NCBI GenBank assembly: GCA_014360015.1
Contig: JACIYJ010000006.1
Span: 60,447-124,446, forward strand
Source of the DNA: Candidatus Aminicenantes bacterium
GTDB taxonomy: Bacteria > Acidobacteriota > Aminicenantia > Aminicenantales > Saccharicenantaceae
Length of the DNA stretch: 64,000 nt
Direction of reading: 5' to 3'
Position numbers and translations under genes: made by a program. Positions 1-64,000 of the stretch are shown piece by piece (positions within the stretch are counted from its first letter, which is position 1; every line of letters starts with the position of its first letter). The notes under the pieces were generated by a model, which had not been told where the DNA came from, ran no database searches, and worked only from the letters and a program-made list of their open reading frames with translations.

Positions 1-1039
1 TAGGTAGTTCGTAGTCAGCGCCAAAAGCTTCATATTCACCGGTTGAGCCGATTCCGCCCGTGAGATAAAGCTTTTTATTGACCACATTTTCCCAGAGCCT
101 CTGGCTGGCCCGGGCGTATTCAGTCCAGCCGCCGACAGCGGCCACATCCAGCATTCCACTGTACATATAAGTGGCTCTGACTGCATGTCCGACAGCCTCA
201 GTCTGTTCTAAAACCGGCTTGTGGTTCTGAAGGTACTCTTCAGAATTGTAAATACGAAAAGGAGAATTGTTTGGATATATTTCTCCCCCGTGGTAATGGC
301 CGCGTTCATCAAGGAAAAACTTCGCCAGCTTCAAATAGTTTTCATTACCCGTGACCCGATATAGTTTGACCAGACCAATTTCCACTTCCTGATGGCCGGG
401 AAAAGCCCGAAGCTTATTCGGACCAAAAGTGCTGACCAGCAGATCAGCACTTTTCAGAGCAATATTCAGGAGGCTTTTTTCACCTGTGGCCTGATAATGA
501 GCCACAGCTGCTTCATAAAGGTGGCCGAGATTGTAAAGCTCATGACTGACCCGCAGATTTGACCAGCGTTTTTGGCCAGCGCCCGGAGCAGGATTTTTCG
601 GGTCGATAGTCCTGGCTGTGTATAGATAACCATCCGGTTCCTGGGCTTTACCGATGATGGTAATAAGTTCATCAACCTGTTTTTTGAGGTCCGGGTCAGG
701 ATAAGCTTTTAACGAGAGACAGGCGGCTTCGATGGCTTTATAAACATCAGAATCGTTATATCTTTTCCCGGTATGTTTTCCGGTTTTAAGGCCAGCGGCA
801 ATCCGGAAATTATCAACTCGGCCGGTTTCCTCATTCATTCGGAAAAGGTAAGGGATGGTTACTTTCCGGTTGGTTTCCATCCTCGGTGCCAAGAACTCAT
901 CGTCAACTTTAACTTCCCAGAAATTCACTGGCTTAATCGGATAATCATTCAATGGTTTAGATTTTTCTTGGCCCGAAGATAACCGAGGTCCCATCAGTAA
1001 TAAGATTATCATCAATAAAAAAGGTAACCTTTTTCTCAT
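1..1039 (-). CDS. GH127 beta-L-arabinofuranosidase-like protein, 3' end outside the window
   Basis: Not in the ORF track. Manual translation from ATG 1039 gives MRKRLPFLLMIILLL...RYNDSDVYKAIEAA; clear paralog of 3705..6134. Confidence 0.85.
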   Translation of the reverse strand, partial: MRKRLPFLLMIILLLMGPRLSSGQEKSKPLNDYPIKPVNFWEVKVDDEFLAPRMETNRKVTIPYLFRMNEETGRVDNFRIAAGLKTGKHTGKRYNDSDVYKAIEAACLSLKAYPDPDLKKQVDELITIIGKAQEPDGYLYTARTIDPKNPAPGAGQKRWSNLRVSHELYNLGHLYEAAVAHYQATGEKSLLNIALKSADLLVSTFGPNKLRAFPGHQEVEIGLVKLYRVTGNENYLKLAKFFLDERGHYHGGEIYPNNSPFRIYNSEEYLQNHKPVLEQTEAVGHAVRATYMYSGMLDVAAVGGWTEYARASQRLWENVVNKKLYLTGGIGSTGEYEAFGADYELP

Positions 1040-1111
1040 TTTAAGCCTCTTTTTAGTCATTTATTTTATATTTTAACCTCAAACGCTTCGTTCCTCCACT
1101 CAATAGACAGC

Positions 1112-3526
1112 CTATTTCCTTTTGAGATGGTAAAGAGTGATGCTTAGAGGCGGCACAGCCAAGCGTCCCGGCTGAAAATCTTCGCTAATTTCTTCTATCT
1201 TTACTTCAGGTGCACGGCCGGGAACATTGCAGGCTTTTTCATTGGAGCCAGTAATCCGGAGAATCTTTTCGACTTTAGCCAAAGGAAAATTCTTTATGTT
1301 TAAAGAAAGCTTCTGGGTCTCGGTTGTGGGGTTTACTAAGGCAATAGTCAAAGTCTTTCCGTCTTCTTTCCAGGCGGCCATGACATCCAGCGGTTCGGGC
1401 TGACCTGAAATTTTCACCGGAATCGTTCCGAATTCATTACGGTAAAGCTTGAGCACAAGTCCGGTGGTATCAAACACGGCTTCAGTTTTTGAAGTTTTGA
1501 TGGCCCCGATGACGTTGACTGTTTGAGCATAATTGGCCATATAGATGATATCAGCCTGGCGATAATATTCATGAAGGCCGGCGGCAATACCCAGGGCATC
1601 TTTCAGAAAATACTGTGTGCCCAGCTCGCCATAGATATACGGCCCATACCAGTAATTCCATTCATCCAGAGCAATTCTGATATTTTTACCTTTTAATTCA
1701 GGGATAGTTTTTCGATACCGTCGGTGAGCCTCGGCTATTCTTCTTATGGCTCTTGGAACCTGGTAAACATGGCTAAGAAGACCTGGTCTTTCCTGAACGT
1801 AGAAATGCTCGCTTATCAAATCCATATGTTCAGAACAATTCCTGAGCATTCCCTCGCTCCACTCACCAACCGCCCCAACTCCTATCAGGATGATGCTCGG
1901 GTCTTTGGCTTTCATCACTTGAGCAAACCGGTTGTGGCGTTTGACATAATCTTTAAGCGGCATATGCCCGAGTTGCCAGTCGCCATACATTTCATTGCCA
2001 ATAGACCAGAAGCGACAACTAAATGGTTCAGGATGACCATTCTGAGCTCTCCATTTGCCCATTGGCGTTTCGGCTGAGCCATTCACATATTCCACTTCTT
2101 CAGCCGCCAAGGTTTCATTCCCCTGACCGCTATTTACGGTGATATATGGTTCAGCTCCAACCAAACGGCAAAAAGTCATAAACTCATGGATTCCAACATC
2201 GTTGAGTTCTATTCCTTCCCAGGCTGGATTCTTGCGTGGCGGCCGGCGGTCAGGGTCACCGATTCCATCTTTCCAGTTATAACCGGAAACGAAATTTCCG
2301 CCCGGCCAGCGATAGACTGGCGAATTTAATTCACGAAGAAGCTTAATCACTTCAGGCCTGAAACCTTCCAGATTATCAGCTGGCATCAACGAAACTGCTG
2401 CCACCCGGAAAGCTTCGCTACCGCTACTCACAATTTCCAGGCGGCCATTGTCGGTAGTTTTACCGGCAGTAAAAGAAAAATAATACTTTTCATAGTCAGG
2501 TTTAATCTTCTCTATGGTAAAAACCTGACGGTCATTTTCGCCATCCCCCCAGACCAGCCTCACTTCCACTGGCACTACACCGGGATCTCCCGCTAAAACA
2601 ATTCTCCCGTTGTATTTTCGGCCAGTCTGAAGAGCCAGTCCTTCCTGATAAAGCCCAGCCGGCTGACCATCGCCTCTCAGTCTTATCTCTGGCACTGGTA
2701 CGCCAGCATAAATTAGAAGCGGGTTCATGTGTACTGAATGAGGCTGGCCTGAGATCTTCCAGGGCGATTCAGCCGTACCCACGGGATAATAAAATTTCCT
2801 GTCCTCCAGCATCTCAGCCCAGATTCCCTGATAGATACAGCGGCCTAAATGCTCAATAAACTGGCCGTAGATGTATTTGGAAACAGGAGTCAATTTTTGG
2901 TCAGCATAGATGGTAGCTTGCGGTTTTAATGTCCGGCCGGACAAAAATTCTAAGGTAATATCATCAAACCAGGCTTCACCGGTAACTTTTCCCCAGCCGC
3001 CGAAAAGGCAGTTGACCTGAAGAGCATCGTTGAGTTCGGTGTCAAACACGAGTTCCACCCTGGTCCAGTCATTGGTTCCGGTAAGTGCCTGAGTCTGCAA
3101 TCTTTCAATCCCGTGGATGTTGAACAACACACCCTTTCCACCGATTGATTTTATTTCTCTGGTTTTTATCCAGCCTGAAAGTCTGTATTTTGAAAAAGGC
3201 TTCACCCTGACTACCACTGACCAGGAAGCATCAGCTCCTTTTTCCGAGCTGATCTTAACGCTCCTCTTTCCTGTTCTGGCCACCTCATCAACCTCAAACT
3301 TTGCCTCTCCCTGATAGGTAACAGGACGCCAGCCTGCAGGCCTTTCGTTTCTTACTTCTTCAAAAGAATAATTCTGAATGAGCTGCTCTTTCGGCCTCGT
3401 CTGAGCCCTCAATGGAGCACCGGCTTCAACCAGCCAGCTGCCAATAATTAAAAACGCAATCAAGGCTATCTTCAATTTTTTTCCGTCTTCAGAATTTTTT
3501 CCCAATCCATGAGGAAAAAAACTCAT
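1112..3526 (-). CDS. GH51 alpha-L-arabinofuranosidase with N-terminal CBM4/9-like domain
   Basis: Motifs YGQFIEHLGRCIYQG, RWPGGNFVSGYNW, WSIGNEMYG, IALDEWN; signal-like N-terminus. Confidence 0.9.
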   Translation of the reverse strand: MSFFPHGLGKNSEDGKKLKIALIAFLIIGSWLVEAGAPLRAQTRPKEQLIQNYSFEEVRNERPAGWRPVTYQGEAKFEVDEVARTGKRSVKISSEKGADASWSVVVRVKPFSKYRLSGWIKTREIKSIGGKGVLFNIHGIERLQTQALTGTNDWTRVELVFDTELNDALQVNCLFGGWGKVTGEAWFDDITLEFLSGRTLKPQATIYADQKLTPVSKYIYGQFIEHLGRCIYQGIWAEMLEDRKFYYPVGTAESPWKISGQPHSVHMNPLLIYAGVPVPEIRLRGDGQPAGLYQEGLALQTGRKYNGRIVLAGDPGVVPVEVRLVWGDGENDRQVFTIEKIKPDYEKYYFSFTAGKTTDNGRLEIVSSGSEAFRVAAVSLMPADNLEGFRPEVIKLLRELNSPVYRWPGGNFVSGYNWKDGIGDPDRRPPRKNPAWEGIELNDVGIHEFMTFCRLVGAEPYITVNSGQGNETLAAEEVEYVNGSAETPMGKWRAQNGHPEPFSCRFWSIGNEMYGDWQLGHMPLKDYVKRHNRFAQVMKAKDPSIILIGVGAVGEWSEGMLRNCSEHMDLISEHFYVQERPGLLSHVYQVPRAIRRIAEAHRRYRKTIPELKGKNIRIALDEWNYWYGPYIYGELGTQYFLKDALGIAAGLHEYYRQADIIYMANYAQTVNVIGAIKTSKTEAVFDTTGLVLKLYRNEFGTIPVKISGQPEPLDVMAAWKEDGKTLTIALVNPTTETQKLSLNIKNFPLAKVEKILRITGSNEKACNVPGRAPEVKIEEISEDFQPGRLAVPPLSITLYHLKRK

Positions 3527-3704
3527 AGCAACCTCCGTTTTTTTTATTTTTTTTAACGATCTAATTTATTTCATCCGCGACTGTGTCCAGCACCATTTCC
3601 GGCCCGTATCCGTTCCTCACCCATTAAGGAAATTAACGCTTAGCTTCAGTTTTCTCTTTTCTACTTTTATAAAATCCGGCAATAATTTAAAGCCAGCTTT
3701 TCGT

Positions 3705-6134
3705 TCACTTGACCTTCCATTCCTGAATTCCGGCTGAAAAATCTTTCTGCAATTTCAATTCCACTTTCAGCCCTTTGGTGAGCACAGGTGAAAACCTGAC
3801 CACGTTATACTTATCTTTTTCCACCCCGTACTTATCCGCGGTTTTTACTTCTATCCACTGTCCATCTTTCAGATAATAGAGTTTCCAGGACTCAGGCACC
3901 CGGCATTCCCCTTCGCCGGTGTCGTCAAACCAGTAAACAGCCACTTCGGATACTTTAACCGGAACCGGAAATTCATAGCTCACCCATTCGGTGGTGCCTT
4001 TTTTAGGCCACCAGTGGAGGTAGCCAACAGAATGGTCGTTAGAGTTTTCTGGTTCATACTGATCATTGATGAATTTAGCCCCTTTAGCTCCCTCAGAAGC
4101 TTCAACCTTAGCCTTTGAGGCTAAGGACGGTTCAGGTGCCGGTCTGACCTTAGCTTCGTCCTTAGCCAGCCAGACAGCCATTTCTCCACGGCCACGATGA
4201 GCCCAGGCATAATACGGAATAAGAGTAATCTCCTTGTCTTGGCTGATAACCTTACCTTTTTCTATTTTATATGCTTTGCCAGAAGCCTTAACCAGCATCA
4301 CCCCGCCAAGAAGCTCAGGCCGGTATTCTGTGGTAAAAGTAGCTCCCTCCGGAAGCAGCAGATTACTTACCCGACCATTATTATCAGGCCATTCAGCACA
4401 GTAAACTATTGGCCCTCTCTGGACAGCCACTAAACCCTGGTCATTCTTCACCTTTTCATTAGCCAGCACCCGGCGAGGTTCCATCGGCAGACTGATTTCG
4501 ATGGTGTCCCCGGCTTTCCACTTCCGGGTGATGGGCAAAAAACCATTTTCCAGGTTAAGCGGAACTTCCTGACCGTTAACTTTAACCACAGGCTTAGTCT
4601 CAACCTTATCCGCAAAATAGTAAAGATCACCAGGTATCGGCTGCCCAAGTGCCCAGCCCGGAATTCTCAGGTAAATGGAAAAATCGTCCTCTTTTTCCGG
4701 GCTGACTTTTATTTTTATCTCGCCTTTCCAGGGATATTCGGTTTCCTGCTCGAGCTGTACCTTTAAATCAGCCACCTCCACCTGACCTTTGCTCTGGGCA
4801 TAGAGGTTGACATAAAGCCGGTCGCCGGAGGTGGCATAGACATACTGTCCGATCTGTGGAATGAAGCGAGCGATGTTTGGAGGACAGCAGGCACAACCAA
4901 ACCAGGGACTTCTTTCATGCTGACCGAAAGAGGCCAGGGGATTGGCGTAGAAAAATCTGTCTCCTGAAAGCGAAACTCCAGAAAGCACACCGTTATAGAT
5001 GATGCGTTCAAAGACATCTAAGTATTTAGCTTCGCCATGAAGCAGAAACATCCGATAATTCCAGAAAGCATTGGCGATTGAAGCACAGGTTTCAGCATAA
5101 GCTGAAGCATTCGGCAGATGATAAGCCGGGCCAAATCCTTCCCAGGCACCAGTAGAGCCAATTCCGCCGGTAATATAAATTTTCCTGAAAACCACATCTT
5201 CCCAGAGTTGGTCGAGGGCCTGGACATAGGCCTGATCTCCAGTGAGGGCGGCCACATCAGCCATAGCCGAGTACATATAAGCCGCCCGCACAGCATGCCC
5301 AACAGCTTCAGTCTGTTCTTTTACTGGCTTATGATCCTGGGAATAAGAGCCATAAAGCTTATGTCCCTGGGCATTGCCACGCTGTTCAAGATAAAATTTT
5401 GCCAGGTCCAGATACCTCTTGTTACCAGTAACACGGTAGAGCTTAACCAGACCGATTTCTACTTCCTGGTGGCCAGGAGGTAACATCAATTTCCCTGGAC
5501 CGAATTCTCTGACCAACATATCGGCCGCCTTCAGAGCCACATTAAGAAGGTTTTTCTTGCCTGTAGCCTGATAATGAGCTGCTGCTGCTTCAAAAAGATG
5601 TCCCAGGTTGTAAAGCTCATGGGAATAGGCTGTATTAGCCCATCTTTTATCTCTTACCCAGTCGTCATAAGGAACCTTCCCTCCTCGGTTTTTGATTGCT
5701 CTGGCTGTGTAAAGGTAACCATCTTTTTCCTGAGCAGCAGCGATCCTGGCAATCACTGTATCCAGATATTTATCCAGTTCAGGGTCAAATTGAAGCATAA
5801 GCTGATAGGAAGCACCTTCAATTGTCTTATAAACATCTGAATCGTCAAACGGATAGCGTGAACAAAAATCTCCTTTAGCCTGGCCGGCAGCGATTTCAAA
5901 ATTCTTCAACCTGCCTGTGTCTTCAATCTGTTTGAAATTGTGGGGAATAGTAACTTTTCTTCCAGTTTCAATCCTTGAACTCCAGAAATTATCATTAAAT
6001 CGAACATCAGTAAGTTTTGCACTTTTAATTGTGTAATCCAGCTTTTCTCCACTGCTGCACCCGCCCGTCAAAAGAAAAAGAAATAAAATTGCCACCGGTC
6101 CAGCAACTTTCCTTTTAATTTTTAAAGACAGCAT
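3705..6134 (-). CDS. GH127 beta-L-arabinofuranosidase lipoprotein with C-terminal discoidin/CBM32-like domain
   Basis: Motifs HELYNLGHL, GHAVRAAY, YAETCASIA, CACCPPN; lipobox-like LTGGC. Confidence 0.9.
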   Translation of the reverse strand: MLSLKIKRKVAGPVAILFLFLLTGGCSSGEKLDYTIKSAKLTDVRFNDNFWSSRIETGRKVTIPHNFKQIEDTGRLKNFEIAAGQAKGDFCSRYPFDDSDVYKTIEGASYQLMLQFDPELDKYLDTVIARIAAAQEKDGYLYTARAIKNRGGKVPYDDWVRDKRWANTAYSHELYNLGHLFEAAAAHYQATGKKNLLNVALKAADMLVREFGPGKLMLPPGHQEVEIGLVKLYRVTGNKRYLDLAKFYLEQRGNAQGHKLYGSYSQDHKPVKEQTEAVGHAVRAAYMYSAMADVAALTGDQAYVQALDQLWEDVVFRKIYITGGIGSTGAWEGFGPAYHLPNASAYAETCASIANAFWNYRMFLLHGEAKYLDVFERIIYNGVLSGVSLSGDRFFYANPLASFGQHERSPWFGCACCPPNIARFIPQIGQYVYATSGDRLYVNLYAQSKGQVEVADLKVQLEQETEYPWKGEIKIKVSPEKEDDFSIYLRIPGWALGQPIPGDLYYFADKVETKPVVKVNGQEVPLNLENGFLPITRKWKAGDTIEISLPMEPRRVLANEKVKNDQGLVAVQRGPIVYCAEWPDNNGRVSNLLLPEGATFTTEYRPELLGGVMLVKASGKAYKIEKGKVISQDKEITLIPYYAWAHRGRGEMAVWLAKDEAKVRPAPEPSLASKAKVEASEGAKGAKFINDQYEPENSNDHSVGYLHWWPKKGTTEWVSYEFPVPVKVSEVAVYWFDDTGEGECRVPESWKLYYLKDGQWIEVKTADKYGVEKDKYNVVRFSPVLTKGLKVELKLQKDFSAGIQEWKVK

Positions 6135-6425
6135 TTTTTAGCCTCCTTCATTAAATATTGACAATATTTGTCAAAATATTTACTGCTCATTTTGGTTATT
6201 CTAAATCCTCCGAGAAACTCTTAAATCGAATAAATCGAAGATTATAGAAATTGCCATAAAAATTTTTCTTAAAATATCTAATATATTTCATTTGACATTT
6301 CAATAAAAATATGATATTTTTTATCCGATTTTGAGGCAAGAATTAATGGATTCGAGAATACATGATAGGATCCTAACCCTCCCTCAATCATAAACCTCTT
6401 TCCCCTCACAACCCCCCTGAACAGA

Positions 6426-6455
6426 AAGGGCACCCGAAAGAGGGTGCCCCCTTTA
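6426..6455. terminator. Intrinsic terminator hairpin downstream of the VPS10-like gene
   Basis: GGGCACCC-gaaaga-GGGTGCCC stem with A/T flanks. Confidence 0.7.
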
Positions 6456-6496
6456 GTTTTTATTCTTTCTGGTAGGTAAAGCCTTTCTGATTTCAA

Positions 6497-9274
6497 TTAT
6501 TTTGCTCCACAATTTAGGCTTTTCAAAACCACCGGATGCGGACCTATTGACCAGCTTATCCTTTTGCTAATAACTGCTTTCTGCTCCAGGCTTTTTCCTC
6601 CTGCTTCCAGAGCAACCCTGTAAACTCCGAGTTCAACCTGAGGACTCCGTCTTCCCTCCCCATTTGCTTTTCTCATGTCCCAGGCTACACGGTGAAGACC
6701 AGCTTCTTTTCCGCCTTCAAGTTCTCTGAGCAGAACCCCTTGCTGGTCGAATATTTTGATCTTCACCTTTTCAGCCAGCTCATTCTTCAGGTAATAGAAT
6801 ATGGCTACTTCATCCGGCTCATTAGGTGTGATCAGATGATTGTCACCAAGCAATTCATAGTTACCAAAAACCGGATACTGTTTCTGCACCGCCGGTCTTA
6901 TGGAAAATAGATAAACTTGCTGGTCGAAAACCTCGGACCTTAATTCCTGAAGCGGCCAGATGTTGGTTACCCAGATTCCCCGTCCATAAGTGGCCACCAC
7001 CAGGTCATTTTCCCTCGGATGAATAACCAGGTCGGTCACTTTAACTTTCGGCATGTTGTTCTGAAACGGCAGCCAGTTTTTTCCGCCGTCGAAGGAAATG
7101 AAAAGCCCGTGATCTGTCCCGACAAAAAGCAAATCAGGATTTTTTCTATCCTGAATCACCACATTGATAGGATAATCCGGAAGATTTGAAGAGATAGAAA
7201 CCCAGGTTCGGCCATAATCCGTAGTTTTAAAAAGATAGGGCTTGAAATCATCCTGCCTAAAACCGCTCTTAGCCACAAAAGCCGTTCCAGCCTCATGAGG
7301 CGAAGCAAAAACCCGGCTCACCCAGATGTCTGCTGGCCCACCGGCTTTAGCTATAGCTTGAGTACAATCTGTCCAGGTGGCACCGCCGTTGGTTGTTAAC
7401 TGAACTTTTCCGTCATCTGTACCAACCCAGATCACCCCCGGTTTAACTGGCGATTCAGAAATTGTGGTGATGGTACAGAAAGTTATATTACCAGCACCAC
7501 CCTGTTTGCTCTTATCGTTAGTGGTCAGGTCAGGACTGATCTCTTCCCAGTGGTCACCACGGTCCAAAGACCTGAGTAAACACTGAGCCCCGATATAGAC
7601 AATCGAGCTGTTGTGCGGGGAAAGATGTATCGGTGGTGTCCAGTTAAAGCGATAAGGTTCTTTGCCCGTTTCTCTCCTGGGCTGAATACTCTGCCGAATT
7701 CCGGTCTTCTGGTCAAGCCGGCCAAATCCACCAAACTCCCGACAATTATAAACCCAGCGGCTGTCAGTCGGGTCGACCACGTTATACATACCATCGCCAC
7801 CGCCAACTGTCACCCAGTCACTCAAATTGACTGCTCCAGACCAAGAATTTGACGGTCCTTTCCAGGAATCGTGATCTTGAAGCCCTACATAAATGTTATA
7901 AGGTTCTTCCATATCCACACCCACAGCATAAATTTCCCCGAGCGGTAGGTTATAAAGATGCTGGCAGGTCTGGCCACCATCATAAGTGATATAAACTCCG
8001 CCGTCGCTTCCAAAAAGCATTCGCTTAGAATTTTTCGGGTCAATCCAGAAAGTCCTGACATCGCCAAAGGCTGAGCGGAAAAGTGTTCTTGGCGGCCAGT
8101 CTACATCGCGCCAGGTTTTGCCGCCATCAACTGAGCTGGCTAAGGTCACGCCAGTGATGTAAAGCACCTGGTCGTTGTTGGGGTCAATGAATAGTTGGTT
8201 GAAGGAATAAGGGGCTTTGGTAGCCAGAGGCTCTTTGCCAGTATTGACTTTCACCCAGGTTTCTCCGCCATCGTCTGTGCGATAGACTTCGCCGCCGATA
8301 GGAACAGGTTTAGCCACTTGTCCCTGCTTCCGAGCAGCTTCTATTTCTTCCGCGGTGGGCTGGCGCAGATTCAGATTTTCCACCACAGCATAAAGAATTT
8401 TTGGATTTCGGCGATAGACATCCAGGCCGATTCGGCCTATCTTCCCCGAGGGTAAGCCACCAGCCAATCTTTTCCAGGTCCGGCCGCCGTCGGTAGTCTT
8501 ATAAATCCCGCTTCCTGGACCACCGGCTTCATAGTGCCAGGGTAACCTCACTTTGTCGTAAGTTGCAGCATACAGCACCTCAGGATTTGAAGGGTCCATA
8601 ACCAGATCAATCACCCCAATTTTATCGTTAATGTACAGAACCTTTTCCCAGGACTTACCGCCGTCAGTGGTTTTAAACACACCCCGCTCGGTATTGGGAG
8701 TAAAAAGATGACCCATCGAAGCCACATAGACTATATCCGGATTGGTCGGATGAACTATTATCCGCGGGATATGATGTGAATCCCGAAGTCCCATATTCTG
8801 CCAGGTTTTTCCGCCATCAGTCGACTTATAAACACCATCGCCACTGTGGGAACTCCGGGTACAATAAGCTTCACCGGTTCCCACCCAGACTATCTCTGGA
8901 TTAGATGAAGAAATAGCTATGGCCCCAATGGAAAGATGACTCTGGGCATCAAACACCGGCTCAAAGGTTGTGCCATTATTGGTCGTTTTCCAGACACCGC
9001 CATTTCTGGTGCCCACATAAAAGGTATAAAGATGAGCTTCAGGCGGTGAATCGGGAACAGCAAAGCAAGTCACCCAGGAGCCAGCTCGGAAAGGACCGAG
9101 ATTTCTGAAAACGAAAGGTTTTAAAAGGTCCTGATTTCCTGCCACCTGAACCTTAGACTTCTGCCCAGACAAACCATCTAAGGCCAGACCCAGAAGCCAG
9201 AAACAAATAAAGGAGGTGAAAAATATTTTCGTGAGTTTTGCTCTTTTCATTCTTTCTCTCTCCTTTTCAGGCAT
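6497..9274 (-). CDS. VPS10/BNR (Asp-box) beta-propeller secreted protein, putative glycosyl hydrolase
   Basis: Many (S/T)xDGGxTW Asp-boxes; GTGE motif; signal peptide. Confidence 0.85.
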   Translation of the reverse strand: MPEKERERMKRAKLTKIFFTSFICFWLLGLALDGLSGQKSKVQVAGNQDLLKPFVFRNLGPFRAGSWVTCFAVPDSPPEAHLYTFYVGTRNGGVWKTTNNGTTFEPVFDAQSHLSIGAIAISSSNPEIVWVGTGEAYCTRSSHSGDGVYKSTDGGKTWQNMGLRDSHHIPRIIVHPTNPDIVYVASMGHLFTPNTERGVFKTTDGGKSWEKVLYINDKIGVIDLVMDPSNPEVLYAATYDKVRLPWHYEAGGPGSGIYKTTDGGRTWKRLAGGLPSGKIGRIGLDVYRRNPKILYAVVENLNLRQPTAEEIEAARKQGQVAKPVPIGGEVYRTDDGGETWVKVNTGKEPLATKAPYSFNQLFIDPNNDQVLYITGVTLASSVDGGKTWRDVDWPPRTLFRSAFGDVRTFWIDPKNSKRMLFGSDGGVYITYDGGQTCQHLYNLPLGEIYAVGVDMEEPYNIYVGLQDHDSWKGPSNSWSGAVNLSDWVTVGGGDGMYNVVDPTDSRWVYNCREFGGFGRLDQKTGIRQSIQPRRETGKEPYRFNWTPPIHLSPHNSSIVYIGAQCLLRSLDRGDHWEEISPDLTTNDKSKQGGAGNITFCTITTISESPVKPGVIWVGTDDGKVQLTTNGGATWTDCTQAIAKAGGPADIWVSRVFASPHEAGTAFVAKSGFRQDDFKPYLFKTTDYGRTWVSISSNLPDYPINVVIQDRKNPDLLFVGTDHGLFISFDGGKNWLPFQNNMPKVKVTDLVIHPRENDLVVATYGRGIWVTNIWPLQELRSEVFDQQVYLFSIRPAVQKQYPVFGNYELLGDNHLITPNEPDEVAIFYYLKNELAEKVKIKIFDQQGVLLRELEGGKEAGLHRVAWDMRKANGEGRRSPQVELGVYRVALEAGGKSLEQKAVISKRISWSIGPHPVVLKSLNCGAK

Positions 9275-9577
9275 TCATTTTTTATATACTATGCTTTTCC
9301 TGTTTCAGCAAACTGAATACTTCCAGGTTTGAAAGTAATCCGGTCATCGTAACCAACCTATGCCAGTTTTTTATTTCTTTTATAATCGCATCTTCTTTTA
9401 AGATGTCTCAATTTTTCACCTATCCTAATAAAGTTTGCACTAACCATTATCTATTTCGGCGAAATTTTCAAGGGAAATTTTTCCGTACCCTTCTTTAAAA
9501 ATTTTAAATTTATCAGTGATTTTTTAATCCTCAATCAATCGTTTCTTAAGTTCCTTCCTGGTCCTTATTAAAATAAT

Positions 9578-9609
9578 AAAGGGGAAGAGCTTAAGCTCTT
9601 CCCCTTTTT
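9578..9609. terminator. Intrinsic terminator of the TonB-like receptor gene
   Basis: Perfect palindrome AAAGGGGAAGAGCTTAAGCTCTTCCCCTTT. Confidence 0.85.
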
Positions 9610-9636
9610 CCGCAAAAACAACTCAGTTGCCGAGAA

Positions 9637-12600
9637 TCAGAATTTGTATCTGACCGAGAACTTGAACACTCTGGTCGCAGAAATTCCAGTCACCCGACCA
9701 TAATTGTAGTCAATGGTATAAGTACCAACGTTAGTTCCTTCATCTGCTGGATACCAGGTACTAATCGGGTTTTCACCATAGTAAACATATCTGTTGCCAA
9801 ACAAGTTGTAGATATCAGCAAAAAGACCGATGGTGCCATAGGGAAGTTTGAATTCTTTCTCTATATGGAAATCAACATTGGCGGAATCTTCGGATCTTCT
9901 GCTTCCATTAGGTTCCAGACGAACCCAGACCGGCCAGGCCACGATGTTATGCTCTTCTGCCCAATCAGCAGGTGGAACGATGGTTACACTGCGAGCCCAG
10001 GGCGTACCCAGCTGATATCTCATAAAGAAGGAAGTTACAAAACCATAGGGCAGGTTAAAAGTTCCGAAAAGCTTGAACTGGAACGGAACATCATAGCCAT
10101 CTCGACCTGGTGCGTTCACGAAATCATTCGGACTGCCACCACATTCGAAAGAAGTAGTTTTTGAAATGACCACAGAACCACCTAAAGACCAACCATGAGA
10201 AAACCTCTTGTCGAACTGGAGTTCCAGGCCGTCATACTTTCTGAACTGTTCAGGTATGTTCATCTTCAGGTAAAAATTTTTCCAGTATGGTGAATCCTTA
10301 GTCATAAAATAAACTGTGACTTCTTGTTCTGGAAATACGCCATAAGCTGGAACTTTGGTGGTAAAGGGCACGTACCATTCAGGAGCCTGGTTGAGAGTAT
10401 ACCAGAATCTTTTTGTATCAGGATCATACTTTGCCCAACCATAGATTTTAGATTCTTTTTTATGGATGTAGTTCAACTTGACAGCGAAATCATTGAATAG
10501 CTGGTGCTCGATTCCAGCGACAATTTCATTATGGACTGGAGACCTTAAATTTTTATCAACTCTTGAGCGCAGATAATCCGGGTCGGGTCTGACGAACATG
10601 CCCAGACCCCAGCGAGGATCGTACCGGTCAATTCCTGGGCTATCTGGCTGGCCGTTTCCATTAAGGTCCCACCAGTTGAACTCATATTGAGCCATAACAG
10701 CCGGAGAAACTTCAGAGAACCACATAACCGGAACCTGCTCGGAGTAACGAGCATAGGAGAGTTTCAGAGCAGTTCGGCCATTACCAAAAAGGTCATAGCT
10801 GAAACCGATACGAGGAGAAACATCAGTAAACACCAGAACATCTTTTATAGGATCCATCTCAAAAGGTCCAAAGGGATTGAAGCCAAGTTCAGGCTCGAGC
10901 GTTTGGCCGATTTCATAAGGCAAGCCGGTAATCCCGGTGGATTTAGCCTTGCCGCCCCAGCCGTTGTAATGGTCAATCCTCAAGCCAAGGTTGACGGTTA
11001 ATCTGTTCTTGATCGACCAGTTATCCTGAAAATAGCCACCGATTCTATATTCCATTAGGTCCTTATAACTGTCGCTTCTTCCAGTCCCGCAGTTGGTAAA
11101 GGATAATAAACCGTCACCAAACTCTGGATGTGGTTCAGAAAGTCCGTAATATCCCCGATAATAATATGGGTTGCCGTTCCAGTAGTACCAGTTCATCGGG
11201 TTGGTCCGGGCATAAGCATACCTGTCCCAGCCAAATTGAAATTCGGCACCAGCACCGATCTCATGATCACCGCCCAGTAAATTATCCTGGAAATGAGTTA
11301 AGCGAACTGAAGCCTGGCTGGTGTGTCTGGTAATGTAGCTTTTCCAGGATTGAATACCATTCCAGATATAGCCAGTATAAAGGTCATAATAGCAAGTGTT
11401 TGCATCTGACTCTGGATGAGTAACAATCGGATAATCAAGATGGTTGAGGTTAATTCTAAAATCAATAAAAGAATTCTGGCTGACAATCCAGGTCAGATTA
11501 GCAGTTCCGACATATTGTTTGGGCTTGGCCATGAAGGTTGTTTCTTCTGTTTTTCTGGCCCAGGCTTCGAACATATTTTCTGATTGGGAATAGGAGAAAT
11601 AAGTAAAGAATCTCAAATTCTTAGAAAACTCAGTGGTCAGCTTCAGATTGCCTCTGAAATTCTCGCTCGGAACTTTGTACTGGTCATAATAAGTTCCAAA
11701 AATGGTTGTGGGAATAAATGGACTCCAGCGGCTGGCTTTGTAATAAGCAAAATCGGTAAAAAACCAGAGTTTGTCCTTGATTATCGGGCCACCGAGAATT
11801 CCAGAAGTGTCAAGGTTGTAAAGGTCAAAGCTGGGTTTGCCGATTTTCATGGCTTTCAGTTTTGAATCAGGGAACAGGACCTGGGCTAAATCTTTATTGG
11901 TATAATAGGCTTGAACTTGACCGGAAAAGGTATTCCCACCTGACTTAGTAACCACGTTAACAAAAACCCCTCCGGTGGTTCCGACTTGGGCTGGTAAGGC
12001 TCCAGTCACCACTTCAATTTCTTCAATCGCATCAAACTGAGGAGTACCAAAAGGACCACCCGTTGTCGGACAGTTGGCATTGATTCCATCTACTTCGTAA
12101 GTCACCCCACGCCAAAGGGTACCATGAACGCTGCCAGAATAAGTTGACATTGTGCCAACAGTAGCCGGGACCAGGGCCAGAACATTTGTCAGGCTCCGGT
12201 TGAGAGGCAATTTGGCAATCTGTTCAGAGGTAACGGCAGTGGTAACCTTGGTTTTCTGAACATCAATTTCTGGAGCCTTAGCCACAACAGTAACCTGTTC
12301 CTCGAGCGCAGCTGGTTCCATTTTGAGGTCCAGAGTCACAGTCAAACCCACTCTAACCACTACGTCAGTCAGGGTCAAAGTCTTGAATCCCTGAAGTTCA
12401 GCGGTCAGAGTGTAAGTGCCCGGCGGTATGGCCGGCAGACGAAAAGAACCATCCTCCCGGCTGACATCAGTCGCCTTACCCATCATGCTGGGACCGGAGA
12501 GAGTAATGTTAACTCCCGGCAGCGGGTTGCCATCAGTGTCTTTGATGACTCCGCGAACCGTACCGGTCTGACGGGTAATCTGAGCCTGGAGGACAGTAAA

Positions 12601-12651
12601 GGAAAGCAGAAGAACAAAGCCGAGAAAGAGAAGACTCTTTCCTTTACGCAT
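9637..12651 (-). CDS. TonB-dependent receptor-like outer membrane protein with carboxypeptidase-regulatory-like N-domain
   Basis: N-terminal GTVRGVIKDTDGNPLPGV, plug motif VNVVTKSGGN, C-terminal Phe. Confidence 0.85.
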   Translation of the reverse strand: MRKGKSLLFLGFVLLLSFTVLQAQITRQTGTVRGVIKDTDGNPLPGVNITLSGPSMMGKATDVSREDGSFRLPAIPPGTYTLTAELQGFKTLTLTDVVVRVGLTVTLDLKMEPAALEEQVTVVAKAPEIDVQKTKVTTAVTSEQIAKLPLNRSLTNVLALVPATVGTMSTYSGSVHGTLWRGVTYEVDGINANCPTTGGPFGTPQFDAIEEIEVVTGALPAQVGTTGGVFVNVVTKSGGNTFSGQVQAYYTNKDLAQVLFPDSKLKAMKIGKPSFDLYNLDTSGILGGPIIKDKLWFFTDFAYYKASRWSPFIPTTIFGTYYDQYKVPSENFRGNLKLTTEFSKNLRFFTYFSYSQSENMFEAWARKTEETTFMAKPKQYVGTANLTWIVSQNSFIDFRINLNHLDYPIVTHPESDANTCYYDLYTGYIWNGIQSWKSYITRHTSQASVRLTHFQDNLLGGDHEIGAGAEFQFGWDRYAYARTNPMNWYYWNGNPYYYRGYYGLSEPHPEFGDGLLSFTNCGTGRSDSYKDLMEYRIGGYFQDNWSIKNRLTVNLGLRIDHYNGWGGKAKSTGITGLPYEIGQTLEPELGFNPFGPFEMDPIKDVLVFTDVSPRIGFSYDLFGNGRTALKLSYARYSEQVPVMWFSEVSPAVMAQYEFNWWDLNGNGQPDSPGIDRYDPRWGLGMFVRPDPDYLRSRVDKNLRSPVHNEIVAGIEHQLFNDFAVKLNYIHKKESKIYGWAKYDPDTKRFWYTLNQAPEWYVPFTTKVPAYGVFPEQEVTVYFMTKDSPYWKNFYLKMNIPEQFRKYDGLELQFDKRFSHGWSLGGSVVISKTTSFECGGSPNDFVNAPGRDGYDVPFQFKLFGTFNLPYGFVTSFFMRYQLGTPWARSVTIVPPADWAEEHNIVAWPVWVRLEPNGSRRSEDSANVDFHIEKEFKLPYGTIGLFADIYNLFGNRYVYYGENPISTWYPADEGTNVGTYTIDYNYGRVTGISATRVFKFSVRYKF

Positions 12652-12828
12652 AAGAATCCTCCTTTATGGAATTTTAATGATTTCTTTTTTTAAGAAGGCA
12701 GGCAGGAAATAAATTGAATGTTTGGCGACTCTATCCGTCGTTATGTTAAAAACCCCGGGGTCGAAAGTTTCCGCCCCCTCAATCTTTCTAAAACCTCTTT
12801 TTTTCCGCTTGGGCTTCATAAGCTTTCC

Positions 12829-12894
12829 TTATGTGTTAACGATAACGCTCACGACTGAAAATCAACTTAAAAATATGTTAACGTTAACACATAA
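12829..12894. promoter_or_regulatory. Two LacI-like operator sites in the divergent receptor/araB intergenic region
   Basis: Perfect palindrome TGTTAACGTTAACA at 12876-12889 and variant TGTTAACGATAACG at 12834-12847. Confidence 0.6.
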
Positions 12895-13164
12895 ATTTTA
12901 TATAATAGAATCGAAAACAATGTCAAGAATTTTTTTATGGTCCAGTCAGGCAAAAAAATTAAGCCCCACAAATGCATTGAATTTTTTACCTTTTAGATTT
13001 TTATTTTTATTATCGGTGTCTGTTGTTGTATCATTTTTCATAAGGCAAATGGAAATTAAATCCGCCTGCGCTTCACCGCCCAAAAGGGGAAGCCAAAACT
13101 TCCATCTGGCCAGAACCGACTTTCTTTTTTCCCAAAAAAAATCCTTATTTAACAAGGAGGTAAA

Positions 13165-14904
13165 ATGAGTCCCAAGAAAAGAGCCTACAGTTTAGGTCTG
13201 GATTTCGGGACAAATTCAGTCCGGGCTTTAATTGTGGACACCGCTACTGGCAAAGAGATCAGCACCGCTGTGGTCAATTATCCTTCTGGCGAGGCTGGTA
13301 TCTTGCTTGACCCTAAAGACCCCAATTTAGCCCGGCAGAATCCGGCTGATTATGTTGAATCTATGACCAAAGCCATCCGGCAGGCTGTAAACAAAGCCCG
13401 AAAAGCCCAGAAAGGCTTTACTGCTGACCAGATTATTGGCATCGGTGTCGATACCACAGGTTCAACTCCTCTACCTGTTGATAAAAACGGTCTACCTCTG
13501 GCCTTCCATGATGAATTTAAGAAAAATCTTAACGCCCAGGCTTGGCTATGGAAAGACCACACCGCTTTTGCCGAAGCTCAAGAAATAACCGAATTGGCGG
13601 CTAAAGAACATCCCGAATATCTGGTCAAATGCGGCGGGGTATATTCTTCAGAATGGTTTTTCAGCAAAATTCTCCATTGCTTGAGAGTCGATCCGAAAGT
13701 TTTCGAGGCTGCTTATACCTGGGTCGAATGTGTGGATTTTATCCCGGCTCTCATCACCGGCACCTTGGCTCCCGACAAAATCAAGCGCAGCCGCTGTGCC
13801 GCCGGCCATAAGGCCATGTTTAACGAGGAGTGGGGTGGGCTGCCGGCCAAAGAATTCCTTAGCCAGCTGGACCCAAAACTTGGAGAGCTCAGGGACAGGC
13901 TTTACGATAAGACTTACACTTCCGACCAGGTGGCTGGCTACCTCACCAAATCCTGGGCTAAAGCGTTTGGTCTCAAGCCAAGAATTCCGGTGGCGGTTGG
14001 TGCTTTTGATGCTCATCTTGGAGCGGTGGGCGCCGGTGTGGCTCCTGGAAAATTTGTCAAAATTATTGGCACCAGCACCTGCGATATCTGCGTCTGGCCG
14101 AACGACAAACCCTTAGCGGACATTCCCGGTCTCTGCGGAATCGTTGATGGCTCGGTCCTGCCCGGTTACTTCGGGCTCGAGGCCGGTCAGTCGGCTGTTG
14201 GTGACATCTTTAACTGGTTTGTAAATCACATCCAGCCAGGCGGTCCAAGAAAGGGAAGTCATGAAGAACTGACCAAAAAAGCGGCAACACTGCTTCCGGG
14301 CGAGTCCGGCCTCTTGGCTCTGGACTGGAACAACGGTAATAGGACTATTCTGGTTGACCAGAGACTTGCCGGTCTTCTGCTTGGACAGACGCTTCATACC
14401 CGGCCCGAAGAAATCTACTTGGCTTTGATTGAAAGCACAGCCTTCGGCGCTCTGACCATTATCAAGCGGTTTCAGGAATACGGGGTTGAAATAAATGAAG
14501 TCATTAATTGCGGTGGAATCGCTGAAAAAAATCCACTAGTCATGCAGATTTATGCTGACGTTTTCGGTTTAGAAATGAAAATTGCCAGGTCTTCTCAAAC
14601 TTGCGCTCTCGGTGCAGCCATGGCTGGGGCCGTAGTCGCGGGAAAAGCTGCTGGCGGCTACGACCGGTTTGAAGAAGCTCAGGCAGCTATGTGCGGGGTG
14701 AAGCCAAACACCTTCAAGCCCAGACCAGAATATCATCAGGTCTATCAGGAACTCTATCGCCTTTACCGGGAACTGCACGACGCCTTTGGAACAAAACAGT
14801 GGTCAGGAAATCTTTATCACGTGATGAAAGACCTGCTCAACATACGCGACCGACAGCTGGAAAAAGCCCGCCAGCTGAGCCAATCTAAAAGAAAAAAGAA
14901 ATGA
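13165..14904 (+). CDS. araB: Ribulokinase
   Basis: GLDFGTNSVRA, WKDHTA, YSSEWF, ALDWNNGNRT; RBS AAGGAGG. Confidence 0.93.
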   Translation: MSPKKRAYSLGLDFGTNSVRALIVDTATGKEISTAVVNYPSGEAGILLDPKDPNLARQNPADYVESMTKAIRQAVNKARKAQKGFTADQIIGIGVDTTGSTPLPVDKNGLPLAFHDEFKKNLNAQAWLWKDHTAFAEAQEITELAAKEHPEYLVKCGGVYSSEWFFSKILHCLRVDPKVFEAAYTWVECVDFIPALITGTLAPDKIKRSRCAAGHKAMFNEEWGGLPAKEFLSQLDPKLGELRDRLYDKTYTSDQVAGYLTKSWAKAFGLKPRIPVAVGAFDAHLGAVGAGVAPGKFVKIIGTSTCDICVWPNDKPLADIPGLCGIVDGSVLPGYFGLEAGQSAVGDIFNWFVNHIQPGGPRKGSHEELTKKAATLLPGESGLLALDWNNGNRTILVDQRLAGLLLGQTLHTRPEEIYLALIESTAFGALTIIKRFQEYGVEINEVINCGGIAEKNPLVMQIYADVFGLEMKIARSSQTCALGAAMAGAVVAGKAAGGYDRFEEAQAAMCGVKPNTFKPRPEYHQVYQELYRLYRELHDAFGTKQWSGNLYHVMKDLLNIRDRQLEKARQLSQSKRKKK

Positions 14905-15028
14905 CAGGATAGAGAAAATGATTATATATGAAAATAATTTCATATATTACTAAAACCAATCAGAAATGGTTGCAATGACTAAACTTTGTTATCAATTAAA
15001 AATCGAAAAGGAGAAAAAAGAATAAACA

Positions 15029-15727
15029 ATGTATGAAGAATTAAAGAAAAGAGTTTATGAAGCCAACCTCAAGCTGGTGGAATATGGGCTGGTTATCTTG
15101 ACTTTTGGTAATGCAAGCGAAATTGACCGGGAAAAAGGAGTGATGGCGATCAAACCGAGCGGCGTGGAATATGAAAAAATGACACCCGAAGACATCGTTG
15201 TTCTCGACCTAAATGGGCGGCCGGTTGAGGGAAATTTAAAACCGTCTTCCGACACCCCAACTCATCTTTACCTCTATAATTCATTTCCCGCCATCAGCGG
15301 AATTGCCCATGCTCACAGCGATTATGCTACGGCTTTTGCTCAAGCCGGGATAGGAATTCCCTGCTTAGGTACCACTCACGCTGATCATTTTCCCGGTCCA
15401 GTTCCTATAACCAGAGTGCTGAAGGAAGAAGAGGTAGCCGGTGATTACGAGCTAAATACAGGCAAAGTCATTGTGGAAAGATTCAGCCAGCTTGACCCGC
15501 TCCATTATCCTGCCTGCCTGGTTTCAGGCCATGGGCCTTTTGCCTGGGGAAAATCAGCCCGGGAAGCGGTGGATAATCTCTTAGCTTTAGAAAAAATTGC
15601 TAAGATGGCAGCGCTAACGCTTTTTATCAATCCTGAGGCTAAAAATTTAAAAGATTATTTGATAAAAAAACATTTTGAACGAAAACACGGGCCAAAAGCC
15701 TATTACGGACAAAGAAAGGAGAAATAA
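15029..15727 (+). CDS. araD: L-ribulose-5-phosphate 4-epimerase
   Basis: IKPSGV, PSSDTPTH, GTTHADHF, HGPFAWG, KHGPKAYYGQ. Confidence 0.93.
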   Translation: MYEELKKRVYEANLKLVEYGLVILTFGNASEIDREKGVMAIKPSGVEYEKMTPEDIVVLDLNGRPVEGNLKPSSDTPTHLYLYNSFPAISGIAHAHSDYATAFAQAGIGIPCLGTTHADHFPGPVPITRVLKEEEVAGDYELNTGKVIVERFSQLDPLHYPACLVSGHGPFAWGKSAREAVDNLLALEKIAKMAALTLFINPEAKNLKDYLIKKHFERKHGPKAYYGQRKEK

Positions 15728-15728
15728 C

Positions 15729-17216
15729 ATGTTAAACATTAAAAACATTCCCGAAGTTAAAATTGGTTTGCTGGCAGTCAGCCGCGACTGCTTTCCCATC
15801 GAGCTTTCCAGGAAAAGACGCCAGGCGGTGGTCGCTGAATGCCAGAAGCTTAACCTTCCCGTGATTGAACTTCAAAGCATCATCGAGAATGAGAATGATA
15901 GTCTTAAAGCTCTCGAAGAAATCAAAGAAAAAGGTGTCAATGCCCTGGCTATTTTCCTGGGCAATTTCGGACCTGAAGGGCCAACTACCATCCTGGCTCA
16001 AAAGTTTTCAGGACCAGTAATGTTCGCCGCAGCGGCTGAAGAAACCAGCACTGATCTATATAACGGCCGCGGAGATGCTTACTGTGGTTTGCTCAATACT
16101 TCTTATAACATCGGGCTGCGTCAACTAAAAGTCCATATTCCAGAATATCCGGTAGGAACCGCGGCCGAAGTAGCCAGAATGATTGAGGAATTTCTGCCGG
16201 TAGCCCGGGTCTGGCTGGGTTTAAAGAACCTTAAAATCTTTGCTTTTGGACCGCGGCCTCAAGATTTCTACGCCTGTAATGCTCCGATTAAACCGCTTTT
16301 TGACCTGGGTGTGGAAGTGATGGAGAATTCTGAGCTGGATCTTTACGACATTTTCTTAAAAGCCGCTGGCTCACCAGAGATTAAAGCTGTGGCCGCTGAT
16401 ATGGCTAAGGAGCTCGGTTCTGGAAATACCTATCCAGAGCTTTTAGAGAAACTGGCTCAGTATGAAGTGGCTTTGATTAATTTCATGGAAAAAAATCTGG
16501 GGGCTTCCAAATATGGAGTTTTTGCCAACAAATGCTGGCCGGCTTTTGAAGCCTACTTCGGTTTTGTTCCCTGTTATGTCAACTCCAGATTGGCCAGCCG
16601 GGGAATTCCCGTGGCCTGCGAGGTGGATATCTACGGTGCTCTGAGCGAATACCTGCTAACGTGCGCAACCGAACTACCTGCCACTTTGCTCGACATCAAC
16701 AACACCGTACCCGCTGATATGTATGAGAAAAATAAGGATAAAATTGGCCACTATAAGCCAACAGATTTATTCATGGGTTTCCACTGCGGCAACACCGCCT
16801 CCTGCTGTCTGCTTAACCCGGCAATCAAATACCAGCTCATCATGCACAGGCTGATGGAACCGGGAAAAGAACCGGTAATTACCCGGGGTACCCTTGAGGG
16901 ACGCATAAGACCAGGTGAAGTAACCATTTTCAGGCTGCAGGGAACGGCTGAAACTGAGCTTCGTTCTTACATGGCTCAGGGTGAAGTGCTGGACATAGAG
17001 CCGCAGTCATTCGGCAGCATCGGCGTTTTCGGCATCAAAGAAATGGGCCGTTTCTACCGCCATGTGTTGATTGATAAGAGATTTCCGCATCATACGGCTG
17101 TGGGCTTTAAGCACGCCGGGAAAACGTTGTTTGCAGCGATGAGGATGCTGGGTCTAAAGGAAATTTATTACAACCAGCCTGAAAGTTTACCTTACTCGAC
17201 TGAAAATCCATTCTGA
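15729..17216 (+). CDS. L-fucose/L-arabinose isomerase family (FucI-type) protein
   Basis: RGDAYCG, CEVDIYG, FHCGN; start moved to ATG 15729 behind AAGGAG; follows araB-araD. Confidence 0.8.
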   Translation: MLNIKNIPEVKIGLLAVSRDCFPIELSRKRRQAVVAECQKLNLPVIELQSIIENENDSLKALEEIKEKGVNALAIFLGNFGPEGPTTILAQKFSGPVMFAAAAEETSTDLYNGRGDAYCGLLNTSYNIGLRQLKVHIPEYPVGTAAEVARMIEEFLPVARVWLGLKNLKIFAFGPRPQDFYACNAPIKPLFDLGVEVMENSELDLYDIFLKAAGSPEIKAVAADMAKELGSGNTYPELLEKLAQYEVALINFMEKNLGASKYGVFANKCWPAFEAYFGFVPCYVNSRLASRGIPVACEVDIYGALSEYLLTCATELPATLLDINNTVPADMYEKNKDKIGHYKPTDLFMGFHCGNTASCCLLNPAIKYQLIMHRLMEPGKEPVITRGTLEGRIRPGEVTIFRLQGTAETELRSYMAQGEVLDIEPQSFGSIGVFGIKEMGRFYRHVLIDKRFPHHTAVGFKHAGKTLFAAMRMLGLKEIYYNQPESLPYSTENPF

Positions 17217-17247
17217 AAAGGGGGACAACTATGTCCCCCTTTTTTTT
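17216..17247. terminator. Bidirectional intrinsic terminator
   Basis: AAAAGGGGGACA-acta-TGTCCCCCTTTTTTT between convergent genes. Confidence 0.85.
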
Positions 17248-19471
17248 ATGGCCTTATTGACAGCGTGATCTTAAACACTCCTCGGTCGCCAACTGCATAG
17301 AAGCGGCTGGTTGGATCCCAGCGTCGTTCCCAGTTAGAGTTATAAATTAGATAGATGAAATTACCTGGCCTAACTTCCCAGCGGAAGCGAGCACTCCAGC
17401 CGAGGAGCCTGGAAACACTGTCATACTGGATATAATTCATAAAGCCCAGGTCAGGAGAAAAATAAAAATCGAGCTTCAACTGAAAAACATTCTCGTCGAT
17501 TTTGCCCTGCGGCAGTGTTCCCCGCACTATTTCTGTGTTGAATGACAGGTCAAGGTTGCCCCGGAAATGATAGGTCAAGCCGGCTGAGAGGTCGCCGTAG
17601 TGTCCTGAATAAAACTGACCAACAGTATAGCCGAGATTAAAGGATAAGGGACGATAAGGTGCGCTATTAAAATTCAGGCGGGCATTGGTAAAACGGTAAG
17701 GTCCGGCCGGCAGAACTGTTCCTGGAGCCACTTCAAAGTTATAAGGTAGCACATCGTAGTTGACGACCACATTGGCGGTGAATCTATCTCCTGTTTCGGT
17801 TCTAAAACTCAGCGGGGTAAAAGTTAGGCGGCGGGTTTCAAGGGTGCCATCCAGCTTCCAGTAAAAATCTCCGCTGGCCTGGAAGAAAAATTGCCTTATG
17901 AGTTTATCCAGCCAGCCCCTGGTCGGCCGGGGATTATAACCTAACTGAAGGTAGAAGGTCTGAATAGCTGGCCTCATCATGTAACCCAGGCCAGGATCAA
18001 GAGCATCTCCGTAGTAGGCATAGGTTGATTCTATGCTTATCAGGTCATTAGGATAATTGGCTCTAAAACCGAATCCCTGGTGCTGACCGGGCTTATCATT
18101 CCAATTGTAGGCAAACCAGGCCGCTAACCAGATGTTTTTATTTCCAGCAAAGCGCGAGCTGGCGTAATTAATATCAAAGCCTATAAGGCTATTTCTGGCG
18201 CCGGTGGGACTGCCGTTGGTGAGAATCAGGCCAATTTTGCTTTCAGAAAGAAAATCATAAGTTACCCGGCCGGCAAAAAGATTGGTCCGCGGCAGCGGAC
18301 CAAAGGGAGCCATTTCCATATCCATCATCGATAAGTTGAACTTGCCAACTTTCCCGTAGAGCTTGGCTCCAAAATCTATGGGCACCTGCTGCCCCTGGTA
18401 GAGTCCGATGCGGCGGCTAAAAAAGGGATAAAAGCTAATGCTGGAACTGAAATTGAAGGTCTCTGAGCCTTCCAGGAAAAACATTCTTTTTTCCGGATAA
18501 AAGAGCGGGAAGCGGGTCAGGTTTAGACGCCGGTCATCAACTTCGGTTTCAGCAAAGTCAGTTTTGTAGGTAAAGGCAGCAACCAGGTTGGGAGTAATAT
18601 TCTTGTAAATATCAACTCCGCCCTGGGTTTTCCAATGGTAAGTGCTGCCGGCCAGATGGTCGTTTTGGGCAGCAATCAATCCATAAGGACGAATCGTTAT
18701 GCCCAGCCCTTGTTCGATGTCTGAAATACCCACCAGCTCGGCAGCCATCATCGGGCTATTAAAATTAGCATCACGTGAGATTCCAGAAAGACGGATGATT
18801 TCTTGCTTGCGGGCAATATAGCGTTCGACGTTCAATCCCCAGGCTGGCAGATCTTTTTTGAAGGAAATGGTTTTAAAGGGGATTTTAATTTCAGCTGACC
18901 AGCCGTCATGAAGAATCTTAGCCCGACCTTCCCAGATGCCATCCCAGTTGAGGCTGGCGTCACCGCCGGAGACCAGGCCTTCACTGCGGGCACCTTTGGG
19001 GTTGATATAGAAAATGTAAGCAGTTCTTTTATTAAGAAATGGGTCAATAAGAATCCTGACTATGTCGTTAGCTGTACTGGCTGATTGCCTGATTCCATAC
19101 ATGCCTTGGCTTTGGCCGGTCTGGTCGTGGGCTAAGGAATTAGCAGCAATTTTCTTGGGCTCGCGGTCGTAGCAGTAAATTCCAAGATAGAGGTTCGATT
19201 CGTCGTAAAGGACACGCAGTTCGGTTTTCTCTGTGGGCTGAGCTCCGGGTGTGGGTTCAACCATCCTGAAATCAGTAAAAGGGACCGCTTCTTTCCAGAC
19301 CGGGTCTGAAAGCAGACCGTCAATCTGAGGTCCTTTGTCTACCCGGACCGCTCTGATTTTAACCGAAGCATTTTCCTGAGCAGCTGAAGACGGCCAGGCC
19401 CAGATGATAAGTGCTTGTGAGGTAAATGTTAACGTTCCAATGATTAAAATAAAATAGCCTTTTATCTTCAT
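17246..19471 (-). CDS. DUF5916 / CBM9-like outer membrane protein (start uncertain, up to 19540)
   Basis: GPQIDGLLSDPVW, WSAEIKIPF, DFAETEVD, FYPEKRMFFLEG, FFSRRIG. Confidence 0.8.
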   Translation of the reverse strand: MKIKGYFILIIGTLTFTSQALIIWAWPSSAAQENASVKIRAVRVDKGPQIDGLLSDPVWKEAVPFTDFRMVEPTPGAQPTEKTELRVLYDESNLYLGIYCYDREPKKIAANSLAHDQTGQSQGMYGIRQSASTANDIVRILIDPFLNKRTAYIFYINPKGARSEGLVSGGDASLNWDGIWEGRAKILHDGWSAEIKIPFKTISFKKDLPAWGLNVERYIARKQEIIRLSGISRDANFNSPMMAAELVGISDIEQGLGITIRPYGLIAAQNDHLAGSTYHWKTQGGVDIYKNITPNLVAAFTYKTDFAETEVDDRRLNLTRFPLFYPEKRMFFLEGSETFNFSSSISFYPFFSRRIGLYQGQQVPIDFGAKLYGKVGKFNLSMMDMEMAPFGPLPRTNLFAGRVTYDFLSESKIGLILTNGSPTGARNSLIGFDINYASSRFAGNKNIWLAAWFAYNWNDKPGQHQGFGFRANYPNDLISIESTYAYYGDALDPGLGYMMRPAIQTFYLQLGYNPRPTRGWLDKLIRQFFFQASGDFYWKLDGTLETRRLTFTPLSFRTETGDRFTANVVVNYDVLPYNFEVAPGTVLPAGPYRFTNARLNFNSAPYRPLSFNLGYTVGQFYSGHYGDLSAGLTYHFRGNLDLSFNTEIVRGTLPQGKIDENVFQLKLDFYFSPDLGFMNYIQYDSVSRLLGWSARFRWEVRPGNFIYLIYNSNWERRWDPTSRFYAVGDRGVFKITLSIRP

Positions 19472-19744
19472 AGCAAACTCGCTCGGCTGAAATCTTGGTT
19501 CTTTTACCATGGACCCGGTAGGATTAAAATTCCGGGTCAAGTGGAAGAAGCTTGCTCTTTTGGAGCTTTTTATCTTCCAAAAAAATTTTGCTTTGAGTCA
19601 GGGTTTGATTTTAGCTTTTTTTGCGGGGGCTGGCAACATCTTTGCGAGCGTTGGTAACATCTCGAATTGCCTCTTTTAAATCATAGGTGAAAATGACTCG
19701 TTACCACACGTTGCAATTAGACTAAGTTTCGCTGCAATCCCTTC

Positions 19745-20140
19745 TTAATAAGAGGTCCTATTCCTACTCCTAACCATTCTTGAATATGCCTGATATCTTC
19801 TATGTCTACAAGCTGGATTTTTAACGTAAAGGCAATCTCGCATTTTTTTGATGATTGGTTCTTCAAATTTAACCAACTTAAGGAATTTGTGGTTTGTTCT
19901 ACTAAAAAGGTTAGTTGTTAATGGAAAAATTGGAATTAAATCTGATTCAATCGATTTTACATATGTTCAATATCCGTTAATTATTAGTTTATGGTACTTA
20001 TATTGATTCAAGACTGGTTGCAACCAGCCGTCGACTAATATTAAACGTGACCATCTTTTTTTGTTCCAAAAATAGTAATTTTCTTCTTGTTTTAAAAATG
20101 TTGCTCCGATGATAGTATAATTTTTTCCTTCGAAAAACAT
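19745..20140 (-). pseudogene. Second ORF of the array-1 cassette: 57 aa to TGA (19967-19969), frame stays open 73 more codons into the terminal repeat
   Basis: RBS AAGGAGGT, then MFFEGKNYTIIGATFLKQEENYYFWNKKRW...NGY*TYVKSIESDLIPIFP...; manual translation. Confidence 0.55.
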
Positions 20141-20152
20141 GTTTACCTCCTT

Positions 20153-20470
20153 TTAAGATTTTTTATCAGATTTATTATCCCGATTACCGTTATGATAATC
20201 GAGATTGCAAGGTTCAGACATTTTCCTAAAAAGCTCATTCCATGCACGTTTAAATTGTTCATTGTGATTAACTCCTTCCTTGATATGGGCAAGTTCGTGT
20301 GATACTATATGGGCAAATGTTTTGATTGAATTTATCTTATTCCAGTTAACAACGATAAGCCTTTCTTCAGGGAAGCAAATGCCTTTAATTTCATTCTTTA
20401 AAGGAGTTATCAATATACTCCTCGCCCCAATAGCTCTTGCAAGTTTTAAAATAGTTTTTAGTCTTATCAT
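20153..20470 (-). CDS. Small HExxH zinc-metalloprotease-like protein (SprT/WLM/YgjP-like) inside CRISPR array 1
   Basis: RBS GGAGGT; motif HELAHIKEGVNHNEQF; lies between two repeats. Confidence 0.75.
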   Translation of the reverse strand: MIRLKTILKLARAIGARSILITPLKNEIKGICFPEERLIVVNWNKINSIKTFAHIVSHELAHIKEGVNHNEQFKRAWNELFRKMSEPCNLDYHNGNRDNKSDKKS

Positions 20471-21346
20471 AGTTTGACCTCCATAAAAGATTTGAGAATC
20501 GGATCCCGTTGAGTCGCAACCCCTTCTTAATAAGAGGTCCTATTCCTACCGAAGAAACAGCAAAGTTCAGATTCGAGGATGAGGAGTCGCAATCCCTTCT
20601 TAATAAGAGGTCCTATTCCTACCTTGTAAGAAAGGCTGGATTTTTCGATATTTACTTCGAGTCGCAATCCCTTCTTAATAAGAGGTCCTATTCCTACAGG
20701 AGTTAAAAGAACAAATTGCCAGTTTAAAGGGTCGCAATCCCTTCTTAATAAGAGGTCCTATTCCTACAGGGAAGAGGAGCTGGATTTACAACTTGGATCT
20801 ATGTCGCAATCCCTTCTTAATAAGAGGTCCTATTCCTACCTTCAGCTTTAGGAAAGTCCGGTCCTCAGAAGGGTCATGTCGCAATCCCTTCTTAAAAAGA
20901 GGTCCTATTCCTACTCAGGATGCTGCTGTATAATTACGGCGGCTGGTTGACCTGTCGCAATCCCTTCTTAATAAGAGGTCCTATTCCTACAGGGAAGAGG
21001 AGCTGGATTTACAACTTGGATCTATGTCGCAATCCCTTCTTAATAAGAGGTCTTCTTCCTACGAAAAGAGATATTGGCTTATTTCCTCGTCCCCTGGCGT
21101 CGCAATCCCTTCTTAATAAGAGGTCTTATTCCTACTCGATGATGTTGAGGAAGAAGAGTGGAAGGAAATGTCGCAATCCCTTCTTAATAAGAGGTCCTAT
21201 TCCTACAAAAGGAGGTAGAAAAATGGAAAAAGTAAGGATGTCGCAATCCCTTCTTAATAAGAGGTCCTATTCCTACTTAAAGGCGCGTATTATAGAATTT
21301 TGTTTTTTAGTCGCAATCCCTTCTTAATAAGAGGTCCTATTCCTAC

Positions 21347-21456
21347 TGCGAGCCTTTATAACTTCTTTATTATCAGCGCAATACAAGCCCCCTTGTCCAA
21401 AATTTTTGTTCCTCACAATGTTAACAAAGAAACATTTCAGAAACGTTTCTTTTTTG
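21347..21456 (-). promoter_or_regulatory. Leader of array 1
   Basis: About 110 bp nearly identical to 25887-25995; contains the operator at 21426-21452. Confidence 0.85.
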
Positions 21457-21568
21457 CTATTCATCCCGATCCTCCAAAATTCGCCTCATAGGCTCCAATT
21501 AAAATAAAAATAACTAATCAATGCCTTCTCCCCATTCTATCACCACTTTTCCAATATTAATTTCATTC

Positions 21569-21853
21569 TTAATCATCGTCAAGGTAAATCCAAACTCCGG
21601 CTGGCACTTTTTCTCCCTGTCCCATGGCTATAGACTCAAAATCCGCCAGTAAAGGATAAATCCTGACGTCATCCTCTTTCTCTTCAATCATCTCACCTAA
21701 CTGCCTGTAGAGCCTTTTCAACTCTTCAGGTGAGAGTGCAAAATAAAACACTGACTTCTGAAGGTGTATCCCTTTGCCTTTTAAAAACCGGTGTACACGG
21801 TTTAGTCTTCGCTCATCCTTTATGTCATAAGATACTAAATATACGGATTTCAT
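21569..21853 (-). CDS. cas2: CRISPR-associated endoribonuclease Cas2
   Basis: YLVSYDI..RRL, LQKSVF, DDVRIY. Confidence 0.93.
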   Translation of the reverse strand: MKSVYLVSYDIKDERRLNRVHRFLKGKGIHLQKSVFYFALSPEELKRLYRQLGEMIEEKEDDVRIYPLLADFESIAMGQGEKVPAGVWIYLDDD

Positions 21854-22662
21854 ACCTTAAGCTCCTTGATGAGGTAAAAGAAATCATCTATTACTTTATT
21901 TATTTGATTATCGAGTTCAGACCTTTTATTTTCAAAGCGATGGATTATATTTCTATAGCCGTCACTGGTCAAATAGACTCTTTCCCCGCATTTTTGCACA
22001 AATCGGCTATAATTAGTTTGTTTAAAGAAAAGAATAACCTGCTCATCAATCTTCGCTTCAAGAAGATAAACCAGATCCAATACAAAACCAAAATTTACTC
22101 GCCTGAAATATGCTCCAGTATGAACATCAAGCCCGGCCTTAATCAGATTTATGGTTATTAGACCTTTCAATAGAAAGCTAACTACATCCTTTACTACCCG
22201 AGTTAAATATTTATCTCTGGGTATAAGTTTAGCCAGCAAAACTTCATAATCTCCCTCACCAAGCACATTGCTATTTCTCAAATAGGGAAAATATTTTTTA
22301 AGCAGCCGAAGCTGCAAACACATCCGATAGGCTTTTAGCCATTTTATGTATTTAAAGAGATTAATAGCATTTTCCAGAATAATTCGTTGTTCCTTGAAAT
22401 GATTTGCCAATTTGTGATTGAAAGGCAACAAAATGGCTATATCTTCTCCGGAATGACGGCTGACAATTAACGGAATATTCTGCTCAGCTAAAGCCAGCAT
22501 TGCCTCGCTTGAAATCTTTATGTTCCCTATCACATAAACTCTATTTATCAGCCGGAGCGGAACTCTTTGCCCAGCCTTCATCGGTTTCTGAATCCAGAGA
22601 GAAGGACCATCAGCGGTAACCTCAATATTTTCATTATCAACAAGATAAAGGCTCCTATCCAT
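21850..22662 (-). CDS. cas1: Divergent Cas1 paralog, probably catalytically inactive
   Basis: Cas1-like N-terminus (RVPLRLINRVYVIGN) and GLD.H.G region; lacks the GFxH His and the DLxE Glu. Confidence 0.7.
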   Translation of the reverse strand: MDRSLYLVDNENIEVTADGPSLWIQKPMKAGQRVPLRLINRVYVIGNIKISSEAMLALAEQNIPLIVSRHSGEDIAILLPFNHKLANHFKEQRIILENAINLFKYIKWLKAYRMCLQLRLLKKYFPYLRNSNVLGEGDYEVLLAKLIPRDKYLTRVVKDVVSFLLKGLITINLIKAGLDVHTGAYFRRVNFGFVLDLVYLLEAKIDEQVILFFKQTNYSRFVQKCGERVYLTSDGYRNIIHRFENKRSELDNQINKVIDDFFYLIKELKV

Positions 22663-23599
22663 TCAACAACCTCCTGGCTAAGTTTTGAACATATGACCTC
22701 CAGAGCGGTCTTTTTTCCCTGGCCCATTCTTCATAATGTCTAAAATATTTTTCACGACTCTTCTTTTTCAAAAAGCAACCATCCTGACCACCTGACTCTG
22801 AGCGAGTAAAATCATCCTCCTTAAACTCTCTTTCTCTAAATAAATTAAACACAAACCTGTCGGCATCTGCTCGAAAGGCCTCCACTAAGTCACACGCCAG
22901 TGATTCCCGTCCATATTCAAATGAATGGTAAAAGCCAATGACGGGATCGAGACCTATCAGTTCAATTTCTCTTACCAGCTCAAAATGAAGAAGGGTGTAA
23001 GTAAGGGACAAAAGAGCATTAACCGGATCAACCGGAGGTCTCCTTCTTCTGCCGGCGAAATTCAATGATGGCGGGAAAACAAGAGTCAGAGCCTTAAAAT
23101 AGCAGTTGGCAGCGCTTCCTTCCAACCCTCGAATAGAGTCAGGACTGTCTGCCTCTTTGAGTTGATTGCAAATAAATTCCATAGATTGAATGGAGCTGGA
23201 GATTTCAGATTTAAATTCTGGCCTCAAATCTTTCAGTTCAGCCAGAAACTCAATCTGTTTTTTCAGCTTTGCTTCCATTAGTTCTCTGGAAAAAATTAAG
23301 GTAAAAAAACTGAGGCTTTTCTCGTATTGTTTAACCCTAAGTAAACCATTATTATGAAGACGTCCATGGAGTATTCCTCTAAAAGCCAGTCGTCGACCGG
23401 ATAAAAATATTACCGCTATGTTGTTTAAAGCCAGTCTGTGCAGGACGAGAGTTTCAATCCTGACGTTTCCTATTATTACAACTCTTTCTAAAGGCTGGAG
23501 GGGTGCAGAGCCTTCACGATTGCCTTGGCAATAGAAAACCAATGAATTACCTTCTACTTTGATTTCTATATCCTTGCGGTCAATGTAAAGGCTTCCCAT
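22655..23599 (-). CDS. cas1: CRISPR-associated endonuclease Cas1
   Basis: RGLEGSAA, RRPPVDPVNALLSL, GFYH, LACDLVEAFR; start moved to ATG 23599. Confidence 0.95.
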   Translation of the reverse strand: MGSLYIDRKDIEIKVEGNSLVFYCQGNREGSAPLQPLERVVIIGNVRIETLVLHRLALNNIAVIFLSGRRLAFRGILHGRLHNNGLLRVKQYEKSLSFFTLIFSRELMEAKLKKQIEFLAELKDLRPEFKSEISSSIQSMEFICNQLKEADSPDSIRGLEGSAANCYFKALTLVFPPSLNFAGRRRRPPVDPVNALLSLTYTLLHFELVREIELIGLDPVIGFYHSFEYGRESLACDLVEAFRADADRFVFNLFREREFKEDDFTRSESGGQDGCFLKKKSREKYFRHYEEWAREKRPLWRSYVQNLARRLLNG

Positions 23600-23612
23600 T
23601 TTTATAAACTCC

Positions 23613-23897
23613 CTAACTGATATAAAAATAGGATGGGTCGCGAGGCAAAAGAGCGATCCCAAGGATCAAGGTCCTGGCTCGTCTATCAACTTGAAATATG
23701 TGCACCCTATCACTGTCCTCATCTATCATCTCCTTTAACTCCTCAATGACATGTGATAATTCAGCCTCAGTTAGAAAACATTCGTAAACTGATTTTTGCC
23801 CACCTGTGCTGTAGCCTTTTAAAAAATTCCGGACTTTGTTTAACCTTTTATCTTCGGTTATATCATAGGCAATCACATAAAAAAGCCGAGAACCCAT
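23613..23897 (-). CDS. cas2: CRISPR-associated endoribonuclease Cas2
   Basis: YVIAYDI, GGQKSVYEC, DRVHI. Confidence 0.93.
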   Translation of the reverse strand: MGSRLFYVIAYDITEDKRLNKVRNFLKGYSTGGQKSVYECFLTEAELSHVIEELKEMIDEDSDRVHIFQVDRRARTLILGIALLPRDPSYFYIS

Positions 23898-23969
23898 CTT
23901 TTCACTCCCGGCGTAGACTATTTACAATCTCCTGATTTAATAATCACACTGGCTGACTAAATAGGCAAC

Positions 23970-23998
23970 AAAAGAAACATTTCAGAAACGTTTCTTTT
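23970..23998. promoter_or_regulatory. Operator upstream of cas2-cas1-cas1'-cas2
   Basis: AAAAGAAACATTTCAGAAACGTTTCTTTT, just upstream of minus-strand TTGCCT-N17-GATTAT. Confidence 0.75.
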
Positions 23999-24137
23999 CG
24001 AAAAAGAGAGGACATTGGAATGATTAAAACAAAACTCGAGTGTAACTTATATTTTATTTTGTTTTTAAGTGGGTGAGCGCCTTGGTGCGGTCTTATGGGT
24101 GTGGCCGGAGATTAAATTTCCAATATTTTTAGCAGAT

Positions 24138-24170
24138 AAAAAGATAGAAGGCTTTTACCCGGTCTTCTAT
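24138..24170 (-). terminator. Putative terminator of the array-2 transcript
   Basis: ATAGAAG...CTTCTAT stem followed on the minus strand by CTTTTT, just past the terminal repeat. Confidence 0.55.
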
Positions 24171-24208
24171 TGTCATATTGCTTTCTTATTCTGAGGTCCT
24201 ATTCCTGC

Positions 24209-24416
24209 TCAATGGAGAGTTATCATGGGCAATCCGTCAACGTCTTTGTAATATGAGTAATTGCCTTTAGTGAAGACCAAGACCCTTCTGGGTGTTGGTC
24301 TTATAAATAATATTGTTCCTTTTTCTTCCACGTAAATAGAGCCTTGTATTGATCTAAATGGTCCACTAAAAAAATAAAAAGCCATAACACCAATCATTTA
24401 TGCTTAGGTATGCCAT
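24209..24416 (-). pseudogene. Small hypothetical gene in the array-2 cassette, either frameshifted or a 62-aa ORF from 24397
   Basis: RBS GAGGT plus ATG 24416 (MAYLSINDWCYGFLFF) joins the SGPFRSIQG...ITLH frame if one base of the A7 run (24368-24374) is removed; TGA abuts the repeat. Confidence 0.55.
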
Positions 24417-24419
24417 TTT

Positions 24420-24491
24420 TTACCTCTTTTTTCTAAGTTTTGCGATAAAACAAAGTAATAAAAAGATCCAAATTAAAATTTCAATCATCAT
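24420..24491 (-). CDS. 23-aa single-transmembrane peptide in the array-2 cassette
   Basis: RBS AAGGAG; MMIEILIWIFLLLCFIAKLRKKR*; manual translation. Confidence 0.6.
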   Translation of the reverse strand: MMIEILIWIFLLLCFIAKLRKKR

Positions 24492-25886
24492 ACATTCTCC
24501 TTTAAGGTTTTGAAGTCGCAATCCCTTCTTATTCTGAGGTCCTATTCCTACGAAGGCGCCCCAGGATTTGGGGTGCCATTTTTCAGTCGCAATCCCTTCT
24601 TATTCTGAGGTCCTATTCCTACCATTTTTCAGAGGGTCTTTTAGGTGTAGTAAGAATGATTTGTCGCAATCCCTTCTTATTCTGAGGTCCTATTCCTACT
24701 GAAAGGTTGGCAGGTTATTTTGTTGATTTGAGTCGCAATCCCTTCTTATTCTGAGGTCCTATTCCTACTGCGAACGGGGAAGAGAACCGGCACTTTGCCG
24801 GTTGCATGTCGCAATCCCTTCTTATTCTGAGGTCCTATTCCTACGAAATTTTCTTTTTGAAATAGCAAGTAGGGATAACAGTCGCAATCCCTTCTTATTC
24901 TGAGGTCCTATTCCTACTTTGGTTTAGGGTGGAAGGCGCTCCAGGATTTGGGGTCGCAATCCCTTCTTATTCTGAGGTCCTATTCCTACTAGGAAATTAG
25001 AAGATTATTTTTATTCCATGAAAAGTCGCAATCCCTTCTTATTCTGAGGTCCTATTCCTACTGGGGTGCCCTTTTTCCGTGGTAGTTTCAGGTGTACGAA
25101 GGTCGCAATCCCTTCTTATTCTGAGGTCCTATTCCTACTCATTTTCGTTGAAAAAAGGTGGGTGGGCCAAGGGAGTCGCAATCCCTTCTTATTCTGAGGT
25201 CCTATTCCTACTAAAAATGACAAAATAATTCGGGATTATTGTGATCGTGGTCGCAATCCCTTCTTATTCTGAGGTCCTATTCCTACGTAGAAGTTGTAGC
25301 TTCTGGATTTGCTATCTGGCACTTGAGGTCGCAATCCCTTCTTATTCTGAGGTCCTATTCCTACGGACCCTGTACTCGAGAAAATTGCTCGGGCTGCTGG
25401 GATTGTCGCAATCCCTTCTTATTCTGAGGTCCTATTCCTACAAATGGCAGCCACGGGAGATGCGACTCGTCTCAGAGTAGTCGCAATCCCTTCTTATTCT
25501 GAGGTCCTATTCCTACGAAAAAATGAAGGTTAAAGTGATAAGGATTGATGAAAGGTCGCAATCCCTTCTTATTCTGAGGTCCTATTCCTACAGGGAACCG
25601 TATCCTCATATTGCCGTCGGCGATGAGGGTCGCAATCCCTTCTTATTCTGAGGTCCTATTCCTACGAAGGTGAACTAATATAAGAAGGAAAAAGGCAGTG
25701 GAAGTCGCAATCCCTTCTTATTCTGAGGTCCTATTCCTACTCGCCCAAGATTGCGACAATAGTGCTAAAGCTGGTTAGTCGCAATCCCTTCTTATTCTGA
25801 GGTCCTATTCCTACTCGTTAAAACGTGGTGGGTGGTGTCGTGGATGCCTGTCGCAATCCCTTCTTATTCTGAGGTCCTATTCCTAC

Positions 25887-25995
25887 CGCGAGCCTTTATA
25901 ACTTCTTTATTATCAACGCAATACAAACCCCCTTGTCCAAAATTTCTGTTCCTGACAATGTTAACGAAGAAACATTTCAGAAACGTTTCTTTTTC
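25887..25995 (-). promoter_or_regulatory. Leader of array 2
   Basis: Homologous to leader 1; operator at 25967-25992. Confidence 0.85.
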
Positions 25996-26014
25996 AACCA
26001 TACTGATGTCTCTC

Positions 26015-27007
26015 TCATTCATTTTTTGAATCTACAATCTGATATTTACCCAGTCCAAAAGATGTTCCTTTACCTAAATGAAAAATCTCTCCCGCTTTCA
26101 ACATAGGCATAAAGCCAGAGATTTGTCCCCTGTAAACAACCCTGCCAACAAGCCCTCCGAGTTTCATCCTCACTTTTTGTCTGTGAGAATATCTCTCCCA
26201 ATCTGACCACTTAGCCTCATTCTTTTCGAGTCTCACCGTTCTGGCTCTTTCTATCAATTTTTTGTGATTCCATTCAGGTTCTTTATTTTCTCCGTGATAA
26301 AAATTAAGTAGAGCCAACCTTCTCATCAAATTAGTTATTAAAATATGAAACTCAAGCTTAGTAGCAAACTCTCTTTGGTACTTTATTCGGACAGGGGTTT
26401 TTAGTTCCAGCTGTAGCTCTTCTTCATCTCCACATCCACTCTCCTCTCCGCCCAGCTCATAGGGCTGATCTGAAAAATCTCTCTCTGGAACTTCAATCAT
26501 TCTATGAGCAGGTGGCTTTAATATTCGGGTTTTTCCATCATAGACAGGTTCCCCCGTAATTTCTACTTTTACTAATTCATACCTGCCACGTCCCTTTCCG
26601 ATACCTAACTCGCCAAGATATTCAAAGGCCATAATAAAATAAGGCAAATAATCTATTGCTTTCCCGATTAAAATCAGAACGAAAGAAATCTCAGATCCTG
26701 GTTCGTATAGCGGACGGGTTTCTTCTGGTGGCTCAATGACAAACGGATGCGGAATTGTTTCATACTTATCCATATTAAAAACTGCCGGGCCTTGAGGGGC
26801 CGGGGTTTCAAAAATATAAGCATAAGGACATTCCCGGACAATGGGACAATCCCGGCAATCTTTATTTCTAAAAACACAGATCACTTTTTTGAAGGCATTT
26901 CCAAAGCCGCCTCTGAAGGTAGATCCTTTGTACGGAGGAAGGTAGATAGGTTCCAGCGCCCGAAGGAAGAAGTCCAGTTTCTGATACTTAATAATCATTT
27001 GAAACAA
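26015..27007 (-). CDS. cas6: CRISPR precursor RNA endoribonuclease Cas6
   Basis: GSTFRGGFG, C-x-C cluster, C-terminal HLGKGTSFGLGKY glycine loop. Confidence 0.93.
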   Translation of the reverse strand: MFQMIIKYQKLDFFLRALEPIYLPPYKGSTFRGGFGNAFKKVICVFRNKDCRDCPIVRECPYAYIFETPAPQGPAVFNMDKYETIPHPFVIEPPEETRPLYEPGSEISFVLILIGKAIDYLPYFIMAFEYLGELGIGKGRGRYELVKVEITGEPVYDGKTRILKPPAHRMIEVPERDFSDQPYELGGEESGCGDEEELQLELKTPVRIKYQREFATKLEFHILITNLMRRLALLNFYHGENKEPEWNHKKLIERARTVRLEKNEAKWSDWERYSHRQKVRMKLGGLVGRVVYRGQISGFMPMLKAGEIFHLGKGTSFGLGKYQIVDSKNE

Positions 27008-27027
27008 ATCACCCTAAATAATAAAGC

Positions 27028-27270
27028 TCAAAACGGATTGTGGTCAAAGATAATGAGATCTCCGGTCACAGGTGAGCGATAGATAAGTTTGCAGGCTTTG
27101 CCATGAAGAAAATGGGCTATTTTTAAATAAAGCCAGATAGGTCCCGGCCCATGAAGGACCACTTCATTTCCTTCACCTGCCAGTTCATCTACCTTCCTTA
27201 GATAATTTCCAAGCTCTGTCAATTTAGCCTTCTCGTTATAAAGAGTAGAAACATCTATCTCCACAACCAT
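27028..27270 (-). CDS. csx3: Csx3 (Crn3) ring-nuclease-like protein
   Basis: 80 aa; VVLHGPGPIWLYLKIAHFLH motif; type III context. Confidence 0.75.
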   Translation of the reverse strand: MVVEIDVSTLYNEKAKLTELGNYLRKVDELAGEGNEVVLHGPGPIWLYLKIAHFLHGKACKLIYRSPVTGDLIIFDHNPF

Positions 27271-28421
27271 CAGTTCGCCTCCCTTTTAATTATTGAGCTT
27301 GCTTCTTCGAGTAAAGAGAATACTTTCTTTATTGCTCTGTTTGGATCAATATCCTCACGTTTTCTCATCAAAGCATGAGCCACTTTATTACGAGCCTGAC
27401 TGACTTGATTCCACAGAACACAAAGAGGTTCCTTAGATTTGTTTTTAACAGCCTGGCCAAGAACTTTTTCTGTAGTTTCTCTTTGCTTGGAGTCATACAG
27501 GTCTAAATTCATTTCCAAACATTTATAGCTTATTATAGCTTCCCGCAACACCAGCAAAGCCTGGGTCGGGTTTTTGTTCTCCAGGTACCAGCGAGCCACT
27601 TCCAGTTGCGCCTCCCACTCAGTTGGTTTTTTAAATCTCTGAATCATAGTTTTCAATTCTGACAACAATATTCCGAGTGGCTTTAGATAATTTTCGATCT
27701 CAGAACCTAAGGTTTCATCTTCCATTAACTGAGTTAAGGCTTCTGATATTTCCCCCAGTTGAGGGATATAGGTCATTTTGGTAACAGCCGTCAATTCCAT
27801 CAAATCTTTTTTCAGCAGGCGCAGCTTAGAATCTTTTTCCCCAGCTTGGCGGATTTCCCTCTCGGCCCGTTCTACCAGCCGACATAAATCATCAAGATCG
27901 CCATATTTTCGGAAAGAAGCCAGAGCTTCCATCCAGTCCAGAAGATCCATTAAAGGACGCAGATCAATGATATGGCTCTCGTTTGTTTTCTGATCCAGAA
28001 TCCCGTAAAAAATATGCCTGACTTCAGTCGATTTTTCTAAAAATTTTATAAACTGAATAAAGACGACCACAAAAAAAGGAATGGAACGGAAGCAATGGGT
28101 TATGTCAAAAGCAATTTCTGATTCTTTCACTGTTATATTTTTGGAAAGCAGATCAAACATCTGCCAGAATTCATCGGCTGACTTTCCTGCAGGTATCTCA
28201 ATGCGCTCATGTTTTAAGCTTTCAACCATCTCCCAGCGGGAGTCTTTTGTCCCTATTATGTAAATCTTATCTGGCTTAAAATAATTATTTATAGGAATTA
28301 TTGAAAGCTGGCTTTCATAACTCTGTCCGTTAAGCTGATACTGAACTTTCTGATAGTTTCCAGTGCCAAGAAAGCTGATCAGAACTCTGGTTTTTAAAGA
28401 TTTTGAGACTTCACTCATCAA
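27270..28421 (-). CDS. csx1: Csx1 (TM1812-type) CARF-HEPN effector RNase
   Basis: ISFLGTGNY, DITHCFRS (DxTHG-like), HEPN motif RNKVAH. Confidence 0.85.
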   Translation of the reverse strand: MMSEVSKSLKTRVLISFLGTGNYQKVQYQLNGQSYESQLSIIPINNYFKPDKIYIIGTKDSRWEMVESLKHERIEIPAGKSADEFWQMFDLLSKNITVKESEIAFDITHCFRSIPFFVVVFIQFIKFLEKSTEVRHIFYGILDQKTNESHIIDLRPLMDLLDWMEALASFRKYGDLDDLCRLVERAEREIRQAGEKDSKLRLLKKDLMELTAVTKMTYIPQLGEISEALTQLMEDETLGSEIENYLKPLGILLSELKTMIQRFKKPTEWEAQLEVARWYLENKNPTQALLVLREAIISYKCLEMNLDLYDSKQRETTEKVLGQAVKNKSKEPLCVLWNQVSQARNKVAHALMRKREDIDPNRAIKKVFSLLEEASSIIKREAN

Positions 28422-28476
28422 AACTCCTTTCAGATTGAATTAACTGAGCAAAAATTGACCTTCCTGAACGTGGCTT

Positions 28477-29484
28477 TCAACCCAGAGAAACTTCTACAAA
28501 ACCAAGCCCCTTTTTCAATTCTCCATCAATCAGCCTCTTTCTGGTGCGTGGCCGTTTTACCTTATAGCTTTTAATTCCAACCTCATCAGCCAGTATCAAC
28601 ATTGAAGTGCTAAAAGCAGTTGCTCCCTGACCGACTCTTAGAAGGTAATAGCCAGGCTTTTCAGGCAAGTTCAGATTCAGACCATCATTTTTTATGACTT
28701 TTCGATAAAAATTATCACAGATTTTTAAGATCTGCCCTTCTTCCAGCTGACATTTTTTCTTTTTGATCTCAAATTCGGCTTCAACGTTTTCTTTTATCGT
28801 CTCATAAAGAACAGGGATATTCCCGCCGCGCCTTGCTCCTTGAACAAGGCATTTTTCAACCCTGAGCGTCTCCCGAGGCGAAAGATAAGTGCTATCGCTC
28901 ACATCCAGCAAATTTAAAAACTTATCCTCAAACTTTTCTTTTGATTTATCAGATTCCTGATCGCTAAAATGTTCAAATTTTTTCAAAACATTTTTTCCAG
29001 AAAGATATCCATAAGCCAGATCTAAAAGTCTGTCGTTGGCCTTTCTATCATTAATATTTGCCATCAATGCCTCGATTTCCTTTTTCTTCCCCTTGGTGGC
29101 CAATTCCTTAAGGGCAAAATAGATGAGTGCAGTAATTACAGATCCTTTTATAGAACTCCCAGGGAAATAGGGACGACCTGCACTTTTTACAAACGCCTTT
29201 ACTTCAATTTTATGTCCTCGTGCCTCGGTGGTAATATCTGTAGAATAAAGAACGTGTCTTTTAAGCAAATTATGGTCCTGTATTATATCTCCAATGTATC
29301 GAGAACTTGCAGCCTGTTTTATGAAGTCATCACGATATTTAGCAAAATCTTTATCCCTGAACAGGCTATCCATATTAAGAACATTAAATTTTCCCCTCTC
29401 CTTATCTATAAAATAGCCTGAGGGAGAAATAACCTGGCCAGATCCTATATGCACTGGAGTAAGCACTTTTATTCTGGCTTTCAT
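28477..29484 (-). CDS. csm5: Type III-A RAMP Csm5
   Basis: LTPVHIGSG, PYFPGSSIKG, LRVGQG; gene position. Confidence 0.9.
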   Translation of the reverse strand: MKARIKVLTPVHIGSGQVISPSGYFIDKERGKFNVLNMDSLFRDKDFAKYRDDFIKQAASSRYIGDIIQDHNLLKRHVLYSTDITTEARGHKIEVKAFVKSAGRPYFPGSSIKGSVITALIYFALKELATKGKKKEIEALMANINDRKANDRLLDLAYGYLSGKNVLKKFEHFSDQESDKSKEKFEDKFLNLLDVSDSTYLSPRETLRVEKCLVQGARRGGNIPVLYETIKENVEAEFEIKKKKCQLEEGQILKICDNFYRKVIKNDGLNLNLPEKPGYYLLRVGQGATAFSTSMLILADEVGIKSYKVKRPRTRKRLIDGELKKGLGFVEVSLG

Positions 29485-30479
29485 TGTTCCTCCATCTTAC
29501 AAGGAAATGAAAACAAAAATCCATACCGATAAACACGGTGGGCAGTAAAGACTTCTGGCGTAATGTCCACAAGGGCACCTTTTCTGTTTGCCGCGGGAAA
29601 GATAGAACCTTCAGAAAAAAGGCGAAGAGAGCGCCGGCGGTAGGATCGGTTGTGGAGAGAAAAGATATAGCCCTTTCTCACTTCCAGCTCATAAAACCCT
29701 TTCTCCAGCCCGACTAGTTCCTCATCTCGAGGAAAATAAGTGGAGACCGCATAAGAGGCATTTGCTTCAGAAACTTCAGGGATGAAAAGACGGTCAAATT
29801 CAGGTGGATAAAACAGGCCTTTTCCGGCAGTTCGGTCGCCACCAATTCCTTCGTCAGCCAGAAGGTTAAACAGTGCCCTGACCTTATTCTCCCAGCTCTC
29901 ATCCTTTAAATTCACCAGGATAAATAAACCAGAGTTCTCGGCGAAATGAACCTGTCCGAAATGAAAAAAGTTTTCTCCAGGGTGATTATTAAACCGGCTC
30001 AAAGCAATGCGGGGCACATCTTCCACTTCCCAGGGAACCAGCTTTTTCCCAGCTCTTTCTTTTTTATCAATTCTTGGTAGACAATCAAGCTCCTGACTCT
30101 TATCAATTTCATCCTCCAGGTCTTCAAGGTGTTCATTGTTAAGAAGTCTAAGCAATAACTTCAGGTTGACAAATTTAACTTTTTTTAGTTCTTTTCCATT
30201 CTCCGAGCTTTTTACGTTTCCGAACATCTGATTTTTGGGCAGGGGAAAATATAATTCATCCTCCCAATAGGGAAAGGCTGAGCTCAAAAGAAAAGGTGGC
30301 TCTTCTTTGAAGGCCTGAATAAATGAATCTACTTCACCATAGAGAAGAAGATGACAGTGGCAGAGGGCAGAAAAGATAGTATCAGAAGGTATGTGTATCT
30401 TACTGCCCTCCAGCCAGCCTTCCCTTTCACCCAAATGAAGGAAACTTTTTGGCTTTAGTTTTATTCTTAAGTATTCCAT
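29481..30479 (-). CDS. csm4: Type III-A RAMP Csm4
   Basis: SDTIFSAL, SSAFP, GIGGDRTAGKG, HRVYRYG. Confidence 0.92.
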   Translation of the reverse strand: MEYLRIKLKPKSFLHLGEREGWLEGSKIHIPSDTIFSALCHCHLLLYGEVDSFIQAFKEEPPFLLSSAFPYWEDELYFPLPKNQMFGNVKSSENGKELKKVKFVNLKLLLRLLNNEHLEDLEDEIDKSQELDCLPRIDKKERAGKKLVPWEVEDVPRIALSRFNNHPGENFFHFGQVHFAENSGLFILVNLKDESWENKVRALFNLLADEGIGGDRTAGKGLFYPPEFDRLFIPEVSEANASYAVSTYFPRDEELVGLEKGFYELEVRKGYIFSLHNRSYRRRSLRLFSEGSIFPAANRKGALVDITPEVFTAHRVYRYGFLFSFPCKMEEQ

Positions 30480-30481
30480 GG

Positions 30482-31309
30482 TTAATCAGCAAGCTTGTTT
30501 TTGATGAGATCAAATTTTTGAACAATTTCAGCCGGAGTGGTTCCGACATCTTTATTAATGGCTCTTTCAGAGGTAAGAGCTATCTGACCTGTTTCGTAAT
30601 TTTCTCGTTTGTTCCAGAAAATTTCAATATTGTTAAAAGCTACCCGGCCATATCCACGCGATCCCATCCCACCAAGGTAATCGTGCTCTAAAAGTTCAAG
30701 AGCCACAAAAATATGCTTGAGAAATTCTTTGTCCTTTTCGTCAAAGACATTGTAGATTAACTCTGCATCCTTAAAACGAGCACCAGCTGGAACTCGCTCG
30801 ATTTGCCTCAGGCTTCCATGTAAGGCGGTTCCAGTAAGGCGGTTTATGGCCGTCTCAAATTTTACTTCCGTGTATTCTAATTCTAAATTGTCTTTCATTT
30901 CCTGGGTAATGCTGTTTTCATCAAGATAAGTATCTCTTACCAGCAGCCTGGTAGGAGTCGGAGATTTAATCTCAACATCTTTATCTGATACTGCTATTCC
31001 CCATATTCTGCACACAGGACAGTTCAGATATTCCTGATCGGTTCGGCATTTGTGACCTGAAATTTGATCTTTGTTGTCCTTTACATTCCAGAAATCTGGC
31101 TTCTTTGCGGCTTCTTTTTTCTCAATTAGAGACCGAAGCTTTCCTTTCAAGGAAGAACCAGGAATGTAGGGCTTGCCCTCTGGATCAGTAATGACATTTA
31201 GATCGAGTCCACCAATTTTCAGCCCAGTGGTTGCTCCTCCAATTCTCATTCCTGTCTTTACTTCAATCTGACCCCTGATGATTACTTTTCCTATAAGATA
31301 ATGATTCAT
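30482..31309 (-). CDS. csm3: Type III-A RAMP Csm3
   Basis: TGMRIGG, IGGLD (catalytic Asp), PYIPGSSLKGKLRS, LGGMGSRGYG. Confidence 0.95.
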   Translation of the reverse strand: MNHYLIGKVIIRGQIEVKTGMRIGGATTGLKIGGLDLNVITDPEGKPYIPGSSLKGKLRSLIEKKEAAKKPDFWNVKDNKDQISGHKCRTDQEYLNCPVCRIWGIAVSDKDVEIKSPTPTRLLVRDTYLDENSITQEMKDNLELEYTEVKFETAINRLTGTALHGSLRQIERVPAGARFKDAELIYNVFDEKDKEFLKHIFVALELLEHDYLGGMGSRGYGRVAFNNIEIFWNKRENYETGQIALTSERAINKDVGTTPAEIVQKFDLIKNKLAD

Positions 31310-31340
31310 TTTATCCTCCTTTTTCCTTTACTTAGGTGAA

Positions 31341-31748
31341 TTATTTGCCACCATGAAATTTATGGTAAGCAACAATGGCTTCGATGAAATTTTTAAAGTA
31401 TTGAAAGTTCTGTTTATTAGTATTTTGTATCAATTTTTCCATTAACTCGCGAAAATCTTTTATTCGTCCTTTATGTCTGCCGGCAGCATAAGCCAATTTA
31501 GGCCTTAACATCTGAATCCGGTATTCATCATATTCTTTCATCCTCTGAATCTCGTCGAGCACATTGCGAATCTGAGAAGTGGTTAATTTTTCTGTCTCCT
31601 TGGCATCAAGAAACCATTTGGCTAAATCATCCGCATACATATTCAGTTCCTTAGCATCGCCTTTCAATATCTTTTCGATCTTGTTTAGATCGATTTTTGA
31701 CCCCTGATTGTTGGGATTAGAATTTTTTGGATTTCCCTGATAACTCAT
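31341..31748 (-). CDS. csm2: Type III-A small subunit Csm2
   Basis: TTSQIRN, LRPKLAYAAGR, EAIVAYHKF. Confidence 0.95.
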   Translation of the reverse strand: MSYQGNPKNSNPNNQGSKIDLNKIEKILKGDAKELNMYADDLAKWFLDAKETEKLTTSQIRNVLDEIQRMKEYDEYRIQMLRPKLAYAAGRHKGRIKDFRELMEKLIQNTNKQNFQYFKNFIEAIVAYHKFHGGK

Positions 31749-31757
31749 AATCTCCTC

Positions 31758-34286
31758 CTATTCTTTTCTTGTTAAATAATCGGCCACTCTCGTGGCGATA
31801 TTTAAATATGGATAAATCTCATAATTAATGACAATCAAGTTAATTAATTGCTCCAGGTCTTTTTTTTGCTGGTCATCAAGCTTTCTCACAAGCTTTTTTA
31901 GGGCATAATGTAAGCGCCATACCCTTTCCATATAAATCTCGCCTTTCCTCTTCTTCTCTTTCTTGTTTTCCTTTTCCAGATAGATGTTATAAAGAACGCT
32001 GAGCAGAGAACGGGGCACTTCCCGACCGTTTTTCCCCTTAAGAAGACTTAGAATCAAGTCAATTATCCTGTTTATTTTCTCCAGACAATTCCACTCTAAA
32101 GCTTCTCCAAAAAGGCTAAGCCGGTTTTTTCCATTATTTTTAGCGATTTCTTCAGCTTCTCCGGCTTTCTTAGCTGCCTGGTATATGGGGAACTTATCTC
32201 GCGGAGCATAGAATATCCCGGCAGATAGAGTCAGTCTGTAGCAGGAAAACCGGCGAAAATCGTCATAGATTACTTCAGCAATTTTATGAAGGTCAGACCA
32301 CGGCCCGATCAGAAACAGGTCATCCCCACCAGAATAAGCCACATAAACATCATCAGCCAGCCCGTGGCCATTGTTCTTAGGCATCCAGTTATCAAGCTGA
32401 GCAATTCGGGCATTGAAATAAAGCGAGAGCATCGAGCTCAGCATACTGACCCTGGAAATTGTTTTATTCTTTTCGAGTCCTTCACGGAAAAGAAAACCCA
32501 GGTTATCAACATCGGCTCTCAGCACTCCCCATTTTTCTATGCCTGAAGCTCGCCTGGCCATATTCTCCAGAGTCAAAACATTACGATCAGCTCCACGAAC
32601 CTTTCTGGCAATAAAAGTAAAGCCCTGAAACTTGCCTGCAAAATCTGTGGAATTTATAACCAGAGAGTTGCGATAAATTTTAGCATCCTCGTCAGCAGAT
32701 AAAAATTGGTAGCGAAAACCAAGAGCCTGAGGCACATGGTACCAGCGAATATCTTTTTGAGGAAGTGGCTTCTTGTCTTCTGATTTTATTAAAATAGCCA
32801 CAGCCTTAACCAGGTCGTTAGAAAAAGAAATCAAGCTATCACAAAAGCTACAGGTTTCCTGCGCTGGCTCAATCTCTTCGCCACAGATAGAACAGCCTTT
32901 CCTTTCTCCCCCCTGGTCAAAAGGTCCCAGAACAAATTCTCTGAACTGCTCTGGATTTTCAGAAGCAAGAAGAGAAGCAAATTTGCGGCGTTTGCTCAGG
33001 GATAAGCTGCAGCCGAGATCCTGCCAGAGAGAGGCAAAATCCAGGAAAAAGTTCTCGTAGCTAACCGGAATCCAGCTCAAGATAGCAGCTACCTTTCCTT
33101 TATGGGCTCTTAATAAAATTTGATCCATTTCCATCTGAACTCGGCTTAATCTGTCTTCACTGTCCCTGAGCTTTGGAACTAACAGGTAAAAATTTCCTCC
33201 TCCGCAGTAGATCAGGTTAGCTTCCGGAAGGTCAAATTCAAGGAGAATTTTTCTGGCTAAAATCTCAGAAATCATCTGGAGGTAAGCTGACCTCCCACGC
33301 AATCCCTTGAGGGCATTTTCTGAGGTAATCTGATAGATAAAATCTTGAATCCCGGATATATCCCCACCTACCAGGAGGAAATCTTTGTCCGCAAGGTGAG
33401 AAGACTTCTTTAATGCCTGGGAAACTTCATCTGTTTTTAAATTGTTAATGTCTCGAAGGATATTGTCTATCTTGCTCTCAAACTCTCTCAGCCCTCGTTC
33501 TTCGCTTAACAAGTAAAGGCAAGCGGCAATAGCTGCTGTACTTTTTAAATGATGAAAAAGAGAAATATCAGGTTTTTCTCTGTAGACAGCTGAAGGAATA
33601 GCCAGGGTGTACTTCAGTAAAAGATAATAGATGGATGAAAGTATTTCATCTTTATTTAGTAAGTTCAGTTCTTTGATAAATTCATTCCATAACTTCTTAT
33701 AAGCTTCCTGGCCAGAGAGGTTATGAAAAGCTTCTTTCCGACTGTCTACAGGAAAAAACCCGTTAAGAGTCCTGTCAAGCGGAGATAATCGAGTGTAAAA
33801 TTCCTTGATCTCGCTGGCTCTGTTTTCTTTGAAATCTTTTTTGCCTTTACCTTCTTTACCTTCAAGTTTTATCTGAGAAAATATCGAGGTCAAAGGCTCT
33901 TCAGCTGGTTTTCCTGACTCTTCATCCTCTTCACGCTCCACTCGTTCACCTGAAGACATTCTGTCGGCCAATGTCAGCAGTTTAGCCAGGAATTTCTGTC
34001 TCTCATTTATGGCATTTTCCGGAACATGATGGCAAGCTGCTATTACACCAGCTTCATCATATTGACTGAGATATTCCCGAAAGAACTTAGCAGTATAAGC
34101 CCCATGCACGTGGCTGTACTTGGTGGACTGTCCGTCTCTGATTTTTCTGGTGAAATTTTCGTAATCGTAATTGTCACCTTCTTTTCTCCAATCAAACTTA
34201 GCACCTGTCCTTTGATAAAATTTTCCGATATCGTGGAGAAGACTGGCCAGAATTAATAGCTGGTAATCAGAAAGTTTTTTCTTCAT
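31758..34286 (-). CDS. cas10: Cas10/Csm1 with HD nuclease and cyclase palm domains
   Basis: LLHDIGKF, GGDISGIQDFIY, LRGRS, DVDNLG, YSGGDDLF. Confidence 0.96.
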   Translation of the reverse strand: MKKKLSDYQLLILASLLHDIGKFYQRTGAKFDWRKEGDNYDYENFTRKIRDGQSTKYSHVHGAYTAKFFREYLSQYDEAGVIAACHHVPENAINERQKFLAKLLTLADRMSSGERVEREEDEESGKPAEEPLTSIFSQIKLEGKEGKGKKDFKENRASEIKEFYTRLSPLDRTLNGFFPVDSRKEAFHNLSGQEAYKKLWNEFIKELNLLNKDEILSSIYYLLLKYTLAIPSAVYREKPDISLFHHLKSTAAIAACLYLLSEERGLREFESKIDNILRDINNLKTDEVSQALKKSSHLADKDFLLVGGDISGIQDFIYQITSENALKGLRGRSAYLQMISEILARKILLEFDLPEANLIYCGGGNFYLLVPKLRDSEDRLSRVQMEMDQILLRAHKGKVAAILSWIPVSYENFFLDFASLWQDLGCSLSLSKRRKFASLLASENPEQFREFVLGPFDQGGERKGCSICGEEIEPAQETCSFCDSLISFSNDLVKAVAILIKSEDKKPLPQKDIRWYHVPQALGFRYQFLSADEDAKIYRNSLVINSTDFAGKFQGFTFIARKVRGADRNVLTLENMARRASGIEKWGVLRADVDNLGFLFREGLEKNKTISRVSMLSSMLSLYFNARIAQLDNWMPKNNGHGLADDVYVAYSGGDDLFLIGPWSDLHKIAEVIYDDFRRFSCYRLTLSAGIFYAPRDKFPIYQAAKKAGEAEEIAKNNGKNRLSLFGEALEWNCLEKINRIIDLILSLLKGKNGREVPRSLLSVLYNIYLEKENKKEKKRKGEIYMERVWRLHYALKKLVRKLDDQQKKDLEQLINLIVINYEIYPYLNIATRVADYLTRKE

Positions 34287-34337
34287 TTTTTGTTACCTCT
34301 AATTTTATTTTTATCTTGTCTTAATCCCATTTCAACA

Positions 34338-34361
34338 AAAGAAACGTTTCAGAAACGTTTC
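34338..34361. promoter_or_regulatory. Operator upstream of the cas10-csm operon
   Basis: AAAGAAACGTTTCAGAAACGTTTC, overlapping the stop codon of the CARF gene. Confidence 0.7.
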
Positions 34362-35511
34362 AATTTATGGCGATTTTGCTTTTTTCCAATCGTACACCAT
34401 AGCGACTGCTGGCATAAATCTTGATACAGCTAATTGCTGCCAGTGAAAACAATGTTTTCTCCTGCAGCTCTTCCCTGAGGATTTTATTAATTTTACTTAT
34501 ATACTGCCTGCAGACCTCAACGGGGATTCCGTTTTTCCATTTCTTCAAGAGAGCTTCCTGTTTCCAGCTTTTCTGACCAGATATCTTAGAATAATCGTCA
34601 GCGTATTTTTTTAGATCTTCTGCGCGGAAAAGCTCTCCTAATTCTCTGAAACAGTCCTGACAGTCAAGACAATTAGCTCTTTCGGGATGAGGGCAGTATT
34701 CAGTTTTTTGCTTCAAAAATATCACATAAATGAATAATAACATCGGTGAAAAATTGATTGCTCGGCCATTGATCTCAACTTTTCTATCAATGAGACTTAC
34801 TGAAATTTCGGGATGAAGTGTTGACAGGTCAATTTCCCTCTGACCTTCCTCAACCAGTTCCCGGAAACTTTTACCTTTCAGGTTTATTTTTCGCCCCAGT
34901 CTGATAAACGGCAAATCAGCCAGAATAATCTTTGCCTGGCTTGTATTAAGAATCATTTGCTTTCCTTCTCTGGTTTTAATCAAAATATCTCTATCCTGTC
35001 TGGGTTTATAAAAAAAATCTGGATTGCTCTCAAATTCAGGGGTAACTATGACATGATAAAGTTTATCCCAGGGACGACCGAATAATTGCAGAGCCGACCC
35101 TAAATAAAAGCTCATAGTCTTTCGTCCACCAGCAATGGAGCAATGAAGACGCGTGTTTTCATCTCGCGTTTTCTCTCTAACTAAGGAAGTTATCAAATCG
35201 CCCAGAGCTTCATTATCCTCGTAGGAACATATGTCTTCTATCAGGCTGCCGTCTTTGTTTCTGGGAATAAATATCTTATCTTCTTCCAACTTAAGAGAAG
35301 GTATGTTGAATTCATTTATAAGGTTATCGAGGATGCTCCTTTTTACCAAATTTTCTATAATCGATTGTTTACCCAAAGCAGTTGTAACAATATAAATTTC
35401 ATCAGGATAAATAGGAGGTTTAGCTGTAGCTAAGGAATAAATAGTTTCTGTTATAACCTGAGGCGATGTCCCCACCACAAATATGAAAATTTCCTTAAAT
35501 TTGCCCATCAA
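34360..35511 (-). CDS. CARF (NE0113-type) protein with C-terminal winged-HTH-like domain
   Basis: GTSPQVITET, HCSIAGGRKTMS, LYHV; C-terminus with Cys cluster and RQYISKINKILRE...SRYGVRL. Confidence 0.8.
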   Translation of the reverse strand: MMGKFKEIFIFVVGTSPQVITETIYSLATAKPPIYPDEIYIVTTALGKQSIIENLVKRSILDNLINEFNIPSLKLEEDKIFIPRNKDGSLIEDICSYEDNEALGDLITSLVREKTRDENTRLHCSIAGGRKTMSFYLGSALQLFGRPWDKLYHVIVTPEFESNPDFFYKPRQDRDILIKTREGKQMILNTSQAKIILADLPFIRLGRKINLKGKSFRELVEEGQREIDLSTLHPEISVSLIDRKVEINGRAINFSPMLLFIYVIFLKQKTEYCPHPERANCLDCQDCFRELGELFRAEDLKKYADDYSKISGQKSWKQEALLKKWKNGIPVEVCRQYISKINKILREELQEKTLFSLAAISCIKIYASSRYGVRLEKSKIAIN

Positions 35512-35728
35512 TCCGCCGATTTTTTATTAGGAAATCTATTAGAAATCAAAATAAATTTAAAAGTCAAGCAAATTTTGGCTTTAGAATAACATCTTCTGTC
35601 AACATAAAATTTTTCTTTCAGAAAAAATTTCTAATTAATCACTAAGTCGATTATCTAATTCCAAACCTAACCTGAATAGCATAACTAAGCCACTAATATC
35701 TGCAATTTTACGCTTTTATATAATTTTT

Positions 35729-36151
35729 TCAGTCTTTAATAAACATCTTCACATATTCAAGGTTGCTCTGGAGTTTTTGCTTGCAATCTTCGGGAGCTTC
35801 AGCAATGGCCAGGCCTTCTTCCAGCAGTTTTTTGGCCGGGGCCAGGTCAGTGCTTGGGTCCTGCTTGTGCTGTTTGATAATCATATAAGCAGCGTTATTT
35901 TTACCCCAGGCCACCAGATCCGGACGACCCAGCCCTTCAGCCTGACGGATGTACTCTAAATAATACTGCAAAGCTCTGGGGTAATCGCCCTCACGGTCAT
36001 ATTTTTCGGCACTCTCTTTTGCTGCCCTCCAGTTCTCCCAGGATATGGGCTGATTAGCCTGTTCCTGAGCCTTCAAAAGAAGTGAGCCAGCCAGCAAATA
36101 AATAGTCAGCCAGGCCAGGATAAAATATCTTTTTTCCATTTTCCCCTCCAT
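35729..36151 (-). CDS. Exported TPR-like hypothetical protein
   Basis: Signal peptide and TPR-like helices. Confidence 0.65.
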   Translation of the reverse strand: MEGKMEKRYFILAWLTIYLLAGSLLLKAQEQANQPISWENWRAAKESAEKYDREGDYPRALQYYLEYIRQAEGLGRPDLVAWGKNNAAYMIIKQHKQDPSTDLAPAKKLLEEGLAIAEAPEDCKQKLQSNLEYVKMFIKD

Positions 36152-36256
36152 TATTTACTATATTTTCCTAATCTATTTCTATTCTACCAGCCTGACCGGT
36201 GAGCTTCAATTAAATTTGTAGGTAAGAAAAGATGATGGCTTCCTTTGCCAGTGATT

Positions 36257-38422
36257 TTACTCTACCCCCATTTCTCTGAGCAAGTGGTTAGCACCGGCAA
36301 ATTCTTTCAACACCCACAGCACATAGCGGATATCTACACCAATTGACCGGCTGAACTTATGGCTCCAGGCGTAATCATTAATAGTTGCCTCCCAGACCCG
36401 GTCAAAATTTATGCCTACCAGCCTACCCTCGGCATCAATTATGGGGCTGCCGGAGTTCCCGCCAGTTGTATCCGTACTATAAAGCAAGCAGACTGAAATA
36501 GTATTCAGGGCCGGGTTTATGAACTTTCCAAACCGTCTTTCTTTGATCAGCTGGAGCAATTTTTCCGGAGTATCATAAGGAGGCTGACCGGTTGTTTTTT
36601 CTGCTATTCCATGAACAGTGGTAAAAGGCTTGTAATAAACAGCATCTCTCGGTTTGTAGCCTTCGACCCGGCCATAGGTCAGACGCAAGGTGCCATTGGC
36701 ATCGGGGATAAACTGCTTGCCCAGAAACTCCTGACGCACATCCACCAGCCTGGCTTGAAGTTCATCCAGCTGGCCTTTGCGGGCTTTGTTGATTTCTTCA
36801 AGCTTCTGGTATTCAGGGTACAAAGCCAGAGCCAATCTTATCAGACTATCATCAACGCGCTTTATTTCTTCAGGCTTCTTGTCCCAGAGGCTATTGATGA
36901 ATTCCGGGTCAGCCATCCGGGTTGACTTAAATACGCTATCCACGGCTTCATCCAGGTTGCTGCCACCAGCAGAGAGTTTGCTAAGGGCCTCAATTTTCTT
37001 ATCGTCAGGCAAGGCCAGAGCTCTTTTCAGAAGTTCCTTGAAGATGGCTACATCGGTCGGCAGGTAGAAACTTGACTTTAGAGTTAGAGCCAGCCGTTGC
37101 CGGGTTTGTTTGAAATTTCTGTCCATGTAAGCAGCATTTCTTTCCAGGTCCGGTTTTTGACGCTCATGGGCTGCTTCTACCACCGTTATAGCATTCTGGA
37201 AAAGAATGACTGAGCGCCGCAGATTATCCAGAACAAAAGCTCTCGGAAACTCAGCTGACATCTCGGCATAAATTTTTTCCAGCTCCGGGAGCAACTGGCC
37301 ATAGACTTTTTGGCGTTTTGGGTCTCGTTGAATAAATTCTTGGAGTGCTTTTTCCTCCTGACGTTTTTGAGTTAAGAAATCAAGCCGCTTCAAACCGACT
37401 AACTTGCCACGGTAATTTTTCATAGTGTTGGCCAGGCTTTTTATCCGGGCATCATGCTTGAGGGCAATTTCGCGGCTCGTTTTGCCCATCTCTTCCATCA
37501 GCCTTATCTGCCATTCATACCAGTCAGCCACAGCCGGCATTCTGATGTTCTGCTCAAAAGCCAGGTAGCTTGCTGGAAGATGACGGTAGGTGCGAGCCGG
37601 ATAACCAAGCAGAAAGACGAAATCGCCTTCCTTAACGCCGGCTGGGTTGACCCTTAAGTAAGTTCTGGGCTTGAAAGGAACATTCTTTTCGCTATATTCA
37701 GCCGGTTTACCATCAGGTGCCACATAAGCTCGCATCAGAGTGAAATCACCAGTGTGTCGGGGCCACATCCAGTTGTCATCCTCGCCGCCGAAATTTCCGA
37801 TGGACAGCGGTGGAACATAGACTAAGCGCAGGTCTTTGAGGTCGGTATAAATGAACAGCCAATATGATTTGCCTGGAAACATCTCGGCCACTTCTGCCCG
37901 TTTGCCGGGGTTGGCTTTTTCGGCCTCAGCCACGATTTTTTTAATCTGCTGCTCGATGGCTCTGGCTCTTTCGGCACCGGTCATATTGGGCTTGACCACG
38001 CTCAAAACTTCAGCTGAAACATCGCGGAATGATTCGGTGATGCGGGCAGTGCGGCCGGGAACCGGGATTTCTTCGGCTCTGTTTCTGGCCAGAAACCCGT
38101 TTTTCAGGTAGTCTTTTTCCGGAGAACTCACTGATTGGACAGCCCCAAAGGCCACATGATGGTTGGTGATAATCAGGCCATCCTCAGAGATGAAAGAGCC
38201 TGTAGCTCCAATCTGGACCACCGCATAAAGCAGGCTGTTTTTGGCCGGGTCGTATATCAAAGCTGGGTCTATCCTGAGACCTTTCTCTTTTAGGTTGAGC
38301 CGAGGAACCTCGCTCAGAGGATACATTCCCTCGTCAGCCACCAGCATTGTGGCCAGGATGAAGACCGCCAGTATGATGAACAGGCTCGAGCTTAGCTTCC
38401 TGAGACACCGATGATTAGCCAT
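36257..38422 (-). CDS. S46 family dipeptidyl peptidase
   Basis: ADEGMY, TNHHV, NWMWPRHTGDF, TTGGNSGSP, GINFD; start at 38422 behind GGAGGT. Confidence 0.92.
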   Translation of the reverse strand: MANHRCLRKLSSSLFIILAVFILATMLVADEGMYPLSEVPRLNLKEKGLRIDPALIYDPAKNSLLYAVVQIGATGSFISEDGLIITNHHVAFGAVQSVSSPEKDYLKNGFLARNRAEEIPVPGRTARITESFRDVSAEVLSVVKPNMTGAERARAIEQQIKKIVAEAEKANPGKRAEVAEMFPGKSYWLFIYTDLKDLRLVYVPPLSIGNFGGEDDNWMWPRHTGDFTLMRAYVAPDGKPAEYSEKNVPFKPRTYLRVNPAGVKEGDFVFLLGYPARTYRHLPASYLAFEQNIRMPAVADWYEWQIRLMEEMGKTSREIALKHDARIKSLANTMKNYRGKLVGLKRLDFLTQKRQEEKALQEFIQRDPKRQKVYGQLLPELEKIYAEMSAEFPRAFVLDNLRRSVILFQNAITVVEAAHERQKPDLERNAAYMDRNFKQTRQRLALTLKSSFYLPTDVAIFKELLKRALALPDDKKIEALSKLSAGGSNLDEAVDSVFKSTRMADPEFINSLWDKKPEEIKRVDDSLIRLALALYPEYQKLEEINKARKGQLDELQARLVDVRQEFLGKQFIPDANGTLRLTYGRVEGYKPRDAVYYKPFTTVHGIAEKTTGQPPYDTPEKLLQLIKERRFGKFINPALNTISVCLLYSTDTTGGNSGSPIIDAEGRLVGINFDRVWEATINDYAWSHKFSRSIGVDIRYVLWVLKEFAGANHLLREMGVE

Positions 38423-38662
38423 TATGACCTCCCGATTTGTTTGTGACAGAGATAAATGATAAAGAAACCTCGCCGGCAAATCAAAGTCAACCAGTGTTCT
38501 TGATAATCAGCACTATACCTTAAAAAGTCACATAATCTGCTACAGAAGTTAAGTTTATAAGATAAACCAAATCGGGGTCAACGCTAAGATTTTCAGGAAA
38601 ATTCAGGACAATCAACAAAGACAAATAGATTAGTAGAACAGCTTAGGTTCTTTTTTTATGTT

Positions 38663-39067
38663 TTATTTTTTAACAAGGATAGTAGTGTTGGGAATTTGGG
38701 CCCGGTTAAAAATCGTCCCTACCGGGCAGATTTCTTTAGTCTTTTCAAGAATCTTTCTGAGGGTAGCTTCGTCTGCCGGCGATGAAACCTCAACTGTGGT
38801 GGTGATACTTGTGAACTGCATTCCATCATCGGTGGTTTGACCATCACAATCAACTTTCAGAGCTTCAATTTCTACCCGGGATTTGCTGGCCACTAAGGCA
38901 AAAATGGTAGAAAAGCAACCGGCCAGGGACATAAGAGAAAGCTCAAAGGCTGTTGGCCCGGAGTCATCCCCATTTTTGGCTTTAGGTAAATCCACAATAA
39001 CCTGATGCCCGCGGTTGTTGGTTAACACAGACTGAAAATTTTTCTGCCAGATAGCAGTAGCTTTCAT
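38663..39067 (-). CDS. OsmC family protein
   Basis: GPTAFELSLMSLAGC...CPV. Confidence 0.85.
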   Translation of the reverse strand: MKATAIWQKNFQSVLTNNRGHQVIVDLPKAKNGDDSGPTAFELSLMSLAGCFSTIFALVASKSRVEIEALKVDCDGQTTDDGMQFTSITTTVEVSSPADEATLRKILEKTKEICPVGTIFNRAQIPNTTILVKK

Positions 39068-39340
39068 ATTATTGCTCCTTGTTAAGTTTAATAAATATGA
39101 TTAAATGTTAATGAGGTTAATTTTTATTTTATCTAAAAAAATGGCTAATTGTAATGGTCTTTCCTTAAAAATTTATTTCTTTCCTTGCCTCGGGTGATTA
39201 GATGCGACAATAAAAAAATATCGAAGTTTATGATATGGGGCAACAAGCAAAAATCATATTAATGGCAACATTAAAGAAAATAACCAAAGATGGAAAGAAG
39301 GAGGGAATAATTTTTAGCGCTGTTATTTTAAAATAGATAA

Positions 39341-39423
39341 AAAATTAGGAAATATGTAGGGCGTCACTGGTTTTTATTTTCTCTGCCGAGAAAATTAGGA
39401 AACGCGTAGGGCGTCACCGGTTT
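39341..39423. repeat. Two imperfect 33-bp direct repeats with 50-bp period
   Basis: AAAATTAGGAAAtatGTAGGGCGTCActGGTTT and AAAATTAGGAAAcgcGTAGGGCGTCAccGGTTT. Confidence 0.7.
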
Positions 39424-40309
39424 ATTTGTCTTCGAGGTGGATGCGTAGCGGCGCGGCCTGACCGGCTTTATCCTGCCCGACAAACAAAGTGATATGCGGG
39501 AAGGGCATTCTTATCTGCCGGCTCTCAAAGGCTTTTTTCAGCCGGCGGTTGAACTCTCTGGCCACCCGCCACTGCTGCAGTGGTCTGGTTTTGGTTCGGG
39601 CCCTGATAACCACCGAGGAATCCTCAAACCTGTCCAGGCCAAATATCTCCAAAGGTGCCAGGATATCTGCCGAGAAGGCCGGGTCCTGGCGCATTTCTTC
39701 GTCCACGGCTTGCATCGTCTTCATCACTTCATCCACATCCTCAAAATAGCTGACGTTGACATCGTAAACAAAGCCTGAATATTCCTTGCTCATATTGGTC
39801 ACTACTTCGATTTTGCTGTTGGGAATGTAATGGACGTTTCCAGCCAGGTCCCGGAGCACCGTCATTTTAAAATTTATGCTCTCCACCACACCCGATTTCC
39901 CGGCTATTTCCACCACATCGCCCACCCGTATTTGATCCCAGAGTATCAGGAAAAAACCGTTTATAAAATCCTTGATTAAACTCTGGGCCGCAAAGCTCAG
40001 AGCCACTCCAGCCACTCCGGCTGTCGCCAGCAACGGGCCAATTTGAATGCCCAGGGCTCCAAGAATAGTGATGGCAGAAATTACGATTATTATCGTGTAT
40101 AAAACCTGCCTCACCAGAGTGGATAAAGTTTTTGCTCGCTTGATCGATTCTTCATCTTTTCTTTCTTTTAGAAAAAAGGTCCGCAGGCGTCGGGCTAAGG
40201 TCCGGCTTAAAAACATCAAAATTAGGGCCACAACAACTATCAAAAGAATCTTAAGACCGGTAGTAAAAGACCATTTTCGGGCTTCAACCAGAATATCCTG
40301 AAGGTTCAT
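39422..40309 (-). CDS. Small-conductance mechanosensitive channel (MscS/YbiO-like)
   Basis: Three TM helices, AAQSLIKDFINGFF, RVGDVVEI, IPNS. Confidence 0.9.
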   Translation of the reverse strand: MNLQDILVEARKWSFTTGLKILLIVVVALILMFLSRTLARRLRTFFLKERKDEESIKRAKTLSTLVRQVLYTIIIVISAITILGALGIQIGPLLATAGVAGVALSFAAQSLIKDFINGFFLILWDQIRVGDVVEIAGKSGVVESINFKMTVLRDLAGNVHYIPNSKIEVVTNMSKEYSGFVYDVNVSYFEDVDEVMKTMQAVDEEMRQDPAFSADILAPLEIFGLDRFEDSSVVIRARTKTRPLQQWRVAREFNRRLKKAFESRQIRMPFPHITLFVGQDKAGQAAPLRIHLEDK

Positions 40310-40421
40310 CCATTCCTCCGAGATAATAAGCTTCGGGCTGATTTTAGCATAATAAAAATTTGATTTAAATCTTGGGAGGTTGGGAGATCTTCAAGCAATA
40401 CTTTTTGTTTCTATCACTTAA

Positions 40422-40538
40422 TTTGGCTTTTCGTCAAGGAAATTACAAAAGGCAATGGATGTGGCTCGCATGATAGGAAATAATGCCGTCCATCCGGGAC
40501 AAATTGATGTTAGTATTGATGGACTTCAAAAGCCCTGA
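40422..40538 (+). pseudogene. DUF4145 (HEPN-like) gene remnant
   Basis: Translates to LQKAMDVARMIGNNAVHPGQID; no upstream part or RBS. Confidence 0.55.
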
Positions 40539-42895
40539 TGCTCGGTGCGGCGGATGATTTCATCCTGAAGTTCCTTGGCACAATCCACAAAATAGTCGCT
40601 GTAGCCAGCCACCCTGACAATCAAGTCGCGGTACTTTTCCGGATGTTTCTGAGCATCACGCAGGGTCTCAGCCGTAACCACATTGAATTGGATATGATGT
40701 CCCATCAGCTTGAAGTAGCTTCTGATCAAATCTTTCAGTTTAACCAGCCCCTCTTCTTCCGCCAGAAGCTGTGGAGTAAACTTCTGGTTGAGCAGTGTCC
40801 CGCCAGTTTTGATGTGGTCAAGTTTGCCGACAGATTTTATGACTGCAGTCGGTCCTTTTCTGTCCATGCCCTGAACCGGTGAAATTCCTTCTGACAACGG
40901 TTCGCCAGCCTTCCGACCATCAGCTGTAGCTCCGGTCACCTTGCCAAAATAAACATGAACTGTGGTCGGCAGCAGATTTATGCGGTAGGTACCACCGCAG
41001 ACTGTTGGTCGGCCATCGATCATTCTGAAATACATATCAAAGACCAGTCTGGCCAGGTCATCAGCATAGTCATCATCGTTTCCATACTTAGGAGTCTTAT
41101 TGATGAACCGATCTCTGAGCCGCTCATAGCCTTCAAAATTTTTCCTCAGGGCTTGGAGCAGCTCATCCATGGTAATGATTTTCTGGTCATAGACATTGAA
41201 TTTAATCGAAGCCAGAATATCAGTTATCGAGCCCAGACCGACCCCCTGAATGTATCTGGTGTTATAGCGGGCACCGCCATTGTGATAATCCTTCCCCTTA
41301 GCGATACAATCATCGATGAAAAGAGACAGGAAAGGCGCGGGCAGATAGGTGGCATAAAGCTTTTCAATCACATTATTTCCGCGAATCTTAACATCAATAA
41401 AATACCGCATCTGTTTTTCGAAAGCCTGCATCAGCTCATCAAAGGTCTTAAAGTTTCTGGGATCACCAGTTTCCAGGCCTATTTTCTTTCCGCTACGAGG
41501 ATCAACACCATTATTCAGGGTTATTTCAAAAACCTTTGGAAGGTTGAAGTAGCCGGTCAGGATGTAGGCTTCATTACCAAAAGCTCCAGCCTCCACACAA
41601 CCACTGGCTCCACCTTTTCTGGCGTCTTCCACGGTCTTACCTTGCCTGACCAGCTCCTGAACGATAGCATCAGTGTTGAAAATTGACGGCTGGCCGAAAC
41701 CTGTCCTGACAATTTTTAAGGCCCGGAGCAAGAGAGAATCAGGATTCTTGGCACTTATCTGAACCATGGAACTTGGCTGTAACAACCTCATCTCTTCAAT
41801 CACATCCAGAATGAGATATGACAGCTCGTTGGCACCGTCGCGGCCATCTGGCTTGAGCCCCCCGACATTAATCAGGGCAAAATCGGTGTAAGTTCCGCTC
41901 TCTTCAGCCGTCACCCCGACTTTGGGCGGCGCTGGCTGGTTGTTGAATTTCACCCAGAAAGCTTCCAGTAATTCCTTAGCTTGTTCCTGAGTCAGAGTTC
42001 CCTCTTCAAGACCTTTTTTATAAAAAGGATAAAGATGCTGGTCCAGACGTCCGGGATTGAAGGAATCCCAGGTGTTGTATTCAGTTGTCACACCAACATG
42101 GACAAACCAGTAATACTGAAGCGCCTCCCAGAAATCGCGGGGGGCATGGGCTGGCACCCATTCGCAGGTGGCGGCGATTTTCTCCAGTTCTTTTTTTCTC
42201 TGCGGGTCTTTTTCCCTGGCAGCCAATTCTCTGGCCAGTTCGGCATGGCGGCGGGCATAGGTGATGAGGGCCTCAGCGCAGATAGCCATAGCTTCCAGCT
42301 CTTCTTTTTTGTCCCAGGCTTCCGGGTCATTATAGAAATCAAGTTTGGATAGAGATTCTTCAATGTCTTTTTTGATATCAAGCAGACCCTTCTTATAAAT
42401 CTTATCTCCCAGCACGGTGTGTCCGGGAGCTCTCTGTTCCATAAATTCAGTGAAGATGCCGGCTTCATAGGCGGCTTTCCATTCTGGAGTCATTTCGGCA
42501 AAAATTCGGTCGCGCATCGAGCGGCCGCGCCAGAAAGGAATTATTTCCTCACGATAAAGCTGGAACGTCTCTTCATCGACGGCATAGGAAGTCTTTGGCC
42601 GGGAATTGAGGGTCTCAAGGTCTTCTAAGCTATGGCAGCAGACTTCAGGATAGGTAGGAGTGGCTTTGTGAGCTGGACCACGCTCCCCGACAATAAGCTC
42701 ACCCTCATCTATGAAAATCGCTTTTTTCTCCATCAAAGCTTTAAACACTAAGGCTCGCTGCATCGGATAAGAAGCTCTCTGGACTTCCGGACTGCGGTAG
42801 GCTTCGGTCACAATTCTGGCTCTTTCTGGAGAAATAGTAGGCTTAGCATTAAGAGATTGTTCCCTGAGTTTTTTTATGCGCTCGTTCATTTTCAA
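40526..42895 (-). CDS. hypD: Glycyl radical enzyme, likely trans-4-hydroxy-L-proline dehydratase
   Basis: FMEQRAPGH, SGCVE, LLPTTVHVYFG, RVAGYS. Confidence 0.8.
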   Translation of the reverse strand: MKMNERIKKLREQSLNAKPTISPERARIVTEAYRSPEVQRASYPMQRALVFKALMEKKAIFIDEGELIVGERGPAHKATPTYPEVCCHSLEDLETLNSRPKTSYAVDEETFQLYREEIIPFWRGRSMRDRIFAEMTPEWKAAYEAGIFTEFMEQRAPGHTVLGDKIYKKGLLDIKKDIEESLSKLDFYNDPEAWDKKEELEAMAICAEALITYARRHAELARELAAREKDPQRKKELEKIAATCEWVPAHAPRDFWEALQYYWFVHVGVTTEYNTWDSFNPGRLDQHLYPFYKKGLEEGTLTQEQAKELLEAFWVKFNNQPAPPKVGVTAEESGTYTDFALINVGGLKPDGRDGANELSYLILDVIEEMRLLQPSSMVQISAKNPDSLLLRALKIVRTGFGQPSIFNTDAIVQELVRQGKTVEDARKGGASGCVEAGAFGNEAYILTGYFNLPKVFEITLNNGVDPRSGKKIGLETGDPRNFKTFDELMQAFEKQMRYFIDVKIRGNNVIEKLYATYLPAPFLSLFIDDCIAKGKDYHNGGARYNTRYIQGVGLGSITDILASIKFNVYDQKIITMDELLQALRKNFEGYERLRDRFINKTPKYGNDDDYADDLARLVFDMYFRMIDGRPTVCGGTYRINLLPTTVHVYFGKVTGATADGRKAGEPLSEGISPVQGMDRKGPTAVIKSVGKLDHIKTGGTLLNQKFTPQLLAEEEGLVKLKDLIRSYFKLMGHHIQFNVVTAETLRDAQKHPEKYRDLIVRVAGYSDYFVDCAKELQDEIIRRTEHQGF

Positions 42896-43800
42896 CCTCC
42901 CTGTTTCACCTTAAAGCCCTTGGCTCGGAAAAAGTTCATCACTGAATCAACTCTTTCCTGAGATGGCGGTTCATACACTTTGAATTCACCATCTCTTCCC
43001 AGGCGGTGGAATTTTTCGACACCACCTTTATGATAAGGTAAAACATTTATCATTTTTACCGATTTTAATTCAACCAGAAATTCAGCCATCTGCTCCAGGT
43101 TTTTCTGATCATCATTAACTCCCGGAATCAGCGGAAAACGAACCCAGATTGGTGGGCCGCTGCTGTCATCAATGGCCTTAAGATTTTTAAGAATTAGCTC
43201 GTTTGTAACCCCAGTATGTTCCCGGTGTTTGGTATTATCCATAACTTTCAGGTCAAAGAGCACCAGGTCGGATTTCCTGGCTAACCGCAGGAAGATCTCC
43301 TCAGAGGCATAACCTGAAGTATCAAGAGCCACCTGAATGCCTCTGCGGTGGAGCGAATCAATTAGGGCTTCGGCCAGTTCTGGCTGGAAGAGAGGTTCAC
43401 CACCGGTCAGGGTTACCCCACCACCCGACTGGTCGAAGAAAATTCGGTCTTTTTCGACCTCATTCAGGATTTCCTCTACTGAAACTTCCCGACCAACAAT
43501 TTCTATGGCTTCCCGCTGACAAACTTTAACACAATCACCACATAGAGTGCATTTTGACCGGTCAGCCACCACTTCGCCGTCGCTTTTCTGCGATAAAGCC
43601 CCATAATTACAGGTTCGGACACAATCGCCACAGCGAGCGCATCGGTTGGGCATGAGCATTAATTCTGCCTTTTTTGATATTCCTTCTGGATTATGACACC
43701 AGAGACAGTGCAGAGGACAGCCTTTAAAGAAGACGTTAACCCTAATGCCCGGGCCGTCATGCACAGCATAGTGTTTCAGGTCGAAAATCATGCCTTTCAT
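42892..43800 (-). CDS. Glycyl-radical activating enzyme (radical SAM with ferredoxin insert)
   Basis: HDGPGIR, CPLHCLWCHNPE, two CxxCxxC motifs, TGGEP; start probably 43800. Confidence 0.92.
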   Translation of the reverse strand: MKGMIFDLKHYAVHDGPGIRVNVFFKGCPLHCLWCHNPEGISKKAELMLMPNRCARCGDCVRTCNYGALSQKSDGEVVADRSKCTLCGDCVKVCQREAIEIVGREVSVEEILNEVEKDRIFFDQSGGGVTLTGGEPLFQPELAEALIDSLHRRGIQVALDTSGYASEEIFLRLARKSDLVLFDLKVMDNTKHREHTGVTNELILKNLKAIDDSSGPPIWVRFPLIPGVNDDQKNLEQMAEFLVELKSVKMINVLPYHKGGVEKFHRLGRDGEFKVYEPPSQERVDSVMNFFRAKGFKVKQGG

Positions 43801-44192
43801 ATTTTTCCTTGGCAAATCTGATATATCACATATCAGTAGAGTTGTCAAGCCAGGTTTGATGCTTAGTTCAACTCAATGTCTATCAGCCGAGATAATCCAG
43901 GTCATAAATAATCAAAAGATAGTTGAAACGCTAACATAAATTTAAATATCTTTTAGCAATGTGATGTATGATATATCAATTAAGACAAGTCTACCATTTT
44001 ATAAAGGTTTATTCGAGGTGGTAAACTTCTCATATGGTACCAGGCCATTACCTTCAACCAAACCTGAAATGGAAAAAGAAGTAAAGCCCGAAATTCCCAA
44101 AAAAGATAGCAGACAGATGGCCATTATCAATAGTCGAAAAAAAATTTATGGGTTCAATTTAACCAGAATTTCGAAATGACTCAGGCTAGAAC

Positions 44193-45227
44193 CTATTTGG
44201 TCAGAAATTTGAAGATGGTCAAACTTCTGTACATTTCTCCCGGCCTTAGGATAGTTGATGGAAAATCGGGTTTATTGGGTGAATCCGGAAAATGCTGAGG
44301 TTCGAGACAGAAACCAAAATGCTTTCCATAAACTTTCCCACCCTTTCCCCTGATAGTTCCATCAAGGAAATTTCCCGAATAAAACTGCAGCCCTGGTTCA
44401 GTGGTATAAAGCTCCATCAGCCGGCCGGAAAAGGGTTCAAAAACTCGAGCTGCCAGTCCCAGGCCGCCGCGGTTATCAAGGACAAAATTATGGTCGTAGC
44501 CTCCTGGCAGCTGATTGAGGCGTTCGCCGATGACCCTTGGCTGACGAAAATCAAGGGGTGTCCCCTCAACTTCTTTTATCTCGCCGGTTGGAATGAGATT
44601 TTCATCGACCGGCGTATACCGAGAAGCAAATATTTGAAGCTCGTGTCCAAGGATATCACCTTGTCCCTGACCGGCCAGATTGAAATAGCTGTGGTGTGAT
44701 AAGTTAAGATGAGTAATCTTATCGGTCGTGGCCAGATAAGAAATATGAAGTTCATCGCTTTCAGTCAGAAGATAGCTGACCTGACAGCTGAGATTTCCAG
44801 GATATCCTTCTTCACCGTCAGGACTGAGATAGCTAAAATTTACCCCGAGCAAATGAGAATTTCCGATCGGCTCTGCTTCCCAGACGACTTTATCAAACCC
44901 TTTTATTCCACCATGCAGATGGTTTTCTCCATCATTTTTAGCCAGCCGATATTCTCGACCGTCAAGAACAAATTTTGCCCGGCCGATTCTGTTCGCATAT
45001 CTTCCGACAGTTGATCCAAAATAAGGGTTCTTTCCCAGGTATTCTTCAAAGGAATCAAACCCCAGAGTTATGTCAGCCAGATTTCCCTGTCTGTCAGGAA
45101 CAAAAAGAGAAATCAAAGTAGCTCCGTAATTCATCAGCAATACTTTAAGACCGTGACTATTCTCCAGCTGGAAAAATTTGATTTCTTTACCATCATGCTC
45201 AGCCACAATCTTTTCTTGCATCTTCAT
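44193..45227 (-). CDS. galM: Aldose 1-epimerase (mutarotase)
   Basis: GRYANRI, HLHGG, HSYFNL, GYDHNF, CLEPQHFPDSPN. Confidence 0.93.
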   Translation of the reverse strand: MKMQEKIVAEHDGKEIKFFQLENSHGLKVLLMNYGATLISLFVPDRQGNLADITLGFDSFEEYLGKNPYFGSTVGRYANRIGRAKFVLDGREYRLAKNDGENHLHGGIKGFDKVVWEAEPIGNSHLLGVNFSYLSPDGEEGYPGNLSCQVSYLLTESDELHISYLATTDKITHLNLSHHSYFNLAGQGQGDILGHELQIFASRYTPVDENLIPTGEIKEVEGTPLDFRQPRVIGERLNQLPGGYDHNFVLDNRGGLGLAARVFEPFSGRLMELYTTEPGLQFYSGNFLDGTIRGKGGKVYGKHFGFCLEPQHFPDSPNKPDFPSTILRPGEMYRSLTIFKFLTK

Positions 45228-45352
45228 GAGTTTTCTCCTTACCCCTTGATTTCCTTTTTTAAAGTGTTAAAAATAGCAAATTTTTTGATTTCAAACAACT
45301 CTTTTGGGAGGTTTAATCATGGGTAAAAGGAATTTCCGTTGTCGATCCGCAT

Positions 45353-45792
45353 ATGACCTATTTCTGGCCGATAAAAAATGGTCAGGAATTTATCGACGCC
45401 ATTCCAGAATTTTACAAGGTTGCTGTCTCATCTTCAAGGTGCCACGACAATCGCAGCGACAAAGTCTGGCGGAATGAACTGTGGATGGGTTACCCGGTTG
45501 GCCCGCACTATCAGCAGCAGGCCAACCCGACTCTGGCGGCCAACTTAAAAGGCAAGCTGCTCCTGGTCCACGGAGACCTCGATGACAATGTTCATTGAGC
45601 GGCTACCCTGCAACTGGTTGATGCTTTAATCAAGGCGAATAAGGATTTCGACTTGCTGATTATTCCCAATAAAAGAACCTCGGTAATGGCTATTTTATCA
45701 GGAAGCGCTGGGATTATTTTGTTAGGCACCTGCTGGGTGTTGAGCCGCCGAAAGAATATCCTCTCTTTGCCCCGGCTGACCGCCAGCCATAA
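45353..45792 (+). pseudogene. C-terminal remnant of an S9 (DPP IV-like) peptidase
   Basis: [34 protein letters not shown], then frameshift to YFIRKRWDYFVRHLLG; N-terminus missing. Confidence 0.8.
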
Positions 45793-45813
45793 TCTCAATC
45801 TGGTTTAAGGGCT

Positions 45814-47976
45814 TTAACGTTTTTTAACTGAATTTATTTTCTGCTTAAGCTCTGGCTGCTCTGGATTGATTTCTAAGGATTTCTGCCAGACAGCCAGAGC
45901 TTCTTCTTTTTTACCGAGCCCCAGGTAGCAATCTCCGATCAGGTTTAATAGGTTGATGTTTGTCCCATAATGATTGACCGCCCGGTCCAAGACATTTATT
46001 GCCTGTTCAAACTGGCCGATATGGAAGAGAGCCTCGCCAACAGTATAATAAGTTTCATAACGAGCTGGTTTTTCCTGGTTGACGAAATTTCCAAGAAGAG
46101 TGGCGGCCTTTTCATATTCACTGAGACCCACATAAACCTGAGCCAGAGCCATGGCCAGTTCTTCGCTCTGCGGTGACTTGGCCCAGGCATTTTCCAGCAC
46201 TGTCCTGGCTTCGCTCAGGCGTCCGAGATTATAAAGCTGCGTGCCTAAGATGTGACCGTAGTAAGGGTTATCGACTGAAGGCAGTACTCTGGACAGCACC
46301 CACGGCCGGGGCAGGGATTCCAGATAGGTCAGGTCAAACTCTTCCTTAGTAGTGATTTCTTCCCGGCCATCAACCATCAGGGAAACATTCAGGAAATAAT
46401 GAGCCGGTTGAAAATCCGAGAGCGAGAAAACCTGAACTACATCGGGTAAAGTCGCTATTTCTGAAAGTGGAATGATCTGTTCTTTGAACACCTGAGATTC
46501 CTTCAGGAACTGAAATTTCAAGCTGGCTTTCGACTTCAAAACCGGAGTCAATCCATGAATTTGTAAGACAACAGCCAGCTCGTCTTTGGCTGTAAATACT
46601 CTTCCGGCCTGAAGGTAGAGCTGGTAGCCACCAATTAGAAAAGCCTTGACTTTTCCTCCAGTGGATTCTACTGGCGAAACTTTATAAGCCAGGACCGGAC
46701 TGGACATTTCCACGCCGGGTTTTCCGGGAATCCGAATGGTCTGTTCTAAGCTGGTAAATTCCTTGGAAGCTTCATTCTTAACCAGAATGGACAGCTTGTA
46801 ATCGCCCGGGACACAGGGAAAAACGTCATAGATGGCTACCGGGAGGTTCTGCCGTTCTTTCATCTGAGCTTCGTTCATTTGTATTGGGTAAGTCTTTTCG
46901 AACTGATAGACTATTTTCCCATCAAGAGTGCTGAGTGTCCCATTGACTTTAAGGTTAGTGGCATAGCGATTGTCATACTGATTAACCGAAAGCTTCTTTG
47001 GTTCAAGGTCATAGTGAATCATATAAAAGCCTGATGGGTCCTTAAAAACTTTAACCAGATAATCGCTGTCAATGTAATTGGCTGTGTAATCAACCTCAAC
47101 AATATCTTTGTATTCAAAAAACTTGCGGGCGTATTTATCTTCAACCAGCCTCTGCGGAGTTTGGTCTATCTGACGCAGGAGTAAATCAGACGAGAGCGTT
47201 GGTCGACCAAGGCTGGGATTTTCCTCTCCAGGAATAAGCGACAGAGAAACGTTGGCCAGGATAGGCTCAATTTCTCGGAGCTGGTTGTAAGCTGACATAT
47301 AATCGGCACTATCGCCCCAGTAGCCGGTTAGCAAAGCCTGAGGTCCATCGTTGGTCGGGCTGTAAAGTCGCATCTCACCCGTGCCTTTTTCCTGGAAAAA
47401 AAGAAGGTTAAAGCCCGGGGGCAAGCCCAGGTCAGTCTTGCCTTGATAGAACCAGATTTCACAGTTGTAGATTTCTGATTTTCCCTCTATCCGTTGAATA
47501 TCATTGGGTGGACCTAAGATGATATAGATCCGACCGCGATCCGTTTTCCAGCCAGGCTTGGTCGCTTCCCGACCAAAATATTTATTAGCGTATTCAATCC
47601 TTCTGTAATGCTCGATCTTGAATTCGTTTTCTTCTGTCTCGGGAATCGGGTCGCGGTGTTTCCAAAAGGCTTCGATGAATAATTCTCTTTCCCGGTCGTT
47701 CTTTAATTTAAGAAAAATCTCCTTTTCTACCGGGGTAATGATATAAACCACTTCTTCTTCCAGCCATTTGCGATATTTCTCAGGAAGAGGGGGCTGCTTT
47801 TCTTTAGTTTTTTCATGCTTCTTTTCCTGCGCCGTTACCTGCTTTTTCTGAAGGGAAGAACTGACATCCGGCAAATTAGCCAGACCGAAATTAGATAGCC
47901 ATAAACTAATCAGCAAAATTGAAGTCAATATATTCAGAGCTCTCATCCATTTTAATTTTTTAAAACAAAAAAACAT
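45814..47976 (-). CDS. GWxTD domain protein with C-terminal TPRs
   Basis: WLEEEVVYII, GWKTDRGRIYIILGPP, TPR repeats. Confidence 0.9.
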   Translation of the reverse strand: MFFCFKKLKWMRALNILTSILLISLWLSNFGLANLPDVSSSLQKKQVTAQEKKHEKTKEKQPPLPEKYRKWLEEEVVYIITPVEKEIFLKLKNDRERELFIEAFWKHRDPIPETEENEFKIEHYRRIEYANKYFGREATKPGWKTDRGRIYIILGPPNDIQRIEGKSEIYNCEIWFYQGKTDLGLPPGFNLLFFQEKGTGEMRLYSPTNDGPQALLTGYWGDSADYMSAYNQLREIEPILANVSLSLIPGEENPSLGRPTLSSDLLLRQIDQTPQRLVEDKYARKFFEYKDIVEVDYTANYIDSDYLVKVFKDPSGFYMIHYDLEPKKLSVNQYDNRYATNLKVNGTLSTLDGKIVYQFEKTYPIQMNEAQMKERQNLPVAIYDVFPCVPGDYKLSILVKNEASKEFTSLEQTIRIPGKPGVEMSSPVLAYKVSPVESTGGKVKAFLIGGYQLYLQAGRVFTAKDELAVVLQIHGLTPVLKSKASLKFQFLKESQVFKEQIIPLSEIATLPDVVQVFSLSDFQPAHYFLNVSLMVDGREEITTKEEFDLTYLESLPRPWVLSRVLPSVDNPYYGHILGTQLYNLGRLSEARTVLENAWAKSPQSEELAMALAQVYVGLSEYEKAATLLGNFVNQEKPARYETYYTVGEALFHIGQFEQAINVLDRAVNHYGTNINLLNLIGDCYLGLGKKEEALAVWQKSLEINPEQPELKQKINSVKKR

Positions 47977-48261
47977 AGAACCTCTCCTCTAATTTTCTTC
48001 AAAAATATAGCCAGAAAATCCTTCCAATGGGCTTGTCGGTTTTTTATTATACCATTTTATTATTATATAGAAGCCAGTTTTTCCTCTCCTTAATTTAGAA
48101 TTTGCTTTCATTTTTTTAACCAAGAAAAACTCAGATATATGCCCTGCTCTCTTTAATTCTATTCTTCTTCTCTTTTCCTTTCTTTTTAAACTTAGAAGCT
48201 TAAAAAAATGTTGCATTTATTTAACTTTCAGATATAAATTATACTAAATATCTAAAGGAGA

Positions 48262-49566
48262 GTGGATAAAATGAAAAAGGAACTTACTCGAAAAAGAGCC
48301 TGCCAATACAAATATTTATTGATAATAATTCTTTCGGTGTATTTCCTGGCTTCGACCTTCTATGGAACGCTTCTGGCGCAACAGAAAAGATATCTGGCAG
48401 TAGTAAATGCCAATTTGATTGACGGAACTGGCCGCCCCCCAATTAATAACGCTGTCATTCTTATTGAAAATGATAGATTCGCGGCCGTTGGAGTCAAGGG
48501 CTCTGTAGCTATTCCGAAAGAGGCAACCATAATTGATGTTCGGGGAAAAACGGTTATCCCTGGCCTGATTGATGCCCACATCCATGTCACCTATCCACCT
48601 AAACAGGATGAATTTTTGTTTATCAACGAGGCAATTTCTGCTTTTCGGGCTGCCCGAATGCTCCATCTGATGCTGGGTATAGGGGTTACCACAATCCGCG
48701 ATGTTTCTTCTTATCATCAGGTTGGTATTGAAGCCAAAAAAGCCTTTAAGGAAGGCTTGTTTGTCGGCGCCAGGCCCATTGTCACTGGCATGGGTATAAC
48801 CAGCAGCGGAGGTCACGGAACTGAAGGCTTGACCATGGGAATTGTTGAAGAAGTTGATGGAGCTGATGGCTTCCGCCGAGCAGTCAGGCAACGGCTTAAA
48901 GAAGGAGCTGACCTGATAAAGATCCTTCCACCTTATTCCCGCGAAGAAGTAAGGGCAGCTATTGAAGAAACTCACTATCATGAAAAATTTGTTACCGTCC
49001 ATTCAGGAGTTTTCAAACAGCAATATGATTTTGTTCGCTGGGCGGTAGAGGAGGGAACTGATTGTCTCGAACACGCTTATGCTATCCCTGACGACCTGAT
49101 TCCGCAGATTGCTGCTAAAAAAATTTATGTTGTCCCAACCATATCCATTCTCCTCAGGCTGGGAGAGCAGTACAAGCAGCGAGGTCCGGAATGGGAATGG
49201 AAGGTGAAAAAATACTTAGAGTGCGTAGATATTTTCAAAAAACTGAAAGCGGCTGGAGTTAAGATGGCTATCGGTACCGACGCCGTTGGAGAAAACATGG
49301 TAGCTTATCCTGAAATCTACTTTGAAGAAATTGAGAATTTTGTAAAGTATGGCTACACTCCTCTTGAAGTGATTACAGCGGCCACCAAAATCGGGGCGGA
49401 AGTTTGTGCTCTTGGTGAGGAGCTGGGGACGATTGAGAAAGGGAAAATTGCTGATCTGGTGGTCTTAGCGGCAGATCCCCTTAAAGACATAAAAGCTATC
49501 AGAACAGCTCAAATAATTATTCAGAATGGAGTGGTGCTCAAGTCGCCTGAGCGACCAGGTTTTTGA
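48262..49566 (+). CDS. Metal-dependent amidohydrolase (prolidase-like subgroup)
   Basis: PGLIDAHIH, IGTDA, GTIEKGKIADLV. Confidence 0.85.
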   Translation: MDKMKKELTRKRACQYKYLLIIILSVYFLASTFYGTLLAQQKRYLAVVNANLIDGTGRPPINNAVILIENDRFAAVGVKGSVAIPKEATIIDVRGKTVIPGLIDAHIHVTYPPKQDEFLFINEAISAFRAARMLHLMLGIGVTTIRDVSSYHQVGIEAKKAFKEGLFVGARPIVTGMGITSSGGHGTEGLTMGIVEEVDGADGFRRAVRQRLKEGADLIKILPPYSREEVRAAIEETHYHEKFVTVHSGVFKQQYDFVRWAVEEGTDCLEHAYAIPDDLIPQIAAKKIYVVPTISILLRLGEQYKQRGPEWEWKVKKYLECVDIFKKLKAAGVKMAIGTDAVGENMVAYPEIYFEEIENFVKYGYTPLEVITAATKIGAEVCALGEELGTIEKGKIADLVVLAADPLKDIKAIRTAQIIIQNGVVLKSPERPGF

Positions 49567-50479
49567 GGGCTTCAATATTTTCCTGAGTAACCTTTTTTCC
49601 TAAGCGAACCACCCGGCTTACCTTGGTGAAGTCAAACGTATCTACCTTAGGGTTAATATTGATTATTAAATCAGCTTCGTTAATCTTGCCGTCAGTGGAG
49701 TCAGCCAGAACTACCTGAATCAACCGGTGAACCATGATAAAAGTTGAATCGAAGCTTCGGGCTGGCATTTTTTTCAGCGGGCGATGGACATCTGGAACAA
49801 AAACCTTAGAAGCCCCAAGTTCACGGGCTAATCTTATGGGAACGTTGTTGAGTAATCCGCCATCAACCAGGAGCATTCCGGAAAAGCAAGCCGGCTCAAT
49901 AACAAAGGGGAAAGCCATACTGGCCCGAAGTGCTCGATATAGTTTTCCTGAAGTAAAACTTACTTCCCGGCCACTGACTAGGTCCACGGCATTGCAACCG
50001 AAACGAACGGGCAGGTCTTCTATCAGCACCTCACCCACCAGTTCCCGCAGAGATTTTTCCAGGGCATCGCCCTTTTCCAGGCCCATTCTTCGAAGCAATC
50101 TTTTCTGATAGGACTCGAGCAGAAGATAATCGACCAGCTTGTCCGGAATCGGGAGTTTGACCTGCCTGAGTTTGGCCAGACGGCTGTAGCTCAGTTCCTT
50201 GCTTATTTCCTCAATCTCCCGCGGCAGATATCCGGCAGCAAAAAGCCCCCCGACTATGGCCCCCATAGAAGTTCCCGTGATGATCGGGGGAATCAGGTCA
50301 TTCTCGAGCAGAGCTTCAAGGACGCCGATGTGAGCCAACCCTCTGGCCCCGCCACCCATCAGCACTAAGGCCCATTTATTATCAGCCCCATTGCTCCGGC
50401 TATCATTTTTCTCTGTTTTTTTCAGGAGTTTGTTCGGTTTAGTCGATTCAGCCTGTTTCATCTTGATTTTTCCCCTCAT
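49538..50479 (-). CDS. Patatin-like phospholipase
   Basis: GGGARG, GTSMG, DGG. Confidence 0.9.
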   Translation of the reverse strand: MRGKIKMKQAESTKPNKLLKKTEKNDSRSNGADNKWALVLMGGGARGLAHIGVLEALLENDLIPPIITGTSMGAIVGGLFAAGYLPREIEEISKELSYSRLAKLRQVKLPIPDKLVDYLLLESYQKRLLRRMGLEKGDALEKSLRELVGEVLIEDLPVRFGCNAVDLVSGREVSFTSGKLYRALRASMAFPFVIEPACFSGMLLVDGGLLNNVPIRLARELGASKVFVPDVHRPLKKMPARSFDSTFIMVHRLIQVVLADSTDGKINEADLIININPKVDTFDFTKVSRVVRLGKKVTQENIEALKNLVAQAT

Positions 50480-51239
50480 TTCCTAGATGCTCATACCGCA
50501 TCCAGCGGGACCGCAATCTGGCCACTTCTTTACCCGTCTTCAAGTTATAAATCTGTTGGACCCAGAAGCCATCGGGAATAACTGGCTTTTGAGTGATGAC
50601 TTCAATTTCATCACCGTAAAAGGCTTCTGACCGATAGTTGATTTCTAAGGTCATCGGACGACCAGAAAAAAGCATTTCCTGAGGCATACCTTCCACTGCC
50701 CAGCGGGAATAGACCACGTTGTTGACGTGACGGTTAAAATCCAGGTCTTCAAAAAGAACTCGAAAGTCAGCTTTATAGTCAAGAGTTTCAACAATCGGCA
50801 GTGGAGGGAAATCGTCTTCAAGGGCTCGTTGGTGGAGCACCAGCTCGTCTGGAAACAGGTTTTCCACCTTAACCGGCCGCCGGGTGTTCAAATCAATGAT
50901 CATCCAAGAACTGGTAGCAGATAAGATTTTATTCTGTTTTTCATCATAGGCTTCAAAATCGCGCAGGGCATAATAACCGTTTTTTCCCGAAGCCCAGGTT
51001 TTAACCAGAATATTTTCTCCGAGAACAGGATAACGGTTGATCTTGAGATGATAGCGAGAAACCACCCAGGTCACCCCCTTCTCAAAAAGCTCAAAGACCG
51101 AAAATTTCTCTCGGATGGAATGCCCCCGGGCTGCATCCTGAAGATAATTCATCAGGGCTGAAAGATGGGCCCTTCCCTTATAGTCAACATCAAAACTCAG
51201 AATCTGGAAGTTCGCTGTGAAATAAAGTTCCGTGGTCAT
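50448..51239 (-). CDS. Acyl-ACP thioesterase
   Basis: DLDFNRHVNNVVY; hot-dog fold pattern. Confidence 0.88.
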   Translation of the reverse strand: MTTELYFTANFQILSFDVDYKGRAHLSALMNYLQDAARGHSIREKFSVFELFEKGVTWVVSRYHLKINRYPVLGENILVKTWASGKNGYYALRDFEAYDEKQNKILSATSSWMIIDLNTRRPVKVENLFPDELVLHQRALEDDFPPLPIVETLDYKADFRVLFEDLDFNRHVNNVVYSRWAVEGMPQEMLFSGRPMTLEINYRSEAFYGDEIEVITQKPVIPDGFWVQQIYNLKTGKEVARLRSRWMRYEHLGNEGKNQDETG

Positions 51240-51361
51240 CTCCGCACCTCAAATGATATTGTCACTCTGATTTTAGAATTTTATAATGAATTTTATAATA
51301 AAATCTTTAGATTAGCTATTCTTTAGCCTTTTCGACTTCTCGGCCTATAGGTCAATTTTTT

Positions 51362-51796
51362 CTATCTGCTGCCTGCTAATTTAACCATTATCTCCAGAGC
51401 AAACAGATAAACCTTCCAACCAAACCCTGATAGAACCCCCTGACAGACAGGTGCTGTAACTGAGTGGCTTCTAAAATCTTCTCTGGAAAAAATATTCGAT
51501 AGATGAACTTCTATTACCGGTATTTTCAAAGGTTCTATGGCATCTCTTAAAGAATAAGAATAATGAGCCAGGGCTCCTGGATTGATAATAACGCCATCAA
51601 ACTCATCTACCTTCTGAAGCCTGTCGATGATTTCACCTTCATGATTGCTCTGAAAAAACTCAACTTCTACCCCCATCTCTTCAGCTCGTTCCCTCAGTTC
51701 GCTATTGATTTCTTCCAGAGTCTTTTGCCCGTAAATACTGACATTTCTTTTTCCAAGAAAATTTAAATTTGGTCCATTAATTACCAATATTTTCAA
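51362..51796 (-). CDS. aroQ: Type II 3-dehydroquinate dehydratase
   Basis: NGPNLN, QSNHEG, EVHLSN. Confidence 0.95.
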   Translation of the reverse strand: MKILVINGPNLNFLGKRNVSIYGQKTLEEINSELRERAEEMGVEVEFFQSNHEGEIIDRLQKVDEFDGVIINPGALAHYSYSLRDAIEPLKIPVIEVHLSNIFSREDFRSHSVTAPVCQGVLSGFGWKVYLFALEIMVKLAGSR

Positions 51797-53351
51797 TTAT
51801 GACCTCCTCCATGGCCTCTACCATGAGTTCCTCAGGAATATTTCTTTTAAAAATCACCCCCTCAGCTTCACTCAGTATAACAAAATCAAGGCCTTTTTCT
51901 GTAGCTTTTTTATCCATTCTCATATAATTAATCAGATTTTTCTTATCACCTTCAATCTGCGTTCTCAATCCCAGGTTCTCTAATAAAGCTCTCACCCGCA
52001 CTCCCAATTCCGGAGAACATAAGCCCAGCCTCTCGGAAATTTTCAGTGAATAGATTAAACCGATTCCGACGGCTTCCCCATGAGAAATTTTGTAGCGATG
52101 AAATGATTCCAGAGCATGGGCCAAAGTGTGCCCGAGATTTAACTTTTTCCTCAAGCCTATCTCGTATGGATCTTCTTCAACTATTTTCTTTTTTACCTGA
52201 ATAGCTCTGTAAATTACTTCTTCGATTGTTTCGAGATCAAGTCTTCTGATCAGCTCTGTTCTCTCTTCAATTAAATCTAAAAGTTGCCAATCACCTATAA
52301 GTCCTGCTTTAATCGCTTCAACCAGACCGGAAGCCAGCTCCTTTTTATCCAGCGAATGGAGTAAAAATGGATCTATAAAAACTTTATCAGCCGGGTAGAA
52401 GGTCCCGATAACATTCTTTACCGAGCGAAAATTAAGCCCATTTTTTCCGCCCAGGCTTGAATCGACCATGGCTAAGAGTGTAGAAGGAATATGATAATGC
52501 TTTATACCTCTTAAGATAGTTGAAGAAATAAATCCACACAGGTCACCTATCACCCCACCGCCAACTGAAACCAGAATAGAATCTCTTTTTACCTTATGGT
52601 CAATCAACCATCCCCAGATCTTTTCTGCCTGGCCCAGACTTTTACTTCTATCTTTTCCAGAGACAAGATAATAGAGCGGAAATATCTTCTCAAGATATTT
52701 TTTGTTTACTTGAAAAACCTTTTTATCACAGACTAAGAAAATCTTTCGCTCTGAATCCAGACAAATGATCTTTTCAGGGGAAGATAACAGGAATCTTTTA
52801 AAGATTACCAAAGATTTTCTTTCGCCGACTTTGACTTCAAATTGTCTTGTTTCCGCTTTTAAGATCTCAATTACTTTTTGAGTGACTTCAACCTCGTTCA
52901 AGTTATCAATTTTAATTTTATTCGGCAATTGTTCATAAAGAGGTTCTCTTTTTCTATAAAGTTCGATAAACTTCTCTTTGTCCGAATGATTAACTAACGG
53001 TCTAAAAAAATTATTTTTAACTCGTTCCCAGAGAAGTTCAGGATCTCCCTTCAGGGTAATTATTATCCCTTTTTTTGATAATAAATCTAAATTTTTTTTA
53101 ATAAGTAAGGTTTTCCCTCCGGTAGAAATAACACAGTTTTCAGCACATTCTTCGAGCTTTTTAATAACCTCTGTTTCTAATTGTCTGAAATAATGTTCGC
53201 CATATTTATCAAATATCTCTGAAACGGACAACCCCTGGCTTTTTTCAATCAACTCGTCAGTATCAAGGTGAATCATTGAAAGTTTCTCTGCCAGCAATTG
53301 GCCGATGGTAGTTTTTCCTGTTCCCATAAATCCGGTTAGAATGATGTTCAT
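51777..53351 (-). CDS. aroKB: Shikimate kinase / 3-dehydroquinate synthase fusion
   Basis: GFMGTGKTT; GGGVIGDL, VDSSLGGKNG, LNLGHTLAHALE. Confidence 0.93.
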   Translation of the reverse strand: MNIILTGFMGTGKTTIGQLLAEKLSMIHLDTDELIEKSQGLSVSEIFDKYGEHYFRQLETEVIKKLEECAENCVISTGGKTLLIKKNLDLLSKKGIIITLKGDPELLWERVKNNFFRPLVNHSDKEKFIELYRKREPLYEQLPNKIKIDNLNEVEVTQKVIEILKAETRQFEVKVGERKSLVIFKRFLLSSPEKIICLDSERKIFLVCDKKVFQVNKKYLEKIFPLYYLVSGKDRSKSLGQAEKIWGWLIDHKVKRDSILVSVGGGVIGDLCGFISSTILRGIKHYHIPSTLLAMVDSSLGGKNGLNFRSVKNVIGTFYPADKVFIDPFLLHSLDKKELASGLVEAIKAGLIGDWQLLDLIEERTELIRRLDLETIEEVIYRAIQVKKKIVEEDPYEIGLRKKLNLGHTLAHALESFHRYKISHGEAVGIGLIYSLKISERLGLCSPELGVRVRALLENLGLRTQIEGDKKNLINYMRMDKKATEKGLDFVILSEAEGVIFKRNIPEELMVEAMEEVIIENIGN

Positions 53352-54463
53352 TCTTTTATACTCCAGCTTACTGAAGCTGTTTTTTCAAGATAAGCCCTCC
53401 AGCTTCTTTTTACTTCTTCCAGAGAGTCTCCGCCAAATTTTTCTAAAAAAAGATTAGCTATCTCCAGGGCCAACACATTTTCAGCCACAATTCCGGCAGC
53501 CGGCACAATACAGGTGTCCCCTCTTAAAATCGGCGCTGAGGAAGGCTCATTATTTCTGAGGTCAACAGATTCAATTTTCTGGCGTAATGATGGGGCGGGT
53601 TTAATTGTAAGTCTGATGACAATGTCCTGCCCATTAGAAATTCCTCCTTCTAAGCCTCCAGCGTAGTTGCTCCCTCTTATGATTTTGCCATTCCTGACAA
53701 TTATTGGATCATTATTGAGAGAGCCCAGGTATTGGGGGTTGCCGATCTCGAGACCTTTAACTCCCGGAATGGAGAGCAAAGCACCACCTATTCTAAATTC
53801 CATCCTACGGTCATAATGAACATGGGAACCGAGACCTGCCGGCAGGCCCTTAACCACAACTTCAGTTTCTCCGCCTATAGTATCACCCGCCGTCATGGCC
53901 TCTCTTATTTTTTCTATCATCAATTTTTCTGTTTCACTTTCTACACAATAAATCGAGGAAAAGAATCTATTCTCTTTTATGTATTCGAATGAATATTGCT
54001 TCTTATTTCTTATCTCACCAATTCTAACGGTATGAGACACAATATCTACCCTGAAATTAGAAAGAAAGAATTTGGCTATTACTCCAAGAGCTACTCTGAT
54101 ACTGGTTTCTCTGGCGCTGGCCCTTTCGGCAATCAGGTGAATGTTCTGAAAGCCATACTTCAGACATCCGGCCAAATCTGCATGCCCAGGCCTTGGCGAA
54201 TAATCTTCCAGCTCTTTTACATCTTTATTCTTAATTCTTATAGCTATTGGCGCTCCTGTGGTCAGTTGGTTTCTCAAGCCGCTCAGTATTTCAAAGTCTT
54301 CATCCTCTATCTGCATTCTTTCGCTTCTTCCAAAGTGATCTCTCCGATGTCTTAATTCCTCGGCGATTTTCTTTTTGTCTATCCTGACACCAGCAACCAT
54401 TCCTTCCAGTATCCCAACTAAGGAATCCCCATGTGATTCCCCGGCCGTAAGATATCTAAGCAT
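53348..54463 (-). CDS. aroC: Chorismate synthase
   Basis: TAGESHG, PRPGHADL, ERASARET, GGLEGGISNG. Confidence 0.95.
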   Translation of the reverse strand: MLRYLTAGESHGDSLVGILEGMVAGVRIDKKKIAEELRHRRDHFGRSERMQIEDEDFEILSGLRNQLTTGAPIAIRIKNKDVKELEDYSPRPGHADLAGCLKYGFQNIHLIAERASARETSIRVALGVIAKFFLSNFRVDIVSHTVRIGEIRNKKQYSFEYIKENRFFSSIYCVESETEKLMIEKIREAMTAGDTIGGETEVVVKGLPAGLGSHVHYDRRMEFRIGGALLSIPGVKGLEIGNPQYLGSLNNDPIIVRNGKIIRGSNYAGGLEGGISNGQDIVIRLTIKPAPSLRQKIESVDLRNNEPSSAPILRGDTCIVPAAGIVAENVLALEIANLFLEKFGGDSLEEVKRSWRAYLEKTASVSWSIKE

Positions 54464-54545
54464 CGAATCTCTCCTTATAATTTTGATGTTTAATCCCGTT
54501 AATCGATAGATGGTTATTTTCTACACGTTTTTTTCTCCCAGTTCC

Positions 54546-55382
54546 CTAAGATTTGTCCGTCAATTTATAAATAGAATTGTAGATTTTTTGCCAATCTTTA
54601 AATTCTGTCTTCAAACCAGTCCAGATCTCCAGAGATTTTATTGCCTGAAAGATAAGCATCTGAGAGCCATTTTTAATCTCAGCTCCGAGAGTCTGACCGA
54701 TTTTCAGAAAAGGCGTCAACTCTGGCTTATAGATGAGATCCACAAAAACCTTATTTTTAAGAGAATAAGTCGGTCTCAAAGGGAAAAAATTAGAAACACC
54801 TTCCATCCCGAGGGGAGTAGTATTAACAACAAAATCTACTCCTCTCAGTATCTCCAAAATATAATCTTCTTTCCATTCTTTTATTTCTAAGTTCTGGATG
54901 TATCCAAAATCTTTCTGTAATTTTTCTCTTTTCTTAGCTGATCTTTCCACCAGAAATACCTTCTGGTAATTCAACTGCGAAATTGAATACAGAACAGCGC
55001 GAGCTGCTCCTCCTCCGCCAAAGATCAACACGTTTTTTATTCTATCCTTAAACTCCTTTATCGATTCAGAAAATCCATAATAATCCGTGTTATAACCACA
55101 TAACTTACCGTTGGCTTTATATATGGTGTTTACTGCCTTGATCCTGCTGGCTGGTAGCTCAAGCCAATCCAGAAAATCACAAACCCTTTCTTTGAAAGGA
55201 ATGGTTACGTTGATTCCGGCTATATCTGATTGTCTCAGCGAATTAATAAATACTTCTAAATCTTCCGCTGGCAATTCAAATGGATCATAGACAAAGTTCA
55301 GGTTCATCATCTTGAATATTTCATTAAATAACCTGGGCGAAATTGAATGTTTCAGAGGATTACCAATTATTCCGAATCTCAT
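54546..55382 (-). CDS. aroE: Shikimate dehydrogenase
   Basis: HSISP, NVTIPFK, NTDYYG, GGGGAARA. Confidence 0.93.
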   Translation of the reverse strand: MRFGIIGNPLKHSISPRLFNEIFKMMNLNFVYDPFELPAEDLEVFINSLRQSDIAGINVTIPFKERVCDFLDWLELPASRIKAVNTIYKANGKLCGYNTDYYGFSESIKEFKDRIKNVLIFGGGGAARAVLYSISQLNYQKVFLVERSAKKREKLQKDFGYIQNLEIKEWKEDYILEILRGVDFVVNTTPLGMEGVSNFFPLRPTYSLKNKVFVDLIYKPELTPFLKIGQTLGAEIKNGSQMLIFQAIKSLEIWTGLKTEFKDWQKIYNSIYKLTDKS

Positions 55383-55404
55383 CTCAATTCCTTTTCGCTC
55401 ATTA

Positions 55405-56682
55405 TTAATCGTGGCAGAGAGTTGAAAGATCTCTTATGAATTCCGGGTAAGAAATCTGGACACTGTCAAACCCTTCTATCCAGGTTTCACCTCGGGTAAT
55501 AAGCGAGGCTACCGCGAAAGTCATAGCTATCCTGTGGTCCCCAAAACTGCTTACCTGATTACCTCTCAGAAGTGTCGGCCCCTCAATGATTATTCCATCT
55601 CGGAGCTCCTCTATCTTAGCTCCCATCTTTTTTAAGTTTTCACACATGGCCTTGATTCGATCGCTTTCTTTGTGCCTCAATTCACTGGCTCCGGTTATTC
55701 TGGTAACTCCTTCGGCCTGAGTTGCCAACAAAGCTATGAGAGGAATTTCATCAATCAGAGACGGAATCTCTTCCTTAGTCACCTCTGTGGCTTTTAAAGA
55801 ACTCGATTTTATCTCCAGATCGGCCACTTCTTCCTTGGCCTGCTCTTTCATCTTTAACACAGAAATCTTAGCTCCCATTCTTTGGAGAACTCTTATAAAT
55901 CCGGTTCTGGTCGGATTGTAACCAACTTCCCGCACCACTATGTGCGATCCAGGCACCAAAACTGCGGCCCCTATCAAAAAAGCAGCTGAGGAAATATCTC
56001 CTGGAACCGTAATTTCACCACCTTCAATTTGAGAACTTCCATCCACCGTGATTATATTACCCTGAACTTCCAGATTTACCCCAAACCACTCAAGCATTCT
56101 TTCTAAATGATCCCTGGACTTTATTTTTTCCTTGATGGTAGTTTTCCCTTCGGCCAACAGGGCGGCCAGGATGACAGCCGATTTCACCTGGGCGCTGGGA
56201 ACGGTGAGCTCAAATTCATGGCCATGGAGTTCGTTCCCTTTTATGGAAATTGGCAAAAGAGAATCATTTTCCCGGCCAAAAATGATTGCTCCCATCCTTC
56301 TCAAGGGCTCCACAACTCTTTTCATTGGCCTTCGCTTCAGTGAATCATCCCCGTCAATTACCGAAAAGAATTTTTGCCCGCTCAGAATTCCAGAAAGCAA
56401 CCTGGCTGTAGTCCCTGAATTTCCACAATAGAGAATATCTCTGGGTTCTTTTAGCTGACCGGGTTTTATAATTATCTCCTTAGGATTCATTGTTAGGCTT
56501 TTTCCAAGCTTTCGGAGACAATCTACAGTTGAGAGAGTATCACCCGAGATAAGGGGATTTTTTATCCTTACTCCCTTCCTCGATATCGCTCCAACCATCA
56601 AGGCTCGGTGGGTAATTGACTTATCAGGAGGTGGAATTATTTCCCCGGTCAGCTTCTGACCTTTAGAAAACGGCATTTTCAT
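55405..56682 (-). CDS. aroA: EPSP synthase
   Basis: DKSITHRA, GNSGTT, SAQVKSA, KESDRI, DHRIAM. Confidence 0.95.
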   Translation of the reverse strand: MKMPFSKGQKLTGEIIPPPDKSITHRALMVGAISRKGVRIKNPLISGDTLSTVDCLRKLGKSLTMNPKEIIIKPGQLKEPRDILYCGNSGTTARLLSGILSGQKFFSVIDGDDSLKRRPMKRVVEPLRRMGAIIFGRENDSLLPISIKGNELHGHEFELTVPSAQVKSAVILAALLAEGKTTIKEKIKSRDHLERMLEWFGVNLEVQGNIITVDGSSQIEGGEITVPGDISSAAFLIGAAVLVPGSHIVVREVGYNPTRTGFIRVLQRMGAKISVLKMKEQAKEEVADLEIKSSSLKATEVTKEEIPSLIDEIPLIALLATQAEGVTRITGASELRHKESDRIKAMCENLKKMGAKIEELRDGIIIEGPTLLRGNQVSSFGDHRIAMTFAVASLITRGETWIEGFDSVQISYPEFIRDLSTLCHD

Positions 56683-57514
56683 ACATCTTTCTCCTTTTCT
56701 CCGCTTCCCGATTTATTACCTCGATAATTTTAGAAATTTCGTCTTTCTCGATTGTCGTCTTAAATTTGTTTAGTTCATAAATAACCCTTTTTATATTTTT
56801 GATAATGTTTTTTTTGTTCGTAAGAACTAAGTCCGACCCAATTTTTGCTGGTGTCAGGGTCAGCCGGGTGGCTCCCAGAAATCCAGTGGCGATAAAATTA
56901 TCTATCTTTCTATTTTTTCGACGCTGTTTCAGATAAATTGAAAATAAAGCAAGAGAAATAACATAGGGCAAATGACTGGTAGTGGCAGCCCAGAAATCGT
57001 GGTCGGCTGGATCTATTTCCACTGGAATAGCTCCGATATTTTTAATTACCTTTTCGATTACCGGTTTCCCTTGTTTTGAATAGTGATGAGGAAAGCAGAG
57101 AAAAAAAGGTTTGCCCGAAAAAAGATCAGCTCTCCAGGCTTTTTCGCCTGCCCTAACTGTGCCGGCCATGGGATGGCCACCAATCAGCATCTTTTTCGAA
57201 TATTTCTTCATTTCTCTGACTATCTGGTTTTTAGTGCTCCCGGTATCCAGTAAAATCTTTCTTTCTTCCAGAATTGGCCCAATCTCTTTGATTAGCTTCT
57301 GAATCTCCTTAACTGGTGTAGCCAGGATGATAATATCGGATCTCTTAACTCCAGCTTCAATATCATCCAGATATTCATTTAGGATTTGAGAATAGACTTT
57401 CTTAAATTGCTTGTCCTTCCCATAAATTCTGGCGGCCACCTGGCTTTTCCTTAAGGCTAAAGCCAGAGAACAGCCAATTTGGCCAAGGCCGATAATGAAA
57501 AAATTATATTTCAT
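56663..57514 (-). CDS. tyrA: Prephenate/arogenate dehydrogenase
   Basis: GLGQIG, DTGSTK, GGHPMAG, HD..A.TSHLP. Confidence 0.88.
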
Positions 57515-58521
57515 ATCTCTCTCCCACAGGCTGAACAGAGAGCTCTCAGCTCCTCAAGAAATTTCGAGAACATTTTAAAATCAAGAGTCTGAAGTCCATC
57601 ACTCAGAGCCGACTGCGGATCTTTATGTACCTCCACTATCAGCCCGTCAGCTCCAGCCGCAACCGCAGCCTTTCCCACCGCCGCGACCAGGTCTCTAACT
57701 CCCGTTCCATGGCTGGGATCAGCAATGACCGGCAAATGAGAAAGCTTTTTAATCAAAGGAATAGCCGAGACATCGAAAGTGTTTCGGGTATATTTTTCAA
57801 ATGTTCTTATTCCTCTTTCACATAACATCACTCTCGTATTTCCATTAGATAAAATATATTCTGCCGACATTAGTAATTCCTCAATCGTGGCCATTAGGCC
57901 ACGCTTGAGTAAAACCGGCTTATCCGTTTTACCAACAGCCTGAAGAAGTGGATAATTCTGCATGTTTCTGGCGCCAATCTGAAGGATATCAGCAACCTGA
58001 CTGACCTTTTCCACATCTTCGGGAGACATAACTTCTGTAACAATGGCCAACCCGGTCTCTCTTTTTACCTCATCGAGATATTCGAGACCTTTTTCTTTCA
58101 ACCCCTGAAAAGAATAAGGTGAAGTTCTGGGTTTATAAGCACCTCCTCTCAAAATCTTAACGCCCATTTCTTTTAAAACCCCAGCTATTTCTTTTATCTG
58201 CTCTTTGCTCTCCACGGCACAGGGACCAGCCATCAAAGTTATCTTTCTCCCCCCAACTTCTGTTCCATTAATTCTTATTACGGTATCTTCGTTTTTAAAC
58301 TCTCTGCTGGCTAACTTAAAGGGACTCATAATACGGACAACTTTTTCTACTTCTGGCAATACTTCAAAATAATCTGGCTCAACTTCAACCCAGCCAATTA
58401 CTCCAATTACTGTTCTTTCTTTGCCCTTTATTAAATTTGGTTTTAATCCTAATTCCTTAACTCTTTTCAAGACTTGAGAAACACCTTTAACTGAGGCACC
58501 TGGTTTCATCACTATGATCAT
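57511..58521 (-). CDS. aroF: DAHP synthase type I-beta
   Basis: [33 protein letters not shown]. Confidence 0.93.
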
Positions 58522-58901
58522 TTTTGTTCTCCTGAAAGGTCCGGTCTTAAGATCTTTGTCTGACCAAGATATTGATGCCTGATTTCCTCAGGTTTTAAAT
58601 CAGTGTAAGCCAGGACTAATACCCTGATGACTCTTTCCATAGCTCCAGGAACGTCAATTTCCTTAGCACAAAGAGCCGGAACATAATTCAGACCCATTTG
58701 TCTCAAAGCGTACGCTGGAAACTCTTTGTTTATCTCTCCCGTCACCGTAAAAAACACAGCGACTACATCCTGTTTTTCCAGATTGTTGGCAAAAATTATT
58801 TCCTGCAGGAGTTCAGTAGTCTTATTTAGGATTTCATTTTTGTTATTTTCCTCAACCTGAACGGCCCCTCTTATTCCTCTTAATCTGACTTCTTTTCTCA
58901 T
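58518..58901 (-). CDS. aroH: AroH-type chorismate mutase
   Basis: RGIRGA, FPA, H.YL...LRPDL. Confidence 0.9.
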
Positions 58902-59686
58902 AAAGCACCTCTCATGGTCTTCAAAAATTCTTCAACTTCTCCAACCCTGAAATCTTTTTCTCGACCCATCATGATTTTAATGATGGCACTCCCGACTATT
59001 ACTCCATCTACGTCCTTGGCTATTTGAGCTGCCTGAGTCGGAGTGGAAATGCCAAAGCCAGCATAAAGAGGCTTATCAGTAAAGGATTTAACTCTGGCAA
59101 TTGTTTCTCTCAGTTCAGCTGCAATCTGATTTCTGACACCGGTAACTCCGAATACCGAAACTAAGTAAATAAATCCTTCAGAATTTTTGGCGATAAGTTT
59201 AATTCTGCCGGGCTCTGTTGATGGAGCAATCATATTTATCACCGAAATGTTTCTTTTTTTAAAACAATCCTGGAGGAAGCCAATTTCCTCTACTGGCAGG
59301 TCAGGAAATAGAATTCCGGATATATTCTCCTGGCTCATAAAATTGGCAAATCGATCAAAGCCAAATTGATAAATCGGATTTAAATAGCTCATTATCACCA
59401 CCGGAATGGTCAAATCTTTCCTGAATTCCTTAAAGAAAGAGATAAAACTGGCGAGCTTGAACCCTTTTTCTAAAACCCATTCAGAAGAATGCTGAATATA
59501 CTTGCCGTCAGCAATTGGATCGGAAAAAGGAATTCCAATTTCCACCAGGTCAGCACCTGATGATTGGGCAGCGATTAGAAGTTCGGCAAAATCTCTTTCT
59601 GTGGGATAAAAAGCAGTAAAAAATGGAACAAAAGCTTTCCGGCCTTTCTGCCTGATCTCCTCAGTTATTATTTCGAGTCTTTGCAT
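58898..59686 (-). CDS. trpA: Tryptophan synthase alpha chain
   Basis: [26 protein letters not shown]. Confidence 0.95.
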
Positions 59687-60848
59687 TTTTAACCTCTTTA
59701 ATGGAGATGTCTTTGTCTCCCCTTCCAGATAAATTAACTATTACAATTTCTCCTTTTTTAAACTTTTTAAATTTCTTAACCCAGGCCACAGCATGTGAAG
59801 ATTCCATGGCCGGTATAATTCCTTCCAATCTGGCCACCTCATTAAAAGCTTCAAGAGCCAATTCGTCATCTACACTATCAACCAGGATTTTTCCCGTCTC
59901 CACCAGGAAAGCCAGCTCTGGTCCGACACCCGGATAATCAAGCCCAGCTGAGATTGAATAAGAATTTAATATCTGACCGTCTTCATCCTGAAGAACATAG
60001 GTATAAGCACCATGGAAAATACCTAACTTCCCTTTGAGCAAAGACAAAGCATGAAAAGAAGTCTCCTGACCTCGACCTGCCGCCTCCACTCCTATCTTCT
60101 TAACTCCCTTTTCCTTCAAAAATGGATGAAACAGACCTATTGAATTTGAGCCCCCACCGATACAGGCAACCAGATAATCAGGTAGCCGCCCTTCTATCTT
60201 CCTTATTTGTTTTTTAACTTCTCTTCCTATAACTGACTGAAATTCTCTGACCATTAAGGGATAGGGATGAGGGCCAACGGCCGAACCAAGAAGATAATGA
60301 CTCGTCCGAACATTTGTCACCCAATCTCTCATGGCTTCATTGGTAGCATCTTTAAGTGTTCTTGAACCCGAAGTCACTTTAATAATCTCAGCTCCCAGAA
60401 GACGCATCTTAGAAAGGTTTAGAGCCTGCCTTTTCATATCAATTTCACCCATATAAATGGTGCATTCCAGGCCAAAGAGAGCAGCCACCGTGGCTACAGC
60501 TATTCCATGTTGTCCAGCGCCGGTTTCAGCAATCAATCTTTTTTTTCCTAATCTTTTGGCGAGGAGAGCCTGGCCAAGGCAATTGGTGATTTTATGGGCA
60601 CCAGTATGGTTGAGGTCTTCTCTCTTTAAATAGATTTTTACTCCATAGACCCGACTAAGATTTTCAGCAAAAAACAATGGCGTTGGCCTCCCACAATAAT
60701 TCTTCAGATAAAATTCAAACTCCTTTTTAAAGACCGGATCCTGGCGCGCAGCATAAAACTCTCTCTCGAGTTCCAGCAGAGGTCCCATCAAAGTTTCGGG
60801 GACATAACGGCCACCGAATCTACCGAACTTGCCAGATGATAATCCCAT
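59661..60848 (-). CDS. trpB: Tryptophan synthase beta chain
   Basis: [30 protein letters not shown]; start moved to ATG 60848. Confidence 0.96.
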
Positions 60849-61432
60849 TTTTTGATCCTCCAGATAAATTCTCGAAGCTTTTCCGGATCTTTTTTGCCAG
60901 GGAAAAGTTCTATTCCTGAGCAAACATCTAAGCCAAAAGGAGAAACTTTTTCTAAAACTGACTCCACGTTATCAGGATTTAATCCCCCACCGAGGAAAAA
61001 TTTTCCGTATCTTTTGGCCCTGATAGCTATCTCCCAATCAAATGGCTGCCCCTTAATTTTTGAATCAAGGATAAAGAAATCAAATCCTGAACGGGCTATG
61101 ATTTCAAGGTCTCGAAATTCTCCTACTCTAAAAGCTTTTATCCCCTTGCCTCTAAAGCTTCTCACATAGTCTACCGACTCATCTCCATGAAATTGCAACA
61201 GATCCAGCCCCAGCCTCTTGTTTATTTTTTTGACTGAGTCCATTGGCTCGTTAACGAACACTCCGACTTTAATTATGAATGGCGGGAGATTATTTATTAT
61301 GTACCTGGCTTTCTCCACACTTATTTTTCTCGGACTTTCAGAAAAAATAAATCCCAATGCTTCAGCCCCGAGTTCCACGGCCAATAGAGCGTCTTCAAGA
61401 TTGGTAATCCCGCAAATTTTTATTCTGGTCAT
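60788..61432 (-). CDS. trpF: Phosphoribosylanthranilate isomerase
   Basis: [21 protein letters not shown]. Confidence 0.93.
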
Positions 61433-62187
61433 CCCCTCAGCCCCTCCATTAATTTTAGGATTCTGTCTTCAATTTCCGAAGCCTCCATAAAATAACTTCC
61501 GATCAGAAAACCATCGGCCCCGGCCCTTTTGAACCTCTTTAAATCCTCTGGAGTCTTTAAGCCGCTCTCAATAATCCTTATTTCTCCGATGTTTTTTTCC
61601 CTTAGAAGATCCAGCATTCTCTCTCCATGAGATAGGTCAACCTTTAACGATGTAAGATCTCTGTTGTTAACGCCGACGATCCTTACCGGTAAGTCCGAAA
61701 TCTTTTCTACATCCTGTTCAGAATGAACTTCTACTAAGGGTTCCATTTGCAGTTCCTGGCATTTTTCCAGCAGGCGGATTAATTTTCTTTTCTCCACCAG
61801 AGAGGCTATCAATAGCACACTGTCCGCCCCATTATTTCTGGCCTGAATTATCTGAGACTCGTGAATAATAAATCCCTTCTGAATTACAGGTATGGAAACA
61901 GCGCTCTTAACCCTCTTCAAATCATCAGCCGTGGTTAAAAAATAGTTCTCCTCAACTACTACCGAAACCGCTGAAAAGCCGTTGGTTTCGTACCGCCGAG
62001 CCAGTTCTTCAGGCTGCCAGTCTGTGTCAAACTTTCTGGTTGGGGTAGCTCTTTTGAACTCACCGATGATGCCATTACCCTTTCTCAGATAACTGGAAAG
62101 AGAAAGGGGTTTTTCCTTTCTCCGCAGAATTTCTTCTTTTATTTCCTGCGCTTCAATTTGCTTTTTAATCTTCTCGAGGAAATTCAT
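61429..62187 (-). CDS. trpC: Indole-3-glycerol phosphate synthase
   Basis: IIGEFKRATP, LVEVH, GVNNRDL, ESG. Confidence 0.92.
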   Translation of the reverse strand: MNFLEKIKKQIEAQEIKEEILRRKEKPLSLSSYLRKGNGIIGEFKRATPTRKFDTDWQPEELARRYETNGFSAVSVVVEENYFLTTADDLKRVKSAVSIPVIQKGFIIHESQIIQARNNGADSVLLIASLVEKRKLIRLLEKCQELQMEPLVEVHSEQDVEKISDLPVRIVGVNNRDLTSLKVDLSHGERMLDLLREKNIGEIRIIESGLKTPEDLKRFKRAGADGFLIGSYFMEASEIEDRILKLMEGLRG

Positions 62188-63198
62188 TCAGTCCTCCTGA
62201 TGAAACTTTATGAAGTCCTTTAGCTTTTGCCGAGCCTTCCCGGAATCGATTGAATCCTTAGCCATTTCTATCCCTTCCTTTAAATCTGGAGCCTTACCGG
62301 AAACAAAAATAGCTGCTCCGGCATTAATAAGAACAAAATCCCTATAAACCGAATCTTCGCCCCTCAAGACACTGAATAGAATGTTCAGGTTTTCCTGCAG
62401 GGATAGCGCCTTGATGCTGGCTTCCCTCATCCTGATTCCATAATCTTCAGGAACTATTTCTATTTCTTTGAGTTCATTCCTTTCAACCAGATAGCCAGCG
62501 GTTGGGGCAGCCACGGATATTTCATCAAGACCATCCATAGAATGAACCAGAAGATACCTTTCCCCACCAAGTTTCCTGATGACCTCAGCAACTTTTTTTA
62601 TTACTTTCTCATTGAAGAAACCGATTAACTGTCTTTTAACCCCAGCTGGGTTGATCAACGGTCCCAGAAGATTAAAAATCGTTCTGACTCCTATTTCTTT
62701 CCTTATTGGCTGGACATTTTTCATCGAAGGGTGAAAATAAGGAGCAAAGATAAATCCAATACCTAATTCCTCAACTGATTGTCTAACCTTGGAAGGAGAA
62801 TCAGGAAGCTTGACTCCCAATCCTTCTATCAGATCAGCACTGCCGCACTGGCTGGAAATGGCCCGGTTTCCATGTTTGGCCACTTTGACCCCGGCTCCGG
62901 CAACTACAAAGGCCGAAATGGTGGAAATATTGAAAGTGGATTTTCCATCTCCTCCAGTTCCACATAAATCCACAACCTCTTCCTGGCTGAGCTCGATTTT
63001 GAGAGCTTTTTCTCTCAGAGTTTTTACAAAGGAAAAGATTTCCTCTGGAGTTTCTCCTTTCATCCTTAGGCCGATAAGAAAAGCAGAAACTTGAGCCGGG
63101 GTGGCTTTGCCCTCCATTATTTCCATCACTGAAGCCTCAGCCACAGAAAGGTCAAGGTCATATCCCTCACATAAAGTTCTTATGGCCTGTTCAATCAT
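62188..63198 (-). CDS. trpD: Anthranilate phosphoribosyltransferase
   Basis: CGTGGDG, KHGNR, RTIFNLLGPLINP, DGLDEIS. Confidence 0.95.
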   Translation of the reverse strand: MIEQAIRTLCEGYDLDLSVAEASVMEIMEGKATPAQVSAFLIGLRMKGETPEEIFSFVKTLREKALKIELSQEEVVDLCGTGGDGKSTFNISTISAFVVAGAGVKVAKHGNRAISSQCGSADLIEGLGVKLPDSPSKVRQSVEELGIGFIFAPYFHPSMKNVQPIRKEIGVRTIFNLLGPLINPAGVKRQLIGFFNEKVIKKVAEVIRKLGGERYLLVHSMDGLDEISVAAPTAGYLVERNELKEIEIVPEDYGIRMREASIKALSLQENLNILFSVLRGEDSVYRDFVLINAGAAIFVSGKAPDLKEGIEMAKDSIDSGKARQKLKDFIKFHQED

Positions 63199-63770
63199 TT
63201 CCCGCTCCCCAATTCAAAAAAGTTTTTTATCAGCTTTTTGCCTTCTCTGGTCAAAAAAGACTCAGGATGAAATTGAACTCCCTCGGTTGCCGTTCCTTTT
63301 ATCCTGATACCCATTATTTCTCCATCGGCAGTATAAGCAGACACCTCTATTTCCTCTGGAAGGTTTTCTTCTGAAACAAGGAGGGAATGATATCTGGTGG
63401 CCTCAAAAGGATTAGAAATATCATAAAAGATAGTGTGACCGTCGTGATAAATCTCAGAGGTAAGACCATGCATTACTCTTCCGGCTGGAACAACTTTTCC
63501 TCCAAAGGCCTGGGCAATACACTGATGTCCAAGACAAACGCCAAGAATTGGAATTTTGCCCGTGAAGTGCCTGATTATTTCTTTACACTCTACTGCTTCT
63601 TCTGGCTTGCCCGGTCCAGGAGAGATTACAATATAATCAGGTGATAAGGATATGACTTCCTGAAGGGTCAGGCTGTTTCTTCGTCGGACGATAACCTCTT
63701 CAGAAATTGTCTTGAACATTTGATAGAGGTTGTAGACGAAGGAATCGAAATTATCTATGATTAAAATCAT
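63195..63770 (-). CDS. trpG: Anthranilate synthase component II
   Basis: IDNFDSF, SPGPG, GVCLGHQ, QFHPES. Confidence 0.93.
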   Translation of the reverse strand: MILIIDNFDSFVYNLYQMFKTISEEVIVRRRNSLTLQEVISLSPDYIVISPGPGKPEEAVECKEIIRHFTGKIPILGVCLGHQCIAQAFGGKVVPAGRVMHGLTSEIYHDGHTIFYDISNPFEATRYHSLLVSEENLPEEIEVSAYTADGEIMGIRIKGTATEGVQFHPESFLTREGKKLIKNFFELGSGK

Positions 63771-64000
63771 TTAAATCCTCCCTTTTCGGCTATCTTTACC
63801 GCTTCATACATTCCTTTTATTTTGTTCTGAACTTCGCGATATTCATTTTCGGGGTTAGAACCGAACACAATTCCAGCACCTCCTTGAAGGAAAAAGACTC
63901 CTCTTTTATAGATAATCATCCTTATGCCAATACATAGATCGACATTCCCGTTGAAGCCAAAATACCCGACAACTCCTCCATAAGGGCCCCTTTCTACCGG
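63771..64000 (-). CDS. trpE: Anthranilate synthase component I, C-terminal part only
   Basis: Manual translation RGPYGGVVGYF...CIGIR...GGAGIV..S.PENEY. Confidence 0.88.

Follow-up and report, generated by a model that had tools for sequence, protein, structure and literature searches.

Repeat-bounded, apparently foreign coding cassettes in the terminal slot of two type III-A CRISPR arrays

Background

In the type I modules CreTA and CrePA, as set out in sections of a 2025 review and of a preprint (Shmakov et al. 2023), the repeats enclose CreA, a guide of normal size, through which Cascade represses the promoter of a toxin gene lying outside them. According to the section of the review on these modules, type I-B is so far the only type in which CreTA has been clarified; whether similar modules exist elsewhere is raised there as a question. 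The locus described here, in a 64,000-nucleotide window of DNA from a Candidatus Aminicenantes bacterium (contig JACIYJ010000006.1), shows some likeness to them: small cargo lies in a CRISPR-cas locus beside degenerate repeats, it may be proposed to do harm if the cell loses its effector or the effector is inhibited, and its form in one diverged strain (leader, repeat, cassette, degenerate repeat) is similar to a mini-array. However, the coding DNA itself takes the place of the spacer here, the system is type III and there is no guide-promoter match; therefore, any gating would act on RNA. The same preprint, in its main text, describes standalone repeats and mini-arrays in which a degenerate distal and a proximal repeat enclose a non-defence unit, as is also the case here. 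These units have spacer-sized inserts and regulatory guides and belong mostly to types I and V-A; protein-coding intervals find no mention in the main-text passages on them, individual loci being given in the supplements.

Mobile elements also enter arrays. The published passages on PhiAP1.1 of Streptococcus pyogenes put on record a whole prophage that integrates into CRISPR repeats and disrupts crRNA production. The cassettes share with PhiAP1.1 and with IS insertions the foreign DNA within an array, which can be repeat-flanked, but they are 0.3-0.75 kb long, fill exactly one spacer slot, lie in the sense orientation and carry no transposase, integrase or terminal inverted repeats.

Integron cassettes are promoterless, tightly trimmed ORFs, bounded by recombination sites and held at a fixed site behind a resident promoter, with IntI and attC. 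The ORFs reported here likewise have no promoter detected by a consensus scan, are repeat-bounded and lie downstream of a leader. In contrast to integrons, there is neither an IntI-type recombinase nor attC (the only ORFs between the two arrays are cas1 and cas2), CRISPR repeats serve as the bounds, and each array has one cassette.

Results

The arrays and their terminal repeats

By a repeat scan, array 1 (20513-21346) has 12 repeats and 11 spacers, and the repeat adjoining cassette 1 (20513-20549, minus strand) has A>G at base 1 of the 8-nt tag; array 2 (24515-25886) has 19 identical 37-nt repeats (no mismatch in 19 of 19) and 18 spacers. Both are on the minus strand, as are their leaders (21347-21454 for array 1; 25887-25994, 108 nt, for array 2). 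Several observations indicate that the arrays are transcribed from this strand: the right-most repeat together with the 108-nt leader (145 nt; 25850-25994 versus 21310-21454, family D6) is 94% identical between the arrays, the repeat in its minus-strand reading has the 3′ end ...GGGATTGCGAC, the degenerate repeat copies form the left ends of both arrays, and every cas gene is encoded on the minus strand. Between the arrays lies the adaptation module (21569-23897, minus strand), consisting, according to Pfam matches, of cas2 (23613-23897), cas1 (22655-23662), a degenerate cas1′ (21850-22662) and cas2′ (21569-21853). A palindromic motif (family D7) is found in each leader (21426-21453 and 25966-25993), and its third copy (23971-23998) lies upstream of this cas2-cas1-cas1′-cas2 operon, in the same place as in genomes G003 and G005. 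Judging from sequence and position, this third copy is likely an operator or promoter element. Elsewhere in the genome from which the window was taken, an IS21 is located inside another array, in mid-array.

The first-pass annotation reported an extra repeat past the apparent end of each array, keeping the central variant of its own array, and this is borne out. The terminal repeat of array 1 (19731-19767, minus strand) differs from the array-1 consensus at 2 of 37 positions, confined to the last bases of the tag, and keeps AATAA. It lies about 380-400 bp from a conserved 764-aa gene, and in G003 and G005 the arrays end at this same distance from the gene. The degenerate terminal repeat of array 2 (24172-24208, minus strand) has 6 of 37 mismatches and keeps ATTCT; in the RNA sense its 5′ 26 nt are intact and its 3′ 11 nt have diverged. 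Since a copy with at most 12 mismatches turned up in only 1 of 2200 trials with shuffled repeats, the extra repeats are not due to chance. The intervals that they enclose, re-measured with the same result, are 745 bp and 306 bp long, against 32-41 nt for the ordinary spacers of both arrays.

Cassettes and their ORFs

Cassette 1 (19768-20512, minus strand), in the terminal spacer slot of array 1, matched nothing outside G000 among 41 genomes except through the repeats. Its first ORF, c1orf1 (20153-20470, minus strand), encodes a minimal HExxH zincin metallopeptidase of 105 aa; GGAGG precedes its ATG, which lies 42 nt past the upstream repeat. The protein gave weak Pfam matches to YgjP-like and WLM, as well as a phrog_87 match. 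Three relatives were found at E <= 1e-3 among 1.84 billion representatives, and a phylum sample of 401 genomes yielded nothing outside G000 but four weak matches in longer frames. Over the HExxH...H..F core, the family profile (3 members) aligned with the 110-aa protein MJ1213 (PDB chain 4qhj_A; E 1.3e-4). This alignment with a solved structure over the catalytic core argues that c1orf1 is a real gene. The second ORF, c1orf2 (19967-20140, minus strand), encodes 57 aa and has AAGGAGG upstream; a search for relatives found none. Behind its in-frame TGA (19964-19966) the frame is open again for 73 codons to 19745, inside the terminal repeat, and the pieces of runs X3 and X7 that cover the TGA region list no difference there.

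Cassette 2 (24209-24514, minus strand) occupies the corresponding slot of array 2. Its first ORF, c2orf1 (24420-24491, minus strand), encodes a hydrophobic peptide of 23 aa (GRAVY 1.31) with a basic C-terminus; the ATG lies 23 nt past the repeat, with AAGGAG 6 nt upstream. The second, c2orf2 (24209-24397, minus strand), is a 62-aa ORF that contains a 13-bp hairpin (24273-24302) and ends at the border of the degenerate repeat. Just ahead of it is a 16-aa ORF with GAGG. Protein-family searches gave no match for either c2orf1 or c2orf2. The clear ribosome-binding sites (RBSs) that had been ascribed to the cassettes are present for three of the four named ORFs; c2orf2 has no Shine-Dalgarno sequence within 18 nt, and on sequence grounds its coding status is uncertain. 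The ORF scan agrees with the earlier distances from repeat to first ATG, and the last ORF does end at the repeat in array 2 (24209) and run into it in array 1 (to 19745), there past the in-frame TGA. Given this TGA in c1orf2 and the missing Shine-Dalgarno sequence of c2orf2, the cargo may be partly decaying or non-coding.

Both cassettes have a GC content of 32% compared with 45% for the genome, and neither has a second genomic copy. The sister species G003 has neither cassette, though its arrays end at the same places. Searches of the borders and of protein families agree with the first-pass annotation that terminal inverted repeats and transposases are absent, and they found no integrase remnants either. 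All named ORFs lie on the minus strand like both arrays and are thus, as had been claimed, sense to the leader-driven transcript. A consensus scan, which is a weak test, revealed no minus-strand terminator and no minus-strand promoter-like site fit to serve the cassette genes, and the first start codons, only 23 and 42 nt past the repeat, leave scant space for one. The description of the cassettes as promoterless therefore stands as far as such a scan reaches; expression from the leader would follow from their position. None of the public runs holding the cassettes is on record as RNA.

Junctions and strain comparison

The repeat-cassette junctions called for confirmation from sequencing data, and they are present in contigs of four public runs (X1, X3, X5 and X7) from four studies. 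In X1, one contig extends over 19739-20549 (repeat, cassette 1, repeat) and another over 23262-24551 (cas1, cas2, degenerate repeat, cassette 2, first regular repeat). X3, from a different study, holds both cassettes with zero differences. X7 holds cassette 1, in contigs that reach into the flanking repeats. X5 holds cassette 2 in a diverged strain, where leader 2, one repeat, cassette 2 and the degenerate repeat follow one another without ordinary spacers. This cassette shows 0 differences in 365 nt, compared with about 2.2% in the listed flanking pieces; about 8 would be expected (Poisson P near 3e-4). In X7, the cassette differs at 4 of 604 positions and the neighbouring cas genes at 62 of 2483, summed over the listed pieces, whose divergence is mosaic.

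Terminal slots of related loci

A census covered 157 related type III loci found through Cas1 of the adaptation module, which is why every surveyed locus has this module. After redundancy was removed, 44 arrays had 1 kb or more of sequence downstream; in 9 of these, an interval longer than 100 nt is closed by a repeat-like copy (10 of 45 if the L061/L171 family, left out by de-duplication, is included). All these intervals are in or adjoin the last units, at or near the trailer end; of 2105 internal spacers, none exceeds 83 nt. Four intervals are RBS-led coding cassettes (two in the window, one each in L015 and L020), so the layout recurs beyond the window. In G005, a 133-bp terminal interval contains an RBS-led hydrophobic ORF of 28 aa (GRAVY 1.59). 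In L020, a Nitrospira III-B array, a 758-bp interval contains a SprT-like gene of 127 aa, above the Pfam cut-off (27.9 versus 25.6 bits), and an ORF of 65 aa whose product is hydrophobic at its start; the start codon is 57 nt from the repeat. Between the SprT-like gene and a copy outside any array, dN is 0.19 and synonymous sites are saturated. Other slots hold an IS5-like pseudogene (L083), a MITE-like repeat that occurs a second time in its locus (L090), a truncated 23S-rRNA-IVS-type gene fragment (L061 family) and fossil arrays of 1-5 decayed units behind the insert. The position is therefore, in part at least, a general sink into which inserted DNA collects. The suspected bias towards sense ORFs is present in all 6 of 6 inserts with recognisable ORFs (two in the window, L015, L020, the L061 family and L083).

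Of the four coding cassettes, two encode minimal zincins: c1orf1 and the L020 gene, which are remotely related (hhalign probability 86.9%, E 4e-6). With 105-127 aa and HExxH followed by a conserved H..F, they are similar to known minimal zincins such as SprT-like, YgjP/DUF45 and WLM proteins and MJ1213 of Methanocaldococcus (PDB 4qhf-4qhj), but identity is low and no known member is reported from inside an array. We take MJ1213 to be the protein called 'selecase'; its PDB listing reads uncharacterized protein. Three of the four coding cassettes have a short ORF with a hydrophobic start (23 aa in the window, 28 aa in G005, 65 aa in L020). Behind a strong RBS, c2orf1 and the G005 ORF each encode a hydrophobic peptide of a single helix with a basic tail; these peptides presumably resemble the named toxins of type I toxin-antitoxin systems. 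Unlike these, they have neither an evident antisense RNA antitoxin nor a family match.

Discussion

The reading that we favour, and to which we would give about an even chance, is that a permissive terminal slot has retained the cassettes as foreign mini-operons, whose transcription starts at the leader. Each is a short, AT-rich stretch of foreign origin, fitted exactly between the last regular repeat of its type III-A array and the old, degenerate repeat at the end. It would form the 3′-most unit of the leader-driven pre-crRNA, and its genes, with their own ribosome-binding sites, would be expressed through array transcription. Inserted DNA survives in this slot because no useful crRNA is lost and one flank is a degenerate repeat, and in this repeat family small mobile DNA gathers there again and again. 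The cargo resembles the accessory or selfish genes that mobile elements carry. By their sequences, the proteins are most likely small toxin-like, immunity or counter-defence hitch-hikers and not parts of an immune mechanism. The cassettes proposed by the first-pass annotation thus hold up as real, repeat-bounded, sense-oriented and recurrent, with the reservation that IS, MITE, fragments and fossil arrays collect in the same slot. A purely permissive slot does not by itself account for the sense orientation in 6 of 6 inserts, the zincins in 2 of 4 coding cassettes or the unchanged cassette 2 in X5.

A mis-joining of the cassettes to the arrays at repeats during assembly is hardly credible. De Bruijn contigs do break at repeats, so that no single listed contig covers a whole array; yet the X1 contig runs from cas1 through the degenerate repeat and cassette 2 into a regular repeat, the X5 contig links cassette 2 via one repeat to leader 2, and contigs of X1 and X7 carry cassette 1 into its flanking repeats, the runs coming from four studies. 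It is rather unlikely, if by no means far-fetched, that the cassettes are neutral debris. An insert somewhere in the array would have made the downstream units useless; these would then have been deleted by repeat-repeat recombination up to a poorly recombining terminal repeat, leaving a silent or decaying remnant whose ORFs have no importance. Insertions into arrays do occur, as the IS21 of the same genome and the prophage in S. pyogenes repeats illustrate, and the IS5-like pseudogene, the MITE-like repeat, the truncated gene and the fossil arrays look like stages of decay, to which the TGA in c1orf2 and the lack of a Shine-Dalgarno sequence in c2orf2 may be added. Against this, c1orf1, c1orf2, c2orf1, the G005 ORF and both L020 ORFs are complete, tightly fitted between repeats and all sense to the array, with no ORF cut at a border except possibly the c1orf2 tail. 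Moreover, remnants of mobile-element machinery and terminal inverted repeats are absent, and the cassettes vary less between strains than the cas genes, as in X7 with its mosaic divergence.

Alternatively, Cas1-Cas2 of the unusual cas2-cas1-cas1′-cas2 set could have inserted a long fragment at the repeat of a young array in an integron-like manner; later spacers being added on the leader side, the cassette would then be the oldest 'spacer'. Both borders match full repeat ends as those of a spacer do, the cassette is always at or adjoining the oldest position and is the only 'spacer' behind the leader in the X5 strain, and the same adaptation module accompanies all surveyed loci, which were selected through its Cas1. 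Nevertheless, we regard this origin as very doubtful: the intervals are 4 to 20 times as long as the 32-41-nt rule would have them, all other spacers of arrays 1 and 2 are normal-sized, random fragments are not expected to give complete genes at both borders, and the IS and MITE inserts in the slot need no Cas1-Cas2. Theoretically, the cassettes may also be Cas-gated guard modules, a protein-coding type III counterpart of CreTA/CrePA. Cas6 would cut the cassette mRNA from the pre-crRNA with an 8-nt tag, on which Csm would load; the loaded Csm would shield the RBS together with the start codon, and trimming would remove the 3′ portion. The membrane peptide or zincin would be made only in cells that have lost Cas6/Csm or in which an anti-CRISPR blocks it, and such a cell would be stopped, resulting in addiction or abortive infection. 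In cassette 2, cassette 1 and G005, RBS and start lie about 24-43 nt from the cleavage-derived tag, within the part that a Csm complex would cover while type III-A crRNAs mature. The hydrophobic-start ORFs in three of four coding cassettes and the mini-array-like unit of the X5 strain, with cassette 2 unchanged amid diverged flanks, are consistent with such a guard, and the relevant section of the 2025 review leaves CreTA-like modules outside type I-B as a question. We nonetheless think a guard unlikely, because the L020 start lies too far out for a mature crRNA, the cassettes are recent and patchily distributed (G003 has none and G005 a different one) and the same slot of other arrays holds plain junk. 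RNA folding at the repeat-to-RBS junctions is no better than in shuffles (z -0.14 to 0.78), and transcripts that escape loading would still be translated, a difficulty for any potent toxin unless the partner ORF is an antidote.

Conclusions

In both type III arrays of this genome region, the place of the oldest spacer is taken by foreign DNA with genes that appear ready to be translated. The cassettes could have hitch-hiked there as cargo, or they could be a safeguard of a new kind that is linked to CRISPR.

The type III-A locus and its two arrays

A complete type III-A locus lies on the minus strand of the window, as judged from gene-family matches, in the order csm6, cas10/csm1, csm2-csm5, a Csx1-like CARF gene, cas6, array 2, cas2-cas1-cas1'-cas2, array 1 and a 764-aa gene. 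Repeats with unique spacers, a leader and nearby csm effector genes are all present, as expected of a type III-A CRISPR. In a repeat scan, array 1 has 12 and array 2 has 19 regular repeats of 37 nt. Both arrays are read on the minus strand, because the leader end is duplicated, the repeat in minus sense has the 3' end ...GGGATTGCGAC, degenerate repeat copies stand at the left array ends, and the cas genes are on the minus strand too. The duplication (family D6) comprises the 145 nt from the right-most repeat, 94% identical between the two arrays, and consists of that repeat plus a 108-nt leader containing a 28-nt palindromic motif (family D7).

The 28-nt near-palindrome, AAAGAAAC.TTTC.GAAA.GTTTCTTT, occurs at 21426-21453, 23971-23998 and 25966-25993, that is, in both leaders and before cas2-cas1-cas1'-cas2. 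It is kept at the same places in the related genomes G003 (a sister species) and G005 (loci L009 and L011 noted), and similar motifs follow the arrays of loci L074, L106, L161 and L181. An operator or promoter element common to the arrays and the adaptation genes, which would couple their transcription, is suggested. The adaptation module (21569-23897) has two cas2 and two cas1 genes. The family match of the second Cas1 (270 aa) is confined to N-terminal residues 7-99 (Pfam E 4.8e-13). A 273-aa Cas1-like ORF (10938-11759) also directly follows Cas1 in the type III-B locus L020, and in most collected loci the arrays start about 1.2-2.5 kb past the Cas1 match, which would fit a module of the cas2-cas1-cas1'-cas2 type.

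Three array 2 spacers (24552-24585, 24918-24952 and 25062-25101) overlap one another, with single-base differences, and seem to share a single target region, with a GC-rich hairpin and a T-run. Array 1 holds the same spacer at 20768-20802 and 20991-21025, inside a duplicated 109-nt block (copies 98% identical). The 764-aa gene (17246-19540) follows array 1 on the array strand, and this synteny is kept in G003 and G005 at about 75% DNA identity. Array transcripts might read into it, since a consensus scan found no minus-strand terminator between the array 1 terminal repeat and the gene.

Two cassettes closed by terminal repeats

The first-pass annotation had described an extra repeat past each array, carrying that array's own central variant and enclosing 745 bp (cassette 1, 19768-20512) and 306 bp (cassette 2, 24209-24514), against 32-41 nt for ordinary spacers; the repeat scan confirms all of this. 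On the minus strand, the terminal repeat of array 1 (19731-19767) has 2/37 mismatches and that of array 2 (24172-24208) has 6/37, with the first 26 nt in RNA sense kept and the last 11 lost. In both, the central variant is that of the own array.

The junctions were checked in contigs of four public sequencing runs from four studies, compared with positions 19300-26100; the pieces are listed in part and the figures are rough. In X1, probably the source sample, one contig (19739-20549) joins the terminal repeat, cassette 1 and the next repeat, and another (23262-24551) joins cas1, cas2, the degenerate repeat, cassette 2 and the first regular repeat. X3 gave pieces of both cassettes with zero differences. 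The contigs of the four runs thus exclude an assembly artefact at the junctions, for which read mapping had been proposed. In X5, a diverged strain, a 510-nt contig runs from leader 2 over a single repeat into cassette 2 and on through the degenerate repeat for 22 bases more, so that cassette 2 can be the sole 'spacer' behind its leader.

Between strains, the cassettes are more alike than their surroundings. X7 has cassette 1 with 4 of 604 nt different, against 62/2483 in its other listed pieces. X5 has 0 differences in 365 nt over 24150-24514, against 72/3234 elsewhere; by rough arithmetic on the listed pieces, about 8 differences would be expected in this stretch (Poisson P near 3e-4). This suggests that the cassettes have recently spread or been swept between strains. 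The listed pieces of X5 do not cover cassette 1 and those of X7 do not cover cassette 2, which does not imply absence. One X1 contig has an extra 32-nt spacer between two repeat copies at 21099-21137, from which it follows that the X1 population is polymorphic for array 1 spacers. No RNA data set containing the cassettes is on record among the public runs; X1 and X6 are labelled metatranscriptomic but are rated as probably DNA, and their depths carry no inference on expression.

Both cassettes have 32% G+C, compared with about 40% in the cas genes and 45% in the genome, where each is present in a single copy. In cassette 1, c1orf1 (105 aa, minus strand, with HELAH) has its ATG 42 nt past the repeat, preceded by GGAGG. 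Its stop is followed after 12 bases by AAGGAGG and then c1orf2 (57 aa, minus strand), the frame of which, after one in-frame TGA, stays open for 73 codons into the terminal repeat. In cassette 2, c2orf1 (23 aa, minus strand) starts 23 nt past the repeat with AAGGAG ahead of its ATG, and has a hydrophobic stretch followed by KLRKKR (GRAVY 1.31). A 16-aa ORF with GAGG ahead comes next, and the last, c2orf2 (62 aa, minus strand), ends exactly at the degenerate repeat. Clear ribosome-binding sites had been claimed for both ORFs of each cassette; this is right for c1orf1, c1orf2 and c2orf1 and wrong for c2orf2, which has no Shine-Dalgarno sequence. The cassettes were also said to be free of transposases and terminal inverted repeats, and inverted-repeat and family scans indeed found none at their borders; neither was there any transposase or defence-family match within them.

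Other searches gave little. An Rfam scan returned weak CRISPR-DR8 matches to two repeats and nothing else, and PHROGs and PADLOC gave nothing useful on homologues of the cargo. Read through with X, c1orf2 had no relative in a word-index search. The search of phage and plasmid sequences suggested earlier left cassette 1 DNA and c1orf1 unmatched, except for one plasmid match at E 0.9. Among the spacers of the collected loci and of the source genome, the only match to the cassettes was one 18-nt word, in L122 and L125 (E 0.016). The short, hydrophobic c2orf1 has the peptide features of a type I toxin; for an antisense RNA to it, the antisense strand showed weak promoter-like sites, outside the cassette, and no Rfam match.

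Whether or not the upstream repeat was included, the repeat-to-RBS junctions folded no better than shuffled sequences. In the predicted fold of unprocessed RNA, GACCUCU of the repeat can pair with GGAGGUC at the first ribosome-binding site of cassette 1; this was discounted, for any Shine-Dalgarno sequence would pair with a repeat containing CCUC. The repeat directly upstream of cassette 1 (20513-20549) has an A>G change at the first base of the 8-nt tag, which is the predicted Cas6 cut site.

A small zincin in cassette 1

The features of a zincin are found in c1orf1, namely HELAH and then N-H-N-E-Q-F, aligned with HELLH...YHINEF of MJ1213. Its Pfam YgjP-like score is 20.3 bits, below the cut-off of 26, so it cannot be assigned to a particular Pfam family; a match to WLM is likewise below cut-off. 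A word-index search with c1orf1 returned only the query itself, and a HMMER search of 1.84 billion representative sequences gave three relatives. Two of these (70 and 101 aa) have HExAH...HNxxF...W.E; the third, a repetitive 818-aa protein, was taken as spurious. The three-sequence profile of the family matches the solved 110-aa MJ1213 over the catalytic core (E 1.3e-4). On these motifs and profiles, c1orf1 is a putative minimal zincin.

A second zincin stands in a comparable place in L020, an array with type III-B effector genes in a Nitrospira MAG. Its 758-bp interval comprises about 40 nt, AAAGGAGGAGG, a 127-aa gene and an overlapping 65-aa ORF with a hydrophobic start. The 127-aa gene is over the Pfam SprT-like cut-off (27.9 against 25.6 bits), and its family can be aligned with that of c1orf1 (hhalign probability 86.9%, E 4e-6) over 43 columns of the catalytic core. 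In L093 there is a copy that does not lie in an array and has the ribosome-binding site and gene alone in common with it. The gene appears to be under constraint, since dN between the two copies is 0.19 with synonymous sites saturated. Of 317 genomes of the order to which the L020 MAG belongs, 8 have relatives of this zincin, at 10 places in total, and the L020 copy alone is in an array; the family is therefore not tied to arrays. The others adjoin toxin-antitoxin and AbiE-like ORFs (named by eye) outside arrays. In IMG/VR no relatives of either zincin family were found, and a single repeat-pattern match there, inside a high-GC phage gene, was taken as chance.

Array ends in related genomes

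Across 41 related genomes, cassette DNA was found in the source genome alone, all remaining matches being to repeats. Of the other 86 genomes in the family, three (G003, G005 and G013) have close relatives of the Cas1 of this locus (at least 58% identity). In G003 the genes stand in the identical order and neither cassette is present; the distance from its array ends to the 764-aa gene is about 400 bp, and to the palindromic motif ahead of cas2 about 45 bp. The array 1 terminal repeat of the window lies at the same distance from the 764-aa gene as the G003 array end, which indicates that this repeat is the ancestral array end and that cassette 1 occupies the oldest spacer slot. From the motif to the last regular repeat of array 2, the window is about 470 bp longer than G003 and G005; this surplus is made up of cassette 2, the degenerate repeat and about 125 bp that match nothing in them. 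An X1 contig leaves the window sequence at 23994, which points to an array 2 border near 23994 that differs among strains.

At the position of cassette 1, G005 has a different interval, of 133 bp, ahead of a degenerate repeat. It holds AGGAGG, an ATG 24 nt past the repeat, a 28-aa hydrophobic ORF ending in KKYGN and a short GC palindrome, and its first 86 bp recur in the metagenome contig L104.

For a wider survey, loci were found by Cas1 alignment, 77 from species genomes and 80 from metagenomes, from Aminicenantes, Nitrospirota, Thermodesulfovibrionia, Syntrophorhabdus, anammox bacteria and others. The repeats of all of them end in GGGATT(G/A)(C/A)GAC. Arrays with fewer than 3 repeats of at most 4 mismatches and loci without a detectable array were left out, as was an artefactual row splitting array 1 under the array 2 consensus. 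There were 92 arrays, of which 86 were non-redundant after removal of 6, and 44 had at least 1 kb after the last good repeat. A long interval was defined as more than 100 nt closed by a further repeat-like copy with at most 12 mismatches. Such an interval is present in 9 of the 44 arrays, or in 10 of 45 when a Syntrophorhabdus family (L061, L171, L172 and L175), which falls outside the 44 (661 nt downstream in its representative), is added by hand as the tenth. With shuffled repeats, a repeat-like copy appeared in 1 of 2200 trials. The long intervals are always in the last array units, with at most 2 recognisable units behind them or, in L140, five decayed ones, and none of 2105 internal spacers exceeds 83 nt.

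The contents of these intervals differ. RBS-led coding cassettes account for four of the ten: the two in the window, that of G005 (L015) and that of L020. The Syntrophorhabdus interval has a truncated four-helix gene of the 23S-rRNA-IVS type, that of L083 an IS5-like transposase pseudogene, and that of L090 a MITE-like element, of which the locus has another copy. The intervals of L090b, L140 and L047 either mark the border to an older array or lack clear content; L140 and L090b were rejected as gene cassettes, their long intervals being borders to older arrays with diverged repeats. L141 was rejected too, its RBS-led ORF 21 nt past the last repeat being a frameshifted larger gene with no distal repeat. 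The expectation that related arrays would have long intervals with sense ORFs was borne out: all six ORF-bearing intervals are sense to the array.

In the Syntrophorhabdus family the terminal 292-bp interval and half a repeat stand in tandem at least 3 times (L172, 8490-9400; also L061, L171 and L175), each unit starting a four-helix gene of the 23S-rRNA-IVS type that is cut short. A GC-rich hairpin (GCACGCC....GGCGTGC) and purine-rich short repeats lie directly past the last repeat in the Nitrospirota arrays L045 (3855-4300), L037, L046, L178 and L179, followed by a full or truncated four-helix-bundle gene of the same type on the array strand, with no distal repeat recognisable. In the source genome itself, an IS21-type element of 2.5 kb, on the opposite strand and with IstA-like and IstB-like ORFs (named by eye), interrupts an unrelated array (L183, contig C30:101775-104361; 84 + 68 repeats), and the repeat where it inserted is truncated. 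The remaining arrays of that genome, on C1 and C4, have ordinary ends.

Origin and possible role of the cassettes

The cassettes are foreign, intact at their repeat borders and common to several samples. They are on the transcribed strand, with good ribosome-binding sites, in the slot in which this repeat family collects inserts. They would be transcribed as the last unit of the pre-crRNA, because they share the strand of the array, have their first start codons 23 and 42 nt from the repeat and, in a scan for consensus sequences that is a weak test, showed neither a terminator nor a serviceable promoter-like site. Their terminal position may have arisen in two ways. An insertion anywhere in an array would make the older units behind it useless, and repeat-repeat deletion could then remove these units down to the terminal repeat; arrays in which one to five decayed units still follow the insert resemble steps in such deletion. 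Alternatively, the cassette may be the founding unit, with spacers later added in front, and the X5 form fits this option.

There is about an even chance that the cassettes are cargo or hitch-hiker genes which sit in a permissive slot at the array end and are driven by the leader, and it is unlikely that they are silent debris. Integron-like capture by the adaptation machinery had also been considered. Of that earlier interpretation, real, repeat-bounded sense cassettes, seen in other genomes too, have stood up; capture gained no direct evidence, and uptake by Cas1-Cas2 as an oversized spacer is highly improbable. The locus has no IntI or attC, the ORFs in and between the arrays matching Cas1, Cas2 and Cas6 families alone, and no attC-like imperfect inverted repeats were found at the cassette ends. 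IS elements and MITEs differ from the window cassettes, which have no transposase, no terminal inverted repeats and a single copy in the genome; IS-like or multi-copy features are present in the related inserts of L083 and L090.

A further possibility, itself quite improbable, is that the cassettes guard the CRISPR system. Being made only as part of the pre-crRNA, their mRNAs would survive or not depending on Cas6 cleavage and loading into Csm/Cmr with 3' trimming, so that a membrane peptide or a minimal protease would be released upon loss or inhibition of the effector. This would be an RNA-level, protein-coding type III counterpart of CreTA/CrePA, and it may spread between strains by repeat recombination. 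It would fit the ribosome-binding sites, which fall in the stretch of transcript that would be under a Csm complex, the repeated finding of short hydrophobic ORFs, and the X5 form, which resembles a mini-array. However, the distribution of the cassettes is patchy and recent and junk occupies the same slot elsewhere, both of which speak against a dedicated system. In CreTA/CrePA of type I, according to the accessible text, a spacer-sized guide lies between degenerate repeats and Cascade represses the promoter of a toxin gene outside them. Here, in contrast, it is the coding DNA itself that the repeats enclose, next to a type III-A effector; the cassettes therefore lack the defining features of CreTA/CrePA.

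Foreign DNA in arrays and cargo in CRISPR loci are already known in kind, and integration of a prophage into the repeats of a type II-A array is on record, from the accessible part of one report. In the literature, as partly covered without supplements (that of a mini-array preprint may matter), protein-coding terminal-spacer cassettes are undescribed. It is doubtful that they are something categorically new. Pipelines for array annotation stop at the last regular repeat and would miss terminal cassettes. If expression depends on Cas6 and the effector, type III systems would have their first described guard or addiction modules, acting by a mechanism other than the promoter repression of type I. 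Whether other CRISPR types have guard modules is a question raised in the accessible text of a 2025 review. The design is simple: leader, one repeat, RBS-led ORF and degenerate repeat, and the minimal form occurs naturally in one strain. Even as mere hitch-hikers, the cassettes show that inserts land repeatedly, and with a strand bias, at the trailer end of type III arrays, where foreign genes can borrow a strong, constitutive promoter.

Follow-up and report, generated by a model that had tools for sequence, protein, structure and literature searches.

A 21-bp element repeated across a bacterial type III-A CRISPR locus is the probable operator of a CARF regulator encoded in the same locus

We analysed a 64,000-nucleotide stretch of a Candidatus Aminicenantes bacterium genome (the window) that carries a type III-A CRISPR locus. 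A 21-bp element, GAAAyrTTTC-N-GAAAyrTTTC, is specific to this locus, keeps a conserved geometry and occurs almost exclusively together with one CARF gene of the locus. We consider it probable that this element is the operator of the CARF regulator from the same locus, which would be a bacterial analogue of Csa3, and that the protein is a CARF-gated, often autoregulated transcription factor acting on interference, adaptation and crRNA units. The NCBI annotation pipeline names the family 'ring nuclease Csm6'. If our reading is correct, an accessory protein that is widespread in bacterial type III-A systems is a transcription factor responding to a signal; its operator of 21 bp is defined, and its regulon takes in interference, adaptation and the production of crRNA. 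To our knowledge such a mode of action has been demonstrated to date for archaeal Csa3 alone. The reading makes it testable whether type III expression in bacteria is fed back from the system's own second messenger. It also offers natural variants of operator and DNA-binding domain (GAAA/TTTC versus GCAA/TTGT) for specificity swaps, and points to unexpected regulon members outside the cas genes, namely TraT and LemA.

Four sites in the window

All units of the locus lie on the minus strand. The regulator gene (34360..35508) encodes 382 aa from an ATG at 35508, and a TTG at 35511 is also open. The interference operon (26015..34286) runs from cas10 (31758-34286), in which the HD and GGDD motifs are present, through csm2 (31341-31748), csm3 (30482-31309), csm4 (29481-30479), csm5 (28477-29484), a gene for a CARF-HEPN Csx1-like protein (27270-28421, with R-x4-H at residue 344) and a csx3-like gene (27028-27270) to cas6 (26015-27007). 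CRISPR array 2 (24172..25886) has 19 identical 37-nt repeats (25886-24515) and, beyond a 306-bp insert, a degenerate terminal repeat (24208-24172). The adaptation genes (21569..23897) are cas2 (23613-23897), cas1 (22655-23662), a gene for a Cas1-like protein that matches the N-terminal part of the Cas1 profile only (21850-22662), and a second cas2 (21569-21853). CRISPR array 1 (19731..21346) has 12 repeats (21346-20513) and a degenerate terminal repeat (19767-19731) beyond a 745-bp insert.

The initial annotation had located the motif by eye at four places in this locus and nowhere else. We found that GAAACrTTTC-N-GAAACGTTTC occurs at four places in the window and that these are its sole occurrences in the 2.72-Mb genome. 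A scan of the assembly (2,722,800 bases, 30 contigs, 94.44% complete) with the 21-mer GAAAYRTTTCNGAAAYRTTTC, allowing up to two mismatches, returned exactly the same four places, and the 21-mer read backwards gave no match in the same 2,722,800 bases. The motif is not common genome-wide; all four genomic sites lie inside the locus. When the 10-mer GAAACGTTTC was searched with up to one mismatch the window held nine matches against 2.68 expected from shuffles, and none of 100 shuffles reached nine. Eight of the nine form four pairs spaced by 11 bp (21429-21449, 23974-23994, 25969-25989 and 34341-34361), while the ninth, at 59244, is single and unpaired. A position weight matrix made from the orthologous sites scored the four sites at 32-33 bits, and the next best position in the 64-kb window scored 12. 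The 21-bp site forms a dyad and, equally, two palindromic 10-mers in tandem with an 11-bp period, as had been described.

Each of the sites, all read on the minus strand, stands between two units. Operator O4 (GAAACGTTTCTGAAACGTTTC; 34341..34361) shares the last base of the regulator TGA stop codon (34362-34360). Operator O3 (25969..25989) lies 25 nt past the cas6 stop and about 80 nt ahead of the first repeat of array 2, and O2 (23974..23994) lies 177 nt past the last repeat of that array. Operator O1 (21429..21449) is 119 nt past the stop of the second cas2 and about 80 nt ahead of the first repeat of array 1. O1 with its leader is a paralogue of O3 with its leader, the two differing at 5 positions across the 80 nt from site to repeat. 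The leader sites are therefore not independent and the window holds three independent occurrences. The matrix scan found no site in the region upstream of the regulator gene itself, thus autoregulation does not apply to this locus.

A CARF protein with a predicted winged-helix C-terminus

The regulator begins with an NE0113/Csx14-family CARF domain (approximately residues 1-207). The TIGR02584 profile matched it with 224.2 bits (cutoff 80.65) and PF09623 with 152.9 bits (cutoff 23; 1.3e-44). The regulator model has a pLDDT of 86, and a Foldseek search with its CARF half gave 25 matches at E <= 0.001; among the matches listed nearly all were CARF proteins, and the top neighbours were the cOA-binding CARF domains of Cad1, Can2, Cam1, Sis0455 and Sso2081. 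In the family alignment of 36 sequences G13 never varies and 34 members carry S or T at position 15 (the GxS/T of motif I); G127-G128-R129-K130, which holds the basic residue of motif II, is invariant. The putative catalytic role of the GxS/T and basic positions follows a published account (PMC8844856).

The remaining 175 aa (residues 208-382, DNA 34363-34887) had been proposed to be a winged helix-turn-helix. The model of this domain (pLDDT 86, pTM 0.83) together with a structure search bears this out and indicates an OmpR/PhoB type with a four-cysteine insertion. In an exhaustive structure search the top 18 rows were all OmpR/PhoB-type DNA-binding domains (Z 9.5-7.0, rmsd 2.4-3.1, 82-100 residues aligned; coverage 90-100 of the approximately 95-107 residues in such a domain), BaeR being the best (Z 9.5, 100 aligned, rmsd 3.0), on a scale where a best Z of 7-8 is common even for models without true matches. 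The first Foldseek rows for the domain were also of the OmpR/PhoB family and weak, the best E being only 0.049. The predicted fold consists of an N-terminal beta-sheet, three helices and a C-terminal beta-hairpin wing. Invariant residues R334, Q335, K339, Y365, G371 and K378 fall in the last long helix and the beta-hairpin, as do the near-invariant N341, R369 and Y370. An insertion of about 50 residues carries four invariant cysteines, and this cluster probably binds zinc. The domain is kept at full length in the 120 best relatives. We regard the fold evidence as moderate and predict an OmpR/PhoB-type winged helix with an inserted four-cysteine cluster.

This architecture recalls Csa3 (Csa3a/Csa3b) of the Sulfolobales type I-A systems, which likewise has an N-terminal CARF domain and a C-terminal winged helix. 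Csa3 is reported to recognise cA4 (PMC8699464, PMC8844856) and to control adaptation and cas genes as well as CRISPR loci (PMC8284326). The regulon predicted here is made up of units of these three kinds. However, the CARF clade of our regulator is that of TIGR02584/PF09623, its Pfam and NCBIfam matches are to NE0113/Csx14 only, and no Csa3 chain appeared among solved structures, whether the query was the protein alone (E <= 1) or the family profile (E <= 10). The DNA-binding domain differs as well, being of OmpR/PhoB type with an N-terminal beta-sheet and the cysteine insertion, and the protein comes from a bacterium, where its gene sits inside a type III-A locus and immediately precedes cas10. 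Furthermore, its family retains GxS/T, whereas Csa3 of S. solfataricus is described as lacking ring-nuclease activity (PMC8844856). The same account has this Csa3 bind its promoter in vitro independently of cA4, thus a CARF regulator need not have its DNA binding under the control of a ligand.

By profile the regulator belongs to the same CARF family as the stand-alone ring nucleases Crn1/Csx14, and Sso2081 and Sis0455 are among the structural neighbours of its CARF half. On the strength of conserved Ser/Thr and Lys residues Csx14 had been proposed to be a ring nuclease, and it has since been united with Crn1 (PMC8284326, PMC12409355). Unlike these proteins the regulator has the additional predicted DNA-binding domain. 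The ring-nuclease survey gives a length limit of 250 aa (PMC12409355), so a form of 382 aa would be left out.

OmpR/PhoB domains bind two repeats of 10-11 bp one helical turn apart, beside or overlapping the -35 element, and usually activate. The response regulators and relatives BaeR, VanR, AdeR, GlnR, CadC and PhoB share the fold of our C-terminal domain, and our site, with its two 10-mers 11 bp apart and 5 nt ahead of a -35, resembles theirs. In contrast to them the sensor here is a CARF domain rather than a phosphorylated receiver, and the regulator, in addition to its insertion, has no match to Pfam Trans_reg_C (PF00486), PF09623 being its only Pfam match at E <= 0.01. Each repeat of our site is also a palindrome, in keeping with a CARF dimer of two-fold symmetry.

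A regulatory role has been suggested for proteins of this kind before. NE0113 and Csa3 were predicted in 2014 to be direct transcription regulators (PMC4012209), and a 2024 clustering study placed most CARF proteins whose effector domains are difficult to annotate among the probable regulators of transcription (PMC11754643). In Methanosarcina mazei, MM_0565 is described as affecting cas1-solo transcription (PMC7465815). In the literature consulted we found no account of an operator, a regulon or an OmpR/PhoB-type fold for the NE0113/Csx14 family, although its domain architecture may figure in the 2020 classification of CARF proteins.

Co-occurrence of site and gene

We compared 15 orthologous loci from Aminicenantes, Thermodesulfovibrionales/Nitrospirota, Deltaproteobacteria and Deferribacteres records. 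The regulator gene served to find these loci, and all of them therefore contain it by construction. In 14 of the 15 we found a site with at most two mismatches and the same geometry. In the fifteenth, L018, the homologue matches residues 5-227 only and the genome contained no site. Whole-genome scans of the 15 carrier genomes and this one with up to one mismatch gave 31 sites in 16 genomes, and backwards controls gave none in 15 of the 16. Eight sites lie in the regulator's own promoter (two of them through a TraT-regulator operon), seven lie directly past the regulator stop codon facing cas10 or another gene, six are ahead of cas2-cas1 and four are in leaders or a putative leader. A further two are ahead of LemA, and single sites are found upstream of a 110-aa ORF followed by TraT, ahead of a RAMP gene, and between a methyltransferase gene and a Card1-type CARF gene; one site is unexplained.

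Genomes without the gene almost never carry the motif. Within the phylum of the Aminicenantes genome it was absent from all 300 other genomes; across the 301 the domain was present in two and the motif in G000 only. Among 121 genomes of the Nitrospirota-side class of G012, 16 had both, 13 the gene only, one the motif only and 91 neither, that is, the motif occurred in 16 of 29 gene-positive versus 1 of 92 gene-negative genomes (Fisher p = 2.8e-11, computed over kin that are not independent). We retrieved ten of the 13 gene-only genomes, and each of the ten had a diverged copy with 2-5 mismatches, about 60 nt ahead of the start codon or right past the stop. The expectation that the motif would be missing where the gene is absent largely held for genomes but not for metagenome and phage contigs, in which the bare 21-mer occurs in satellite-like tandem repeats with no cas genes in the fetched flanks. 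No cas or CARF match accompanied it in 109 of the 122 metagenome loci or in any of the 22 viral loci, many with flanks of only 300 nt; these were mostly tandem (GAAATATTTCW)n or (GAAACGTTTCW)n arrays. This indicates that the motif alone is not diagnostic, while the motif with its promoter geometry is.

Co-occurrence cannot strictly separate the regulator from other cargo of the locus. An alternative we consider improbable is that the operator is real but is bound by a host regulator or a small protein of the locus, the CARF protein being only a ring nuclease with a structural C-terminus. The NE0113/Csx14 family is indeed annotated as a ring nuclease (PMC8284326, PMC12409355), and host OmpR-type factors can control type III systems, as is reported for RpaB in Synechocystis (bioRxiv 10.1101/2023.12.07.570523). 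However, the site travels with the gene over four or more phylum-level groups, all of which would need to have the host factor in common, and the site is missing from the own-phylum relatives. Besides the regulator no ORF family recurs in more than nine of the 16 loci, and the families that do recur are all without a DNA-binding domain. The site also abuts the regulator's start or stop in 15 of the 31 genome-wide cases. Finally, operator variants track the variants of the regulator's helix and wing. All five proteins with an R-H-G wing go with a promoter-proximal 10-mer ending in TTGT, and all five with R-S/T in the helix go with TTGC/GCAA...TTGT sites, while TTGT is found in only one of 13 loci with R-Q and R-Y-G proteins. 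These observations favour the CARF protein itself as the binder.

Promoter and leader geometry

At cas10 the end of operator O4 is followed, after 5 nt, by the -35 of a sigma-70-type promoter predicted from its match to the consensus (34307..34335, minus strand; TTGAAA, 17 nt, AAAAAT), and the cas10 ATG lies 54 nt past the operator. O2 likewise lies 5 nt ahead of the -35 of the predicted promoter of the adaptation operon (23940..23968, minus strand; TTGCCT, 17 nt, GATTAT), with the ATG of cas2 (23897) 76 nt past its end; this cas2-cas1 promoter was read from the sequence and is not listed by the promoter scan under its stricter rule. A search for RNA runs containing the locus found none. The TTG-starting hexamers of the initial annotation, TTGAAA (34335-34330) and TTGCCT (23968-23963), do begin 5 nt past the site on the minus strand, and the site spans about -60 to -40, which supports the activator position suggested there. 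Across genomes, a -35/-10 pair at the fixed 5-nt offset with at least 8 of 12 consensus matches was found at 17 of 31 sites versus 121 of 5000 random positions. The cas2 start codon is exactly 40 nt past the site in four loci, and the regulator start codon is 40-41 nt past it in five.

We infer that the regulator binds this DNA as a dimer, responds to a ligand and has ring-nuclease activity. A CARF-mediated dimer would set one winged helix on each 10-mer, the two being 11 bp, or one helical turn, apart. Cyclic oligoadenylate from the GGDD-intact Cas10 would bind the CARF domain and switch the regulator; cA4 is the likelier ligand because of the Csx1-like and Csx3-like neighbours. The conserved GxS/T motif suggests that the regulator may cleave its own ligand and thereby return to its resting state. 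At the promoters of cas10-cas6 and cas2-cas1 the bound site would lead to activation, and in most orthologous loci the same site ahead of the regulator's own gene would allow autoregulation. We lean towards an activator. Several target -35 hexamers, among them TTGAAA and TTGCCT, are near consensus, which is more usual for repressed than for activator-dependent promoters and counts against activation; repression keeps a substantial, if smaller, chance.

The main rival explanation concerns RNA rather than a bound protein. The sites could be weak, partly bidirectional intrinsic terminators or insulators that close the upstream units (the regulator gene, the cas10-cas6 operon, array 2 and the adaptation operon) and do not control the downstream ones, since the dyad in RNA is a 9-bp hairpin with a U-run. 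A softer version gives the element a mixed role as terminator plus operator. O4 was listed as terminator-like by the scan, with nine pairs and a 3-nt loop followed by TTTTGTTG, every site in the window sits 3' of a unit, and a T-run follows most promoter-type sites. Central-pair mismatches are also somewhat fewer than expected under independence (4 observed versus 8.9 expected in 62 cells). However, the hairpins are weak, the 21-mer RNA having a median minimum free energy of -3.6 kcal/mol and a best value of -6.9, while 3 of 31 sites gave 0.0 and no fold. The common Nitrospirota form has only one G-C pair, the sequence is conserved across phyla beyond mere pairing, and changes in the diverged copies are not balanced by a change in the partner base, as in GAAATATTGC-A-GAAATATTGT. 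Four sites (L168, L176, L182 and L190) lie between divergent genes and have nothing upstream to terminate, and the leader sites of L164, L025 and L044 are without a T-run in the sense direction. Termination would also leave unexplained why the -35 follows at a fixed 5 nt and start codons at 40 nt, and why the sites are restricted to genomes with one particular DNA-binding domain. We hold the terminator reading to be very unlikely and retain the operator reading.

The leader sites follow a different rule. In six distinct leaders, two of them with unrelated leader sequence, 79-81 nt separate the site from the first repeat. The adjacent promoter is missing (score 3-7 of 12), thus the mode of action may differ there. 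In type I systems IHF plays a role in positioning Cas1-Cas2. By analogy the element might be mainly architectural, a bend or anchor that positions Cas1-Cas2 at the leader-repeat junction, or else a recombination site at module borders through which CRISPR-cas modules could be swapped. The constant spacing, the missing promoter and the presence of a site at every module border in the window fit this. Against such a role, 27 of the 31 sites are not at leaders and show promoter geometry instead, no recombinase is conserved in the loci, and sites are also found ahead of the unlinked genes LemA and TraT. We consider a mainly architectural role the least likely of the alternatives, although it could coexist with transcriptional control at leaders.

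A more elaborate form of the operator reading, which we put forward tentatively and think doubtful as a whole, is a self-resetting, cOA-gated OmpR-type activator. Here cOA made upon infection would raise crRNA, acquisition and interference together, and the regulator's own ring-nuclease activity would end the response. In other genomes it would also raise its own level and that of envelope genes, the TraT-like surface-exclusion lipoprotein and LemA, as a positive-feedback immune regulon that links RNA sensing to cell-surface exclusion in one mobile unit. The site in the leader would have a second, architectural function, holding the integration complex at a distance of about 80 nt from the first repeat. 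Within the preferred operator reading, the leader site would act either architecturally or on a distal extended -10 promoter. Operator O3 has no sigma-70 match at the fixed offset, and a TGaTAATAA extended -10-like block is present in the array 2 leader at 25915-25889.

The CRISPR locus and its four candidate operators

Read as it is transcribed, the locus begins with the CARF gene (34360-35508, minus strand), followed by the candidate operator O4, the cas10-cas6 genes, O3, a leader, array 2, O2, the adaptation genes, O1, a leader and array 1. Between O4 and O3 lie, in order, cas10, csm2, csm3, csm4, csm5, a gene for a Csx1-like CARF protein, a csx3-like gene and cas6. The HD and GGDD motifs of the cas10 product are intact, and the Csx1-like protein of this interference operon has the R-x4-H motif. 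The locus encodes a type III-A (Csm) system whose cyclase looks active and whose accessories are likely of the cA4 type. The csx3-like ORF (27028-27270, 80 aa) passed the Pfam cutoff (28.1 versus 21 bits), scored 24.3 bits, far under the NCBIfam Crn3/Csx3 cutoff of 55.4, and was matched there only in its C-terminal half.

Both arrays are on the minus strand. Array 2, between the leader of O3 and O2, has 19 repeats and a degenerate terminal repeat; array 1, after the leader of O1, has 12 and a degenerate terminal repeat. In both, a long non-repeat insert precedes the degenerate repeat (306 bp at 24209-24514 and 745 bp at 19768-20512). The 745-bp insert carries an ORF (20153-20470, 105 aa) whose metallopeptidase-like matches (YgjP-like, WLM) are weak and fall below threshold. 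These two inserts may be what the initial annotation called embedded cassettes. After O2 the adaptation genes run cas2, cas1, a gene for a Cas1-like protein and a second cas2. The latter two form a second adaptation pair (21569-22662), in which the match of the 270-aa Cas1-like protein to the Cas1 profile is confined to the profile's N-terminal 94 positions.

We found nine matches to the palindromic 10-mer GAAACGTTTC in the window at up to one mismatch versus 2.68 expected, a number reached by none of 100 shuffles. Eight of the nine form four pairs with 11-bp spacing, and these pairs are O1 (21429-21449), O2 (23974-23994), O3 (25969-25989) and O4 (34341-34361), all on the minus strand. Because every gene of the locus is on that strand we give the sites in the minus-strand reading, GAAACGTTTC-T-GAAAyGTTTC. 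The motif had been noticed by eye at these four CRISPR-unit positions and nowhere else. This was borne out by a scan of the whole assembly (2,722,800 bases, 94.44% complete), where O1-O4 were the only matches to the 21-mer GAAAYRTTTCNGAAAYRTTTC at up to two mismatches, while the 21-mer read backwards had no match in the assembly. A weight matrix made from orthologous sites gave 32-33 bits for O1-O4 and 12 bits for the runner-up position in the window. The leaders of O1 and O3 are paralogous (5 differences per 80 nt), therefore the window holds three independent occurrences of the site. We considered GAAATTTTTTCTGAAAG near 35600 as a decayed site ahead of the regulator gene and rejected it, the matrix scan giving at most 12 bits outside O1-O4 in the window.

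Sites and predicted promoter geometry in genomes carrying the probable regulator

Coverage of the query is 96-100% in all 120 best relatives of the CARF protein, most of which have a length of 372-390 aa. Dissulfurispira thermophila and Syntrophorhabdus aromaticivorans are among the named records with homologues. With the protein as query we retrieved fifteen loci, whose named genome records belong to Aminicenantes, Thermodesulfovibrionales/Nitrospirota, Deltaproteobacteria and Deferribacteres. A site with up to two mismatches was present in 14 of the 15; the exception is locus L018, where the homologue was matched at residues 5-227 only and whose genome has no site. Scanning the whole genomes of the carriers at up to one mismatch gave 27 further sites, 31 with those of the window, and the backwards control was non-zero in one carrier genome only. 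We regard the 21-bp candidate operator as real, specific and conserved.

Eight of the 31 sites are at the regulator's own promoter (two of them via a TraT-regulator operon), seven lie directly 3' of the regulator stop and face cas10, DUF2130 or an unnamed ORF, six precede cas2-cas1 and four are in leaders or a putative leader. Two more precede LemA, one precedes a 110-aa ORF that has TraT after it, one precedes a RAMP gene, one has a methyltransferase on one side and a Card1-type CARF gene on the other, and the last, flanked by a helicase and a ParB-like gene, is unexplained. The operator precedes a TraT-like lipoprotein gene in L176/L177 (genomes G007 and G006) and L171 (G002), two of these three genomes being closely related, and a LemA-family gene in L168 (G002) and L182 (G014), with a DUF3137 gene next in L182. 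TraT-like and LemA-family genes may be non-cas members of the regulon.

The sites at O2 and O4 had been described as standing just upstream of TTG-starting -35-like hexamers, and such hexamers do begin 5 nt past each. As read from the sequence, O4 is followed by TTTTG, TTGAAA, 17 nt and AAAAAT, and O2 by TTTTG, TTGCCT, 17 nt and GATTAT. A search for RNA runs that contain the locus found none. At this fixed offset 17 of the 31 sites match the -35/-10 consensus at 8 or more of 12 positions, versus 121 of 5000 random positions in the same loci. The distance from site to start codon is exactly 40 nt for cas2 in four Nitrospirota-side loci and 40-41 nt for the regulator in five. This spacing implies leaderless transcripts, with the site fixed at about -60 to -40. 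Several Nitrospirota-side loci also contain long runs of TTGAAT/ATTCAA-type short units (L008 at ~11200-11400, L015 at ~11190-11330, L193 and L195), placed in the stretch from operator-promoter to next gene or in the surroundings of the regulator gene.

The four leader-type sites match the promoter consensus at 3-7 of 12 positions at the 5-nt offset. In six distinct leaders the site is 79-81 nt from the first repeat; the leader sequences of L025 and L044 are unrelated, yet keep this distance. In the window and in L164 the interval from site to repeat contains a TGaTAATAA block, which resembles an extended -10. It is possible that at leaders the site has an architectural role alongside transcriptional control.

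The predicted DNA-binding domain of the CARF protein

Residues 8-225 of the protein belong to the NE0113/TIGR02584 CARF family (Pfam, NCBIfam), which NCBIfam names 'ring nuclease Csm6', and the GxS/T motif is kept in 34 of 36 sequences. A sequence search of solved structures with the single protein found nothing, and the family profile found Cad1 CARF domains only (best E 0.005). Structural matches of the whole-protein model (pLDDT 86) were cOA-binding CARF domains. Since this fold search returned CARF matches only, the C-terminal 175 aa (residues 208-382) were modelled alone, from 14 sequences (pLDDT 86, pTM 0.83). In an exhaustive fold search with this model the first 18 rows were all OmpR/PhoB-type DNA-binding domains. 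The Z scores were 9.5 for BaeR, 8.7 for VanR, 8.5 for AdeR and GlnR and 8.4 for CadC (99 residues aligned to a 107-residue chain), in a search where best values of 7-8 are common without true kinship. Foldseek ranked the same family first, weakly (E 0.049). We assign the domain to the OmpR/PhoB type because the list is uniform and the whole domain is covered, and the winged helix anticipated for the C-terminus is thus recovered by structure prediction.

An insertion of ~50 residues separates the first helix from the later helices. Its cysteines C272, C280, C283 and C286 are invariant, and this Cys4 insertion would bind zinc. The last long helix and the hairpin carry invariant basic and polar residues. 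In the ESM Atlas every feature score for residues 208-382 was below 0.9. By its structure rows the predicted domain also resembles stand-alone proteins of 175-215 aa and a family of 308-aa proteins in which it may follow an RtcR-type CARF, a hint that it is a mobile DNA-binding module.

DNA-binding domains of the OmpR/PhoB type recognise paired repeats that are spaced by one helical turn beside the -35, and they act mostly as activators; dimerisation of CARF domains is textbook knowledge. The form and position of the candidate operator fit this binding pattern. With palindromic 10-mers, a two-fold symmetric CARF dimer could use the tandem site. We consider the adjacent CARF-winged-helix protein very probably the regulator of the candidate operator. 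An unlinked regulator binding the same site is unlikely, because across phyla the site goes with this gene, and the loci have no further gene family in common. As to the sign of regulation we lean modestly towards activation. Repression is kept as a possibility because near-consensus -35 hexamers are present at several targets and because Csa3b offers the precedent of a repressor (PMC8844856). Four features suggest control by a ligand: membership of the CARF family, an intact cyclase in Cas10, the accessory genes and the conservation of the GxS/T motif.

Direct regulation of transcription by NE0113 and Csa3 was predicted in 2014 (PMC4012209). A later prediction made Csx14 a ring nuclease, and it was merged with Crn1, with a length limit of 250 aa in the ring-nuclease survey (PMC8284326, PMC12409355). 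In 2024 most CARF effectors that lack annotation were classed as likely regulators (PMC11754643). In the literature searched, on the family, its DNA-binding domain type, the motif and CARF control of cas10 promoters, we found no account of the operator or regulon; the CARF-winged-helix architecture may already have been described, in the 2020 CARF classification (PMC7498327) or elsewhere. We place the predicted system with Csa3, as a variant form.

Association of the motif with the probable regulator gene

We used whole-genome cross-tabulations for the link between motif and gene, scans of metagenomes and viruses having given no clean estimate. Among 301 genomes of the own phylum the C-terminal domain was found in two (the genome of the window, and a weak match in G306) and the motif, at up to one mismatch, in the window's genome alone. 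Of the 121 genomes in the class around G012, the domain was found in 29 and the motif in 17: 16 have both, 13 the gene only, one the motif only and 91 neither (Fisher p = 2.8e-11, which overstates the link as related genomes are non-independent).

Ten of the 13 gene-only genomes were fetched, and all ten hold a diverged copy with 2-5 mismatches, of the GAAATATTGC and GCAATATTGT types, ~60 nt before the start codon of the gene or directly after its stop. TTGT-type sites accompany five of five R-H-G-wing proteins and five of five proteins whose conserved helix begins with R-S/T; with R-Q + R-Y-G proteins such a site was found at one of 13 loci. Site variants follow protein lineages, a pattern confounded by phylogeny. 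A simple scan raises the reading that the sites are terminators. However, the hairpins are weak (median -3.6 kcal/mol), the diverged copies carry uncompensated changes and four sites are flanked by divergent genes. Pairing covariation does not separate the two readings, since symmetric changes are expected alike from a dyad operator and from a hairpin. Terminators leave unexplained both the fixed promoter offsets and the tie to one DNA-binding domain.

The initial annotation tied the motif to loci holding this gene. For the bare 21-mer that tie breaks trivially. It occurs in at least 122 metagenome loci, with Cas or CARF matches at 13 among the matches listed, 42 of those listed having 300-nt flanks only, and in 22 viral loci, with such matches at none. 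The metagenome matches listed are dominated by satellite-like (GAAATATTTCW)n repeats from a few samples, and the bulk of the loci without Cas or CARF matches are tandem arrays of an 11-nt unit. For the motif in promoter geometry, and across whole genomes, the tie holds. The phage contigs (L142-L163, 56-60% G+C) carry (GAAACGTTTCW)n tandem arrays, and no cas genes were seen in the fetched flanks of the tandem-array phage and metagenome loci (L142-L163 and many of L020-L141). The 11-nt arrays may be iterons or sites of another regulator.

In the own phylum, locus L191 (G306:C111; the divergent NE0113 locus and its repeat elements lie at 2413-3816, 3990-4650 and 5830-5947) encodes a divergent NE0113 protein of 467 aa in which this C-terminal domain recurs (E 2.3e-18); its gene adjoins cas1 and a second NE0113 gene. 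No GAAAyrTTTC site was found in L191, which has instead a thrice-repeated 67-bp element and CACGRA-type repeats of 14-bp period flanking cas1.
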